DNA of 64,000 bases from an uncultured delta proteobacterium (GCA_963727625.1 CAVSHR010000012.1:256001-320000), one strand, 5' to 3'. Shown: positions 1 through 64,000, counted from the stretch's first letter. Numbers and translations: made by a program. The notes: generated from the sequence alone by a model not told the origin.

Positions 1-11
1 CGTCGCACTCC

Positions 12-917
12 TTGCTTGTCCGCTGTTTTGTTCTCTTGGCCTCACTCTCACTCTTGCCGATTGCCTCCGCAAAGAGTGAGAACCGACCGCCGCCTTCGGA
101 ACAGCTCGTCGGCGGCGAGTTTGCCTACGCCGTGCAGAGAGCCGATTCACTCACCAGCATCGGCGCAAGATTCGGCGTCGGCGTCGGGGTTCTCGCGGCG
201 GATAATAACTTTTCTCCGGGCTCACTTTTGAAAATAGGTCAACTGCTGCGCATCGACAATCGCCACATTGTTCCCGAAATCGTTATCGACGGCATCGTCA
301 TCAATATACCGCAGCGCATGCTTTTTTACTTTAGGGGAGGGCGGCTGATCCGTTTTTATCCGGTGGCGTTGGGGCGCCCCGATTGGCCGACTCCGATGGG
401 CCAATTTAGAATTGTCATGAAAGAAGAAAATCCGACTTGGGAGGTGCCCAAATCGATTCAGGAAGAGATGCGAAGAGAAGGTAAAGCCGTAGAAACTTGG
501 GTTCCGCCGGGTCCCGACAATCCCCTGGGGAAATATTGGCTGGGGCTCAGCATCGGCGGATACGGCATTCATGGCACGATTGCGCCGGCAAGCATCTATC
601 ACTTTCAGACCCACGGCTGTATCCGACTTCACCCCGACGACATTGCCCGACTGTTCAGCGATGTCCCCACCGGCACGCCGGGTTTGCTTCTGTATCGCCG
701 CCTGATGATTGCCAGAGTGAACGAGCGAATTTATTTGGAGGTTCATCGCGATGTTTATAACAAAGACTCGGAGACCCGAGACCGGTTCGAAGAACTCTTG
801 AGAACATTCAACCTCGAACCCCTGGTTGATCGTGATCTCGCAAACGATATAATTCGCAAGCAAGATGGCATCGCTCGCGAGATTACCCGACGAATTGGAG
901 TTACGAATTCTCGATGA
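12..917 (+). CDS. L,D-transpeptidase with LysM domain (ErfK/YkuD family)
   Basis: Signal peptide, LysM-like YAVQRADSLTSIGARFGV, YkuD catalytic motif GIHGT...THGCIRL. Confidence 0.92.
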   Translation: MLVRCFVLLASLSLLPIASAKSENRPPPSEQLVGGEFAYAVQRADSLTSIGARFGVGVGVLAADNNFSPGSLLKIGQLLRIDNRHIVPEIVIDGIVINIPQRMLFYFRGGRLIRFYPVALGRPDWPTPMGQFRIVMKEENPTWEVPKSIQEEMRREGKAVETWVPPGPDNPLGKYWLGLSIGGYGIHGTIAPASIYHFQTHGCIRLHPDDIARLFSDVPTGTPGLLLYRRLMIARVNERIYLEVHRDVYNKDSETRDRFEELLRTFNLEPLVDRDLANDIIRKQDGIAREITRRIGVTNSR

Positions 918-1516
918 AGAACCACGCGAAATCTCTACGTCAAAGAAGTGAACCCTCAGGCGAAGACAAACACCGGGTAAGCCGGCGAACTTTAATCAAG
1001 CTCGGCATGTTGGCTGCTGCAGCGGTAATTTTGCCGCGCGCCGCCTTCGGCTCCAGCAACAGCCTGTCCGTCGGGGAAAAATCATTGGCGTTTTACAACA
1101 CCCATACCGGCGAGACGCTCAAAACCGTCTACTGGGCCGAAGGCAATTACTTGGGGCAATCCCTGCGCGAGATCAATTTCATCCTACGCGACCCGCGCAA
1201 TGACAAAATCCATGACATCGACACCGGGCTCTTGGATCTGCTCTTCGCGATTCGCAATGCGATCGACGCGCCGCAGTCCTTTCACGTCATCTCGGGATAC
1301 CGTTCCCCGGCGACCAATGCATACCTGCGCGCCCACACGAGCGGCGTGGCGAAAAACAGCCTCCACCTGGTCGGCCAGGCGATCGACATCAGATGTCCCG
1401 GGCGCGAGCTGCGCGTTCTGCAAAAAGCCGCCGTGGCGTTGAAGGCCGGCGGCGTCGGTTTTTATCCGAAATCGGATTTCGTTCACGTCGATACCGGGCG
1501 GGTGCGCTACTGGTAA
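914..1516 (+). CDS. ycbK: YcbK/DUF882 family Tat-exported M15-type peptidase
   Basis: Twin-Arg SRRTLIK signal; ISGYRS..TN, SLHLVGQAIDI, GGVGFYPKSDFVHVDTGRVRYW. Confidence 0.9.
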   Translation: MKNHAKSLRQRSEPSGEDKHRVSRRTLIKLGMLAAAAVILPRAAFGSSNSLSVGEKSLAFYNTHTGETLKTVYWAEGNYLGQSLREINFILRDPRNDKIHDIDTGLLDLLFAIRNAIDAPQSFHVISGYRSPATNAYLRAHTSGVAKNSLHLVGQAIDIRCPGRELRVLQKAAVALKAGGVGFYPKSDFVHVDTGRVRYW

Positions 1517-1666
1517 ACGCGGCTTGAGGTGTGGCCGAATTCAACGATTCTCTTCCGCTCAAGCAGGTTGAGCAAACGGTAGATTGTCCCGCGATTCTTA
1601 AAGTTTTGCCGATACTGTTATGCTAAACGAACACACATCCGAGGGTTGGGCCGCATCGGAGGCAAA

Positions 1667-2317
1667 ATGACACGGATCAATACCGCCGCCTTGTTTCTGC
1701 TGATTTTTGCATTGCCCGGCTGCGCGCTCATCGCTGCGAAAACACCGACGCCAACCGCCGGCATGCAAGGTCGGATCGACGGCAACGTCTATATCAGTCC
1801 AAACGAAAGCTTTCGTTTGCGCTTGCCGACATTGTCGAAGACAGCACCCAGAATCAGCGACGAAGTGCCGTCTGCGAATACCTTGCTCCTGACGCTGTCC
1901 GACGATCTCTGCCGCGAATTTATTGTTTCCGAACGGCCCGGCATTCTCGGCGATCAAAAAATTGATGCCTGGGTCGAGCAAAATATCGTCCAACCCCTTG
2001 CCTCCTCAGGGTTCAAGCTGCAGAAGCCCAAGACGCTGCAAACCCGGCTGGGCTCGGTCGTCATGCTGCGCTACCAGGCCCCAGACGCCGCGCCCTGTGT
2101 TCAAACCACGGTGAAAGACGGCAAGAAAGTGGAATCGACGCCCAATGCCGACGTCGGCTGGTATGTATTCTATCACTCGGGCAAGTTCTATCGGCTGATT
2201 TACGTGCTCGGCGTCGGTCCGGATGTGAAAAGCTCCTGGCTCATCCGCCGCGCGCCCGTGGACACCGTCCTCGAACAATTCGCCGAGGGGTTCGAGATCC
2301 CCGGCATGAAAAAATAA
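1667..2317 (+). CDS. Hypothetical lipoprotein
   Basis: ATG at 1667; hydrophobic leader ending in lipobox-like LPGC. Confidence 0.65.
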   Translation: MTRINTAALFLLIFALPGCALIAAKTPTPTAGMQGRIDGNVYISPNESFRLRLPTLSKTAPRISDEVPSANTLLLTLSDDLCREFIVSERPGILGDQKIDAWVEQNIVQPLASSGFKLQKPKTLQTRLGSVVMLRYQAPDAAPCVQTTVKDGKKVESTPNADVGWYVFYHSGKFYRLIYVLGVGPDVKSSWLIRRAPVDTVLEQFAEGFEIPGMKK

Positions 2318-2377
2318 AAGACCGTCCGGCGACCGAAGAAACACAACCACCGACCTGCGGAAAATTCAACGTGCGAT

Positions 2378-2710
2378 TTAATCGCGGGCGCTATGAGCGC
2401 GCTCTGCGCTGCGCTTTAGCTGCCGATCGAACTTTTCGTAATCGCCCAAATGCGCCCGCATCAACGATTTCCAGAGCTTTCCGTGGTGCGGTACGGAAAA
2501 ATGCAGAAGCTCGTGGACAATCACATAATCGCCGATTTTGCGGTCCATCGAAAGAAGCTCCGTGCTGAAGTTCAAGTTGCCCGCCGTCGAGCATGACGCC
2601 CATTTGCTCGACATCGGACGGACGGCGAGGGACCTCACTTTGACATCAAACTGCCGAGCCCACTCCAGAACGCGCGCCTTAAACTCTTCTTTGCTGTTCC
2701 ATCGCCTCAT
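2378..2710 (-). CDS. M48/YgjP-like (DUF45) metallopeptidase associated with type I RM
   Basis: KWASCS, DYVIVHELLH...HGKLW zincin motif; directly downstream of hsdR. Confidence 0.85.
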   Translation of the reverse strand: MRRWNSKEEFKARVLEWARQFDVKVRSLAVRPMSSKWASCSTAGNLNFSTELLSMDRKIGDYVIVHELLHFSVPHHGKLWKSLMRAHLGDYEKFDRQLKRSAERAHSARD

Positions 2711-5655
2711 TTATGATGTTCCCGCCTGCTGAAGCACGCCGAAGATGGCATCGACGATCGCCGTGACCTTATCAAGATCGTCCTCTTCGGCGAAGATCGC
2801 GAAGGTGACTTTCTTTCTGAGTTCGCGCAGCTCCTTTTCACTCTGCCGCCAGTTGGCGAACTCGGCGAAGGCCGCGCGCACCTTCTTGCTGGCCATTTCG
2901 GCGTTGGCGATGCCCTCGTCGGTCAACTTGCACAAAACGAAGTAAGTCAGACCGTCGAGTCCCTTCGCCGTCTGGATTTTCTTTCGTTCGTCGTCACCTT
3001 CGATTTGCTTGATCAACTCGGCCAGGGCCTGTGCGGTGCTCTGCTGGCGATCCTCAAAACTCTCCTGGACGGCGCGCGCCCGCACCGCCATCGCTACGAG
3101 AAAAGGATCGTCGCTATTCTCCAAAGCCGTTCGCTCAATAGATTTGATCAGATTGATGACCTTGACCGCCTTCCCCTCCTCGGCTTTTTTGATGGCATCG
3201 ATGGCGGCACGATCGAGTTTCACGAATTTATCGCTCTGCTCCATGACCGCGGTGTCGATGTGTTTTTGCACCAGTTCGTTGGTTTTGCGCTGAAATGCCT
3301 TATCGACGTAAACAGTCGTGGCGTAGGCTTTTCGCACCACGGCGTAGATCGACGACAAGGTCGCATAGTCGTCCAGGAACGGCCGGAGAAAAGCGTCGGG
3401 CGAAATGATCTCGTAAAGCATTTCGATCTCTTTATATTCTTTGAAAAACTCCTTGCGCCGATCTTTGTCGCGAAAATGCTCGATCAGATTGTCCACATCC
3501 TTGTCGTTGAAGTTCTGCGTCACAAGCGCCAGGTACTCCGGCGCCTTGCTTTCCATCTTGGCCTTGAAGAGCTGCTTGAGCAGGCCGATATCTTTGACAA
3601 TCGCGTTCACTTCGTCACTGTCGAACGCCAGCGCCTTTTCCAGCTTGTCGAAGATACCGACGAAGTCGAGCACGAAGCCGTGCGGCTTGACCATCTCCTC
3701 TCGTTCGTTCTCATAGGGACGGTTCACCCGTGCGATCGCCTGCAAGAGCGTGTGGTCGCGCATGGGCTTGTCTAGATACATGGCGTAGAGGATTGGCGCG
3801 TCGAAACCAGTCAAAAGCTTCTCGGTCACGATCAAAATCTTTGGGTCTTCGCCGAATTTCGTGAAGTTCTTCCGAATTTGCTTCTCTTGCTTGTCGTCGA
3901 GGTGCCACTTTTTCATATGCGGTGGATCGTTGTTGTTGCCGGTATAAACAACAGCGGAGATACTCCGGCTTCAAGAAAGGAATCGAAGGCTTCTTTGTAG
4001 AGCGCGCACGCCTCGCGATCCACCGCCACCAGGAAGGCCTTGTAGCCTAGCGGCTCGACGTTATCGACGTAGTGAGCGGCGACATGACGGCCGACCTTGA
4101 TTATTCGCTCCCGCCCTTTGAGAAAATTCTTGAGGTTCACCGCCCGCTCGAGGATCTTATTCAGCTCTTCTATATCCGCGATCCCCTCGGTTTCGGCGAG
4201 CGCCAGGAATTCCTTTTCCATCACTTCGTGCGGCACGAGCATCTCGTTGGGCGCCAGATCGTAATAGAGCGGCAGCGTGGTGCCGTCGTCGATGCTCTCG
4301 CTGATCGAATACTTGTGCAGATAGCCCTTGTCGTCTTCGCAGCCAAAGGTCTTGAACGTTCCCTTGCCGTAAGCGGTCTTGTCCACCGGCGTCCCGGTGA
4401 AGCCAATGAACGTCGCGTTCGGCAGGCCCGCCATCAGGTAATTGCCGAGATCGCCGCCGGTGGTCCGGTGCGCTTCGTCGATCAGCACATAGATATTCGA
4501 CCTAGCGTTGATGTTTGCCGGCATGTCGCGGAATTTTTGCATTGTCGTGACAATGATCCCCCGATAGTCAGACTTGAGCAGCCGGTTTAGCTCCGCGATG
4601 CGATGGGCGTGGGCCACGTTGCCCAGCCCCACGGCCGCGAGATTCTTGAGCATCTGATCTTCCAGCTCATTGCGATCGATCATCAGCAAAATCGTAGGTT
4701 TGTCGGCCTGCGGCGCTTTGAAGAGCATCTCCGCGGCTTTGATCATCGTATACGTCTTGCCGCTGCCTTGCGTGTGCCAGATGAGGCCGCGAGAGAGCTT
4801 TGAGTCCAGCGCCCGCGCTACTACCCGGTCCACGCCCGCCGTCTGATGCTGGCGCAGCACGACCTTCTGCAGCTCTTCGTCCTTTTCGGCAAAAAGAATG
4901 AAGTCTTTCAGCAAGCGCAGCAGATGCGGCACGGCGCAAAACGTCTTGACCTTGGCTTCGAGATTGCCGATCTCTTCATGCTTCCAGCGAAAGATGTTGC
5001 GCCGGACCGTATTCCAGGTCGCGCCGTAGTCGAAACCGAGCGCCTCGGTCGCGGTGAAGAGCATCTGCGGCACCATGACCTCCGGCGTCTCGATGTGATA
5101 GCGGCGGATCTGATCGACGCCGAGCGCGATTCCTTCGTCCTTGGTCGCGTTCTTACACTCGATCACCAGCACCGGGATGCCGTTGATGAGAAAGACCAAG
5201 TCCTCGCGCGTGCCGTAGCGGCCGCTGTGGAAATAAAACTCCTCGGTGATTTCGTAGATATTGCGCCAATCGTTCCGGGACCGAGTCAGATCGCCACAAT
5301 CGATCAGCGTGATGTCCAGCTCGCGGTTGTCTTCCGCCGAGAAATACTTGTGCTGGTTGCGCAGCGCGGTCAGAAAATCGCGGTTGCCGTAGATATCCGA
5401 ATGAAATCGCTGGAATTCGCCGACCAGCGCACCCTCGGCTTCTTTGTACTTTGGATTGAAGGCACGAACCTGTGCATGCAACAGATCGCCGAAGAACAAA
5501 GAACTCTTGCGTGCCCGTTCCTCCGGCGTAGCACCCGCAGGATCAAACCCGCGCCGCCGCTCAGCCTCATCGCGCGGCACAAAGGTCCAGCCGATCTCTT
5601 GAGCGTAGGCTAAAATACGCGCCTGGACGGTCTTGTGCTCGGTCGGTCCCGGCAT
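2711..5655 (-). CDS. hsdR: Type I restriction endonuclease subunit R, frameshifted near 3915-3960
   Basis: IECKN nuclease motif, HTQGSGKT Walker A, DEAH, FTGTP, LLTGFDAP, LLQAIARVNRP across ORFs 3913-5655 and 2711-3916. Confidence 0.93.
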
Positions 5656-5659
5656 GTGT

Positions 5660-6178
5660 TTAGTGGAACTCTTCCACTTCTTGAATAATTTCTTCCAACA
5701 GGCTGAGGCGAATGTGTAACGTTGAGGCGGTAGGAAGAGACCTCAATAAGCCAACGACTTCATCTTTTGATTTGTGTTTGCGGCGGATAGCCCGAAGAAG
5801 CACTCCAATCGTCCCATGTGTTGCCAGACCAAGGTTGCGCGCGGCCAAACGGGCCGCGGTATCGTCGGTCAGAACCAGACATCCAGGATGCGTTTGCGCT
5901 ACCTGCAAAGCCTCCTGTTCTCCGCGATGTAATCCCAGAAGCCGGCTTAACACATCAAGTTCGGTCGACAAGACTTCAGTCACCGTCATTTTGTGAAAAC
6001 GCACTGCGCTGTAGATGAGCGCAGCCGGTCGATGTTTCGCCACCTCGTCCCACACGGCTAATGGCACTAGCACTTGGGGAAAGTCTGCTAGCAACTCCAC
6101 GCACTCCACTTCATCCAAATGGATGAGGGGACCGGCATCACACACAACAATCGGTGACGTTGGGTCATTCCCGGCCAC
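5660..6178 (-). CDS. PIN-domain protein (DUF3368-like), putative toxin
   Basis: VVCDAGPLIHL, LHRGEQEAL, LTDD..AR..A, GTIGVLL; start probably GTG near 6178. Confidence 0.85.
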   Translation of the reverse strand: MAGNDPTSPIVVCDAGPLIHLDEVECVELLADFPQVLVPLAVWDEVAKHRPAALIYSAVRFHKMTVTEVLSTELDVLSRLLGLHRGEQEALQVAQTHPGCLVLTDDTAARLAARNLGLATHGTIGVLLRAIRRKHKSKDEVVGLLRSLPTASTLHIRLSLLEEIIQEVEEFH

Positions 6179-6383
6179 GCAACCCCCAGGCCACGTCCTC
6201 CCGGATAAACGATTCGGCAAGCCGCGTAGAATGCGATTCCAGGTAGCGGCGCAGCGCCTCTGCCAACAATTCGTTGAAGTCGCTTACGGAGCCCTGCTCG
6301 ACAAACGCACGCGCTTCCTTGACTAGTTCCTCCGGCAGCTCAGCCTGAATTGCAGTTTTCATAGATTTGCCTTTCCTAAACAC
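6165..6383 (-). CDS. CopG/ribbon-helix-helix putative antitoxin
   Basis: MKTAIQAELPEELV...ELLAEALRRYL pattern; overlaps start of PIN gene. Confidence 0.75.
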   Translation of the reverse strand: MFRKGKSMKTAIQAELPEELVKEARAFVEQGSVSDFNELLAEALRRYLESHSTRLAESFIREDVAWGLRGRE

Positions 6384-6391
6384 ATCCAGGT

Positions 6392-6769
6392 TTAGCGCGC
6401 CAAAAGTTCGGCGTCGCGCTGTTCAATACGCGAGATTAGCTCGCGCAACACCTGAGGCATTCTAGCCTGGAAGACTTCCGTGCCGCAAATTCGCTCAGGC
6501 CCGAAAAGCGCCGCATAATGCAATATCCCGTCGGCATGGACACTCACGGACAAAGTCTGCCGAGTCGATCGATACCATTCGAAAGTCAGCACCCCATCGG
6601 GCTCGGCACCGACCTCGGGGGCAGGCAGAGCGGAGTCGAGCGCATCGGCAAAGGCGCGCGCGCCCGTCACTGCCGCAACCGTTACGGCCTTCGCTCCGTA
6701 GCCGTCCCACCCCGCCACATTGCATTCCAAGGCGACCTCATCGATTTGTCGTCTAAGTTCCGCGTTCAT
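6392..6769 (-). CDS. Hypothetical protein (WDGYGA...DG..FEW pattern)
   Basis: Co-oriented 125-aa ORF in the operon; no function recognised. Confidence 0.65.
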   Translation of the reverse strand: MNAELRRQIDEVALECNVAGWDGYGAKAVTVAAVTGARAFADALDSALPAPEVGAEPDGVLTFEWYRSTRQTLSVSVHADGILHYAALFGPERICGTEVFQARMPQVLRELISRIEQRDAELLAR

Positions 6770-6864
6770 TGGATTATCTGTCTACGGCAGACTCGGCCAT
6801 TTTCATTGTGCTTTGATCAGAGCCCAACTCAGACCAGTTTTGTATTCGCCGGGCGAGGGCATGC

Positions 6865-8001
6865 TCAGGGTTTATCCTCAATGGCTTCTTTCACCACAGC
6901 CAGCAATTGCCGCTCGCTTGGCAGCTTGCCTTTGAGTGCCTTCGGCAGCTTCTCGGTCAGGTGATATTCCGCTACGCCGATGGGGTTGGTCTTCGACTTG
7001 AGGGAGAACTCTACCACGACGTCGTCTTTCTCTGCGCAGAGGATAATACCGATGGATGGATTGTCCCCAGGACCGCGCTCCTTTTGGTTGAGCAGATTGA
7101 GATAGAAGTCCATCTTGCCCGCATATTCCGGCTCGAATGCTCCGACCTTCAATTCCACAGCCACCAGCGCCTTGAGAAAGCGGTGGTAGAACAGCAAATC
7201 GATGAAATACTCCTTCTTGCTCAGCGCCAGCCGATGCTGGCGCCCGATGAAACAGAACCCGTAGCCCAGTTCGAGAATAAAATCCCGCAGCCGCTCGATC
7301 AGCCGGTCCTCCAGCTCCCGCTCCTTCACTTCACGCCGGATACCCAGGAACTCCAGGTTGTAGGAGCTCTTGAGTGCCTCCTCCGCCTGCTCGGCCAGAT
7401 AGTCCGGCAGGACAGCCGGGAAGTTATGCGTCTTGCCCTCCGCCAGCGACCGTTCATAGGCCTTGGCCTTGATCTGGTTGAGCAGCACGTTGCGGCTCCA
7501 GCCGAGTTTCGCTGCGGCCCGGAGGTAGTAAAGACGAGCCCGAGGTTCTGCAATCCTCTTGAGAATAAGCAAATTATGTCCCCACGGAACGGCAGCGACC
7601 AGGTGCGCAGCCCGTTGCTCCGCGACTTGTAAATCTGGAACAGGCTGTCCCAGATTTTCGGCGCTTCCCAGCTCCGATTCTGTTTCTGGGACAAGCTGTC
7701 CCAGAAATTCAGCTTCAGTGTAAGCGGCATAGAGTTGCCGCATTCGCCAGAGATTGTCGGGAGAGAAGCTGTTAGTCGAAGGAAACTCTTTGGTAAGATC
7801 CTTGGCGAGTGTTTCCACGACGGCTTTCCCCCAACCAAGATGGGCCTGCCTCTCCAGAATTCCTCGCCCGATGTCCCAATACAGAAGGATCAAATCCCGG
7901 TTCACCGCCCGCGCCGCGGAAATACGCGCGGATTGAATACGGCTCTTCAGCTCGGTGACAAACTCGGCATATTCATGGGTCGATGGGAGCTTGGTCTTCA
8001 T
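6865..8001 (-). CDS. YhcG/DUF1016 PD-(D/E)xK nuclease-domain protein
   Basis: AVNRDLILLYWDIG, FILELGYGFCFIGRQ, IDLLFYHRFL..LVAVELK, GKMDFYL. Confidence 0.93.
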   Translation of the reverse strand: MKTKLPSTHEYAEFVTELKSRIQSARISAARAVNRDLILLYWDIGRGILERQAHLGWGKAVVETLAKDLTKEFPSTNSFSPDNLWRMRQLYAAYTEAEFLGQLVPETESELGSAENLGQPVPDLQVAEQRAAHLVAAVPWGHNLLILKRIAEPRARLYYLRAAAKLGWSRNVLLNQIKAKAYERSLAEGKTHNFPAVLPDYLAEQAEEALKSSYNLEFLGIRREVKERELEDRLIERLRDFILELGYGFCFIGRQHRLALSKKEYFIDLLFYHRFLKALVAVELKVGAFEPEYAGKMDFYLNLLNQKERGPGDNPSIGIILCAEKDDVVVEFSLKSKTNPIGVAEYHLTEKLPKALKGKLPSERQLLAVVKEAIEDKP

Positions 8002-8099
8002 CGTTGCTCAGAAACTCCAACAGCCGTTGGAGAATTTGACGACAGGCTGCTGCCAACTTCTCTCAGAGGCTGTGAGAGAAGTTCTTGCACACCCTGCGC

Positions 8100-8204
8100 G
8101 AGAACTTCGTCCCAGTCAAAATCATGGACCCGAATCTGCGTCCACATCAACTGCTGCAACGAATTGCGCGACTGGACGGTCTTGTATTCGGTGGGATTAG
8201 CCAT
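8100..8204 (-). pseudogene. Chimeric scar: hsdR 5' end fused to hsdS 3' end
   Basis: MANPTEYKTVQSR resembles HsdR start MPGPTEHKTVQAR; LQQLMWTQIRVHDFD resembles HsdS end LLHQLMTAQIRIRDID. Confidence 0.75.
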
Positions 8205-8373
8205 CAGTTGAGCCGAACCCATATGTCCACGTCTTGGACACATTTCTGGGATACGTCCAAAAAACTGGACTTTTTGAACATATCCCGTTCCCGCCGCATC
8301 AGGGCGTTGATAGCCGGTTCAGAGATTCGACTGTCGTTCATCCTTATTTCGCCGGTGCAAACAGGATCTTATC

Positions 8374-9777
8374 TCAGCGCCATGTTTGGTGCCAAGCCTG
8401 ATACTCCGAGGGGCGCAGGCGATAACGGGCAATATTCCCCTCGTGAAGACTCGTCAGCTCAGCTTCGACCACCTCAATGAAACGTGCTCGATCTTCCTCC
8501 GACACCCGGTCGGCAGCGCGGCGCTTGATGAATGCGGCTGCGTCCTTCTTATTCATCCCGCCGCGAACAACCGCGGCGACTATTTCAATCATCACAGAGC
8601 GGTAACGCAAACGAAACGGGTCAGGTTCGCCGAGTGATTGGCGCACCGCTGCGTAGCGGGCACTTGAACGCTCGTAAGCCCAGACAAAAACGTCGCGCAG
8701 CAATTCAACGCGATTTAACTCGTACACTGCGAGGAGGCCATCGATGTAAGCCCGCTGCGGCACATCGATGAACGACAAAGGTGAAAGATTTTGCCGGATA
8801 AGCGGGATATTGGCGGCCAGTCGTGAAACCCGTTTATTCACGTCCTCGAACGGTTGCAGATACGGCAAGTGAACCATCACAAAGAACCCTTGCTCAAATG
8901 GATCGGTAATGGCGGCGGCCGTATCCAGAATTTGCTGGAAGCATTCTTCGACTGACTGCGGCACTTCCAAGGGGTGATAGCTCGATCCGTCGATTCCAAC
9001 GGCAATCGCGCGCAGTCGTCCGGTGGCCCGCGAATCGGCAAGCAAGTTATCCGACAGGAGCGCATGCAGGTTGAGAATGGTGTAGCGGTTGAAGCCGATC
9101 TCGGCGGCCTGCTCGACCAATAGCTCTATGGCGGCTTTGTGATTCAGAATCATTTGCGCTTCGCGCGCATCTTTACCGTCGGCGCTCTCTCCCAGTTCAA
9201 GCAAACGCTCGGTTTCAAGCAGCGAGTACGTGTTGCCTTCCAGGCGGCTCGAGTTCCATGACAGGTCGATGAGCAGACGATTAAGATCTGCCGCGCGTAC
9301 GTTCCCGCCGGACGCTCACCGCCCGAAGATCGTCCGAAGCCTAAGAGATGTCGCCGGGTTTCGGCGGACAGGTAGAAAGTTTCGTTGGGCCGATAAGCGT
9401 CGAGAAATTCACGGCGATATCCGACCAGGCTGACGGTTTTGAATCGGCTGGCGAACGATTTTTTCAATAGCTTCGCCCGTCGGTGGAAAGTGGGATTCGA
9501 AGCTCACTACGACCCTCTGCTTTAATTTCAATCGTCGCCTCACCTCGTCCTTCCGCAATTCTGGGGAGGCGATAGCGGCTTGCGCGACCGCGTCCTTCAA
9601 TTATTAGCTTGCTTTTGTTTGACAAGTCTGCGCCAAACGTCGCTGCAGCGTGCGGTGCGGCAGTCCTTGAGTGCAAGGGCGAGAACGAATTTCTTCGACC
9701 GAAGCGCCTTGCGGAAAAGCTGGCCACCGCGGCGAGAATGGCCTGTCGAGATCCTTCTTGGGCGACTGTTTCGGCAT
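8374..9777 (-). CDS. HTH-Fic family protein, N-terminal part frameshifted several times
   Basis: Fic-like motif LPYLQPFEDVNKRVSR; upstream pieces (9150-9467, 9464-9727, start MPKQ at 9777) read as its N-terminus. Confidence 0.82.
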
Positions 9778-9791
9778 CAGGGCCTTCGTTA

Positions 9792-9880
9792 GTGGCGCGA
9801 TTTTAAAATCGCGCCACAATCGCGCCACATAGATCGTTTTATGGCGCGATAGTATTATCGCGCCACTTAAAGTGGCGCGC
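9792..9880. promoter_or_regulatory. Six direct/inverted copies of RTGGCGCGAT upstream of fic; putative operator
   Basis: Perfect palindrome GTGGCGCGATTTTAAAATCGCGCCAC at 9792-9817 plus copies at 9819, 9841, 9857, 9872. Confidence 0.55.
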
Positions 9881-10034
9881 AAGACCTTATAGTGTTGGCA
9901 GATCTGCTAATTAATCTGGATAGACGGGCTTGGATGAAGTCCAACGATATCTCAACAAAGCGGTTTTTTTCGACATATTCTCGACGCAAGCATGTCGTTA
10001 GGCAAACGCCCGTTACAATTCGTCTGCATGGCAA

Positions 10035-10240
10035 GTTCTCGATCTCCGACGACAACTTCGCTTCCTGCAAAACCATCGCGTTGATCAAAACGCCCTGATT
10101 CGGAATCAAATCCCCCGCGCCCTTCAGCTCCGCCAGCGCCTTGTTCGCAGCGATCGCTTTCCTCAGCACCGCTTTCGTTTCAAGCTCCGCCTTCGGCGGC
10201 AGCAGCGGAAGATCGTTGTATGGCTTATCCGGATAAAAGG
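10035..10240 (-). pseudogene. Truncated Fic/DOC N-terminal domain fragment
   Basis: PDKPYNDLPLLPP...ANKALAELKG...LQEAKLSSEIEN, after which similarity stops. Confidence 0.75.
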
Positions 10241-10306
10241 CATCAGGACATTTCTTAAAAGTACGTGCGAACTCAATTTTCGTTTTATGTGAAGCTAAGT
10301 CTGTCA

Positions 10307-12063
10307 TCACATCATGCTGAATCCCCAATCCTTCCACTTCTGCACGTGTTTGTCGAAATGAGCGGCGGGAAGTCCTACGACGAGGAGATGTCGAGCACGA
10401 GTCATCGCGACGTACGCCACTCGTCGTTCCTCAGAACTTACTCCCTTGGAGACCGAATCGACAACCGCATTGAAGAACTTAGCGGAGCCAAGAACCAGTA
10501 CGGCGTCGATACTCTCGCCTTTGACTTGATGGATCGTCTCTTGCCGTATCGGCGGAAAGAGTGTCTGACCGACGAAGAGGGGAAGCTCCATTTGACTGAC
10601 GTCGAGCCCCGTCTTTTTCTGATCTTTTGACCAAGATTAGGGACCTCCTTGATGCCAAGCTCGGTTATCAGCTTTCCAACGCCGTGGCGAAGTCGCGAAA
10701 TCCATTCGCTCCCATTCAGGCTCACTGATGGAAGACCGTACGGGGACTTTACGAAACGCCAAATGGCTAGCTTCACTCGCGCAGCCTCGTCGGATTCGGG
10801 CTGCTCATCGACTTTCTCCCAGAGGTCAGAATCTTCAACTATCGAGCGCACCGAGCTCTCGACGATCTGGAAGGCTCGCTTGTATTCCTTTCGGCAATCG
10901 CGAAAGAACGATGCTTGGGCGAGGTCTTTGGTTTGGCCTTGTAGGTCGGTGTAGTTCACCTCGCCACGGATGGATTCGAGCTGTTGGTGTGCTCTACATA
11001 AAATTGCACTTGTCGCTTCATCGATTCCGGCTCGTTCGAGTGCCCGTTGAAACTCTGCAATGCTATGTGCAAATCCTTTTGTAGGCTCCCTGATGACGAT
11101 GGGCCGTCGGTGCTCATTCTTGCCATCCCCGCATCCGGCGAAGGAACTATTCCCGCCGATGTTGCGAACTGCTGACGGCAATACATTGTTGCACCTAAAG
11201 GACTGGGGCGAAGTGGCTTCTCAGGGATAGTCCATTTGTTTCTGAGCGCTGGGAGCGAGGTAGCATCAGCCATGCTGAACTCGTAGATGCACTGATCTGG
11301 GTCGCCGATAAGCGCAATATTGGTTCCCTTTCGCGGAGAAAGTTAAGCAGGATCAGCAGCCACACGTTCGTATCCTGGGCTTCATCAACGATGATTTCAG
11401 GGAACCGCCTGGCGATCAGTTCCGCGATGTGGGGGTCAAACAGGACGCGGCATGCCCAGAAGACGCGCTGTGCGTGCGTATAGAACCCAAACTCAGAAGT
11501 TCTTTCATTGGGTTGTAGCCTGCGAACTGGAGCTTGTTCCCTCCGAACGTTTTCGAGGCCCTGAAAGCGACTTTGCCATTGTCTGGATATGGAATGATCT
11601 CCCATGCTGGAACTTGACGTTTTTTCCCTCCTTTCAACTCTGTCCACATTATAAGCTTCTTGTTGTTCCAGTCTCCGGGGCTGGGAGCAATGAAGAGCTT
11701 TGGGCGTTTTGACGAGCCAATAATCAGATGTCCAAATGGCGAGAGAATGAAGCGCTCAACGAAGGCATCGAACGTGCCGACGAAATTTGGGGTCGGATAA
11801 AAGGTCGCGTCTTCCAACCTCTATTGTTGCTTCGTGGAACTCCCGAATGGCTGCATTAGTGAAAGAGAGGAGTCCGAGACCACCTGCAGCATGTGACCAG
11901 TTCGCACCGCGCCAGATAAAACGCCGCAAGATGTCCACGTTTTTCCGCTTCCCGGCGAGGCCCGGAGGAGAAACTCCAGCTCCTCAGCAAATATCGCGTC
12001 CTTCTGTTGGTCGGTCGGTTTCTGAGACAGGATTTGATCCCGCAGCGTTTCCAGCTTGTTCAT
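10307..12063 (-). CDS. gajB: UvrD/REP-type helicase, GajB-like, multiple frameshifts
   Basis: ASPGSGKT Walker A, LSFTNAA, IVDEAQD, GDPDQ.IY, TIHQVKGES.D.V, EERRVAYVAMTRAR spread over several frames. Confidence 0.8.
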
Positions 12064-12070
12064 TTTTCAT

Positions 12071-13758
12071 TCAGGTTTGATTACGCCCAAGAATTGTTAG
12101 AGCCGCCAGAATGTAACTTGGAGCGGCTTCGGCTTGTAACCCGGAGGTTTCCAGCAGTGCAGCCAGTTCCTGGGCGAAGCGCCCTTTCGAAGTCCTCGTG
12201 TTAAGGAACGCAGCAAGGAACACGTCGGCTTTCTTGTCGTCCGAATCTAGCCCACCGACAGCTTCTTTTAGGGCTTTTCCATTAATTGGATGCATAATCT
12301 CAAAAGCTTCGAGATCAGCGGTAGAATACCAGCAGAACGCGCGAGTTCATGTTCAAAGGTGATCTCTGAATACTCTACCCGCAGGTTGGGAATATCCGCT
12401 TCCTTCGCCTTCAGTCCGGTGGCGGCAGCTGAAGGTGAATCACCAATCTTAGCGGCATCACCGTCAGTCAAAATCGCTACAGGGAAGCCTAGCCGTTTCT
12501 CTCCGAACAGGGGCAAGAAGGCGTTAAAGTTAAGTCCATCGGCGTTGAGCACGGTGACCGCTGATTCTTTGAGGGACCCGCCCGCGAGCTTTGCAAAAAC
12601 TGGTAGAAGAAGGGCTTCGGCGATGCCTTCGACCATAAGTATTCTACGGGCGAAGAAAAGCTCTCCACGGGTAGCGTCGAGAAACCGCTGGAGCTTCTTC
12701 TTTAGATCCCCTTCCATCTCGATGGTGCAAACCGATACAGCGCTCACCTTGCCATCGCGCTCGTGAACCGAAACCATCGAGTCAATCGGTGCTTGGCTCG
12801 CTAAGATCGGGGAGTGACTGCTCGCTATCACCTGAACTTCATTGCCCCCCTCTTCTGCAGCGACGTTCGCCAAGTGGCGCAGGAGAAGCACTTGAAGCTG
12901 GGGATGAAGGTGGGCTTCGGGTTCCTCGACGAGGATCGAACGAAATGAAAACTGAGCGCTTCGCCGCAAGGTTCCAAGAGTAGCGGCGGTGAACACTAGA
13001 TTGTTGTAACCGAGACCGTTGAGCGAGAACGGGAGCCCTTCGATTTCAGGCTGAAGTCCCGCGATGATTCGGTAAAAGGTGGGATCGCTGAAGATCAGTT
13101 CCGTCTCCTGGGCAAGCTCTTCGCCGGCGATTGAGGCCATCTGAGCGTTGATGTCCTTCCTCGCATCGACGACGGGTTTCAGTTCTCGAATCTTGTCGTT
13201 AGCATCCTTCGCAATAGCTTCGAATTGCCCTTGTTCGGCCTCGTCCGTGAGGCAGTCAACGAGGCGTGATACTTGGGAATGCCTACCGGGCCGAAGGCCG
13301 CTTTCTGGATCTCTGAGAGGCTGGAGATAGATTGACGCAAAGCGGTCATAGAGCTTTGAAGGTATAGTGCCGCTCTCCGTCTCGCCTCCCCACATTTTGA
13401 CATTCGGCCTACGCGTGGTTTTATTGAATTCGACGCGCGCATTCAGCCGCATCTCGAACTTACCTTCTCCAATATCGACGAGACACTCTTGAAAATAAAC
13501 TTCGTCTTCGTCAGTGAGGTGACAAAAAGCGCATGAGATTTCGATTGGCGCGTAATCCGTGCCGTTCCTGAAATCGTCTTCGTTGAGGCGAAGAGCATCG
13601 AAGTCGCGGCTCGAAAAGAGCATGAGACGCAACGCGTCGATGATCGCTGTTTTTCCTGAGTTGTTCTCTCCAACCAGTACGCAGAGTCCGCGCGGGAGAC
13701 TGACAGTAAGGTTTTCGATCTTCCGAAAATTTCGAATCTGGAGTTCTCGCAGTTGCAT
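12071..13758 (-). CDS. gajA: OLD-family ABC-ATPase/TOPRIM endonuclease, GajA-like, frameshift near 12290
   Basis: GENNSGKT, VEEPEAHLHPQLQ, SSHSP, TOPRIM MVEGIAE and DGD. Confidence 0.85.
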
Positions 13759-13776
13759 AGGGACTGGCCATCCGAA

Positions 13777-15100
13777 TTAAGTTGAATAGGAGGGCACGTG
13801 CTTCGTCACGTCTATGTCACGAATCCGAATCTGTGCCGTCATCAACTGGTGGAGCAGGGTCCGGAAAAGGTCGAGTAAGTGTTTCCCGTTTTTCTTCGAG
13901 GATCTGAAGCTTTCGCCCGACAAGATGAAGATAGTGAAGAATCTCTTCTTGCTCATCCAAGCGAGGCAAAGGGAGCAGCACTCGTTTCAAGGTACCTGAG
14001 TTAATGTTGAACTTTCCGTCGGCGGTGCGAATGGCCTGACCCGCTAAGAAACTACGGCCGCGTTCAGTCCCTGCATATTCATTCACAAATTCAGGGAGCA
14101 CTTTCGATAAATCAACGCGAACCCGGATAAGATAGGACGCGAAATAGCACTCCTCAAGTTCCCTACGGAAAAGCGCGCATCGTCCCGCGTTTTCCAGCAC
14201 GCCATTAGTTCGGACGAAAAGCAAATCACCGTCGCGCAGCCGCAGCGCCTCCAACTCCGTTCGTTTTGGTAGACCGTGCTTGAGGTCTCGGAGATCAATC
14301 GACCCACCCACAACATTCGGAATGCGGAGCACTGGGAACCCGGCTTTACCTCGCTCGCATTTCACGGAGGTGCCGTAGTCAAACGATAGAGATGTATTCT
14401 CCAGCGTGGCAACCTCCCAACTCTCCGGCACGGGGCCGATTTCGGTTTGTTTTTGGGGTTCGCCGCGGAGGCCTTCGGTGAAGAGTTTGTGGAGAAGCGC
14501 CTTTTTCAGTTCCGTGGTCAGCGCGATCAGCCGCTCCTGCTGCTCGATCGCCCGCTGCACCAGCCCCAACACCGCCGCAATCTTTCGCTGCTCACCAGAG
14601 AGGTGGAAAGGCAGTATTGAACTCGCGTAAACTGACCCACGATTGCGGGGATGTTGCACGCCGGATGTCGTCGCTTTTGCGTGGACCGTGAATCGTCCGA
14701 TATGCGTCAGAACACATATGAACTGGCTGAGAAAGTGCGGACATCTCGCGCTTCGCGCGAACACTAAGAGATCCGTTGAGGCAGAACACGGACGTCCGCG
14801 ATCTACGATCACGGATTTACGTCGGTAAGACGAAGATTGAGCGAAGAGCGATATCACCGCCGCAAAACGATGTCTTCCCGACCTGTGCCGGGCACTCGCG
14901 AACGGACTGTCGCCAGTCCCACCAGACGTCGGTCAGTCGGAATTCGAAGTACAAGCCGAGATCGTGACCCTCGCTCATCCGTTGAAGCGCGTAGGCCGCA
15001 TCGTGGACTCGCAGATACAAACGTCAGCGGAGCGAGCTTGCAGTCCAGTCGTGAGCGTGCCGATCTAACCGTTTCAACCAAAGTCAGTTCATTATACCGC
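13777..15100 (-). pseudogene. hsdS: Type I RM specificity subunit S; N-terminal TRD garbled or frameshifted
   Basis: EQRKIAAVL...ELKKALLHKLFTEG, QTEIGPVPESWEV, GDLLFVRTNG, LPLPRLDEQEEI; 5' boundary approximate. Confidence 0.82.
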
Positions 15101-15163
15101 AAGTTGAGTGCAAGCATTTCTTCGAGCATAGCGTCGGTTCGCTTTCGATACTTCGTCTTCAAG

Positions 15164-16654
15164 TCATCCAACTCCTCGACAATTTCCAGCAATCGGCCGG
15201 TATTCGTCTGCTTCACCCGTGTGGATATAGCGACTCGGCGAAATGTTGAAGTCGTTCTTGGCGATCTCTTCGCGCGTGACGATGCGGCTGAATTTTTCTT
15301 CTTCGCGCCAAGATTTGAAAGTCTCGGCGATGCGGAGGATCGCGTCGTCGGGTAGATAGTTTTTCGGGTCGCCTTTGGCGAATTCGCGACTGGCATTGAT
15401 CAGAAAGAGTTTGCCTTTGCGGTCGTCCGGCTTGGCGTTATTTAAAAAGAGGATGATGCCCGGCGCGGTGGTGTTGTAGAAGAGATTTTCCGGCAGGTAG
15501 ATGACGCCTTCGATCAGGTCTTGCTCGACGAACCATTTGCGCACGTCTTTTTCTTTGTTGGTGTTGGCGTTGCCGGAGCCGCGGGAGGCGGCGCCGGTGT
15601 CGAGGACGACGGCGGCGCGGCCTGAATCATTCAGACTCGCGAGCATGATTTGCGCCCAGCCCCAGTCGGCTTTGCGGCCGGGAAATCCGGCGCCTTTGGG
15701 GAAGCGGTCCAGCTCGTCGTTGTCGTAGTCGGTTTCCTTCCACCAGTCCTGGTTCCACATCGGATTGGCGATCACGCGGTCGAAGGTCTGGAGGCGATTG
15801 GCTTTGCGGAACTTGGGATTTTTGAAGCTGTCGCCGATCTCGATCTGGCCCTGCATGTCGTGGATGATCATGTTCATGTTGGCCATGGCCCAGGTTTCCG
15901 GCGTGTACTCCTGGCCGTAGAGCTGGAGCGGCGCGTAGGTTTTGCGCGAGCGAAGATTCATCTTCTCTTCGAGCGCCAACTGGCACTTGATGAGCAGTCC
16001 CGCCGAACCGCAGCAGGGATCGTAAACGGTCATCCCCGGCTCGGGGTCGAGGATGTGCGCCATGACCATGCCGACTTCCTTGGGCGTGTAGAATTCCCCG
16101 GCGCTCGACACGCTGCCCTCGGCGAACTTGCGGATGAGATACTCGTACGAGCGACCGATGATGTCCGCCTCGACGTCGTTCAGCCCCAAACGCTTCTCGC
16201 TGATGCGCTCGATCAAATTCGATAGCCGATCGTCGTCGAGATCGCGCACACCGTGGGTGGTGGCGTTGAAATCGACCCGGTCGATGATTCCTTTGAGCAA
16301 AGAATTCTCATCGGCGATGTCGCGCAGCAGGGTCGTCAATTGCTCGCCGATCTTATCGGCCAGCTTGCGAATCACCGACCAGACGGAATCGTCGGGATTC
16401 TTCGGCTCCAAGGGCAGGAAGAAGCGAACCAGCTTCTTGTCGTGCTTAACGAGCTTAAAAGCCTTGGCCCGCGAGCCGACTTCCTTGGCGATGCGGTTCA
16501 ACTCATCGTCGAACACATCGCAGAGCCGCTTGGCGAAGATCAGCGGCAGGATATATTCCTTGTACTTCGGCGCGTCCTTGGCGCCGCGGATCGAACAGGC
16601 CGCATCCCAGATCCACGATTCGAGAGATTTATCGCCGTTGCCGTTAATAGCCAT
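15164..16654 (-). CDS. hsdM: Type I RM N6-adenine methyltransferase subunit M
   Basis: GEFYTP, YDPCCGSAG, ANPMW motif IV, NISPSRYI; 3' end frameshifted. Confidence 0.95.
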   Translation of the reverse strand: MAINGNGDKSLESWIWDAACSIRGAKDAPKYKEYILPLIFAKRLCDVFDDELNRIAKEVGSRAKAFKLVKHDKKLVRFFLPLEPKNPDDSVWSVIRKLADKIGEQLTTLLRDIADENSLLKGIIDRVDFNATTHGVRDLDDDRLSNLIERISEKRLGLNDVEADIIGRSYEYLIRKFAEGSVSSAGEFYTPKEVGMVMAHILDPEPGMTVYDPCCGSAGLLIKCQLALEEKMNLRSRKTYAPLQLYGQEYTPETWAMANMNMIIHDMQGQIEIGDSFKNPKFRKANRLQTFDRVIANPMWNQDWWKETDYDNDELDRFPKGAGFPGRKADWGWAQIMLASLNDSGRAAVVLDTGAASRGSGNANTNKEKDVRKWFVEQDLIEGVIYLPENLFYNTTAPGIILFLNNAKPDDRKGKLFLINASREFAKGDPKNYLPDDAILRIAETFKSWREEEKFSRIVTREEIAKNDFNISPSRYIHTGEADEYRPIAGNCRGVG

Positions 16655-16740
16655 GAATTGCCGCCAATTCTACTCAATTTAACGGCGGGGTGCCAAGAGA
16701 GAAGTCCGGAAAGAATGAAGAGGTTCGATGACCGAACCGC

Positions 16741-17307
16741 TCATTTGATATGCCGCAACGCGGCATCGAATTCATCCACGTCGAACTCCTCCGGGTCGAA
16801 TTCGCCGCCGATCCAGTCGAGATATTCATCGTGTTCCTCATGGTCGGGATCGCGGATCGCCGCCAGAAAGTTTTCGTAACCGCCGGTGCCGCCGCAATCC
16901 TCCGGCGGGCAGGCGCGGGCGCCGCCGATGCAGCGCGGATATCGGACACCGGCCTCGGGCGACAAAATTTTCTCGAGCAAGATCCCGTGCTCCCAGCCGT
17001 CGCCGAAGTCGTATTCGTAAACGATCTTTCGTTTCGGACTCGACAGAACCTGGCTGAGCCGGGCTTTTTTTTCGTCTTTGAGGTCAACGCCCAAGAAATC
17101 GTCCTTGCTCGGGACGCCGTAATAGGTTTTGCCGACGATAAACTGATGCAGATGGGAATCATACCAGCCCATGGCCACCTGGATGATTTCGTGCAGCTTG
17201 GCGAGGGTGACATCGCCGCTGACTTGTATCCGGCGCCAAATGGGAGGCCGCGTGTATCTCAGTGAAATCTTGAGCTGATAAATCTCCTGCGAATGGACGC
17301 GTTTCAT
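16741..17307 (-). CDS. Plasmid pRiA4b ORF-3 family protein
   Basis: IWRRIQV..TLAKLH.IIQ.AMGW.DSHLH.F, YEYDFGDGWEH, ACPPEDCGG. Confidence 0.92.
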   Translation of the reverse strand: MKRVHSQEIYQLKISLRYTRPPIWRRIQVSGDVTLAKLHEIIQVAMGWYDSHLHQFIVGKTYYGVPSKDDFLGVDLKDEKKARLSQVLSSPKRKIVYEYDFGDGWEHGILLEKILSPEAGVRYPRCIGGARACPPEDCGGTGGYENFLAAIRDPDHEEHDEYLDWIGGEFDPEEFDVDEFDAALRHIK

Positions 17308-17461
17308 GATGTTACTGTCCGCCTTTCGTTTAAAATCAAAATTGTTTTCTTTAGGAGTCCACGGCTCTGCATCGTCGAAACAAATCTCGCAGGATGCCGC
17401 GGGACAAACAACATCACGGCGTCCATTGAGGTCTCGATTACAACGACACCGGTCGCGCTGA

Positions 17462-17650
17462 TCAGAGTCGCCTTAAACTGAGCCGTTTCCCCCCGGGCGG
17501 AGTCGCGGGCTCGATCTCGTACTCGGCGAGCCATTCGATCATGGCCTGACGCAGGCGCCCGTCCCGGAACCCAAACCAACGCTCGCGTTCCGCTGGATGT
17601 TTGGAAAGGACGTCTTTGAAGCGGCAAAACGCGGCGCGGTCAAGATCGGA
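17462..17650 (-). pseudogene. C-terminal fragment of a UPF0158-family protein
   Basis: AFCRFKDVL..HP.ERERWF.FRD.RL...MIEWL; no N-terminal half before the ATPase stop. Confidence 0.55.
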
Positions 17651-17655
17651 TTGAG

Positions 17656-20121
17656 TTATTCGCGGGTCGGCGTTTCCTGGATCAACAACCCCGCCCGCCG
17701 CGTGTCGAAGATCCGGTACGCCGCCAGCTTGACGCGATCGTTTACGAAGAACCACGCCAGGGCATAGCCCCACACCCCCAATGCCCAGCCCCAGCCGATC
17801 GCCGGCATCAAGATTCCGTACACCGCCAGAAGCGTGGCGACAAGCTGGGTTCCCATCACCGCAGCGAGCAGAACCCGCGCCGGGCGTGTTGACCAAAAAG
17901 GACCGCGGGTTCGAGTCACAAAAATCGTCAAATGGCCGGCCACGGAGAGCTTCAAGTACATCAACGATTGGATGGTATCACGGTCGAAATGAAAAACCCG
18001 CTCGCCCAGGTAAAATAAACCGAACGAAGCGAGCACTCCGGCGACGCCGAGCACGGTCGCGATTCCCAGCACCACCGGCATGTTCCAGGCTTCGGGCGCG
18101 TTCGAGTAACGCACCTGATCATAAGCGATGGATAGGATTGCGCCGTCGTTGAGCAACGCCAGCAAAACGATCATCACCGCGGTTACCGGATAAAAGTCGA
18201 ACACCAGGATGGATAGGGTCATGAACAACAACACGCGGATCGTTTCGGCGATACGATAGATCGCGTAGCTGTTCATGCGCTGGAAGATTTTGCGGCTTTC
18301 CTTGATCGCGTCGATGATGACCGACAGGCCGGGCGTCAATAGGACGATATCCGCCGCCGCGCGGGCCGCGTCGGTGGCTCCGGATACGGCGATGCCGCAA
18401 TCGGCCTTTTTTAGCGCCGGCGCGTCGTTGACCCCGTCGCCGGTCATGCCGACGATATGGTCACCTTGCTGCAGAACGTCAACAATGTGGAATTTGTGCT
18501 CGGGAAAGACCTGGGCAAAGCCGTCCGCTTTCTCGATGGATTGCGCCAGCTGCGCAGTCTCATGATGACGAGTATCAGCGAAACCGCCGGCGTCTAAAAT
18601 GTTAGCGCCCATTCCCAGTTGATCGGCGATTTCTTTGCCGATGGCCAGTTGATCACCTGTGACCATCTTCACCTTCACTCCCATCTGCCGCGCCATGGCG
18701 ATGGTCGCTTTGGAATCCTCCCGCGGAGGGTCGAAGAGCGGCAAGATCCCGAGAAATTGCCATTGTCCTTGGTCGTCGGTGCGCGCAACCCCCAACGACC
18801 GAAAGCCGCGCGCCGCAAAGTCCTCGATCGCTTTGTCAACGGCAGCGCTGGTCTCGGCAGCATTCGCGGCCAACGCTTGAATCACCTGAGGCGCGCCTTT
18901 CGTGACCTTGAACTTCTTGCCGTCCCGGCTCTCGACTGCGGCTTCGGTGCGCTTGTGAACCGGATCAAACGGTTGAAAATGAATGACGCGATAGCCCTGT
19001 AAGCTTTGATCATCTCGGACGCCGCCAAGAACCGCCAGGTCGATGGTGTCCTGACTTTCGGCGCGGGACGCCAACGCAGCGGCGAGGATGATTTCTTCAC
19101 CGCTGACGCCGTCCACGACGAAAGGCTCTCCCAGGGTGAGCTTGTTTTGCGTCAACGTGCCGGTCTTGTCCGAGCACAGGACGTCCATGCCGGCGAGCTC
19201 CTCGATGGACGCCAGCCGGCTGACAATGGCCTGCTTTGCGGCCAGCAGCCGGGCTCCGACCGCCATTGTCACCGATAGCACTGTCGGCATCGCCACCGGG
19301 ATCGCCGCCACCGTCAGCACGAGCGCGAATTGCAGGGTGGTCGCCATGGGGTCGCCGCGGAACAGCGCGACGGCGAGGATTAACACCACCAGCGCCACCG
19401 CCAAGACGATCAAGTAGTCGCCGATTTTCAACACGGCGCGCTGGAAATGACTGACGGTGTGCGCCTGCTCGACCAGCTGCGCGGTCTTGCCGAAGTAGGT
19501 ATTCTGACCCGTGCCGTAAACCAACCCGTCAATTTCGCCCTGGCGAATAATCGATCCCGAATAAGCCGTTTCGCCGCTCTTTCGCGCGACGGGCAGAGAC
19601 TCGCCCGTCAACGCGGACTGATCCACCTCCACCGGATCGCCTTCCAACAAGCGCGCGTCCGCCGGGACGATGTCACCGAGCCGTATGTGAACGAGGTCCC
19701 CAGGCACAATCTCGCGGGCCGGGACGATCATCCACTTGCCGTCGCGCTTCACCCGCGCTTGTAATGCGAGCTTGGCTTTCAGCGCCGCGATCGCATTGCC
19801 GGCTTGAAATTCCTCCCAAAATCCGACGATCGCGTTGGCCACAAGCAGCATGAGGATGATAAAGAAATCGGCCCAGTGACGCACCAATGCCGAGAGAATC
19901 ACTGCCGCTTCAATCATCCAGGGAATCGGACCCCAGAAGTAGAGCAGGAACTTGAGAACAGAGTTGACTTTTTCTTCGGTAATTTCATTCGGGCCGTATT
20001 TTTGCAGGCGGGTTTGCGACTCCGTCGAGCTCAGCCCGTTTGGACTGGACGCGAGCGTCTTGAACAACTCAGGGAGTGAAACTTCCTTCGCTTCTTCCGC
20101 GGCCAATGGTGCGGCCTTCAT
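17656..20121 (-). CDS. Plasma-membrane proton-efflux P-type ATPase (P3A-like)
   Basis: TGES, IPVAMP, DKTGTLT, KGAPQVI, TGDGVNDAPALKKAD, LLNDG. Confidence 0.93.
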   Translation of the reverse strand: MKAAPLAAEEAKEVSLPELFKTLASSPNGLSSTESQTRLQKYGPNEITEEKVNSVLKFLLYFWGPIPWMIEAAVILSALVRHWADFFIILMLLVANAIVGFWEEFQAGNAIAALKAKLALQARVKRDGKWMIVPAREIVPGDLVHIRLGDIVPADARLLEGDPVEVDQSALTGESLPVARKSGETAYSGSIIRQGEIDGLVYGTGQNTYFGKTAQLVEQAHTVSHFQRAVLKIGDYLIVLAVALVVLILAVALFRGDPMATTLQFALVLTVAAIPVAMPTVLSVTMAVGARLLAAKQAIVSRLASIEELAGMDVLCSDKTGTLTQNKLTLGEPFVVDGVSGEEIILAAALASRAESQDTIDLAVLGGVRDDQSLQGYRVIHFQPFDPVHKRTEAAVESRDGKKFKVTKGAPQVIQALAANAAETSAAVDKAIEDFAARGFRSLGVARTDDQGQWQFLGILPLFDPPREDSKATIAMARQMGVKVKMVTGDQLAIGKEIADQLGMGANILDAGGFADTRHHETAQLAQSIEKADGFAQVFPEHKFHIVDVLQQGDHIVGMTGDGVNDAPALKKADCGIAVSGATDAARAAADIVLLTPGLSVIIDAIKESRKIFQRMNSYAIYRIAETIRVLLFMTLSILVFDFYPVTAVMIVLLALLNDGAILSIAYDQVRYSNAPEAWNMPVVLGIATVLGVAGVLASFGLFYLGERVFHFDRDTIQSLMYLKLSVAGHLTIFVTRTRGPFWSTRPARVLLAAVMGTQLVATLLAVYGILMPAIGWGWALGVWGYALAWFFVNDRVKLAAYRIFDTRRAGLLIQETPTRE

Positions 20122-20137
20122 TTTTTAAGCCCCCCAT

Positions 20138-21520
20138 TCACCACTCAAACGCCTCGTTAAACTTCGGCATCTCGACCTGTGTGTTATGGAGAAGCGCCGC
20201 AAAGCGCTGCATGACCGCTTCGTCGCCATGCACGAGAAAAGTGCGGCTGGCATGGGTTTGGCCGTGCCAGTCGAGCAGTTCGGCCTGGTCCGCGTGGGCG
20301 GAAAATCCGCCTATGGTATGGATGCTGGCGCGGACCGGGATCTCTGCACCGAAGAGGCGCACCTGCTTTGCGCCATCAACGATATGGCGCGCCAGGGTGC
20401 CATTGGCGGCATAGCCCACGAAAATAACGCTGGCCTGCTTGCGCCCGAGATTATTTTTGAGATGGTGCCGAATACGACCGCCGGTGCACATGCCGGATCC
20501 GGCCATGATAATGGCTCCGCCGGTGATGCGGTTGATGGCGATCGATTCGGCCGTCTCGCGAGTGAAATGAAGTGCCGGCAGGTGGAAAGGATCGTTTCCC
20601 TCTCGGAACATCTCCCTCGTCTCGCCTTTGTAACATTCCGGATGGTGTTCGAAAATTTGCGTGGCCGAAATCGCCATGGGAGAGTCGAGAAACACCGGAA
20701 GCGACTCCGGCAGGCGGCCTTGTTCCCTCCCCGCTCGCAGGAAATAAAGCAACTCCTGCGCGCGTTCCAGCGCAAAGGTCGGAATGATGACGTTACCGTC
20801 GCGCCGGAAAGTAGCCGTCACCACCTCATAGAGTTCCTCCACTGAGGCCGGCAGGGACTTGTGCTTCCGGTCCCCATAAGTGGTTTCCATCACCACTGAA
20901 TCCGCCTTTGCCGCGACGGGGACGCGGAGCAGCGGTCGCCCAGCGTTGCCGAGATCTCCGGAGAAGAGCACGCTGCGGCGGGCCGCCTGTTCCTGAAGCT
21001 CGATTAGCACGCTCGCCGAGCCGAGGATATGGCCGGCATCCAGGAAAGTGACGCGCAGGCCGGCGGCAAGCTCCAAAGGCTCTCCGTAAACCGCAGTACG
21101 CCCAAAATACTCAAAGCTATTTAATGCGTCGAGCGTAGTGTAAAGCGGCGCATCTTCATGATCGGCATGACGCTTTTCTGACTTGCGTTGCCGATAGCGC
21201 GCTTCCTCCTCCTGCAGGTGCGCGGCATCCAACAGCACCAGACGGGCTAATTCCCGTGAGGCCGATGTGGTGACGATCTCCCCGTTAAATCCTCGCTGGA
21301 CCAATAGCGGCAAACGGCCGCAATGGTCCAGATGCGCGTGGGTGAGCAGGACATAATCAATGGCGGCGGGATCGAAGCCAAACGGTTCTGCGTTTTCCTC
21401 ATGGAGCTCCCGACCGCCTTGATACATTCCACAGTCGATCAAGATGCGGCGTCCAGCGCATTCGATCAGATGGCACGAGCCGGTAACGCCACGATCGGCG
21501 CCGTGAAATGACAACTTCAT
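20138..21520 (-). CDS. Metallo-beta-lactamase/beta-CASP ribonuclease
   Basis: THAHLDHCG, AGHILGS, SGDLG, FSAHAD, LVHG. Confidence 0.92.
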   Translation of the reverse strand: MKLSFHGADRGVTGSCHLIECAGRRILIDCGMYQGGRELHEENAEPFGFDPAAIDYVLLTHAHLDHCGRLPLLVQRGFNGEIVTTSASRELARLVLLDAAHLQEEEARYRQRKSEKRHADHEDAPLYTTLDALNSFEYFGRTAVYGEPLELAAGLRVTFLDAGHILGSASVLIELQEQAARRSVLFSGDLGNAGRPLLRVPVAAKADSVVMETTYGDRKHKSLPASVEELYEVVTATFRRDGNVIIPTFALERAQELLYFLRAGREQGRLPESLPVFLDSPMAISATQIFEHHPECYKGETREMFREGNDPFHLPALHFTRETAESIAINRITGGAIIMAGSGMCTGGRIRHHLKNNLGRKQASVIFVGYAANGTLARHIVDGAKQVRLFGAEIPVRASIHTIGGFSAHADQAELLDWHGQTHASRTFLVHGDEAVMQRFAALLHNTQVEMPKFNEAFEW

Positions 21521-22482
21521 CACAAACTCCTTGGTTGTAACGGCTCGCCGTTTATTTCGTGCCAATGCAGGATACCGTCCCAGATCTCCTGAGCGGTCTC
21601 GGCGAACCAGAACAGTTCCCGATCTTCCAGATCGATAACGCCTTCATCGACGAGAAAGTCCACGTTGAACGCGCGACGCCAGTACTGCTCGCCGACCAAT
21701 ACGACAGGAACCGGCTTGATCGTGCGGCTCTGCACCAACGTCAGGGTTTCGAAAAGCTCATCGAAGGTGCCGTAACCACCCGGAAAGGCGACCAGCGCCT
21801 TGGCGCGCAAAAGAAAATGCAGCTTCCGCAGCGCGAAGTAATGAAAGCGAAAACAAAGATCGGGGGTGATATAAGGGTTGGGATACTGTTCATGGGGCAG
21901 GCGAATATTAAGGCCGATGGATTTGACACCGACGTCATAGGCCCCGCGATTGGCAGCCTCCATGATTCCCGGGCCGCCCCCGGTCATGATGACAAGGTCG
22001 TAGTTGTGGCCGTCCGGCCCGCGGCTTCCCACCAAACGCCCGAATTGACGGGCTACATCGTAATAACAACTATTGGCGAGAAGACGCTCCGCCACTTCAA
22101 GGCGACGGGTCAGAATCGTATTGGTCGGGTCGGTCGCCAGAGCTGCGCGCAACGCCTCGATATCCCGCTGAACCGCCGCCCGCTCCCGAATGCGAGTGCC
22201 GCCGAAGACGACGATCGTGTGCCGGATGGAATGCTGCTCCATCAGGAGTTCGGGCTTGAGGTAATCGACCTGGAGGCGCAGGCCACGGAGATCGTCGCGG
22301 TTAAGGAAGTCGACGTCCTTGTCCGCCTCCCTATAGCTGGGGCTTTCCAGAATGGCTTTGATTCGCTGCTGTGCTTCCGGCTCCTCCTCGATCGGCTTCG
22401 GCCGCTGCCAAGGCAGCGGTTCGCGGCGCTGGGTTGGGTGCGGCGGCGTTGGAACTCGTGCTGGCGTCTGCTGTTTGGGCAT
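21520..22482 (-). CDS. LOG/TIGR00730 family Rossmann-fold protein
   Basis: TGGGPGIMEAANRGA, FPGGYGTFDELFE. Confidence 0.92.
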   Translation of the reverse strand: MPKQQTPARVPTPPHPTQRREPLPWQRPKPIEEEPEAQQRIKAILESPSYREADKDVDFLNRDDLRGLRLQVDYLKPELLMEQHSIRHTIVVFGGTRIRERAAVQRDIEALRAALATDPTNTILTRRLEVAERLLANSCYYDVARQFGRLVGSRGPDGHNYDLVIMTGGGPGIMEAANRGAYDVGVKSIGLNIRLPHEQYPNPYITPDLCFRFHYFALRKLHFLLRAKALVAFPGGYGTFDELFETLTLVQSRTIKPVPVVLVGEQYWRRAFNVDFLVDEGVIDLEDRELFWFAETAQEIWDGILHWHEINGEPLQPRSL

Positions 22483-22690
22483 ATCTTCCTCTCAACGATC
22501 TCGCTCTTGGCTTACTTACTCGGGCCGGTTCGATTCGACATTCGACTTATTCACGCCGTTTCCAATCGCGAATCTCCGGCAGATTTTCGCCGTGGCTGTG
22601 AGTGCAGGCTTTGTGATCGAGCAACTTGTCGCGCAGAAATTGCTTGCGCAGGCGGCATGGGACTTGTCCTTGACCCTCTTCTAATCATGA

Positions 22691-23806
22691 TTACAGGCGA
22701 AACTCCTGCAGCGTGCGCAGAAAGCTGATGACGTCCTGCCGGGAAAGCATACCGATCACCTGTCCGTCCGTCATCACCGGCAGTTGATTGACTCCGTCAC
22801 CGTCCATCTGCTGGAGCGCGCTCCAGAGCTCTGCGGAAGGGCTGATGCGCTTGCATTGCTCCAGCGGGAGCATGGCCTGAGACGCGGCGGTCGTCGCCCA
22901 CTCCTGGCGCGGCACTTCTTTGACCCTGTGCGGAGTGATCAGGCCGACAGCCTTTTGGCCGCGAGTAACGATCAAACAGCGCTGCGCCTGGCCGAGGATC
23001 TGTTCGTCCACCAGCTCTTGCAGCTTAAGATCTGCGGCAACAGTAGCGCTCTGCCGGCTCATCGCCTGAGAGACGGTGTGTCCCGCCAGCAATTCTTTAA
23101 ACATCGCTTGGTGCAGCTCGGCAGTGGCGGCGTTGTCCAGAAACCAGCCGATGAACGCAAACCAAAAACCGCCGAGATCGCCGGCGAAGACGCGCCAGAA
23201 GCCTATAAAAATAAACAAAAAACCGAAAAAACGCCCGACCTTCGCGGAGATCAGGGTGGCGCGTCGCATGTTGCCTGTCAGCGCCCAAACGATGGCACGG
23301 AAAACGCGACCGCCATCGAGCGGGTAACCGGGGACCAAATTAAACAACACCAGCGTCATGTTGATATAGGCTAAATACTTGGCCAGCGCCCACAGAGGCT
23401 CAAGACCGGCAACGAGGGGTTCCACGGTGGAAAAAAAGCCCGCGAGAACGAGACTGACGATGGGGCCGGCGATGGCCACGAAAAATTCCGCGGCGGCGCT
23501 GGGGGGTTCCGCGCCAATCTGCGCGACGCCGCCAAAGACGAAAAGCGTGATGCTGCGCACGGGAATTTTATACCGCAATGCCACCACGGAGTGGCCCAGT
23601 TCATGGAGCAGCACGCTGGCGAAGAGCATGAGCGCCGTGACGGCGCCCATGACCCAATAGAGAGGCGGCGCCCAGCTCTTAAACTCCGCGGGGTAGTAAC
23701 TTCCTGCCAGCGCCCACGTGAGCAAGGCAAAGATCACGAACCAGGAATAATCCAAGCCGATGGGGATTCCGATGATCTTGCCCAGCGGAATGTTTTGTCG
23801 AGTCAT
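22691..23806 (-). CDS. Site-2 (M50) protease with CBS pair
   Basis: HELGH, FNLVPGYPLDGG, C-terminal CBS repeats. Confidence 0.92.
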   Translation of the reverse strand: MTRQNIPLGKIIGIPIGLDYSWFVIFALLTWALAGSYYPAEFKSWAPPLYWVMGAVTALMLFASVLLHELGHSVVALRYKIPVRSITLFVFGGVAQIGAEPPSAAAEFFVAIAGPIVSLVLAGFFSTVEPLVAGLEPLWALAKYLAYINMTLVLFNLVPGYPLDGGRVFRAIVWALTGNMRRATLISAKVGRFFGFLFIFIGFWRVFAGDLGGFWFAFIGWFLDNAATAELHQAMFKELLAGHTVSQAMSRQSATVAADLKLQELVDEQILGQAQRCLIVTRGQKAVGLITPHRVKEVPRQEWATTAASQAMLPLEQCKRISPSAELWSALQQMDGDGVNQLPVMTDGQVIGMLSRQDVISFLRTLQEFRL

Positions 23807-24495
23807 GACCGCGCCGATTGTCGCATATCGCCGCCGCCCATTACCGCTGCCATAGGATGCGCGTCCGTTCCAAGGGAACTTGAGCGCCGCAATGAAACGG
23901 CACCCCCCGCGGCGTGTAGTCCGTGGCGAGGCGGGCCAAGGCCATAGATTGGCCGGCTGACACGGGGTTGTTGGCTCATGGTTTGATGTCCCTTTGCTTC
24001 TCAGACGGCACCGCGAGAGTGTCCGGTTATTTTTTTGTGAGACTAAATCGATGTAAGTTCTCGCTCGGCAATCTCCAATGCCTTCCGAGCTGCCTCAGTG
24101 GCGCGCTTGAAATTGCCCCGTTAATAGCCGGTTTACCTTGATGACCGACGTTGTTTGTTGTTGTAAGTGCAATCCCGGCGCCAAGTTGGCCTTGCGCTTT
24201 TCCGTAGGATTACAAATCGATTGCCCGCAAAACTGCGAAAAATCGTCAAAGAGTTTTGCAGAGCTGCGATAGAATCCTGGCAGGTTTGGCTGTCTGGCTT
24301 ATCAACGGGAACTTCTATGATGAAGATTGATCGGCAGGAAGAACCGATCGGTCAATCGGAGAGCGAACAAAAAATCCATCCACGCCGTCTCCCTCAGACG
24401 CACGCCGATGCGCGGGCGCAGCTGGCTACTCGCATGGTTACACAGCAAAAACTTGTCAGATAATCGCGTATTTATATTTTCTCCGGTTCACCCGG

Positions 24496-24990
24496 TCATT
24501 CAATTGTCACTTTGGCTTCCTCGATGATCACATCGTATGTGTATCCGGCGCCAAAGTCTTTATCGAGCATAACGGTTCCTTCGACCAAAACCGTGTCGCC
24601 CACTTTCGCCTTGGCCTGGGTGGTCACGGTGAGATCGTTGGCCGGGTCCTTGCCGGTGCCATCGCGCAGGTGAAGCCAGTTCTTGCCCATGATGGCCTCG
24701 TGATACTTGACGACTTTGCCGCGCAGCGTCACTCGTTTGCCCTTGAGCTTGACCTTTTCTTGATAAACTTCCCGCACCGTCTTGCCGCCCTTCGGCTTGA
24801 CGATCTTCGAGAAATCGAGCTTGGGCGCGGCGGGAGCGGTGCTGCCGTGCCCGTCGATCTTCGGATGGCCTTCGGGAAGTGGCGCGCTGGCCGCCCGGGC
24901 GGCGGCGTAATGATCCAACGCGATCGCACTCGAGCCTGAAATGCTGACCGCTAATAAGAGCCTTGCCGCTGTGTAAAAAGTTTTCCTCAC
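24496..24990 (-). CDS. Exported OB-fold domain protein
   Basis: Signal peptide; VTLRGKVVK...IMGKNWLHLRDG...DKDFGAGY.Y..IIEEA. Confidence 0.75.
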   Translation of the reverse strand: MRKTFYTAARLLLAVSISGSSAIALDHYAAARAASAPLPEGHPKIDGHGSTAPAAPKLDFSKIVKPKGGKTVREVYQEKVKLKGKRVTLRGKVVKYHEAIMGKNWLHLRDGTGKDPANDLTVTTQAKAKVGDTVLVEGTVMLDKDFGAGYTYDVIIEEAKVTIE

Positions 24991-25190
24991 TGTTTCTCCT
25001 TCGCTGAAACATTTCTGCCGGACTGAATGGCAATCATCGACGACGTTTCCACTCTGTTTACCGATATCATGAATCCAAAAAAATATTAATCAGCAGGCCA
25101 GGAGGCCAGGCGGATTGCTCACGCCGGCTCGATCCATCCAAGGCGCGAGCGCGGCGGCAAAATCGGCGTCATAAGCTAGGAGAGCGGCGG

Positions 25191-27242
25191 CTAGGAAAGC
25201 AGGCCGCGCGCCCAAACGAAGAGCGCTCCTGAAGGAAATGGAAGTTGGATGGCCCAACCGAACAGGCCATAGAAAAACACCCAGGAGAGCAGAGCGAGAG
25301 CGAGACTGGTTAGCCATTTCTCTCTCGCCGCAACCTTGAGGTAGAGAAAAGTCAGTACCGGAGCGGCATCGATAAATCCCAAGAGCCAAATGGCGGCAAA
25401 AAATCCCGTGAGCCAACCCACCATTGAAAGCGTTCGGCGCTGAGCTGGCCTGAGGTCCTCCATGGGCTTAACTTTGGCCTCAACCGGAACCGGGCGGCGT
25501 ATCACCGGTCGAATCTCCGCGGCCAGGACGATCAGCGCGAGCGCCAAACCGGGGATTCCCACGACGCGTGGAAAAAGCGCCGCCGAAGGGAAATCTGCGC
25601 CATAGCCAAAATAGGCTTGATAAACTAGGTAGCCAAAGATCAAGGCGAAAAAGAAAGCAAAGAGTGCCCGGTAAATTGGACTTCGGATCACCACCTGCAG
25701 CTCAACATCAGAAGGCGCACGTTCCCCTTTGTGGGGCCGGTGCGCCTCGATGACCGAATAAACCAGCACTCCAACCATCAGCAGAAAAATAATAATCACG
25801 CCGGGGTGGGTCAGCCACTTATATCCATAGGTGGAGGTAGCGATAAAGAAATTGCTTTCGGCGATATCCCCCAAAACTAGACCCAGGACCATCGGCGGGC
25901 GCGGCCAATCGAATTGAACCATGAACCAGCCGATCACCCCAAAAATAAAAACCAGGAACAGATCTCCGAAGCTGTTTTTCACGGCAAAGCCACCGATGTA
26001 AATCAATAAAAGGACAAAGGGGATTAGGAACGTGCCTTTGACGTGGGTGATATTCGCCAGCTGCTTCAGAAAAAGAAATGAGGCGGCGACGGTTATAAGA
26101 TTGGAAACGACGACGACCCATACGAGAGAAAAGGTCAGCGTTAGATACTTGGCCGGATCGAGCATATCCGGGCCCGGGACGATACCCTGCATGATGAAAG
26201 CGCCGAGCAGAATTGCCATCGAGACGCTTCCCGGAACGCCGAACGCAACTGTGGGGATCAAAGCTCCGCCCTCTTTTGCGTTAGTGGCGGCGCAAGGACC
26301 AATCACTCCTTCGATAGCGCCTTTGCCAAACCGTTCCTGATCCGGCGAGCTTTGGACCGCGTGGGCGTAGGCCAGCCATTGCGCCACCGACCCTCCCAAT
26401 CCCGGCAGCGCGCCGATGTAGCTGCCGAGAATGCTGCAGCGCAACACCAAACCCCAGTGGCGAAAGACATCCTTGACGCCCTCCATGACTCCGCCCAGCT
26501 TGCCGATCCGCTCCCGCGCAATGCTTGATCCTTGAACTCCTAGGTCGATAATTTCCGGGATCGCAAAGAGACCGATGGTGACCACGACCAGGGAAATGCC
26601 GTCCCATAAGAAAAGCGAAACGTCTTCGCCGAGAAAGCGCTCCAGGGTATATCGTTGAATCGAGTTGATGGGGTCGAGCCCTACCATGGCAAGGGCTAAA
26701 CCCAGGGCTCCGCTGCTCAGCCCTTTCAGGAGATTACGTCCACTGAGCGATACGATGAAGACAATCCCGAGGATCGCGAGCATGAAGAATTCGGCGGAGC
26801 CAATTGAAAGAACGATGGGGCGCACGATGGGAATCGCGAGTGCGAGCACAAAGGCGCCGAAAATCGCGCCGATGAGTGAACTCACCAAAGAGGCGCCCAA
26901 GGCGCGCCCTGCCTCGCCTTTCTTTGACAGCGGATGGCCGTCGACGATGACGGCCGCCGTCGTCCCTTCACCCGGGACACCGAACAGTATCGAAGTAATG
27001 TCGCCTGCAGTCGCTGTAACCGAGGCCATTCCCAAGAGAAAGGCAAATGCCTGCGTGGGATCCATGTCATAGATGAAAGGGAGCATCAGCGCCAGGGTGG
27101 CGGCCCCTCCGATGCCGGGAAGGATGCCCACCCAGAAGCCGACGAAGATGCCTATCAGCATGAACAGGAAGGCCTGCTGCCCATGAGCGCTGAACGGCAG
27201 GATCGCGATCAGTCCATGGTAGAAGGCCTCGAGGTATGCCAC
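25191..27242 (-). CDS. tctA: Tripartite tricarboxylate transporter permease TctA with fused TctB-like C-terminus
   Basis: VGILPGIGG, ILFGVPG, IPTVAFGVPGS; extra ~170-aa four-helix tail with FPRVVG. Confidence 0.9.
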   Translation of the reverse strand: MAYLEAFYHGLIAILPFSAHGQQAFLFMLIGIFVGFWVGILPGIGGAATLALMLPFIYDMDPTQAFAFLLGMASVTATAGDITSILFGVPGEGTTAAVIVDGHPLSKKGEAGRALGASLVSSLIGAIFGAFVLALAIPIVRPIVLSIGSAEFFMLAILGIVFIVSLSGRNLLKGLSSGALGLALAMVGLDPINSIQRYTLERFLGEDVSLFLWDGISLVVVTIGLFAIPEIIDLGVQGSSIARERIGKLGGVMEGVKDVFRHWGLVLRCSILGSYIGALPGLGGSVAQWLAYAHAVQSSPDQERFGKGAIEGVIGPCAATNAKEGGALIPTVAFGVPGSVSMAILLGAFIMQGIVPGPDMLDPAKYLTLTFSLVWVVVVSNLITVAASFLFLKQLANITHVKGTFLIPFVLLLIYIGGFAVKNSFGDLFLVFIFGVIGWFMVQFDWPRPPMVLGLVLGDIAESNFFIATSTYGYKWLTHPGVIIIFLLMVGVLVYSVIEAHRPHKGERAPSDVELQVVIRSPIYRALFAFFFALIFGYLVYQAYFGYGADFPSAALFPRVVGIPGLALALIVLAAEIRPVIRRPVPVEAKVKPMEDLRPAQRRTLSMVGWLTGFFAAIWLLGFIDAAPVLTFLYLKVAAREKWLTSLALALLSWVFFYGLFGWAIQLPFPSGALFVWARGLLS

Positions 27243-27243
27243 G

Positions 27244-28353
27244 TCAAACCTGCTTTTTGCCTCGCCCGATCAGCTTCTCCAGCAGCTCTATGGCCTTGTG
27301 TGACGTGGAAAGCGTCTCGTTGACCAATTGTTCGATTTCCTCGCCGGAAACGGAGGCTACGATAAGATTCGATTTTTTCGCATCGGCCTTGAATGCCGGG
27401 TCTTCGAGTGTTTCCTTCACCGCAGTCCGGAGAATCTCAAGTCGCGCTTTGGGCGTTCCCGGAGGCAGGGACAGTGGTTGAAAATATTTGTATGCGTTGA
27501 GCCACGCCTTGAAGGCCTGCAAATTGTCCTCGCCCTTGATGACCTCCGTGAATTGAGAAAGATCTTTAACTTGCGGCGCATCCCATTTTCCCTCGATGGC
27601 AAACGGAATCAGCCTGTCCCCGTCCTTGGCATTCAACATAGCGCTCGCTGTCGTCCTCATGGATTCCCAAGTCCAGCAGGCGCCATCCAGCTCTTTTCGC
27701 TGCATGCCGATGCGAATTCTCGAGGTCCCTTTATAACCGCGAATCACCTTGAAAGGCGCATGCATCAGGCCGATCATGAGCCTCGGCAAATCGTCTGTGG
27801 TCGATCCCGCGCCCGTGGAGCCCATTCTTAGCTGTTTCTTCGAGTGGAGCACGTCTTCCAAGTTCTTGTCACCCGTGAACGCCATGATCGCGCAAATCGG
27901 TGACCCGGTCCTGATCGAAGCGATCCATTCGAACTTGCGGGCGTCGAACTGAATCCCCTTGAGGCCCAACGCCTGCTCGGTAACTAGCCCGCCGCCGAAA
28001 GAGCCGATCGTGAGTCCGTCCGGATCGGCCTTTTTATAGAGGTAATTCGCCGCGATCAGACTTCCGGCACCGGTCATATTCTGCACGATGACATTGGGAT
28101 TCCCGGGAATGTGTTTACCCAGGTGGCGCGCCAGCGTTCGAGCGTAGGTGTCGTATCCTCCTCCAGCAGCGTAGCCGACGACGATACTGATGGTTTTGCC
28201 CTGGTAAAAATCTGCTGCGCTCGATCGACCCGGGCAACCGGCCAAGAGAAGAACCGTAACGAGCGCCATCACTGATTGTAGAGGTAAGCGAATTTTCTCC
28301 CTCATAAAACCGTCCTCCTTCCTTATCCGTTCTTTACCGATTTTGGTTCGCAT
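27244..28353 (-). CDS. tctC: Tripartite tricarboxylate transporter substrate-binding protein (Bug/TctC)
   Basis: IVVGYAAGGGYD..AR...H.PG.P...VQNM.GAG, PDGLT. Confidence 0.9.
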   Translation of the reverse strand: MRTKIGKERIRKEDGFMREKIRLPLQSVMALVTVLLLAGCPGRSSAADFYQGKTISIVVGYAAGGGYDTYARTLARHLGKHIPGNPNVIVQNMTGAGSLIAANYLYKKADPDGLTIGSFGGGLVTEQALGLKGIQFDARKFEWIASIRTGSPICAIMAFTGDKNLEDVLHSKKQLRMGSTGAGSTTDDLPRLMIGLMHAPFKVIRGYKGTSRIRIGMQRKELDGACWTWESMRTTASAMLNAKDGDRLIPFAIEGKWDAPQVKDLSQFTEVIKGEDNLQAFKAWLNAYKYFQPLSLPPGTPKARLEILRTAVKETLEDPAFKADAKKSNLIVASVSGEEIEQLVNETLSTSHKAIELLEKLIGRGKKQV

Positions 28354-28733
28354 GGCTCGCGGGACTCAGATCGGCACCCCACTGCGCGATCAGGCTGACT
28401 CGCGCGCATCGGATTCCAGTTAAACTTTCCCGGTAGTGATCGAGCCCGACAGCTCCGCCTCACACACTTTATGTTTGAGCAAGACTAATGCCACGGTGAG
28501 AACTATGGAAGTGGTCGCATTCGATCGAAACCAGGCTCGACCGATTCGTTGACTGTGGCAAATCTGTGGGTCCATGTGGAATTCTGTCTCACTTGTTTAT
28601 TCTCTCGATCTCCTAGCTGGCGGCAGCTCCGGCATTCTTCGCATCGCTGTTCGGAGCCTGGAATTTTGTCCGGCAGAAGCTATGCTATGAGAAAACCCTT
28701 AATGAACCGAGATCACTCTCGCGAAAGAAACTC

Positions 28734-29417
28734 ATGCACATCCTGGTTGTCGAAGACGAGAAGAAAGTCGCCAGTTTCATCAAGCGCGGGCTTGAGGCGG
28801 CCAACTATTCTGTCGATGTGGAGCACGACGGCAAGGCGGGACTGAATCGGCTTATGGAAGGCGGATTCGATCTGGTCATTCTCGATGTCATGCTTCCAAC
28901 GCTCGATGGTCTTAGCGTCATGAAGCAAATTCGCCAGGAGCGGGTCAGCGTGCCGATTCTTTTGCTCACCGCACGGGTCACCGTAGCGGACCGAGTCAGC
29001 GGTTTAGATCTAGGCGCGGATGACTATCTCACCAAGCCGTTTGCCTTTGAAGAATTGCTGGCACGCGTGCGCGCTTTACTCCGGCGCGGCGGCCCGGCGG
29101 CGCCGCCGGTATTGACCGTGGCGGATTTGCGCCTCGACCTGGTGACCCACGAGGTAAGCCGCGGCAATCGGCGCATCGAGCTGACGCCCAAGGAGTTCGC
29201 CCTGCTCGAGTTTCTCCTCCGCAGGCAAGAACAGATCCTGAGCCGCGCGGTGATTGCCCAGCACGTGTGGGGAGTCGACTACGATACCTTTACGAACGTG
29301 ATCGATGTCTACGTTAATTACCTGAGGAAAAAAATCGACGATGACTTCGATGTAAAGTTGATCCACACGGTGCGCGGCGTCGGCTACGTTTTGAAGGAAG
29401 AGCCGCCAGCGTTATGA
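28734..29417 (+). CDS. OmpR/PhoB-family response regulator
   Basis: LVVEDE, LDVMLP, GADDYLTKPF, DVYVNYLRKKID, TVRGVGY. Confidence 0.95.
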   Translation: MHILVVEDEKKVASFIKRGLEAANYSVDVEHDGKAGLNRLMEGGFDLVILDVMLPTLDGLSVMKQIRQERVSVPILLLTARVTVADRVSGLDLGADDYLTKPFAFEELLARVRALLRRGGPAAPPVLTVADLRLDLVTHEVSRGNRRIELTPKEFALLEFLLRRQEQILSRAVIAQHVWGVDYDTFTNVIDVYVNYLRKKIDDDFDVKLIHTVRGVGYVLKEEPPAL

Positions 29418-30847
29418 GCTTGCGTCCGACGACCCTGCGGGGTCGATTGACACTTTGGTACACCGGCGTCCTAACCGTGATGCTCGTCCTGGCGGGGGCA
29501 TCATCTACCATCCTGCTGGATCACGGCCTGCGAAATACCGTGGATGACTCGCTGAATTCTTTGGCGCATGCCATCGCCGATTCGGTTCGCCAGACCTCCT
29601 TGCCGTCGCCTGATATCGAAGATTCGCTCCAGTCGCTGCTGGGGCCCCGACTGGCCGAGCGGTTTTTCCAATTGCTCGATCCGTTTGGCCAGGTTGATCC
29701 TCGTCTCGTTCCTCCGAAGCGAGCGCGACTACCCTTGAGCGCGGCAGCGCGGCGTAACGCGGAAAGAGGTCAAGCGACTTTTGAAACGATCACCTTCCCG
29801 GCGGGAACCAACAAGGTGTTTCGGCTGCTCACGATGCCGGTCATTAGAAACGGCGCGACGGCTAATATTGTTCAAGTCGCCATGTCCTTGGAAACCGTCG
29901 AAGGCGCGCGTTCCAGTTTCGTTTTCATCCTTCTCGCTCTTTCCCCTTTGGTTTTGGCCGCCGGGGCGCTTGGCGGCTGGTTTCTCGCCCGGCGAGCATT
30001 GGCGCCGGTCGACGCAATCGTCGAGGCGGCGCGAAAGATTGAAGCCGAGCAACTTAGCAAGCGCATCCCTGCTTTGTCGCAGGACGCTGAATTGGGCCGG
30101 CTGATCGCTGTGCTGAATGATATGCTCGAGCGGATCGAAGCTGCTTTTGCGGCGGTTCGGCGTTTCAGCGCCGACGCCGCCCATGAATTGCGGACCCCGC
30201 TAACGATTCTCAAGGGAGAAATCGAGGTCGCGCTCGGTTCGTCACTCTCCTCTGAAGCGGCTCGGCGGACGTTGCTAAGCTGCTTGGAAGAAGTGGACCG
30301 GCTGAATTCGTTGGTGGCAGACTTGCTATTGATGGCGCGGATTGAAAGCAATGCGTTACCCATAAATCCGCGGCCGGTCAACCTGGCCGAGACGATGGAG
30401 GATGTAGCGCCTGCATTGATGGAACTGGCAGCGCGAGCCGGAAACCGCTGTAAGGTCAATGCGCCTTCACCATGTTGGGTGCTGGGTTCTGAGTCGCTGC
30501 TTTTTCGGCTGGTATTTAACTTGGCCGAAAACGCGATCAAATATACTCCAGCACAAGGATTAATCGAAGTTACCTTGCGCCAAGATGACGGCGCCGCCGT
30601 CTGGGAAGTCAAGGATACCGGTCCTGGAATAGCGCCGGAGGTGCAGAAGCGTCTTTTCGAGCGCTTTTATCGCGGCGATCCGGCCAGAGAGGGCAACGGC
30701 ACCGGGCTGGGATTGGCACTGGTTCGCTCTATCGTTCAACTGCACCATGGCAAGATTGAAGTCTCCAGTGCCGCGGGCGAGGGCAGTTCCTTCCGCGTAC
30801 TATTGCCGCTAGTCCCGCCACCCGCTTCCCCGCCCAGCGAAGATTAA
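29414..30847 (+). CDS. HAMP sensor histidine kinase
   Basis: Two TM segments, HAMP, AHELRTPL, NAIKY, DTGPGI, GTGLGL. Confidence 0.95.
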   Translation: MSLRPTTLRGRLTLWYTGVLTVMLVLAGASSTILLDHGLRNTVDDSLNSLAHAIADSVRQTSLPSPDIEDSLQSLLGPRLAERFFQLLDPFGQVDPRLVPPKRARLPLSAAARRNAERGQATFETITFPAGTNKVFRLLTMPVIRNGATANIVQVAMSLETVEGARSSFVFILLALSPLVLAAGALGGWFLARRALAPVDAIVEAARKIEAEQLSKRIPALSQDAELGRLIAVLNDMLERIEAAFAAVRRFSADAAHELRTPLTILKGEIEVALGSSLSSEAARRTLLSCLEEVDRLNSLVADLLLMARIESNALPINPRPVNLAETMEDVAPALMELAARAGNRCKVNAPSPCWVLGSESLLFRLVFNLAENAIKYTPAQGLIEVTLRQDDGAAVWEVKDTGPGIAPEVQKRLFERFYRGDPAREGNGTGLGLALVRSIVQLHHGKIEVSSAAGEGSSFRVLLPLVPPPASPPSED

Positions 30848-30896
30848 AAAATTTTAATCCGCCTCTCATTCTCCTCTCATCGTCCGCGTTTATAAT
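30842..30896 (+). promoter_or_regulatory. Putative response-regulator-activated promoter of degQ
   Basis: CCTCTCAT direct repeat at 30862 and 30873 (11-bp period), TATAAT at 30891, inverted repeat at 30842-30859. Confidence 0.5.
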
Positions 30897-30970
30897 TCCA
30901 GTATCGAGAGTTAAGGTCTTTGTATGGAAACAATCAACGTGGACGCGTTCCACAAAAAGGAGAAGTAGAA

Positions 30971-32434
30971 ATGAAATCGAAACAAGCAATTGTTGCCACA
31001 ACGGCGCTGGCATTCGCCCTGGCGGGAGGGGGTTTCGCCGTCGGTCGAGAAACCCAGAAAGCGGTAACACCGGCCAATCCAAACGGAAACCATCTGCCGG
31101 CGGTTTCTGGATCTCAGAACGGCTCTTTCCCTTCCTTCGCTGATTTAGCCGCCCGGGTTTCCCCCGCGGTGGTTAACGTCAAAGTGACCTCGGTCGAGAA
31201 AACCGCTTTCTCCGACCAGCTTTCCGGCGGAGACTTCCCATTTCCCGGATTCCAAATTCCTGTTCCCCAGCAGCCCCAAGAATTCAGAAGGCAGGGAACG
31301 GGCTCGGGATTTATCATCAGCAAAGACGGACTGATTTTGACCAACTACCACGTCATTGATAACGCCCAGGCGATCACGGTGACGCTGAGTGACAAAGGGC
31401 AGTACAAGGCCAGGGTCGTCGGACGCGACCCGAAGACCGATCTCGCGGTCTTGAAGATCGAAGCGAAAGAATCTTTGCCCACCGTTGCGCTCGGCGACTC
31501 GGGCGCGCTCCGAGTCGGAGACTGGGTCATGGCAATTGGCAACCCATTTGGTCTCACCAACACCGTGACCACGGGGATCGTCAGCGCTAAGGGAAGGACG
31601 ATTGGCGCCGGCCCCTACGACAATTTCATTCAAACCGACGCGCCGATCAATCCGGGTAATTCCGGTGGGCCGCTTTTTAACATGGCCGGCGATGTCGTCG
31701 GCATCAATACGGCCATCTTCAGCCAAAGCGGCGGCAATGTGGGAATCGGCTTTGCCATTCCGGTGAACTTGGTCAAGAGCCTGCTGCCGCAACTGGAAAC
31801 CAAGGGGACCGTCACGCGCGGTTGGCTGGGCGTATCGATTCAACCGGTGACCCCCGAACTGGCTCGCTCATTTGGCCTCAAACAAGCGCAAGGCGCGCTA
31901 GTCGGAGACGTGACGGCTGAAGGCCCGGCGCAGAAGGCCGGAATCAAGCGCGGCGATGTGATCGTCAGCTACGACGGGAAAAAAGTTGACAGCGCCGCAA
32001 CACTGCCGATACTCGTGGCTTCGACAGCGGTTGGCAAGACCGTGCCGGTTGAAGTTATCCGTAATGGCAAAATGACCACCGTCAACGTGGAAACCGGCAA
32101 ACTCAACGATCAAACCGCGGCGGTGAAAGCGGAGAAGGAAAAGAGCAAGTGGGGGTTGGCGCTGCAGAACATTCGGCCCGAGGAGCGGCGTCAGATGGGA
32201 CTCAAGGGAAAGTCAGGCGTCGTAGTGGCAGCCGTGGAGCCGGCAAGCCCTGCCGCCGACGCGGGGATTCAACCCGGTGACGTGATCATGCAAGTGAACC
32301 AGGTTCCGGTGAGCACGGTTCAAGCCGTGAAGAGCCAAGCCGCCAAAACCCGGGGTGACAAACCACTGCTTCTCTTGGTCCGGCGCGCCGACGGCAGCAC
32401 GATGTTCGCCGCGTTGTCCCACAACGTTGGATAG
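30971..32434 (+). CDS. degQ: DegQ/DegP (HtrA) serine protease with two PDZ domains
   Basis: GSGFI, LTNYHVI, TDLAVL, INPGNSGGPL, two PDZ; RBS before ATG 30971. Confidence 0.93.
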   Translation: MKSKQAIVATTALAFALAGGGFAVGRETQKAVTPANPNGNHLPAVSGSQNGSFPSFADLAARVSPAVVNVKVTSVEKTAFSDQLSGGDFPFPGFQIPVPQQPQEFRRQGTGSGFIISKDGLILTNYHVIDNAQAITVTLSDKGQYKARVVGRDPKTDLAVLKIEAKESLPTVALGDSGALRVGDWVMAIGNPFGLTNTVTTGIVSAKGRTIGAGPYDNFIQTDAPINPGNSGGPLFNMAGDVVGINTAIFSQSGGNVGIGFAIPVNLVKSLLPQLETKGTVTRGWLGVSIQPVTPELARSFGLKQAQGALVGDVTAEGPAQKAGIKRGDVIVSYDGKKVDSAATLPILVASTAVGKTVPVEVIRNGKMTTVNVETGKLNDQTAAVKAEKEKSKWGLALQNIRPEERRQMGLKGKSGVVVAAVEPASPAADAGIQPGDVIMQVNQVPVSTVQAVKSQAAKTRGDKPLLLLVRRADGSTMFAALSHNVG

Positions 32435-32542
32435 TTGTCGCAACCTGCCCATGCCTGCCGGACGGATTTCACCGTTCGGCAGGCGTTCTCGTGTCAGCAA
32501 CTGCCTGCGCCCTACTTACCGAGTAGATATCTATAGTTATTT

Positions 32543-34847
32543 CTTTCAGTTCTCTTCTCGTCGGGAATCACTTTTCAACCTCAGCGGTCAGCGGTCAGCT
32601 GTCAGCGGTCAGCCGTCAGCTTTCATCTTTCAGTTCCCTCCTCGTCGGGAATCACTTTTCAACCAAGGATTAGTCCAAGTGCAACGGTTCGCCATCACGC
32701 TTTCAGTTCCCTCCTCGTCGGGAATCACTTTTCAACTGCAGCAGCAAAGAGCGGGACTAACGATGTTTCTGCACTTTCAGTTCCCTCCTCGTCGGGAATC
32801 ACTTTTCAACCACATTAATCCATGTTGTATAAGGCGATTTTCGGTCTTTCAGTTCCCTCCTCGTCGGGAATCACTTTTCAACGTTTAGAGAGCGCCAGCA
32901 TGTCGAAAAGTTCATCCCCTTTCAGTTCCCTCCTCGTCGGGAATCACTTTTCAACCAATCGGCCGGCGCAGATACGGCTCCAAACCCGTTTGCTTTCAGT
33001 TCCCTCCTCGTCGGGAATCACTTTTCAACGTACAGCATGATCCCCACAGGGAGGGTGACTGTAGCTTTCAGTTCCCTCCTCGTCGGGAATCACTTTTCAA
33101 CAAGGCGAGGATGAATTAGGGGCTGTTGAAACTTTTCTTTCAGTTCCCTCCTCGTCGGGAATCACTTTTCAACGATAGGTTTTGCCGCCAATGGTAGTTT
33201 CTTGGCCGACTTTCAGTTCCCTCCTCGTCGGGAATCACTTTTCAACCAGCGGCCATCACCTACACGCCGGGCACTCTGGCTGACCTTTCAGTTCCCTCCT
33301 CGTCGGGAATCACTTTTCAACCATTTAACTCTGGCATGAGGTTTGCTCTCTTACACTTTCAGTTCCCTCCTCGTCGGGAATCACTTTTCAACGTACAGCA
33401 TGATCCCCACAGGGAGGGTGACTGTAGCTTTCAGTTCCCTCCTCGTCGGGAATCACTTTTCAACAAGGCGAGGATGAATTAGGGGCTGTTGAAACTTTTC
33501 TTTCAGTTCCCTCCTCGTCGGGAATCACTTTTCAACCCAGAGCCACCCATCAGGCCGACTAGCTCACCAAGCTTTCAGTTCCCTCCTCGTCGGGAATCAC
33601 TTTTCAACCAATCGCGCGCAGATACGGCTCCAAATCCGTTTGCTTTCAGTTCCCTCCTCGTCGGGAATCACTTTTCAACGGTAGCGGCGGCATCTTGACG
33701 ATGTTCTCCTTGGTCTCACTTTCAGTTCCCTCCTCGTCGGGAATCACTTTTCAACGGCTCGCTCTTCCGTTCTTGAATTATCCCTTTTGTCTTTCAGTTC
33801 CCTCCTCGTCGGGAATCACTTTTCAACCACTCTATTCGATCGGCGCCACGTCGCCCCTTTCGCCTTTCAGTTCCCTCCTCGTCGGGAATCACTTTTCAAC
33901 GATTTATGCTATGTTATATATATCTATCACCCAAACCTTTCAGTTCCCTCCTCGTCGGGAATCACTTTTCAACGCTGATCAACTTTGGGTTCGTATCGGG
34001 AGCTTTCAGTTCCCTCCTCGTCGGGAATCACTTTTCAACGTTCTGCGCGGGTTTCCGTTTCTGCGGATTTTTTTTCCTTTCAGTTCCCTCCTCGTCGGGA
34101 ATCACTTTTCAACCTACAGGCGGCAAGGGATTCGCAGCACCCCATCAGCCGCTTTCAGTTCCCTCCTCGTCGGGAATCACTTTTCAACCTTTAATGCCAG
34201 CGGGACCGACACCGCGATCACTTTCTTTCAGTTCCCTCCTCGTCGGGAATCACTTTTCAACCTTCGCCGCGGCGCCCTCACCGGCCCGCAGTTGGTCACT
34301 TTCAGTTCCCTCCTCGTCGGGAATCACTTTTCAACTTTAGTCGTTTGAATAACATGGGACACTCCATTTTCTTTCAGTTCCCTCCTCGTCGGGAATCACT
34401 TTTCAACCAATCGCACTCGGGTAGAGTAGATGGCAACCGTACCGTCTTTCAGTTCCCTCCTCGTCGGGAATCACTTTTCAACCTCGCGACTTTGTTCCGA
34501 GTTCTCTAGGTTTTGGGGCGCTTTCAGTTCCCTCCTCGTCGGGAATCACTTTTCAACTTGCGGCCGCGCCGGCCATCGCGCTGGATTCGACAACCTTTCA
34601 GTTCCCTCCTCGTCGGGAATCACTTTTCAACCCTCTTCACCCGGCGCGATCATGCCGTTATTGTCCCTTTCAGTTCCCTCCTCGTCGGGAATCACTTTTC
34701 AACGAACTCTCTCGTAAATTGCGCGCCCTGGCTGAGTCTTTCAGTTCCCTCCTCGTCGGGAATCACTTTTCAACATTGCAGAGCTGTCGTGATCCGATCA
34801 GCGTTCTTGACTTTCAGTTCCCTCCTCGTCGGGAATCACTTTTCAAC
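32543..34847 (-). CRISPR. CRISPR array: 32 repeats of 37 bp, 31 spacers (29-47 bp); transcribed repeat GTTGAAAAGTGATTCCCGACGAGGAGGGAACTGAAAG
   Basis: Repeats counted by eye; degenerate terminal repeat at 32543; TCCC/GGGA stem followed by an 8-nt ACTGAAAG handle; leader on the cas side. Confidence 0.98.
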
Positions 34848-34952
34848 CGCTTCAGAAGCACAGAAAAAACAAAAGCATTTTCAGCACCAACACTCACCTT
34901 TTTTCGAAAGCTCATTTTCTGCTCCAAACCCCCGCAGGTTTGCGAAATCGCG
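34848..34952 (-). promoter_or_regulatory. CRISPR leader
   Basis: A/T-run-rich non-coding stretch between cas4 stop and first perfect repeat. Confidence 0.75.
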
Positions 34953-35528
34953 CTAAAGAACATCACCGCAGTAATTTCTATATTCGCAGTCCGCGCAGCG
35001 ATTCCTCACCGGTGTCGGAGGCGGCATCTGCTCACCTTCGATCATTCGACGAATCTCGCCGATAAGTTCGTCCGCTTCCTTCTTCCGCTCCTCGGTCAGA
35101 TCGAAAACCACGGCATCGTTCCGCGGGATGAGATAGACGAATCCTTTCGTGACTTCTCTTTGGTAGCAGTCCTCCAGCAGGCGGGCGTAGCCGCACAACT
35201 GCATCACATGGTTTCTGTGAGGCGTCCCCGTCGTCATCTTGAAATCCACCGGGAACAGTCCCTCCGGGCTATCGATCAAGAGATCCAACTTTCCACTCAA
35301 CCCAAGCCGTTTTGAGCTGACCCAAACGTGAAACTTTCTCGTGCCTTCGGCCAACCGGTATTCACGCAGCTTCCGTCTTTTCTCTAGCTCATCTATTTGC
35401 GCCTCGGCGATCTTCCCCTGCTCCATTTTCCAGGTAGTCTTCTTATTCACCGGCATGCAGTACTGATAGAAGACGACCCTCGGACAGTAAGCGTTCTGTT
35501 TTATGTCGTTGACCCTGAGCGAAATCAT
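34953..35528 (-). CDS. cas4: CRISPR-associated Cas4
   Basis: YCPR, SGKLD, PVDFK, QLCGYA, C..C.Y...C Fe-S ligands. Confidence 0.95.
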   Translation of the reverse strand: MISLRVNDIKQNAYCPRVVFYQYCMPVNKKTTWKMEQGKIAEAQIDELEKRRKLREYRLAEGTRKFHVWVSSKRLGLSGKLDLLIDSPEGLFPVDFKMTTGTPHRNHVMQLCGYARLLEDCYQREVTKGFVYLIPRNDAVVFDLTEERKKEADELIGEIRRMIEGEQMPPPTPVRNRCADCEYRNYCGDVL

Positions 35529-35803
35529 ACGGCCGCCGCTTCATCGGTCTTGCCGTTTTCCTTTATCAACCCGTCCTTTACGTCCTTGTGGCAAATCGGC
35601 TGAAGCAGAATCTTGCCGGTATTATGATTGAGTATCGACGTCAGGCGCAAAAACAATTCCTCGCGTTTATTCCGGTTGAGTGTTCCCTGAAACGCGCTGT
35701 ATTGAATGCGCGCCAACCCGTAGTCGAGACAGGTTTCGGAGATTCTCAATCGAATCCTGTCGTCCTCGATGTCGTAAATAACCAGCGTCCTAAGCTCTTC
35801 CAT
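35525..35803 (-). CDS. cas2: CRISPR-associated Cas2
   Basis: LVIYDIEDDR.R, GL.RIQYSAF.G. Confidence 0.95.
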   Translation of the reverse strand: MEELRTLVIYDIEDDRIRLRISETCLDYGLARIQYSAFQGTLNRNKREELFLRLTSILNHNTGKILLQPICHKDVKDGLIKENGKTDEAAAV

Positions 35804-35839
35804 CGTCCAGACCTAAACGATCTTCACAAGAAATTCCCC

Positions 35840-35966
35840 CAGGCCGATCAAAAAGGTCGCAGATGCGAGGCGCGCGAGGATCCGACGAGCGGAGGCGTAC
35901 TCGGGTCGTACGCCGGAGCGAGGCAGGCGAGCGCAACGAAGCAGATGGGCCTTTTTCATCGGCCTG
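35840..35966. mobile_element. 127-bp MITE-like element with 17-bp terminal inverted repeats
   Basis: CAGGCCGATCAAAAAGG ... CCTTTTTCATCGGCCTG (16/17 match); central GGCGTAC/GTACGCC hairpin. Confidence 0.65.
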
Positions 35967-37157
35967 TCACCACTTGAAACTGAATGCCTTATATTCCCCC
36001 TCCCCCCGCAGAAACGTAGCCAACCGTCTCGCCTGCATCTGGATGATCGACCTGATCTGATATTGCTTTCCTTGATACGGTTCGGTAGCCACCAGGCGTT
36101 CGATGATCTTCTCCGCGATAGACTTCCTCGTCTCCGCGTCGAGCAAACCTTCTTTCATGCCAATCCTCGTCCCGAGATTTACATAGGCAATCACGGTCCG
36201 ATCCACCACCGGCTGGCGAAACTCTTCGACCATATCCAAGATCAGCGACGGCTTGCCCGGTCGGTCGACGTGGAGGAAACCGGCGAAGGGCTCAAGCCCC
36301 GCGTTGAGCACCGCTCCCCAGACCTGCGAGTAGAGAATGCCGTAGCCGTAGTTTAGCAACGAGTTCACTTCGTCGGTCGCGCCCCGGTGCTCACGGCCAA
36401 AGAATTCCACCCGGTGTCCGATGATCTCCTTGACCGCTTCCCAGTAGATCCGCCCCGCGGTACCTTCCGTTCCCATGATGGTTCCCCTGGCTTCATTGAC
36501 GCAAGTGGCGTCGATGGCCGGGACTTTTTTCCACAGCGCGCGCAGTTGGGCGGCGATGGCGTCGATTCTTTGAAACCGATCTTCCGCTTCGGTTTTTAAA
36601 TATTTCCCGAAGTATCTGAGCAGCCGCTCCTGATTCTTGATCTTGCCGAGCACCACCGCTTTGCAGAACTCCAGGCCCCGCTTGTCGTTGAATGCGAGTA
36701 TCTGCTCGCGCCGCGCTTGCACCGTCGCTGTCAGCATCGGCGAACTCACCATCGCGTAGGGCTTTCCGGTATAATCCAGAAAGCTCAGGCGTATGCCCCT
36801 CGCGCAGACTTCTTCGAGGAAGTCCGATGACATGCTCATGCCCTTCGAACCGACGACGACCTCGTTAATTCGAAAAAACGGGAACTGGTAGATTACGTCC
36901 TTGCCCTTGCGCACCAGCAACCGCTCGCTCTTCTTGCTGAGAAACAAACCATACCCCGACAAGATCAACTGCGAGCCGTCTTCGGATTTCACCAGCGTAA
37001 TGCCCTCGTCGACGCGAATCTCCCGCCCCGGTTCTTCCGGCTCAGGCACCTCCACAGGAATCGGCTCGGCCGCGCCGGTGAATAAATTGAACTGAGCCAC
37101 CGAAACCGGCTTTTGAATTTCCTCCTCATGTAATTCATTCAAAGCTTGGTCAGGCAT
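35967..37157 (-). CDS. cas1: CRISPR-associated Cas1 with acidic/Pro-rich N-terminal extension
   Basis: MGTEG.AGRIYW, NSLLNYGYGIL, GLEP..GFLH, SLILDMVEEFRQPVVDR. Confidence 0.96.
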   Translation of the reverse strand: MPDQALNELHEEEIQKPVSVAQFNLFTGAAEPIPVEVPEPEEPGREIRVDEGITLVKSEDGSQLILSGYGLFLSKKSERLLVRKGKDVIYQFPFFRINEVVVGSKGMSMSSDFLEEVCARGIRLSFLDYTGKPYAMVSSPMLTATVQARREQILAFNDKRGLEFCKAVVLGKIKNQERLLRYFGKYLKTEAEDRFQRIDAIAAQLRALWKKVPAIDATCVNEARGTIMGTEGTAGRIYWEAVKEIIGHRVEFFGREHRGATDEVNSLLNYGYGILYSQVWGAVLNAGLEPFAGFLHVDRPGKPSLILDMVEEFRQPVVDRTVIAYVNLGTRIGMKEGLLDAETRKSIAEKIIERLVATEPYQGKQYQIRSIIQMQARRLATFLRGEGEYKAFSFKW

Positions 37158-37318
37158 ATTTCACCTTGGGTTCAAATCGTTCCAGCCGTTCAATGGCTAA
37201 CGCCGGTTCAAAAGTTCAACGTTCAACGCCGAATAACTCGAGCCGTTCCGGTCGTTTATTTCTTCAAATCTCTAACCTCTGCGTACTCCGTGCCTCCGCG
37301 GTGAAATATATTCAATCC

Positions 37319-38384
37319 CTAACTCGTCTCCACGATCTCGTACCAGCCGTTGCCGAACACCGCGTTCTTCCCGACATGCAGGTATTCGCCGAGCTTCAGA
37401 TACGGCAGAAACATTCCAAGATCGCCCTCGAAACTCACTTCGCCGACAAACCGCTGAGATCGTGCTGACTTCGCGCCGGCGCGAGTATCGCGACGACTCT
37501 ACCCAGCGCGTCGCGTCGGACACGGTTTTGACATTCTCCGCCGCTGCGCCGAATGCTTTGAAGTCGATGTCCAATCCTTCGCCGCAATAAAAATAAGACA
37601 GCGCATTGATCCGGTCGCGCAGACGCTTGGCCACTGGCCCAAAGGCCGGCCGCCGCGCCTAGTGACTCCATCCGCCCTGACCAGCGTCGGCGTCGAGAAA
37701 TCGCAGCGCGACACGCGTGACGTTCGCCGCGCCAAGCTGTCGCGACCATGTGGACCCATCGTTGGAATCGTAGGGGCCGACCTGCGTGTCGGCCCTGATA
37801 GGCCCAGTGCGGTGAGTTATCGAACCATTCTGATCCAAGCGACCGCACAAGTCCGCCCACGAGATCGCGTCGGCAGGCGGCCGAACCAAGTTATTTTCTC
37901 TTCGTATAAACCGGCACCGACGTCCCGTCGTGCGCCAGCGTGATCGACGCCAGCCAACTCCACCGGCGCTCGATTCCGGCCCAAGCCCAGCCTGCGAAAG
38001 CTCTTTGAACGTCACGATGAAGTAAGGGAGATAGTCCTTGATCTTTCCCACCAGAACGACATCGAACGACAACCGTTCGCCCGGCAGATACGTTTCCTTC
38101 GTCTCCAGCGGCGGCTTGATGACAAACGGCCGGGGAATATCCCGGTTCTTGCTGATCTTCTCCGACCCCTTCGGCACAAACGGTTGGAACACCGCCGTGT
38201 ACGGACACACGCTCCGCAACTCGCAGGTTTCCGGCTCCCGGCAGTTCGCATGGCACACGATCCGCCGAAACGCGCTGCCGAAACCGCCGCGAATCACGTT
38301 GCCCTTGTTATACGCGGGCATACGCAACGGCGCCTTAGGCTCGAGGTGAAAACGAAAATGCTGGAACGAAATACAGGGCAACAT
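37319..38384 (-). CDS. cas6: CRISPR pre-crRNA endoribonuclease Cas6, frameshifted
   Basis: YNKGNVIRGGFG.AFRRIVC..C..C....CPY..F, PRPFVI, and C-terminal HVGKNAVFGNGWY G-loop in another frame. Confidence 0.87.
37770..37796 (+). repeat. GTAG-type REP-like palindrome inside cas6
   Basis: GTAG-GGGCCGAC-CTGCGT-GTCGGCCC. Confidence 0.65.
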
Positions 38385-38390
38385 TCCTGG

Positions 38391-38798
38391 TCACTCTTCC
38401 TCGGCGATCAATCTCTCCAGTACCTGTTCACATTCTTCGACAAAGGCTAACACCTCGACTGGGATGGCTTGCGCTTCCTTTCTTGTAACCGTGGAGAAAT
38501 CACCGTAATCGCTCTTCTGCCGCTTCTCGAAAGCGCGGGGCAACGCCTTAGCCGTATCCGCCTTAATCAGTCCAGACTTAACGAAATGCTTCTGGAACAG
38601 AGTGATCACCCCGCTGTGTCTCGATCAGTCCACCTCGGTCAGCGCCAAAAGGGACCGAGCCGCATAGAACACCGCGTAATAGAAGCGATTCACCGCGCCC
38701 ATGAAAGCGCTCTTGGTCAGCAGATGCTCGCCTTCCGCAAAAGTTTCCTTAGCACGGCCGAGACGATGGCGCGCGAGCTTTTCAAGTTCCCGCTTCAC
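38391..38798 (-). CDS. HEPN-domain protein (UPF0332-like), frameshift near 38625
   Basis: AVNRFYYAVFYAARSLL, H.GVITLF..HFVK.G, FEKRQKSDY. Confidence 0.83.
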
Positions 38799-39142
38799 AG
38801 CGAAATCCTTTCTTTCGCAATCGCTCGAAGAAAAGGCGTAATGCTCCACACCGGATCGGAGAGAGTTGAGCGGTCAATGACCCGCGGCGAGATATAGACG
38901 TCATGCTTGAGGTTGACATCGAACGCGATGTCCAGAACCCGATCCTCGGTCTCCAGGCCGTTCCGATTCACGACGACGAGCACATCGATGTCGGAATCCG
39001 GTTGATCTCTTCCCGTGGCCTTGGAACCGAAGAGTTTCGCCTCAAGCAAGTTTTTCCCTAGAGCGGATCGCAAACTCCGCAAGAATTCCTCCAGCGCCGC
39101 CGCATCGCTGGATTTCAGCTTCAAACGTCGAGTCATGTTCAT
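38795..39142 (-). CDS. Minimal nucleotidyltransferase (MNT) of an MNT-HEPN pair
   Basis: LFGSKATGRDQPDSDIDVLVV (GSx10DxD). Confidence 0.88.
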   Translation of the reverse strand: MNMTRRLKLKSSDAAALEEFLRSLRSALGKNLLEAKLFGSKATGRDQPDSDIDVLVVVNRNGLETEDRVLDIAFDVNLKHDVYISPRVIDRSTLSDPVWSITPFLRAIAKERISL

Positions 39143-39564
39143 GTCCTTCCCATTGCGATGGATGGAAACCAGCCTGATGCCTTTTCCGTTTCCATGTTTT
39201 TCCCGTGCGGCGGGCTGGAAAACTAGCCCGTTCCGCTTTCGCGATCTCCTTTACGTGCCCTGGTTTTCCCCACCGTTACCTCTCCCGACAATAGCGCTGC
39301 GATATCGCAAACGACCCTATCGAGGCGTCTGTTTGCCAGGCGACGCTCCGGATAGCGCAGCCCCATTTCACCCGCGTTCCGGCTGCCGTTAAACAGGCGG
39401 ATGATTTCGATCTTGCGCCACGTTCTCATCGGAAACTCCGGCGCCACCTGTTATAATTCGACTTCGAAAGCCGCCTCTATCCAAGCGACTTTCTCAAACA
39501 TTTGGGCCGAGCGGTATTTGCCGATCTCGGTAGCAAAAGCTATATTGTCTTGGAGGATCTCTCG

Positions 39565-39828
39565 ATGGCCAAAGTAATGGTTTCCATCCCCGACGACGTT
39601 TTGAAAAAAGTCGATAGCACCGCGAAAACCCAGCGCCGCTCTCGCACAGAAGTCATTCGCGACGCGCTGCGCGCGCAAATGAGCAAGCAACGGGAAAATC
39701 ACGGCAAGTGGCAAAAAGCCCTGGCTCCGCTGCGGAAGCTCGAACGGCAGTGGATCGGCCAGTGGGATTCGACCGACATCATTCGCTACTACAGGGATAC
39801 CCGCTATGGCCGGGAAAATCGTTATTGA
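39565..39828 (+). CDS. RHH/CopG antitoxin (VapB-like)
   Basis: MAKVMVSIPDDVLKKVD..A....RSRTEVIRDAL; GGAGG RBS. Confidence 0.85.
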   Translation: MAKVMVSIPDDVLKKVDSTAKTQRRSRTEVIRDALRAQMSKQRENHGKWQKALAPLRKLERQWIGQWDSTDIIRYYRDTRYGRENRY

Positions 39829-40240
39829 CACATCAGTCCTGATCAAATGGATAAAGACTAAAGATGAGGAATTGCTCGCCGAGGCTCGTCGCCTTCTGAA
39901 GCAAGTGGAAACAAAAGCTCTCACCGTCCACGTCCCTGCGCTTCTGTTATACGAAATCGGCAACATCCTTCTTATCAAAACCGACCTCGATCCGGATGGC
40001 TTGGAAAAAGCCGTTGACGATCTCGAGGCTCTACCATTTATCGTCGCTCCGCCAGCAACGCCCCTTCTACGTCGCGCCAGCCGCGTTGGAAAAGAGCACG
40101 GCCTGACCTTTTACGATGCTTCATTTCTCGCGCTCGCCGTCGAGTTGGATTGCCCACTGGTGACCGCCGACCGCCATTTTTTCGACCGCACTAAGTCCCT
40201 GCCGCGTGTTCGCCATCTCTCCAAGGTCGGCACCCTCTAA
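39806..40240 (+). CDS. vapC: VapC PIN-domain toxin
   Basis: IVIDTSVLIKW, YEIGN, LTFYDASFLALA, LVTAD. Confidence 0.9.
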   Translation: MAGKIVIDTSVLIKWIKTKDEELLAEARRLLKQVETKALTVHVPALLLYEIGNILLIKTDLDPDGLEKAVDDLEALPFIVAPPATPLLRRASRVGKEHGLTFYDASFLALAVELDCPLVTADRHFFDRTKSLPRVRHLSKVGTL

Positions 40241-40324
40241 AGTTCGGCATACGACAAACGATCCGGGAATACCAATACAGTGCCCTGTCCTACTGTTGCC
40301 TGTTGCCTCACGCCTCTATCCATC

Positions 40325-40511
40325 ACACACGATCCGCCCTGCCTGTGCCGACACGGCAGACAGGCGAAACATGCTGCCAAAACCGCCGCGAATCACGTTG
40401 CCCTTGTTGTACCTGCCTGTGCGTCGCACGCAGACAGGCGGGCATGTGCAACGGCGCTTTGGGCTCCAGGTGGAAGCGTAAATGAGCAAACGAAAAACCA
40501 GTAATCATCAC
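40325..40511 (-). pseudogene. Degenerate second copy of cas6 5' end with two small palindromic insertions
   Basis: FSFAHLRFHLEPKAPLHMPA and NKGNVIRGGFG match the cas6 start; interrupted by CCTGCCTGTG...CAGACAGG elements. Confidence 0.8.
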
Positions 40512-40566
40512 CGTTGCCTACGTTCGTGAGTTTGGGTACACTTTTTTCCAAACGGAGGAAATTTTT

Positions 40567-40818
40567 ATGTCAGTTACCCAACTGACCGCAAAAGGGCAAA
40601 TTTTAGTACCCAAACACCTGCGACGTAAACTTGGGCTCAAACCCGGCGGCAAGGTGCATCTCGACGAAGAAGAAGGACGATTAGTCCTCACCCCGGTTCC
40701 TCCTGATCCCATCGAGGCGGCCACGGGTTTTTTAAAGGGCCGATTTTCTCTGACTCAAGATCTCCGCCGTGAACACCGCGAAGAGGCGCGCCGTGAGCGA
40801 AAAGCTCGTTCTCGATAG
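40567..40818 (+). CDS. AbrB/MazE-type antitoxin
   Basis: LTAKGQILVPK.LRRKLGLKPG. Confidence 0.88.
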   Translation: MSVTQLTAKGQILVPKHLRRKLGLKPGGKVHLDEEEGRLVLTPVPPDPIEAATGFLKGRFSLTQDLRREHREEARRERKARSR

Positions 40819-41200
40819 TTTTGCCCTCGTCAGTCTCTTTCATCGCGAACCCGGCTGGCAGGTCGTCCAAAAGGCTCTCTACGATCAAGACAAATCGCGC
40901 GCCCGCGCCGTCCTCAGCTGGATCAACTGGGGCGAGTTTTACTACATCGTCAAGCGACGCGTCGGCGTCGCCAAGACGATGGACGCGCTCCGTCTCCTCT
41001 AACAACTGCCCGTCGACCTCTTTCCGGTAGACCACCCGTTGGTCCGAGCCGCAGCGGAAATCAAAAGCGAACACGCACTCTCCTACGCCGACGCTTTTTG
41101 CGTTGCCACCGCCCAACGCCTCGACGCCACCGTGTTAACCAACAACCCCGAGTTCGAGTCGGTCGAAAACCTGATCAAAATCCGCTGGCTGACCAAATAA
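40793..41200 (+). pseudogene. vapC: VapC PIN toxin with in-frame TAA at 41000
   Basis: LVLDSFAL, INWGEFYY, then after the stop LSYADAFCVATA...VLTNNPEF. Confidence 0.8.
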
Positions 41201-41299
41201 CCGGCTCCAGCCGATCTTCGCCGAACAATTACGCACCTCTACGCCTCTAGTCACGTCGCACGCAATTCGTCACTCACGAGCACGAACACGGCCTTTGAT

Positions 41300-41351
41300 C
41301 CCTCCGCCGAAACGCGCTCCCAAACCCGCCTCGAATCACATTACCCTTGTT
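41300..41351 (-). pseudogene. Third cas6 5' fragment overlapping the end of cas3
   Basis: Reverse strand reads NKGNVIRGGFGSAFRR, identical to the cas6 peptide. Confidence 0.72.
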
Positions 41352-43336
41352 GCCTCTTTTGTTCTTTTCCAAAGCTCCAAAAGCAACAATGCCGCTCCGT
41401 CGAAGGCGACGATATATCTCCCCGCCTCAAAGACCGCTAACCGCCAATCCAACTGGGATTCGACCTCCACCTTCGGCACGACCGTGAAGATATGATTTTC
41501 CCGTGCCATGAGATCCGAAACGGGTGTTGACTCACCGTCCTGGTAGAGTCGCAACTGTGGCCACTTCTGTGTCTCGTGGATCATGCCGCAGTCGTCGTCA
41601 CTGAATATCTCGCTGGCATGCACCCGGCGGTACTTTCCGATCCCCTTGATTGTCAGCATATCCAACTTATTGTTCCAAGTGAGTTCCACGGCACGCTTCA
41701 GGAGCGTGGCCAGGTCAATGTCATATTCGCCCAGATTCCATTCCTTGCGCCGGCGCTGCTCCATGAAGTCATGAATCCTGATACTTGGTAGCGATGTCCG
41801 GAAGCGGTTCAGCCGGCGGTACACATCAAGCCAGTGGGCGCTTTTCTTCCCAGCCGCACACCGCTCAAACGCGCCTTTGGCCTGTAAGTTCTTATCCGGA
41901 CATCCGACGCGCTCCGCAAAGTCGGCCAGAATAGCATCGATCTTCTCGCGCAGCTTGGAAATTAATTCCGGTTTCACGTTTCGGTCTTTCTGAACTGTTG
42001 CGATCAGATTCTCCCCCTGGGCTCTGACCGTTGTCATGCCACTTTCGGTAGTTACAAACCAAGGGTATGCACTTGCCGAAGGGTACCAGGCATAGACGCG
42101 CTCCTCGAAAGTGGCTCGATCAATCGCGGCCGGCAAAGTACTCATCCCCTGAAAGGCGTTGGGTGGGACCAGAACAATCGCCTTTCCTGGCCCATGACGA
42201 CCCACGCGGCCGAACCGCTGGAGGAACGAAGCCGCTTCCAAAGCCTCGAAGAAAAGATAATCGCAGCGAAAGTCCACCCCCACCTCGATGGCTGAGGTTC
42301 CGAGCGCCAAGAGTTTGCCTCTGGTGTCCCTTATAGCCCGGTGCGGAGCCCTCTGATGATCGCCAGCGAGTTCCGGGTAAAACCCGACTCCACCAGCCGA
42401 TCTTCCAGACGGATGGCGTTCAGAACCGAATTAACGATAACCACCGCCGGCAGGTAGTCCTCATCAGGGATGTCGCTACGCAACCTTTCGAGTTCAGGCC
42501 TAAGATCGACAATTAGAGAAAGGAGAATTTCAATCGGGTCCCCACCCGTAAGTTGGATCGGCTCGACCTCGACGGAATGGACCGCCGTGCGCGAGCACCC
42601 AGATGCAGAATACGTTTCGATATGCGAGTCAATTACCGTCGGACTGCTCGCCCGGTCCAACAGTAAGCGGACTTGCGGATGCGGTGTCGCGGAGAGCAAA
42701 ACTAACCGCCGGAAGATCCCAAACCCGCGGGCAAGTGCAACCATAGCAAGGGCATGGGCCAGCTCTACGCCCTGATAAAGGTGGAACTCATCCAGAATCA
42801 ACGTCTCGTAGCGCCTCAGCGCCTCAAAGGGCTCGGCGTGATACCGAAGCCCCAGGATAAGAAACAAAATATCGGGATTGGTAAAGATGATCTTGGGCTT
42901 GTCCGGATCGAAAAGCCGTCGCAACGTTTCACCCCGACTTTTGCAGTGCATCACATCCTGCCATTGATCCAGAAGGTTGCCGTCCACAGGAATCAGGACG
43001 TGATCTGCGCGGCTGTATAGCTCGGCTCGATCAGAGGCATGCCACATTTCCGGCAGCCACACGAGCGGCTCGATTCCGTCTTCCATCGCAAACTTCGCCA
43101 CAGCTCGCACCTGATCCCTCAAAAGCTCATTAGTGGGATATACCCCTACCGCCCCCTCGCGCCGCTTCAGTACCGGCAACATCGCCGCCCGCGTCTTGCC
43201 GGTTCCCGTCTTCGCCGCCAGCAATATTGTTGGGATGCTTCTCCCATCCCTCCCACATCGCCACTTGGTGCGGATAGAGTGGCGAATGCGACGCCGGATG
43301 ATCGATCAAGGCAAGGCGAAGGTCACTCACTCGCAT
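41336..43336 (-). CDS. cas3: Type I-D Cas3' helicase (no HD domain), two frameshifts
   Basis: LYPHQ, AKTGTGKT, YPTNEL..DQ, LDEFH, LLSATP, GTSAIEVGVDF, QRFGRVGR. Confidence 0.9.
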
Positions 43337-43355
43337 TGGACAAACTCGCTCAATC

Positions 43356-44190
43356 TTACGAAATAGAAACGGTCACTTTACCGCCTCCAAGACTTTTCTG
43401 GCCTCCCAAAACTTCGACTTTATTCAAGGCGGTGCGAGAACCTCGTTCAGCAGAAAGAGCTGCCGTTTCGCATCATCAGGTTCCGTCCAATACTTGAGCC
43501 AAACGTCCACCTCAACCCCACCAATGGTCCGACATCGACCGAATGCCGCGCCTTGACGCTCCTGAAATATCAGGAGTTCGCCGCTGAAGACTGATCCTGG
43601 TTTCACTTGTTCCCCTGTAACAATGGCGCCTGGCGCTGCCGTCTGAGATTTACAATTATGCGAATCCGCGTCTGGTCAATGCGCCACTCACCGGGTAAGG
43701 GAAACAAGTTCGGAATGCGCAAATAACCTTCCAGACCTGTCGCTCCAAAAAAGTATGACGGTGGACATAGACCATTTTGTGAAACTTGGACTTTGTCATC
43801 CTCAACCCTAATCTCTGAATGTTCACGTCGGTAGCCTTTGGTAAAAAGATCCTGTTCTGCCTTCGAAGGACGTGGAGCCGGGATTGACGGCTTGAGTAAG
43901 TCGGTTTGATTGCCGATTAGTCCAAGGCTACCCGTCAAAACATCCTTCTTCTGAATAAAAAGTTGCTCCACCTGTTGCCGAAACGCACCTTTAAAAGATG
44001 ACGCAGGTATCACAGGCTGACCGTCTACGGTGAAAACCGGCTGTTTTTTCTCCGTCAGAGGAGAGGGTGTCCCTCCGACATGTAAAAAGGACCCATCGGC
44101 TACAACAATCTTAAGTGGTAAAAGAAAGACTTTCTGGTTACCCAATTCCTTGACATCTGGCAAGCTTGTTAACTTTTCGATGGCTGCCAT
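43356..44190 (-). CDS. Csm3/Cas7-group RAMP (type III-like), frameshifted
   Basis: FLHVGG, PVIPASSFKGAFR, C.P..FFG, TRIRI, PGSVFSG and terminal LGGQKSLGGGKV G-rich loop. Confidence 0.85.
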
Positions 44191-44759
44191 TTTAGCACCT
44201 CCACAATTTGGGTGAGTGAATCGAGCTTACGCACGAAGAAGGCAATTTCGAGGAAATCTACGTGTTGTTCATAGAGTCCTTGAACGACTTGAAACAATGA
44301 CGTATGAGCTTGACGGTCTCGGTCGTTCTTCTCTTTGTGAATTTTGTAAAGAAAGAACTGCTCGACAGTGGTTCGATTGTGTCCCTCGATAACCCTTCCA
44401 TAGTCATCAAGTTCGTTCTTTGAGAGGTTGGAAAGGAGCGGACCGAAATTATTCAGCTGATCCACAAGGTTTCGGACTAATGGAGACTCGTTGTTAACAT
44501 GCGTCTTCAACCCCAAGAGCACTCGTTTGGCATCTTCCCAATGTCTTTTCTTCGTGTTGTCTCGCTCGCTATTGATACGAATAGCTATCGTCTTTTCTGC
44601 GGAATCTAAGATCGCGAAAGCCATAGCCTTATCATTCCGTCGTAAAGCTTCACGGAACTCCGACCACTTCTCCTTGTTTACGAGTTCTTGTGGCATCCAA
44701 AAGATCCGTCGGTCATTGAGTACCCGCCGAATTGCCGCCTCAAGGGGGTTAGCGGTCAT
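44169..44759 (-). CDS. Alpha-helical putative small subunit (Cas11/Csm2-like)
   Basis: Helical composition; coupled between two RAMP genes; assigned mainly by position. Confidence 0.55.
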   Translation of the reverse strand: MTANPLEAAIRRVLNDRRIFWMPQELVNKEKWSEFREALRRNDKAMAFAILDSAEKTIAIRINSERDNTKKRHWEDAKRVLLGLKTHVNNESPLVRNLVDQLNNFGPLLSNLSKNELDDYGRVIEGHNRTTVEQFFLYKIHKEKNDRDRQAHTSLFQVVQGLYEQHVDFLEIAFFVRKLDSLTQIVEVLKWQPSKS

Positions 44760-45420
44760 AGGTATATTCCTCCCCAATCAAGAAATCCGGGCCGCTCAAA
44801 ATAGTATCAGCGAACAGCGCACGCTCATATCGTCCACCAACGCGGTTTGAGTCCGGTCGGAATAGATAGCTGTAGCAAGGCCGGACTAAATCTTGTGCCA
44901 GGTCGATCCCGAAAGCTGGAGCATCGGTTTCCCGCAGGTGTCCGCGTAGATACCCCACTCGCCGTATTGGCGCGACCTCTTCGACATAGTCAAGCGAGCA
45001 TTGCCCGAATCCCTTTGACCTCAGTGCTCCCAGCGTCACGGACCAGGGACCTTCGCCTAGTGAAAAGACAGTCTTGGCCTCTGGAGTGGCGGCGACATAT
45101 AAGTCCCCTTCGATCTGTGTTCGCCCTGTCGCCGGAATGAGGTGCTCTACGGTTAGTGGTAATTTGGCTGTCAGGAGGCACACATCGAACGGCGCATATG
45201 TGAAAATTTCCTTGCGGTAACTTGCCGGTTGGAAAAAGCCGATAGCGACGGTTTCTTTCAGACCAAAATGTTCATAGAAACAGCCCATTAGAGTCGAAGT
45301 CGGCAAGGTTTCCACACAGGGACGAAACGTTCCTTTTTTAACACGTTCTCCAATCACCACAGCTTGAGTAGTGAGTCGCAGACGGATGAACGTAGGTAAC
45401 GGAGTGCGAGCATTAGGCAT
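44749..45420 (-). CDS. Cas5/Csm4-group RAMP (type III-like)
   Basis: LPTSTLMG, LGALRSKGFGQC G-loop; follows the Cas10-like gene. Confidence 0.75.
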   Translation of the reverse strand: MPNARTPLPTFIRLRLTTQAVVIGERVKKGTFRPCVETLPTSTLMGCFYEHFGLKETVAIGFFQPASYRKEIFTYAPFDVCLLTAKLPLTVEHLIPATGRTQIEGDLYVAATPEAKTVFSLGEGPWSVTLGALRSKGFGQCSLDYVEEVAPIRRVGYLRGHLRETDAPAFGIDLAQDLVRPCYSYLFRPDSNRVGGRYERALFADTILSGPDFLIGEEYTYDR

Positions 45421-47466
45421 GGAGCACTCCACCACGCTGCATATTGGTGCCAACCAGGCGATAAAAGTCTAAGACCTGACGAGGCTGAGTCGGTGAAACA
45501 CCATTAGTTCGTGAATCTGTGGAAAACGCCGTCGTTGTTCCAATGCCTGAACCAGTGCGGTCATCTCTCCGCCCTGCGCTTCGATGTCTGCAAGACGATG
45601 GAGAAAATGACTAAGCCGCTCACCAGTAAGTTTGTTCCTAAGAATCATATAGTGGTCGATAGTTAGGGCCACTTGGCGGATTCCCGGCTGTTGAATGCAG
45701 ATCACAGTACCGGGCTGCTGTAGCTCTAAGAAGAAGCTCCAGTGCTCATGGTAGGGATACTTGGGATTTCCCAAGCTCACGGAGATACGGATCGGACAGT
45801 CCGCGACGCATTCAGGAAAGTGAGACCGTAAAAGCTGGACGAAGCGGTCCAAGACCGCTCCCAGCGTCTCAGAGCTATCTAAACGAATGATTCCCAGTTC
45901 GAGGTATCCTGAGATGGGGAAGAGCAGGGTTTCGCCCAACTTCAGCAGCGAGGTCCCGCCACTGTCCATCAGGTTCTCCAGAAAATGTCTGAACTCTTGG
46001 AGAAACTCCTTATACTCCTTCACGAATTCCATCTCGGCCGCTAAGGGACGGAAGCCATCCTTGAGGTGCTGTTTATCCTCGGGCGTTACGTCGTCCATTC
46101 CCGGGCCTGTGTCTACATAAGCCTCGAAAAGGCGCTGCAGACTAGAGAGCAGAAGTCTTTGATCAAGCGAAACCTTCAGCCATGCCGCCGCAGGGAATCC
46201 CGTCTCTTCCCAGCGAGCATAAGTGCTGGCTGGCTCGCCTAGTAATCGTATCTCTCGACAGGACTCACACAGCCATTCCCTCACCTGATCTTTGAGGAAC
46301 TCCCACCCCTGACGTTGCTGGCACAGGTCGCAGAGTGGAGGCTCAAGTAAGGGCTCCAAGTCCGGAGAAACGGCAATATGCTTCAACTTGAGATACCGTC
46401 CACCATCCGTGGGCTCTCCCGGAAATTTGTTCTGAAGCTGGTTCCGCACCCGCTCACCGGTGCTCGTTAGGAGGTTAAGTTCGGCTTCCAGCTCTTCACA
46501 CTCGATCCAAAAGCCTTTTTCCCATAGGGGGCGTAACACCTCTCGCAGGGCCAGGTGATTCTCTCGGGCAGAAAGAAACAGACGAAATCGTCCGTGTGGA
46601 AAAGAACCGCGTATGGCTGACGCTCGGCGTCACCGTACGTTCGTTGGCCAGTTATGATTTCATCAATTTGCCGGTGCCGCAGTTCCAGGACATTGAGATC
46701 TTGAAGTCGAACAAGAGATTGGGGAAATCGAACAAGACACTTGATGATACGGAAGACCCATTTGCCATGCACTGTTTCTTGCTTTGTGCCAAGTAATCCA
46801 CCAACAGCCTCGCGAAGTGTGGCAACAGACTGTTGATCGTAGACGAGGTAGGGCGTCCCAGTGTCGGCGTGACCCATGGAGATATACTGGTTGACGACAC
46901 GAAAGATCTTTCCCGAGAGTTCTAGATGAACTCGGAGCGGAATGAAATTGCTCGGTGGTGATTTATCTTCTGGTGTGAGACGCAACTCGTGGTGAAAGCG
47001 TGCGAAAAAATCGGACGGTGAGGTGTACTGATCGAAGGACAGCATCATCCCTCTCAAATCATTCGTTGTCTTGAACGCTGCCCAGTTGAGCCCTTTCTGT
47101 TGTTCCTGAGGGAAGAATTGCGGTCGCCAGAGGAGATGTACACCTTCGCCTCTTATTTTCGGCCCTTTCACCTCGATCCGACTAACCGATGCTGCAGTGC
47201 CATCAGCGATCTTCGTTAGAAGGATCAGGGCCTTTTGTTCCGTAGTTGCGGTACATTGCAAGCTATAAAAGGGCTGGTCAGGTTTAAGCTGATCAGACCA
47301 AACAGCCCACCAACTTGAAGCAGATGGTGGTGAAACGCCAAGTGCAGTCGAGTCTATGTCATGGACCGTCTGGCGTTTCGACATTTGGCCAGATGTTCGG
47401 TAGACATTCCACGTCCATCAGCTTACCGATGTCATGAAGCTCAGCGACAAATGGCAAGTCGGTCAT
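45413..47466 (-). CDS. cas10: Compact HD-Cas10-like large subunit with degenerate palm (no GGDD), frameshifted
   Basis: Start at 47466 reads MTDLPFVAELHDIGKL; later IADGTAASVSR, PED....IPLRVHLEL, CDLC...CESC Zn finger, ISVSLGNPKYP. Confidence 0.75.
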
Positions 47467-48245
47467 TAGGCTTTGCTCCTTCGACGTTTAGGCCTCTCTG
47501 GCGCCTCCCATAGCTTTGAGTCGGGTAACTGTCCTGTATCTGTGAACCTTCTCGGGACATGTACCCGGTGCTCACCAGCGAACACGAACCAGTCCTTCTG
47601 GATCTCAGCGACACGAAAGATCAGGTGTGGGGGAATAGGCAGCGGGTCGTACGAGACGATCTCTCCCTGGACGTCTAGCGGGTTAACCGCGTGAGTGGGG
47701 CGAATTACGTGATCGGTAAAGACAGCCACTGCTCCCGTGATCTCCTGCCAGTCGAGGCGGATCGGGCAGCCTTTCTTACCAAGTCTCACGACGGAAGGTG
47801 GCCGGAATGAGCCTCGGGTAAAGAGGTAGAAGCTAAAACCGGGCAGGTCACCAGCGGCCGCACCGTCGTGCCACACAGGATCGAGAACGAGGCGCCATCC
47901 CAGCGCCGGGCTATTGCTCCCGCGGGGAGCGTCGTCAGTTCTAAGAGTGCGTGAGTTAATGGCGTTTTGGGTGAGACGGGTTCGAGCCGATAGCGTTTGC
48001 GGCCGAGCCGGAGTGGCGTAGGCTTGCATGGCATTAAGGTCCTCTGCGTAACGCGGCGTACTCCCTGTATAGATTCCATACGAATAACCGCAGAGTGCGT
48101 AACTCAGGGCGTAGTTGTGAATCAACGGCAGGGTGGCGGCGGTCTTTGAGATCTCAAATGACGAAAACCACAGGTAATCGTGGTTATAAAGACGGCCCGC
48201 GTAGAGCCGAATTCCCTGAGCGCTGAGGTCAACAGTATCGCTCAT
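47466..48245 (-). CDS. csc1: Type I-D Cas5d/Csc1
   Basis: HDYLWFSSFE, IHNYALSYAL, P..VRLGKK, VNPLD, PP. Confidence 0.9.
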   Translation of the reverse strand: MSDTVDLSAQGIRLYAGRLYNHDYLWFSSFEISKTAATLPLIHNYALSYALCGYSYGIYTGSTPRYAEDLNAMQAYATPARPQTLSARTRLTQNAINSRTLRTDDAPRGSNSPALGWRLVLDPVWHDGAAAGDLPGFSFYLFTRGSFRPPSVVRLGKKGCPIRLDWQEITGAVAVFTDHVIRPTHAVNPLDVQGEIVSYDPLPIPPHLIFRVAEIQKDWFVFAGEHRVHVPRRFTDTGQLPDSKLWEAPERPKRRRSKA

Positions 48246-49201
48246 GATGCACTCAAAACTTTCTCCCCTTGGGCTCTACGATACTCGGTAATGTCGTTGT
48301 ATGCCTTGTCGAGGAAAGCCCGATCAAGAGGCGTTTGAGCGCACTCATGGACTAGAGTGTCTACTTCGGCAGGTTCGAGTACCAAAAGGCGATCGGATTC
48401 CCGGCGAGCTCTTTGTATTTTTGCTCTAGAAGCTTCTTCAGAGCTGCGGAGTCCAAACCGTCTTTCTGGTCGTAAAGTTCAAGCGTTAATTCCAGAGGCG
48501 TGATCATTTCCTCCCATCCGGCAATAACACCAAAAAATGTATTCCGGCAGTCGCCGCCGATGCGTGATTCGGCACCATAGCTCTTGCAAGCCAGCAGGGT
48601 TTTCACCGTAAGAACCAATTCTTCTTGCGTTACCCCCTTCAGGGTCACAATGGAAGGAAAAAGGCTTGCGGGTTTGACGACATTTCGACTACCCAACGCC
48701 TGACCGGTTGTCTGGTCCAATTCGCTGACAGCGTTAAAGGTAATCTCTTCCGAGATCTGATCGAATGGAAGGAGAGAGAAGGCGGTCGAATATTCGATCC
48801 TGTGTTTGATGTTCGCTTCTTGGCTAAGCGCGGTCGCGCCGTACAGTCCGCAGCGCGGACACCGGAGACAAAGATTGTCCTTCAGATAGCACCCTTCGCC
48901 GTTCTTTCCGGATGGAATCTCCTTCCCAGTAGCAGCCGTGGCGGACCGAAGCAGGTATTCCATTTCGCGGGATTCGGCGGCTTTCTGTTTGGAGCCAAGA
49001 AAAGCAACCCGCTTCGCTGTCGTACCCCGATCCGCCTCGGAAAGGGGCGTGTTGACAGAATTCAGCTCCGCGTTTCTTCCGTCCTCAGCACGGTATAGTC
49101 GAGGATTCCCATAAGAGAATAAGCTGGACGGTTTCAGCTCCAATCAGCGGCCGTGGCCTGTCGATCAAGTAATTCTTCAGCTTCTCTGCCACAATGGTCA
49201 T
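48242..49201 (-). CDS. csc2: Type I-D Cas7d/Csc2, frameshifted at both ends
   Basis: SKQKAAESR, C.LK..LC..CP.C.LYGA, RIEYSTAFS, FPSIVTL, YGAESR.GG. Confidence 0.9.
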
Positions 49202-49809
49202 TTAGTCCTCCTCGTCAGTAGTGACACCCTGTGACTCCCAGAACACAGTAACGTCCTGCTGCTTCGCCGTAGCCTTCTTGCTCTTCGATCCCTCAGCTTT
49301 CCGCGGAAGGTAAAGGTCATCAAAAGCAACGATTTGCTCCCCCCCCCAGGTCTCCGAAAGCTTCGCCTCGGTATCGTACTTGTTACGAACAAATCCTATC
49401 CATGCCTGGCGTCGCATCTCCTTTGATTCGAGCTCCGTTTACGAAGGTCGTAATAGAGCCCGTAGTCAAGCCGGTCGAGCAGGCGATCATGCGCCGTGAT
49501 GGGAACTTCGGTGAGTAAATTGACTATCCGGTCGATTCCCTCTTCGAGTGCTTGAAGTCCTGCCGGAGTCGGGCCCTGTTGTCGCTTCGTGGACACGGAC
49601 GGCGTAACCTTTGAGAGAGGCGGGATCGCGCCGCCTCTTCACTTCACTCAGGATCTTTCCAACCGGTCCCATAAGGCCATGCTTCGAGCAGTTGACTTCC
49701 GAGGCACTTCATCGAGGTAGCGAGTCAACGCCTCTCGCGCTGAGTCGATTTTGGGTTGGACGGTCTCGATATCAAAAGGCTTGGTCTGGACGGTAATGGG
49801 AACTCTCAC
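49202..49809 (-). CDS. Separately encoded Cas11d-like small subunit, frameshifted
   Basis: AAGGAGG RBS and GTG at 49809 overlapping the cas10d TGA; helical, H.LM.PV..IL, LKGY..R.HE. Confidence 0.6.
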
Positions 49810-52467
49810 GGGCGCACCTCCTTTTCCCGGGCTCTGTGAAAGGCTGGCAACTGCTCGATTAAACTAATCTAACGCGGCGTAAGTGATGTGTCGCCTTTTT
49901 CCTCAATACGACGGGCGAGCTTTTCCGGAGGGTCCATCGTAAGAATCTGATAAAGAGCGGAGCGAGCGGGCAGACCGGTATCTCGCACCAACAGGCTTGC
50001 CGCGCCGATCGCGGAGAGCCAACGTTTTGCCTCACCGATGGGCAGCCAGTCGTAGCCCACAAGAGAGCGGACCGCCGGGATCGGAGGCACGTAGGCTGCC
50101 CCTAGTCCGCCTCGGAAGTCCACTGGTTCATCCGTCTTGTGAATCGCCACAGAGGCGTCAAAGACAAGGCTCAGGAGCAAGGCGACATGGAGCCGCCGCA
50201 GCCCTCGGCTCGTTCCGATTCGTCGTTACCGGACGCGATTTCGTAACTAAGCGGGATGAAGATCAAGTTAGGAGTCTCGCAAATTAGATGTATCGTTTCA
50301 TAGAGGCGGAAGACCTCCCGACGAATCGCCCTGAACTCCTGCTGATTAATTCGATTTGCGATGAGGGCCTCAACAGCATCGTCCCATGTCCCGAAGGATT
50401 GACCAGTAGCAAGATTAAGGGCTTCGAAGTCGTTATCGAACTCCTCTTTAAGCCGTCTCATCGCCTCTCGTCGTCTTTTCTGCTGGGTGTCGGCGGTAAA
50501 CCGGTAACTGAAGAGCGAGAGCAGTTCCTCGGGCTTTAAAGAAAAGGGGTCACGCTCCTTTAAGTGACGGGCTGCTTGATCAGTGAAACCGAGCGAAAAT
50601 CCGAACTCCAGGTTGCCGGTTTCACCTCGCATCTGCCCTTTGGCTGCCTCCACCCATCCCTGGACTTTGCTGACCAACTGCTCCCCTTTCCCTGGCCCCA
50701 GGTTGAGTCGGGGTAAAAGCGTGATCATTTCCGCCGGACGACTCCCGAGAAGTATCTGGAGGAGGAGCCGCTCGTAGTAGCAAGTGACACAGACCATGAT
50801 GTAACCGAAGGAGCCATGCGCTATCCGCGGTTAGTGTGCGTCTGTGGATTCTCGATGAAGTCGGCCGAGGCTTTGATTCCATCATTATGATCGAAAGAAG
50901 CGTTACAGATCGGACACAGGTAAATTCCCTTCGCGCTCTCTTTTCCAGCAAAGGGCTTTGACTCTGTGTAGTGGCTTAGTTGCTGTTGAGCAATAGCTTG
51001 AACATTACCACCGTCTGTGGGCTTGAGGAGATCCTTGGATGAATGCTGTGGCCATGTCCTGAGATAACTTATCTCTCGGCGATGGTCGGTTAATTGCTAA
51101 ATAGACCTTCTGGACGATAGCATCGAGTAGCTCAATCAATACCTGCACGCGAATCTCGTTTGGAAGCTCTGCGACCTTCGTAACTTGAGAGTGGCCTACC
51201 GCCGCACCTGGCAGCGCCCAGAAGTAGTCGATAGTCTTTCGCATGTCCTTGGCTGGCATGATGGTGGATGTGGACTGGAGCGCAGCCCAACTGCCAGACC
51301 CGAAGTTTTCCTCGTAGAGCTTCTTGGCTAGGACAGCGCCATCCTCACCAACAACCTCGACCTTGTCCGGGTCAACATGGCCTTGAAAAACTTGAAGACG
51401 AGCATCTCGGGCTGGGCTACGGAGATACGAGCCGCTTCTTCCTCAACCTGTGCATCCGTGGATTTGGTGGTTCGACCCTGGAGTTTCCAGTAGTCCTCAA
51501 CCACTTTGCGTTTTGCCGGCAGCTTCTTCTTGGCGAAGCTTTGCGGACTGATTTTGCTTGCGGCACTGCGGAGGTACTGCCGGGATTCGCTGAAAGCGAA
51601 GAGATCCGGCTTTGGTAGGATGTTGCCCGTAGGGCTTCGAACCATCAGTGGGGACATATCCCTTCTGATGGCCCGGTCAATTACCATCTTGAGGCTGTCC
51701 CCAATCTCCTCCGCCGTGGGCATATTATGGTGATCGCTGGGGTCGGCTGCATATAAAGTGGCGTTGGAGAAATAGAGGGAGAGGCTTCCACCCTTGTTGC
51801 TGGAAAGTGCTTCGGGCGGCGTGGTGAAGGAATGCCGTCGAGACGCCCCGCACTATGGTTTCGTGAGCTGCTACGATGAGATGTCGACCCAGCGCGGGAT
51901 CATTTTTCAACACGTCCTCGGCATCGGCAACCGTAGCAGCGGAACAGAACTGGTCAATAGCTTTGACCAAATAGGCCAGTGTGAGAAAGCGATCCGACCC
52001 GCCACTAAGCATCGCTTCGAAGATCTCCCCGTCACTTCTTCCTGGCCGGTTGTAGTAGAGTTCACGCAGTGCGCCATGATCCGCTCAACCGCTTCACCTT
52101 GTTTCGAAAATCCTAATGTCGCACAAACCTCCGGTATCACTGCTCTGGTCAACTCGGGAAGAATGTCCGGCACCCAACGGTCCGGCCGGGGGTCCCGGAT
52201 GTAGACCTGCCAAGCGTCAGTTTCTTTACCGATATCGTGGGCGAGCACGGCGATTACCAGGACTGCTTCTTCGTTTTCACTTAGGCTATAGTGTCGCGGG
52301 CTTCCCAGGATCGGCAGAAGCTCAAGGAGAACGTCAAGCTCAATCAGGCTGTGCTCAAAGAGGCTCTGTTCGTAGCCACGGCGCTTGGCGAGTTTCTCTT
52401 TCCAGCCACGCGCCTGCATCCACGCTGCCGCTTTAGTCATGATTTCCTGTCGATCCATTTTCCACAC
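49806..52467 (-). CDS. cas10d: Type I-D large subunit Cas10d/Csc3 with N-terminal HD nuclease, many frameshifts
   Basis: SLFEHSL...LAHDIGK HD motif, AIDQFCS, CPIC...C.TC Zn finger; upstream of csc2/csc1. Confidence 0.8.
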
Positions 52468-52482
52468 CCAAGAAAAGGCTGC

Positions 52483-52866
52483 TTAACGTAAGGACTTTTT
52501 AAACCGGACGGTCTTAGCCGGCTTTGCTGCCACGTTCCAAGTAACCTTCCAGGCGACTTGCAGCTTTATGGAGCCTGGAAAGTTCATCCTTTGTAACTCT
52601 TGCACTCCCTCCTTTAACTTGAACCAGCATAATCGTAAGCTCATCGGGAGATCGGTTGTCGCGCTTGACCGCGACAAGGTCAACGACACCTTTGTATTCG
52701 AAACCCATTCGGCTATCGAAGGAAGCAACTTTCATCCCGCCTTACCAAGAGCATACTTCGCAAACGACTTGGCGTTTCGAGCCGTAGCATGAGCCTTTGC
52801 GCTCGCCCGGCGCCACTTCCTAGTAATCGCCGCTCGTTCTGCCGGCGTCAATCTGATCACTTTCAT
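52483..52866 (-). CDS. Small PD-(D/E)xK nuclease-like protein, frameshifted
   Basis: GVVDLVAVKR...LVQVKG motif; co-oriented directly upstream of cas10d. Confidence 0.55.
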
Positions 52867-52876
52867 GTACCACCCT

Positions 52877-52988
52877 ATACCACAGACGTTTGTCGAATCG
52901 TGTCACATGTTTTTAAAATATTTTCAGGCAGACTGGATTAGGGTTTCGCGTAGGATTTCAGCGACTTCCCCAGGTCGTCTTTGATTTC
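52877..52988. repeat. Direct repeat copy (WYL 3' tail plus downstream sequence)
   Basis: Nearly identical to 53887-53998. Confidence 0.9.
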
Positions 52989-53080
52989 ATCATGGGGATC
53001 GGTCCGTTCCAGCGGTTCCAACAGTCCCAATCGTTCCAAACGTTCGACTGGTTCCTCCGGTTCCGATTGTTCGGGTGACT

Positions 53081-53110
53081 TCCACGTTTCCGGAATTCCG
53101 GAAACGTGGA
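53081..53110. repeat. Perfect 30-bp palindrome
   Basis: TCCACGTTTCCGGAATTCCGGAAACGTGGA. Confidence 0.9.
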
Positions 53111-53122
53111 GATGAACGCCGG

Positions 53123-53668
53123 CTAGCGTTTGCCATAACGCGCCGGTTTTTCCTCGACCAGGAATCCGATCTTCTTTTTCTTAGGCTCCGGCGGCGTCAT
53201 GAGCTGGCGTATGGCCTCGAATAGGGACCTAATGTGCATGTCATGGCTTTCGAACTTGCGCTCCAGGGCCTCGAGCTTGTGAGCCAAGTCCTTGTTCGAC
53301 AAAATCATGTCCCTTAGCCGGACGAAGGCACGCATGATTTCGATATTGATTGCAACAGCCCGCTCACTCTTCAGCACGCTCGATAACATGGCGACTCCCT
53401 GCTCGGTGAAAACGTAAGGCAGGTACCGCCGCCCGCCGCGCCGATTCTTTGAGATCACAATTTGTGATCTCAAAAGGTTAGCTTCTTCATCCGACAGTTG
53501 GAACATAAAATCCGATGGAAATCGATTAGAGTTTCGCTTTACGGCTTGTACTAGAACACGGGTTTCAACCCCGTAGAGAACTGCTAGATCGGTGTCCAGC
53601 ATAACTTTATGACCGCGGACCAATAGTATGAGTCGCTCAATCTGCTCGGTTGGGATTATGCCTGCCAT
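53123..53668 (-). CDS. ORF6N-domain DNA-binding protein
   Basis: [51 protein letters not shown]. Confidence 0.93.
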
Positions 53669-53886
53669 GCCTCAAGACCTCCCTTCCAACCAGCCAGTTA
53701 GCCATCACCTGAGTCGTCTTGACCGAACGGGCGACACTGGCACGAGCCGATTCGAGAAACCGGCGAATGCGATCGTAGATTGAATTGGATTTCCGGGACG
53801 CCATAAACACTTCGCGTGGGTTACATATCCTTCATTTGGTCGAATCGTTCAAATCGTTCGCATCGCAGTGAATGGAAGCGCTTTTC

Positions 53887-54080
53887 ATACCACAGACGTT
53901 TGTCGAATCGTGTCACATGTTTTTAAAATATTTTCAGGCAGACTGGATTAGGGTTTCGCGTAGGATCGCAGCGATTTCCCCAGGTCGTCTTTGATTTCTT
54001 TCACCAAGGAAGCCGGTTCGAGGACCTTGGCTAGCGCGCCGAAGCCCATGATCCAGGTCTTGATCTCTTTAATTCCGGCC
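53887..54080 (-). pseudogene. Duplicated WYL gene 3' end plus downstream repeat
   Basis: AGIKEIKTWIMGFGALAKVLEPASLVKEIKDDL matches the WYL C-terminus. Confidence 0.88.
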
Positions 54081-54130
54081 ATTTCAATGGCTTCGCTCAT
54101 CCATGAAAATTCCCTTGCCGGCGGTCTCAC

Positions 54131-55489
54131 TCACTTCCGGGTCAATCCCAATTCTTCCCACATCCAACGGAAATCGTAGGCGATCTCTCCAGATCGGCGC
54201 TGGCGCTCCGAGTGACTCTCGAAATCTTTTAGGAGGGCGACCACCTTGGGACGCACCGTCTTCAATCGCGCGGCATGGCGCGGCGTGCGGTTGCCAAGAG
54301 CCGGCACCGGCTCGTCGAGCCATTTGCGGTAATGATTGTCGTAATACTCCCCGAGGATTTCGCGCTGCGTTTCGATGGGAATATCCGGCTCCTTCTGTTT
54401 GGTCGTTTGCGGCGCGCGCTTCATCGCTTGCTCGACGTCTTCGTAGCTGATGGCGCGAAATCGTACGGCGCCGCCGAACAGATTTGGCAACTCGTCCCGG
54501 GCCTTCTCGGCCCGCTTTTGAGAAGTGGTTTCGAACACGACGCGTTTTTCGTCGAAGCCCATCGTGCCGACGCTGCGCTGGAAACTGCCTGCCGGCTCGA
54601 GCCAGGCGTAGCTGCCGTCGCCGTGATCGACAATATCGTCGCGATCCGCCAGGGAACGAATCGCCGCTTCCCGATCGACAAGGTCGAAGATCACTTTGGC
54701 GAAGATAAACGGTTCGCCATCGCCGGTGACGATCTTGGGACGGGGCGGCAGCGCGACGCGTTCCAACCAGAGATTATGGAAGACCGGCGCCATCCTTCTG
54801 AAGAAACCGCACAGGTCTTCATCCGGAAAGTCGTGCGTGAAGACTTGATACGCCTTTCTCAGGCCCTTCAGCAGATCGTCCTTGTCCGCCGCCCTGAATA
54901 AATACGGGATGGTTTCAAAAACCGTCTCGCCGTCGCCTCCCGGCCCGAGCCGCGCGACAACCAAGTCCCACGCGACGACCTGCCGTGTCGCGGCGCGCTC
55001 GCGCACAAACAATCGCCGATCGTCCCACAAGTCGCGCACTTCGAATCCTTGATCCGGTTTTACTTCGAGGATCTCATACAACCGCAGATGGCTTGCGCCC
55101 AGTCCGTTCAAATAATTCAATTCGCCGGAGCTTAATTGCTTCCCTTCGCTTTCGAGAAAAACTTCCAACATCGTCCGGCCGTCGCCGCAGTCGAAATCGA
55201 ACGCAAGCCAGCTATTGTAGGCGATCTCCACCGTCTCCGAAGTCATCACTTTTTTAAACTGCTGATCCGGCTCGTCCGACAGCCAGTCGCCCCAAAAAAG
55301 CGCGAGCGCCGCTTGGTGGATCTCCTTGAATTTGGACCGAGCCGCGAAGCGCATGAGCTTTGCCAGCGCGCTGCTTCGCTCTTCTGAACGGTAGGTCTGC
55401 GCGACCATAGCGCTCTTGTTCAAGCAGCATTTTTTGAATTTGCGCCCGCTGCCGCACGGACAGGGGTTATTACGACCAACCACACTCAC
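54131..55489 (-). CDS. SEC-C motif protein with C-terminal MbcA/ParS-like segment
   Basis: GRNNPCPCGSGRKFKKCC; WLDEPVPALGNRTPRHAA. Confidence 0.8.
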   Translation of the reverse strand: MSVVGRNNPCPCGSGRKFKKCCLNKSAMVAQTYRSEERSSALAKLMRFAARSKFKEIHQAALALFWGDWLSDEPDQQFKKVMTSETVEIAYNSWLAFDFDCGDGRTMLEVFLESEGKQLSSGELNYLNGLGASHLRLYEILEVKPDQGFEVRDLWDDRRLFVRERAATRQVVAWDLVVARLGPGGDGETVFETIPYLFRAADKDDLLKGLRKAYQVFTHDFPDEDLCGFFRRMAPVFHNLWLERVALPPRPKIVTGDGEPFIFAKVIFDLVDREAAIRSLADRDDIVDHGDGSYAWLEPAGSFQRSVGTMGFDEKRVVFETTSQKRAEKARDELPNLFGGAVRFRAISYEDVEQAMKRAPQTTKQKEPDIPIETQREILGEYYDNHYRKWLDEPVPALGNRTPRHAARLKTVRPKVVALLKDFESHSERQRRSGEIAYDFRWMWEELGLTRK

Positions 55490-55602
55490 TGCTAGTTCTC
55501 CGTTTCGTCATTTTTCGATTGCCGTCGTGAAATAAAGACTTGAGCCATTCCCACGTTCATTGCGACGCCATGGCTTATCGTATCGCGTCAAGTGTTCGTA
55601 CT

Positions 55603-56595
55603 CTACCTGCGTGCTCTAGAGTTTGCATAGGATTTCAACGCCTTTACCAGGTCGTCCTTGATTTCTTTGACCATGGACGCCGGTTCGAGGACTTTGGCGA
55701 GCGAGCCGAAGCCCATGATCCAGGTCTTGATCTCTTTGGTTCCGGCGACTTCGAAGGCAAGCTCCAGGGAGCCGTCTTTGAGCTTCTTGTTTTTCTGGCT
55801 CGGATGCCAGCGGCGCTCCAAGAGATAACGAGTGAGAGACTTATGGAAGCGGACTTTCACCCGCACCAACTCTTCGGTGAACATGCCGAAGCTGTGGCGT
55901 AGATAATTTTCCAGAGAGAAGCCAACGGGCGCCGCAAAGGTCTCGTCGGTTAACTTTATCTTTTGCATCCGGTCCACGACGAAGGTTCTGGTATCCTTGC
56001 GCATGTGGCAGTGACCGATCAGATAGAGAGACCCGTTGTGAAGATGGATGGCGTAAGGAGTGACCCGTCGCTCGCTCGGCGATTGATCGCGCGGTTGATA
56101 GACAAGCTGCAAGACCTTCCGGCCTTCGATGGCTTCCTGAATCACTTTGATGAACTCGCCGTAGTCTCCGTAGTTCTTCTGCGCGGGCATCCCCGAGATA
56201 AAGCTCTTGCGCAGGTCAACCATCTGTCGGAAGAGCGGCCTGGGCAGAACCGCCCACACTTTTTCGAAAAGCGACTGCAACGACTCGGCAAAAACGGTTC
56301 CGTCCAACGGTCGGATCGAGTCCTGCGCTAGATAAAGAGAAAGCAGTTCTGAAAGTGAAAAAGGAATTGAAAGCCGGTTCCGATAATCCGGATCGATCTT
56401 CCAAAAGCTCTCCCGCCCGTTCTTGTCGGGATAAAGCGGTATCCGGAGTTCTTCCAGAATTTGTAGGTCGCGGTATACCGCCCGCGTATTGGCGTGAAGC
56501 TGTTCGGCCATATCACGCACCCGCAACCCGTTCGCATTTCGTTCAATGATTGATAGTAGCTTGATCGCTCTCGAAACGGGTTTAGTCCGTGACAT
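55603..56595 (-). CDS. HTH-WYL-WCX transcriptional regulator
   Basis: LA..L....RAVYRDL..L HTH, R.V.PY....GSLYLIG.C..R...RTF..DR, WIMGFG..A.VLEP. Confidence 0.93.
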   Translation of the reverse strand: MSRTKPVSRAIKLLSIIERNANGLRVRDMAEQLHANTRAVYRDLQILEELRIPLYPDKNGRESFWKIDPDYRNRLSIPFSLSELLSLYLAQDSIRPLDGTVFAESLQSLFEKVWAVLPRPLFRQMVDLRKSFISGMPAQKNYGDYGEFIKVIQEAIEGRKVLQLVYQPRDQSPSERRVTPYAIHLHNGSLYLIGHCHMRKDTRTFVVDRMQKIKLTDETFAAPVGFSLENYLRHSFGMFTEELVRVKVRFHKSLTRYLLERRWHPSQKNKKLKDGSLELAFEVAGTKEIKTWIMGFGSLAKVLEPASMVKEIKDDLVKALKSYANSRARR

Positions 56596-56730
56596 GAATT
56601 CTTCTCACATAGCCGGATCTATCTTCGCGCGCTGGAGAATAGTTCGCCCTGGCTTGCCTCCCGGTTGCCGCAGTAAATGCCGTTGACAGGTGATTTGATC
56701 GTTTTCGGGCACCGAAACGATATCTATAAT

Positions 56731-56920
56731 TTATAACCGATCTTGCGCAACAGCTCTTTGCGCCGGGCGATAACCGGGTCGTCTTCGATGCCTTTGCGTT
56801 TGCCGCCGTCGATGGTGTCTGTGCTGCCGCCCCCTTGCTCGGTTTTGCCGATGATTACTCCGACGGGATTCGCCGAGGGCTTCGAGATCGTCGGCATGAA
56901 AAAAAACCTGCGGTTTGAGA
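56731..56920 (-). pseudogene. Degenerate copy of adenosine-specific kinase 3' half
   Basis: TTATAACCGATCTTGCGCA.CAGCTCTTTGCGCC etc. matches about 63283-63460. Confidence 0.8.
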
Positions 56921-57002
56921 AGACGCGCGCCCAGGAGCCGCGATCAAGCGCGGCGTTTTTCCGACGCCGCCGGCGAAACTGGATGGCGATCGTTCGCAGC
57001 GC

Positions 57003-57842
57003 CTATCTAAACGCCTCCACGCTCAACATAATCACTTCGATTTCCTCGGTGATTTCCTCTTGGCGCAGACTGTTGCGTTTGCGCAGAAGCTCGGTGGCGG
57101 TTTTCTCGAGCCGGCGCACCGCCGAGTCCATATGCTGCAAGCGGCGCTGATTTTCGGCCATCAGCGAGCTGTAAAGCAGTTCATGCAGCGCAGCGAATAG
57201 ATACTGATCGAGCAATCCGCTGAGAAACGATCGCGGCTGCAGATAAAGCAGCGGCGCATGAGCGTACGGTTTACTTTTGAGCGAAGCAGGTTGCAGCGGC
57301 TGCAAGACCGTGACGGCGACATGCTCATTTTCCGGTTGTTGGTGCAGCACCGTCAATCGCAGCGGTCCGTCGAAACCGCCGGGCACCCTCGGTCCCGTCA
57401 CAGCCTGCATCAACTTGACCAGGACTGCGTCGACCTCTTCCACCGCGCTGGCTCCGTCAATCGCGGCGCGCAGCCGCGCATCGTTGCCCAGTTTGGCCGC
57501 CAACTTGGCGCCCACCGTGACCAAGGATATTTCCCGAGCCGCGGCGCTTCGACCCTCAAAAGCTCTGATCAGCGCTTCGTTAAAGTCGCCGCAAAAGCCG
57601 CGCTCGCTTCCGACTAACAGGTAAAGTTCGCGAAATTTTTCGACGCCGGAAAACAGCGCGCGATGAAATTGCAGGAAATCGGCGGCGGCCGCTTCAATAC
57701 TGCCGACCACCTTGCGCTGGCTTTCGAGAAAGCGGGCAAGTTTATGCACTTCCATCAAGGAGAGATTTTTCATGGCGTTCATAATCTCCTTGATCTCATT
57801 GAGGCTGCCCAGCTGAGTTTCAATGTCGTGCCGCTTGCTCAT
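57003..57842 (-). CDS. atpG: N-type F1Fo ATPase gamma subunit
   Basis: I..AMK, SERGFCGDFN, EN..R...M..A, RQEEITEEI. Confidence 0.92.
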   Translation of the reverse strand: MSKRHDIETQLGSLNEIKEIMNAMKNLSLMEVHKLARFLESQRKVVGSIEAAAADFLQFHRALFSGVEKFRELYLLVGSERGFCGDFNEALIRAFEGRSAAAREISLVTVGAKLAAKLGNDARLRAAIDGASAVEEVDAVLVKLMQAVTGPRVPGGFDGPLRLTVLHQQPENEHVAVTVLQPLQPASLKSKPYAHAPLLYLQPRSFLSGLLDQYLFAALHELLYSSLMAENQRRLQHMDSAVRRLEKTATELLRKRNSLRQEEITEEIEVIMLSVEAFR

Positions 57843-57915
57843 CGACCGCTGCCCGCCTCACGACGATGCCCGATGCCGCGTGCCGCGGTGTCGGCGCTTG
57901 AGTGCTTGGCAAATC

Positions 57916-59442
57916 TCACGCCGCTTCCTCTTCGGCGGCGGTTCCCAGACCCTGGGCGACGAGATGCTTCCACTCGTCGCGCTTGCTCTCCAGCGTCAAC
58001 CCTGAACTGCGCACCGACTCTTCGAGGCGGCGCAGCGCCGGCGCAATCTCGTCGCTCGCCAGGCGATTGAGAAGCCCCTCGTTGTAGGCGACCATCCATG
58101 CCAGATGAAACGCGCCGGTCACCGGCGCAAGGCGATCTTGCTTGAGCGCCTCGCGCAAAATACGGCCCCGTTTGATCTTGGCTTCGACGGAAGCTTCCAG
58201 GCGCGCGCCGAAGCGGGTGAAGACTTCCAGTTCGAGAAATTGCAAATAGTCGAGCTTCATGTGACCGGTTTCCTGGGAAATGCGCCGGTCCTGCGCCTTG
58301 CCGCCGATGCGCGACACCGATTTTGTGACGTCGATCGCCGGCAGAAAGCCGATCGCGAACAACCCCGCGTCGAAATAGATCTGGCCGTCGGTAATCGAAA
58401 TCAGGTTGGTCGGGATGTAGGCGGCAATCTCGCCTTCGCGGGTCTCGACGATCGGCAGCGCCGTCATGCTGCCGCCCCCCTGCTCCGCCACCAAATGAGT
58501 CGAGCGTTCGAGCAGACGGGAGTGCAGATAAAAAATATCGCCGGGAAAGGCTTCCCGGCCCGGCGGCCGACGCAACAGCAAGGACAGTTCGCGATAGGCC
58601 TGCGCGTGGGCGGTCAGATCGTCATAGACAATCAGGGTGTCTTTGCCCTGCGCCATCCAGGCCTCGGCGACCGCACAGCCGGCAAAAGGCGCGAGATATT
58701 GCAGACCGGGGGTTGCCGTGGCCTCTGCCACGACGATCGAAGTATGTCCGAGCGCACCGGCCTCCCGCAGGGTCGCTATGGTACTGACGACCGATGAGCG
58801 CTTTTGACCGATCAACACATAGACACACAGGACATTCTTGTCTTTTTGGTTGATCACCGTATCGATCGCCAGAGAGCTTTTCCCCAGACCGTTGTCGCCG
58901 ATCAGCAGCTGGCGCTGTCCTTTGCCGATCGGAATCATCGTATCGACGATCTTATTCCCCGTATAAAGCGGGTCCTTGACAAATTCACGGTGGATGATCG
59001 GCGGCGATAAAGTTTCCAGCTCGCGGCGGCCAATGCATTCCGGCGTGGCGGCGCCGTCAAGGGGAACGCCCAAGGGATCGATCACCCGGCCGAGCAGCGC
59101 GTCACCCACGGGAATGCTCAAGCGCCGGCCCGAGAGAGTGGCGACGGCTCCGGCCGTAAGCTGCTCGCCTTGGGCCAATAGAATCGCGCTCAGAGTATCC
59201 GGCTCCAGCGCAAACACCACGGCACGGCTGCCGTCTTCGAATTCCAAAATATCTTCCATCGCTGCCGACGGCAGCCCCTTGACGCGCGCAATGCCGTCGC
59301 CGATGGAAACGATGCTGCCCTGCTCGGTGATGCGCAAAGCAAAGCGATAGGACTCCAGCCAGCGCGGGCGCTCCGGCGCGGCGGAAAGACGATCAATCGT
59401 CTCGGCCACGGGCACTCTCACGGGCGAAAAATTCCAGCTCAT
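57916..59442 (-). CDS. atpA: N-type F1Fo ATPase alpha subunit
   Basis: [43 protein letters not shown]; true start probably GTG at 59409. Confidence 0.95.
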
Positions 59443-60148
59443 CGGCGAGATTCGCGCGCAACACCCACGGGCCGATGCTGATCCGCAGCCCGGCGCGCAA
59501 GCCGCTTTCTTCGTCGAACTGCAGAGTGACGCCGTCCTGGGTCAATTTTTTAAGCTCTTGCTCGATGGCGCCGCGCTGCGCCGGGCCGATTGCAAAAGCG
59601 CTTGCCACTTTGATCTGCAGACCGGCGCGCCGGCAGGCGGAGCGCAGATTTTCAATTTGGTCCGCCGGCAGAGACTGCAAATCTTCCAACGCCAGGCTGA
59701 TCAGTCGGGCTTCGAGCTCCGGACCGGCCGCACGATCGAGAAGGCGGGCGGTGAATTTTACGCCGGCGGCGATACCGGTCGCTTCGGCGTTGTTGCGCAG
59801 CTCGTTCAAGCGCCGCTCTTCGAGCACCCGCGCTTTGCCGCGCTCCTGCTTGAGCGAGTCGTCGAGCGCCGACAGCAGCTGCGCGCGCCGCGCCGCGACC
59901 TCCTCGGTCACCCCGATGCGCAGTTTCGCCTTTTCATTTTCCCAATCGGCGAGGCGTTTTTGAAATTGCTGTTTGAGCGCCTCGGCCTCGCCCTGGCGCG
60001 CCTTGGCATCCGCCAGGTTCTTTTCAATCAGCGCTTTTCTTTGCCCGATCGCCTGCAAGATCGGTTTGTACAAGAATCGTTTGAGGATCCAGACGAGAAC
60101 CAGAAAATTGACGATCTCGAGAAAGAATGTCGGCCAGCTGAGTTCCAC
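59393..60148 (-). CDS. atpF: Fo b subunit with delta-like C-terminus
   Basis: [20 protein letters not shown], coiled coil, OSCP-like tail. Confidence 0.9.
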
Positions 60149-60156
60149 CGCGTCCC

Positions 60157-60423
60157 CTACTTGACCAAATATTGCAGCAGCGGATTGCGAAACAGGATAA
60201 TTAACACGATGACCAGCACGTAGATGGCCAACGACTCGATCATGGCCAGGCCGATAAATAGGGTGCGGGTGATCGACTTCTCCGCCTCCGGCTGGCGCGC
60301 CAGCGCGTCAAGAGCTTGCACGATGGCCCGGCCCATCGCCAGCGCCGGGAACATCGCGCCGAGGGCGATGGCCACGGCCGCGGCCACGGTTGAGGCCAGG
60401 GTGAACCAAGTCATGTCCTGCAT
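60157..60423 (-). CDS. atpE: Fo c subunit
   Basis: ARQPEA loop, IESLAIY. Confidence 0.95.
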   Translation of the reverse strand: MQDMTWFTLASTVAAAVAIALGAMFPALAMGRAIVQALDALARQPEAEKSITRTLFIGLAMIESLAIYVLVIVLIILFRNPLLQYLVK

Positions 60424-60434
60424 GGGGTCGCTCC

Positions 60435-61124
60435 TTATCCTTCCCTTTTCTTCATCTCTAACGATTGAATTCCGCCGGCGATGTAAATCAGCGCCAGCAT
60501 GCCGAAGATGTAGGCCTGCACCAGCGCTTCAACGATGTGCAACAGCAGCACCGGCACCGGCACCAGGAAGCCGGCCACCAGCAATATCAGCAACGCCGCC
60601 ATCTCCAAGCTGAAAATGTTACCGAACAAACGCACCGCCAGCGCGATCGTGCGCGAGATCTCACTGACGATATGAAAGGGCAGAAGAATGGGATTGGGCT
60701 CAATGTAATGGCGCACGTAATGTCTCAGCCCATGGATCCGAACGCCGTACCAGTGCACCGATAGAAAAACCAAGAGCGCCAGCGCAGAGGTGGTCGCCAG
60801 ATCGGCGGTCGGACCGTGCAAACCGGGAATGATTCCAATTAAATTCGCGAACAGCGCAAAAATCCATAGCGAGGCGACAAACGGAAGCACGATCAGCGCG
60901 TGCTCCGGCAACACCGCTTCGATAGCATCTTGAATGGCCCCGACGACGCCTTCGAGCGCCGCTTGCCAGGGTCCGGGGTCGACTCTGAGCCGGCGTGTGG
61001 AAAGCCAGGAGATCAGCAACAAGCAAAGCATCACCGCCCAGGTGGTGACGACCGTTTCGCTGAGCGGCAGCGGCCCGAGGTAAAAGAGTACGGTATGGAA
61101 ACGATCGTTGCCTGCCATGGTCAT
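60435..61124 (-). CDS. atpB: Fo a subunit
   Basis: PTADL, SR.IALAVRLFGN, VQAYIF. Confidence 0.95.
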   Translation of the reverse strand: MTMAGNDRFHTVLFYLGPLPLSETVVTTWAVMLCLLLISWLSTRRLRVDPGPWQAALEGVVGAIQDAIEAVLPEHALIVLPFVASLWIFALFANLIGIIPGLHGPTADLATTSALALLVFLSVHWYGVRIHGLRHYVRHYIEPNPILLPFHIVSEISRTIALAVRLFGNIFSLEMAALLILLVAGFLVPVPVLLLHIVEALVQAYIFGMLALIYIAGGIQSLEMKKREG

Positions 61125-61407
61125 TCGCGAACAAAGAGATAGACGTTCATCCCGCCAACCACGACGCCGAGCACGATCATGCTGACGGTCCAGTGCACTT
61201 CATAGCCGGTCGACAAGCTATCGAGCCACTGGCCGAGGTATGCGCCGCCGACGACCGGCAGGACAAACATGAGCCCCAGGGTGCCGAGGTAAACGGTTTG
61301 GCCGATCAGGGTTCGCCTTTCTTTTTCGGCCTGCTTGATCCGCCGCGCCTGTTTTTCCACCTGCTCTTCGAGTTTTTCCTGAGCCGAGCGGCTGTCGTCG
61401 GACGATG

Positions 61408-61411
<4 letters not shown>
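61121..61411 (-). CDS. AtpZ/AtpQ (AtpI-like) protein
   Basis: G.LG...VLP.VGGAYLG.WLD; position in N-ATPase operon. Confidence 0.82.
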
Positions 61412-63224
<1,813 letters not shown>

Positions 63225-63276
63225 TCACTCCGGGCATTTCGGGTCCCGGCGCGCGGGCAGAAGACAAGTATAGCCG

Positions 63277-63762
63277 CTACAGCTTATAACCGATCTTGCG
63301 CAGCAGCTCTTTGCGCCAAGCGATACCCTTTGCATCTTCAACGCCCTTGCTCTTGCCGCCGTCGATGACGCCCAGGATGGCGCGCCCTTGCTCGGTTTCG
63401 GCGACGATCACTTCGACCGGATTGGCCGTCGCGCAAAAAACCCGGCAGACTTCGGGGACCATCTTGATATTGTTGAGGATGCTTACCGGGAAGAATCCCG
63501 GGCCGAGAAACAAGATAAAACTATGACCCGCCGACAAGGCCAGCGCATTGCGCTTGGCCAGCGCGATCATGGCATCGTCCGTGCCGGTCCAGCGCACGAG
63601 CATTTCACCGGAGGACTCGCAGAAGGCCAGGCCGAACTTGATCCCGGGAATTGCTTGAACCAGGGCTTCGTGGATGTCTTCGACGGTCTTGATGAAGTGG
63701 CTCTGGCCGAGAATGAAGTTGATGTCGTTGGGCTTGTCGATTTTAACCGTTGTCAATTCCAT
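63277..63762 (-). CDS. Adenosine-specific kinase (DUF355)
   Basis: NFILGQSHFIKTVEDI.E, GLAFCESSG, VPEVC..FCATANP. Confidence 0.9.
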   Translation of the reverse strand: MELTTVKIDKPNDINFILGQSHFIKTVEDIHEALVQAIPGIKFGLAFCESSGEMLVRWTGTDDAMIALAKRNALALSAGHSFILFLGPGFFPVSILNNIKMVPEVCRVFCATANPVEVIVAETEQGRAILGVIDGGKSKGVEDAKGIAWRKELLRKIGYKL

Positions 63763-63940
63763 GGCACCATTCCTTCCATGCGCGCGGCGGGAGCACTGAA
63801 TTCGATCCCCATGACAAAGTTGTATTGCACGAAAACGTTTTCGAAGGGATCGGCGTCGAACGGCGAGTTCATGATTCCGCGGGGGGACCGAAGCATGACC
63901 GCAGTGCCGTTTTCACCGCCCCAAAGACTCCAGGAATAAC

Positions 63941-64000
63941 TCACGTGGCTCGGATGACGAGCACCGGATCCTGCGAGTGCTGAACGACCTTCTCGGTTAC
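63941..64000 (-). CDS. Universal stress protein, C-terminal end (partial)
   Basis: Reverse strand reads VTEKVVQHSQDPVLVIRAT*. Confidence 0.65.
   Translation of the reverse strand, partial: VTEKVVQHSQDPVLVIRAT

Follow-up and report, generated by a model that had tools for sequence, protein, structure and literature searches.

A probable composite CRISPR-Cas operon with a type I-D backbone and an inserted type III-F cassette in an uncultured delta proteobacterium

Results

Gene content of the locus

We analyzed a stretch of 64,000 nucleotides from an uncultured delta proteobacterium (GCA_963727625.1, CAVSHR010000012.1:256001-320000), referred to here as the window. PADLOC, Pfam and TIGR profiles place cas10d, cas11d, csc2, csc1, a block of four genes (HD-cas10f, cas5f, cas11f and cas7f) and cas3' in this order on the minus strand, followed beyond cas3' by toxin-antitoxin cassettes, cas6, cas1, cas2, cas4 and the CRISPR array. 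The gene order and identities given in a preliminary description of this DNA are borne out by these profile matches together with two predicted folds. The features are as follows, with L003 denoting a related locus in another genome.

49869..52467, minus strand: cas10d, large subunit of I-D bearing an HD domain of the Cas3'' type, short form lacking a fused Cas11
49202..49863, minus strand: cas11d, separate small-subunit gene, frameshifted
48242..49143, minus strand: csc2 (cas7d), one frameshift near 48394, N-terminus uncertain
47466..48245, minus strand: csc1 (cas5d), intact, its TAA overlapping the cas10f ATG
45469..47466, minus strand: cas10f, N-terminal HD motif, HTDD instead of GGDD, frameshifts near 47400 and within 46540-46629
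44749..45420, minus strand: cas5f, intact, 223 aa from the ATG common to relatives
44169..44777, minus strand: cas11f, intact, probable start at 44759, PDLC01223 match with E 6.9e-31
43424..44190, minus strand: cas7f, Csm3-like RAMP, one frameshift within 43603-43675
41336..43336, minus strand: cas3', I-D helicase without HD, frameshifts at about 43235 and about 42345
38391..41335, region given without strand: toxin-antitoxin cassettes with PIN, MazE/RHH, and nucleotidyltransferase plus HEPN-like gene (Pfam)
37272..38384, minus strand: cas6, frameshifted, PDLC01477 matches with E 1e-38 and 6.2e-13
35967-37157, minus strand: cas1, PF01867 match with E 7.9e-69
about 35576-35797, minus strand: cas2, located by tblastn with L003 Cas2
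about 34959-35525, minus strand: cas4, located by tblastn with L003 Cas4
32516-34850, minus strand: CRISPR array, 32 repeats of 37 nt with a spacing of 66-84 (mostly 71-76)

The locus contains a single cas6, a single cas1-cas2-cas4 set and a single array, as had been claimed, and this combination of two effector modules with one cas1/cas2/cas4/cas6 set and one repeat type is that of a complex CRISPR-Cas locus. The repeat core has 32 matches genome-wide, all inside this array, and the degenerate copy is the one furthest from the cas genes. A further CRISPR locus of this genome, of type I-B and unrelated, lies on a different contig. Repeat-family alignment identified the cas6 5' end twice, as partial copies, in the toxin-antitoxin region. 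A WYL regulator gene is found nearby (55603-56595).

A type I-D module with a separate cas11d gene

Five fragments of cas10d (52482..49869) match the PADLOC model PDLC01192 with E-values of 1e-49 to 1.4e-75. Its HD region shows weak matches to Pfam HD PF01966 (0.0071) and TIGR01596 (2.4e-4), with H74, D75 and K78 invariant in the Cas10d alignment. Csc2 matches PF18320 (E 3.8e-37, 128.5 bits against a cut-off of 25.5) and TIGR03157 (1.3e-30, 106.8 against 38) while Csc1 matches TIGR03159 (E 1.9e-19, 70 bits against a cut-off of 41.4). For cas3', matches to TIGR03158 were obtained with E-values of 3.6e-26 and 1e-10, the N-terminal piece scoring 92.1 bits against a cut-off of 69.1; the named ones among its 561 homologues are mostly type I-D Cas3' or CRISPR-associated helicase Cas3, and no HD domain match was found in PADLOC, Pfam or NCBIfam profiles. 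The module hence combines the HD-bearing Cas10d, helicase-only Cas3', Csc2 and Csc1 of type I-D, and resembles the Synechocystis and Sulfolobus I-D systems, as far as PMC10212523 describes them, in these components and in a nearby WYL gene.

The small-subunit gene, called cas11d-like in the preliminary description, is indeed a small subunit, but is better described as a true separate cas11d: the piece at 49202-49438 matches PDLC01194 (E 1.4e-15, PADLOC), L003 Cas11d covers 49223-49797 by tblastn and the intact L003 counterpart scores 9.6e-76. In the part of the I-D literature concerned, internal translation of Cas11d within cas10d is called conserved (PMC10212523; preprint 10.1101/2020.04.18.045682). 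In contrast to the systems described there, Cas11d is encoded by its own gene in the window and not from an internal start within cas10d. A separate cas11d downstream of a short cas10d is found in the window and in the loci L003, L037, L058, L063 and L080, and the short Cas10d family comprises 102 clusters at E<=1e-30, mostly 870-940 aa long. The separate gene is a lineage variant and consequently does not exclude I-D membership; PADLOC has a dedicated Cas11d model.

The four genes between csc1 and cas3' encode a type III-F module

No further open reading frame fits between csc1 and cas3' besides the four III-F genes. The proposal that a III-F-like module is nested in the I-D operon is supported by matches to the subtype-specific PADLOC models Cas5_IIIf, Cas11f and Cas7_IIIf. 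Two fragments of cas10f match PDLC01558 (E 5e-29 and 1.9e-47), cas5f matches PDLC02151 (E 6.3e-40) and has 159 homologues of mostly 212-227 aa, and cas7f matches PDLC02150 (E 4.8e-39 and 7.7e-15) and PF03787 (E 9.4e-9). The Cas10f HD motif is invariant in all 15 of 15 Cas10f relatives and is seen in the window on translation from the ATG at 47466. Profile matches and HD motifs also substantiate the claim of two HD-bearing large subunits and duplicate Cas5, Cas7 and Cas11 subunits. The GGDD position is unconserved in the Cas10f alignment, with HTDD in the window and STAD, ATSD and HTHD among the variants in relatives, and on the GGDD correspondence read from this alignment the Cas10f cyclase is predicted to be inactivated.

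The best match of a Cas10f profile against PDB sequences was a zinc-finger match to III-D Cas10 (E 0.02), with no III-F chain found, and a fold search was therefore needed. The predicted structure of the L003 Cas10f orthologue matches Csm1 along its length (9g9e_A, E 3.6e-9, prob 1.00) and that of the L003 Cas7f orthologue matches Csm3-type chains (6o7e_C, E 7.1e-9, prob 1.00), so that the structural matches named as decisive in the preliminary description are present for both proteins. A clear counterpart of the Csm3 catalytic Asp was not seen in the Cas7f alignment, which makes RNA cleavage by III-F uncertain. Recent paralogy of the two modules was considered and rejected, the hhalign probability for Cas10f versus Cas10d being 0.6%.

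Subtype III-F was reportedly defined by Makarova et al. in 2020 as a minimal HD-cas10/cas5/cas11/cas7 set with an inactive cyclase. The cassette likewise consists of an HD-bearing Cas10 lacking the GGDD cyclase motif and a minimal set of one Cas7, one Cas5 and one Cas11, with no CARF/SAVED or other ancillary effector.

Recurrence of the arrangement and polarity of the insertion

L003 has an identical gene order with every gene intact (PADLOC). The same order is found in L037, whose effector genes and cas3' are all covered by long open frames; its proteins are 64-81% identical to those of the window in both modules. L058, a second locus in the genome of L003, carries a III-B module (cmr1, cas10b, cmr3-6) at the same csc1/cas3' junction, and the 86% DNA similarity between L003 and L058 ends at the csc1 stop codon. 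The cas5d/cas3' junction is hence occupied by III-F in three loci and by III-B in a fourth. In the short-Cas10d I-D lineage the usual order is cas10d-cas11d-cas7d-cas5d-cas3'-cas6, and in three plain relatives of the same lineage (L063, L080 and L081) cas5d (csc1) is directly followed by cas3', identifying the type III cassette as the insertion. This comparison of gene orders indicates that the III-F cassette was inserted exactly at the cas5d/cas3' junction. dN/dS values of 0.05-0.17 in 14 of 17 gene pairs (those computable) from both modules show that both are under purifying selection.

Broader surveys with the Cas10d model PDLC01192 provided few loci that could be used. They detected 1 of 401 genomes in the phylum of G000, namely G000 itself, and again 1 of 401, itself, for the same phylum sample taken from G461. 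Hits were found in 4 of 401 genomes in the phylum of G463 (one informative locus), 2 of 361 in that of G1264 (none informative, with a 2.4 kb contig) and 3 of 361 in that of G1265 (two informative). Cas5_IIIf was detected in 1 of 61 relatives of G000, which was G000 itself.

At the upstream junction the csc1 TAA (47468-47466) overlaps the cas10f ATG (47466-47464) as TAATG, in agreement with the preliminary description, and in L037 stop and start overlap as ATGA. cas5d and cas10f are accordingly predicted to be translationally coupled. A promoter/terminator scan of the sequence revealed no promoter-like or terminator-like site at either cassette junction, with site counts not above those of shuffled sequence. 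The overlap and the lack of a terminator-like site support the earlier claim of one operon insofar as a single transcription unit may be read from DNA.

The order could in principle also reflect a III-F contig falsely joined into an I-D operon, the refuting condition named in the preliminary description, given that neither 47466 nor about 43350 is bridged by a contig from four short-read runs. L003 and L037, two independent assemblies with protein identities of 41-81%, show this order with intact genes, and this recurrence, along with the stop-start overlap where the modules meet, makes such a chimera extremely improbable.

Frameshifts in the window

The window contains at least 15 single-base frameshifts affecting nearly every large gene, at least six of them in cas10d, while no large deletions were seen. 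Following the suggestion to check them with short reads, we compared frames with short-read contigs from four runs, which represent related strains (90-99% alike) rather than the source sample. All 9 of 9 covered junctions (cas10d, csc2 and cas3') coincide with a single-base contig indel. Indel sites are located at 52064, 51777, 51372, 51037, 50824 and 50212 in cas10d and at 48394, 49068 and 49106 in csc2. The nine frame junctions are intact in near-identical contigs from up to three of the four runs, and one contig that is ~99% identical over 606 nt shows two gaps, both at frameshift sites. The three III-F frameshifts lie outside the nine junctions covered; contigs at >=90% from the four runs do not extend over 43544-46909 (III-F genes), which says nothing on presence or absence of these genes. 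Loose contig ends at 43279 resemble a more diverged cas3' N-terminus.

The match to single-base indels in near-identical contigs of related strains suggests that the frameshifts are most likely assembly errors. Alternatively, the architecture may be real but the locus a decaying relic in this genome, with genuine frameshifts and neither effector made. The frameshifts cluster in defence genes (both CRISPR loci, hsdR, a PIN gene and a HEPN-like gene) while the ATP synthase operon in the same window (about 57000-63200) reads through intact, and the indel sites are not long homopolymers, which would also be in keeping with decay. Decay is at odds with the restriction to single-base indels, with the intact frames at all nine covered junctions in the contigs and with the intact L003 and L037 orthologues being under purifying selection. 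Strain-variable regions of long-read metagenome assemblies are, moreover, typically the worst polished. We consider a relic rather unlikely and assembly errors the preferred explanation.

Discussion

The locus is probably a composite class 1 CRISPR-Cas operon, formed by insertion of a four-gene III-F cassette into a I-D backbone. One Cas6 would cleave the RNA transcribed from the one array, giving crRNAs that carry an 8-nt 5' handle; these crRNAs would then be loaded into two separate complexes, I-D Cascade and III-F. I-D Cascade together with Cas3' would attack PAM-flanked dsDNA, whereas III-F, on binding a complementary transcript, would act through the HD nuclease of Cas10f and would not signal by cyclic oligoadenylates. 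One spacer set could in this way provide two interference layers with different escape routes. Loading of both complexes from one array is plausible given the repeats, the one cas6 and the one array: the repeats of the stand-alone III-F loci L006 and L004 share their 3' end with those of the hybrids (...ACTGAAAG or ...ACTGAAAC) and resemble them in their stem. The interval from cas3' to cas1 in L037 yielded no cas6, indicating that the shared-Cas6 model does not apply everywhere.

The preliminary description had further suggested that the two complexes may share Cas3' or subunits, which our comparisons do not support: stand-alone III-F loci lack cas3', III-B fills the same slot in L058 and there is no profile similarity between Cas10f and Cas10d. 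A predicted complex of Cas3' with Cas10f residues 1-240 scored 0.00 and, giving no answer, counts neither way. Functional integration, with III-F (or III-B in L058) recruiting the I-D Cas3' or swapping subunits with I-D Cascade and the junction representing a selected docking position, would account for cas3' directly following the type III cassette in all four hybrid loci, for two type III subtypes at the same junction and for the putative translational coupling. The plain order already puts cas5d beside cas3', so any insertion there gives the hybrid picture. A cas3' occurs in just 2 of the 28 III-F loci that have 2.5 kb or more of downstream sequence, and these 2 are the hybrids. Cas10f and Cas10d could not be aligned (hhalign probability 0.6%), and L003 and L058, found in one genome, may stem from one event combined with a cargo swap. 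Integration is consequently very unlikely. Only slightly less doubtful is the idea that in the split-cas11d I-D lineage the cas5d/cas3' junction is a dedicated, coupled type III cargo slot with obligate dual-effector co-expression, which in its boldest form would have the HD-Cas10 complex use Cas3' as a living analogue of the transition that is proposed to lead from type III to type I. Two separate complexes supplied by one array remain our preferred reading.

The statement that no characterized locus of this kind is known holds for the I-D/III-F pairing, which our literature search did not find, with the supplementary tables of PMC12669027, PMC7145637 and PMC11229360 being places where such hybrids may be listed. 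It does not hold for type I/III hybrids with one adaptation module, which are already described in the relevant part of PMC7145637 (Bernheim et al., 2020, NAR) as complex loci with one adaptation and several interference modules; CRISPRCasTyper likewise includes a 'Hybrid' class (bioRxiv 10.1101/2020.05.15.097824). The locus shares with those complex loci one cas1-cas2(-cas4) set, one repeat type and type I plus III effectors, and the benefit proposed there, layered interference, is the one proposed here. According to the same portion of that paper, CRISPRs or other elements frequently lie between the clusters, I-B plus III-B is the common combination, and sharing of a locus is rare for most other type I subtypes. 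The present locus instead pairs I-D with III-F, and its type I operon itself encloses the cassette, which is flanked by cas5d and cas3', stop and start codons overlapping. In Marinomonas mediterranea, as summarized in PMC7145637, III-B uses I-F crRNAs as a second defence against escape mutants; there the loci are separate and sharing was shown experimentally, whereas here the two modules lie in one operon and would share crRNAs. Most III-F loci lack arrays according to a legend in PMC12669027; the window cassette differs in sitting in a I-D operon, where cas6, adaptation genes and an array are provided. We found no experimental or structural characterization of III-F, which is mentioned in passing where it occurs in the text of PMC11229360, PMC12669027 and PMC13676074.

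What appears to be new here is the I-D/III-F pairing, hybrid type I/III loci being known as a class, and the arrangement is a rare but recurring form of this known locus type. A sizeable I-D lineage with separate cas11d is documented, while the I-D literature, in the parts cited above, treats internal Cas11d translation as the rule. The hybrid operons represent a complete native context for III-F, with Cas6, repeat, adaptation genes and a promoter common to the DNA-targeting partner, and the L003 version is intact and ready for cloning. The recurrence of type III modules at one I-D junction offers a natural case for guide sharing by type I and type III effectors and for effector-module swapping within operons.

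The type I-D operon contains a complete type III-F effector cassette

The genes of the locus are all encoded on the minus strand (32516-52467), and matches to PADLOC, Pfam and NCBIfam profiles bear out the gene order and identities of the preliminary description, in which a III-F-like module was nested inside a type I-D operon.

Genes of the hybrid operon in order (minus strand)
52467..49869: cas10d, five fragments matching the PADLOC Cas10d model PDLC01192 (E 1e-49 to 1.4e-75)
49863..49202: cas11d, a separate gene (one piece matching PDLC01194, 1.4e-15; tblastn with the intact protein of L003, a relative with a hybrid locus)
csc2 (cas7d): PF18320, 3.8e-37; TIGR03157, 1.3e-30
csc1 (cas5d): TIGR03159, 70 bits (cut-off 41.4)
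cas10f: two fragments, III-F-specific model PDLC01558 (5e-29 and 1.9e-47)
cas5f: III-F-specific model PDLC02151 (6.3e-40)
cas11f: III-F-specific model PDLC01223 (6.9e-31)
cas7f: two fragments, III-F-specific model PDLC02150 (4.8e-39 and 7.7e-15)
cas3', start at 43336: TIGR03158 (3.6e-26 and 1e-10)
38391-41335: about 3 kb of toxin-antitoxin genes (PIN, MazE/RHH, nucleotidyltransferase and HEPN-like gene)
cas6: PDLC01477
cas1, then cas2 and cas4: cas1 by profile, cas2 and cas4 by tblastn with L003 proteins
CRISPR array, last element: 32 repeats of 37 nt

The operon thus combines two complete sets of effector genes with a single cas6, a single adaptation module and a single array, and the array repeat occurs nowhere else in the genome, with 32 of 32 matches inside this array. 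The last A of the csc1 TAA stop codon (47468-47466) is shared with the cas10f ATG (47466-47464). Translation from this ATG yields an N-terminal HD motif, as the early designation of the protein as an HD-Cas10 had it; the motif is invariant in 15/15 Cas10f relatives and is concealed in ORF lists by a +1 frameshift some 60 nt into the gene. The genes cas5f, cas11f and cas7f mutually overlap or abut, and a gap of about 85 nt separates cas7f from cas3'. A scan of the locus detected no promoter- or terminator-like sites at either cassette junction, with overall counts no higher than in shuffled sequence.

Several further elements surround these genes. The toxin-antitoxin cassettes are flanked by two partial copies of the 5' coding end of cas6 (repeats at 38266-38313, 40365-40412 and 41308-41355), a pattern suggestive of recurrent cassette insertion, or of recombination, at the cas6 start. 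Directly upstream of cas10d lies an ORF6N-domain gene (PADLOC candidate PDC-S05, 53123-53668, minus strand) flanked by 112-nt direct repeats of 97% identity (52877-52988 and 53887-53998); in L003 and in L058, the second locus of the L003 genome, its homologues separate csc1 from the type III module. Pfam matches upstream of the operon identify a SEC-C-motif protein gene (54131-55489, minus strand) and a WYL-WCX regulator gene (55603-56595, minus strand), and WYL regulators are described as frequent companions of I-D systems (PMC10212523). Within the array, about 2.5 repeat-spacer units are duplicated exactly (32993-33173 and 33356-33536) and another spacer recurs at 98% (32966-33030 and 33616-33680), which may reflect array recombination or an assembly artefact. 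A defence island upstream in the window (2714-17472) encodes a type I restriction system with an intact hsdM and with hsdR split in two frames at about 3916-3970, as well as a YhcG/DUF1016 nuclease, an OLD-family ATPase-TOPRIM gene and Fic-domain pieces.

Models of Cas10f and Cas7f match type III folds, and the cyclase motif appears degenerate

An AlphaFold2 model of the L003 Cas10f (pLDDT 84.6, pTM 0.88) matches type III-A Csm1 chains over its full length (best 9g9e_A, E 3.6e-9, probability 1.00, TM 0.46), and a Cas7f model (pLDDT 83.9) matches Csm3-type chains (best 6o7e_C, E 7.1e-9), in agreement with the Cas10 and RAMP identities first proposed. By sequence, the closest PDB entry to Cas10f is a III-D Cas10 at E 0.02, matched via the zinc finger. 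The position aligned with the GGDD cyclase motif reads HTDD in the window, with STAD, ATSD and HTHD among the forms found in relatives. Such variation fits the description of III-F as having lost cyclase activity (PMC11229360). Like other type III Cas10 proteins, Cas10f has its HD motif at the very N-terminus; in Cas10d a histidine precedes the HD, as in Cas3. That the two domains are permuted and unpermuted, respectively, is an interpretation based on a review (PMC10212523). Recent duplication of one module from the other is rejected, as the Cas10f and Cas10d profiles are unrelated (hhalign probability 0.6%).

The hybrid arrangement recurs in other genomes

To survey III-F systems, Cas5f homologues (159 matches) were aligned and two collections scanned, giving 34 loci from species-representative genomes and 14 from metagenomes. 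Upstream of the III-F genes, at least 3 kb is available in 31 of the 48 loci; 28 have at least 2.5 kb downstream, and 22 have both. I-D genes stand beside III-F genes in only two loci of this set, L003, from a MAG labelled Desulfobacteraceae, and the metagenome contig L037.

Gene order in related hybrid loci
L003 (III-F): cas10d (866 aa), cas11d (211 aa), cas7d, cas5d, ORF6N-type gene (PDC-S05), cas10f (675 aa), cas5f, cas11f, cas7f, cas3', 185-aa ORF, cas6, cas1, cas2, cas4, array
L037 (III-F): cas10d, cas11d, csc2, csc1, cas10f through cas7f, cas3'
L058 (III-B): cas10d, cas11d, csc2, csc1, ORF6N gene, cmr1, cas10b, cmr3, cmr4, cmr5, cmr6, cas3', 185-aa ORF, cas6

L003 has the gene order of the window with all genes intact. 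L037 has long open frames in all genes, an overlap of the csc1 TGA with the cas10f ATG, and toxin-antitoxin genes before cas1, the same place as in the window; no cas6 is detectable before its cas1. Protein identity between the window and L037 is 53-79% for I-D, 64-81% for III-F and 75% for Cas3', and between the window and L003 31-60%, 60-75% and 49%, respectively. Recurrence of the same order in loci at this distance (31-81% identity) rules out a chimeric assembly for practical purposes, and the nested arrangement is genuine. dN/dS values (Nei-Gojobori) are 0.05-0.17 in 14/17 gene pairs computable, dS being saturated in three; two pairs were left out for stop codons. The pairs included csc1, cas5f and cas11f of the window against L037, the I-D genes of L003 against L058 and the III-F genes of L003 against L037, and the low values indicate that both modules are maintained by selection.

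Frame breaks in the locus are probably assembly errors

Single-base frame breaks, at least 15 in total, are spread over cas10d, cas11d, csc2, cas10f, cas7f, cas3' and cas6. Logan contigs from four public metagenome runs, 90-99% alike to the window, were placed on 41300-52500. Coverage extends over the larger part of the I-D genes and of cas3'; no contig reaches 43544-46909, where the three breaks of the III-F genes lie. Among the 12 single-base indels listed of 20, nine sit exactly in the overlap of successive reading-frame pieces: six in cas10d (52064, 51777, 51372, 51037, 50824 and 50212), one in csc2 (48394) and two in cas3' (43235 and 42345). Several of these are supported by contigs from three runs, and in one contig of 606 nt the only differences from the window are four letters and two gaps, both gaps at frameshift sites. 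Genuine decay of the locus in this strain would fit the lack of long homopolymers at the indel sites and the clustering of breaks in defence genes (hsdR, the PIN gene, the HEPN-like gene and the second CRISPR locus) with the ATP synthase genes in the same window unbroken. All contig-covered breaks are however missing from near-identical short-read sequence, which makes decay unlikely. From these contigs, which derive from related strains and not from the source sample, we infer that the frameshifts are assembly errors.

Type III cassettes insert at the cas5d/cas3' junction

The L003 genome encodes a second Cas10d of this type in L058, where a type III-B module occupies the position of the III-F module of L003. 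The two loci are 86% identical in DNA from cas10d up to the csc1 stop codon, where similarity ends, and 71% identical again in cas3'. Synonymous divergence is 0.25-0.45 for cas11d, csc2 and csc1 and saturated for cas3', indicating different histories for the front I-D block and cas3'. An internally deleted cas3' remnant upstream of the L058 cas10d (18746-19314) hints at a possible earlier tandem or rearranged arrangement.

Homologues of this Cas3' number 561, and Cas10d of this type forms 102 clusters. When samples of four phyla were searched with the Cas10d model, the junction was readable in three plain I-D loci (L063, L080 and L081). In all three, cas3' directly follows cas5d, with a gap of 3 to 32 nt or an overlap of 14, which identifies cas10d-cas11d-cas7d-cas5d-cas3' as the plain order and the hybrids as insertions at the cas5d/cas3' junction. 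Of the four loci reached via Cas10d, and not via III-F, a type III insert is present in one (L058). The tree built from Cas5f, Cas11f and Cas7f (26 rows) has a well-supported clade of five (SH-aLRT 98) that contains all three hybrid cassettes; its other two members, the stand-alone III-F locus L006 and the metagenome locus L038, are non-hybrid. The tree would allow a single origin of the hybrid state (support 76). In L038 (166-6387) the four-gene cassette is nested between cas1 and cas2-cas4, which suggests that the four III-F genes move as a unit.

Both effector complexes may use the same crRNAs

Cas6 would cut the array transcript into crRNAs with an 8-nt handle that could be loaded by both complexes. 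Such sharing is inferred from the single cas6 and array of the locus, from the arrays of the stand-alone III-F loci L006 and L004, which end ...ACTGAAAG or ...ACTGAAAC with a similar stem like those of the hybrid loci, and from the unrelated repeat of the only other array in the genome, in L074. Degradation of PAM-flanked DNA would fall to the I-D Cascade together with Cas3', an activity described as established for I-D (PMC10212523). The III-F complex is predicted to act on transcripts and to use its HD nuclease, with no second-messenger signalling; the literature consulted yielded no experimental test of this activity. The gain would be two-layer protection against escape mutants and anti-CRISPRs, as proposed for type I and type III combinations (PMC7145637). 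The nesting put forward in the preliminary description stands, its wider interpretation only in part. L074 itself (contig 9, 1-13843) is an unrelated, MYXAN-like type I-B locus with WYL, cas6, cas3, cas8, cas5, a cas4-cas1 fusion and an array with a 36-nt repeat; its cas3 and cas8 are likewise broken into several frames.

The locus fits the class of hybrid or complex loci, in which a single adaptation module serves several interference modules, as presented in PMC7145637 and the CRISPRCasTyper preprint. Four features appear to be new: the pairing of I-D with III-F, the placement of the cassette within the operon and its translational coupling, the repeated occurrence of III-F (three loci) together with a III-B module at the same junction of a fourth locus, and an I-D backbone with a separate cas11d gene. 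Full-text searches of the main texts of papers found no description of these. As read from its sequence, the locus is an insertion of a type III effector cassette within a CRISPR operon and a clear example of this process, and its main value is that it offers the uncharacterised III-F effector in a native setting that is already complete.
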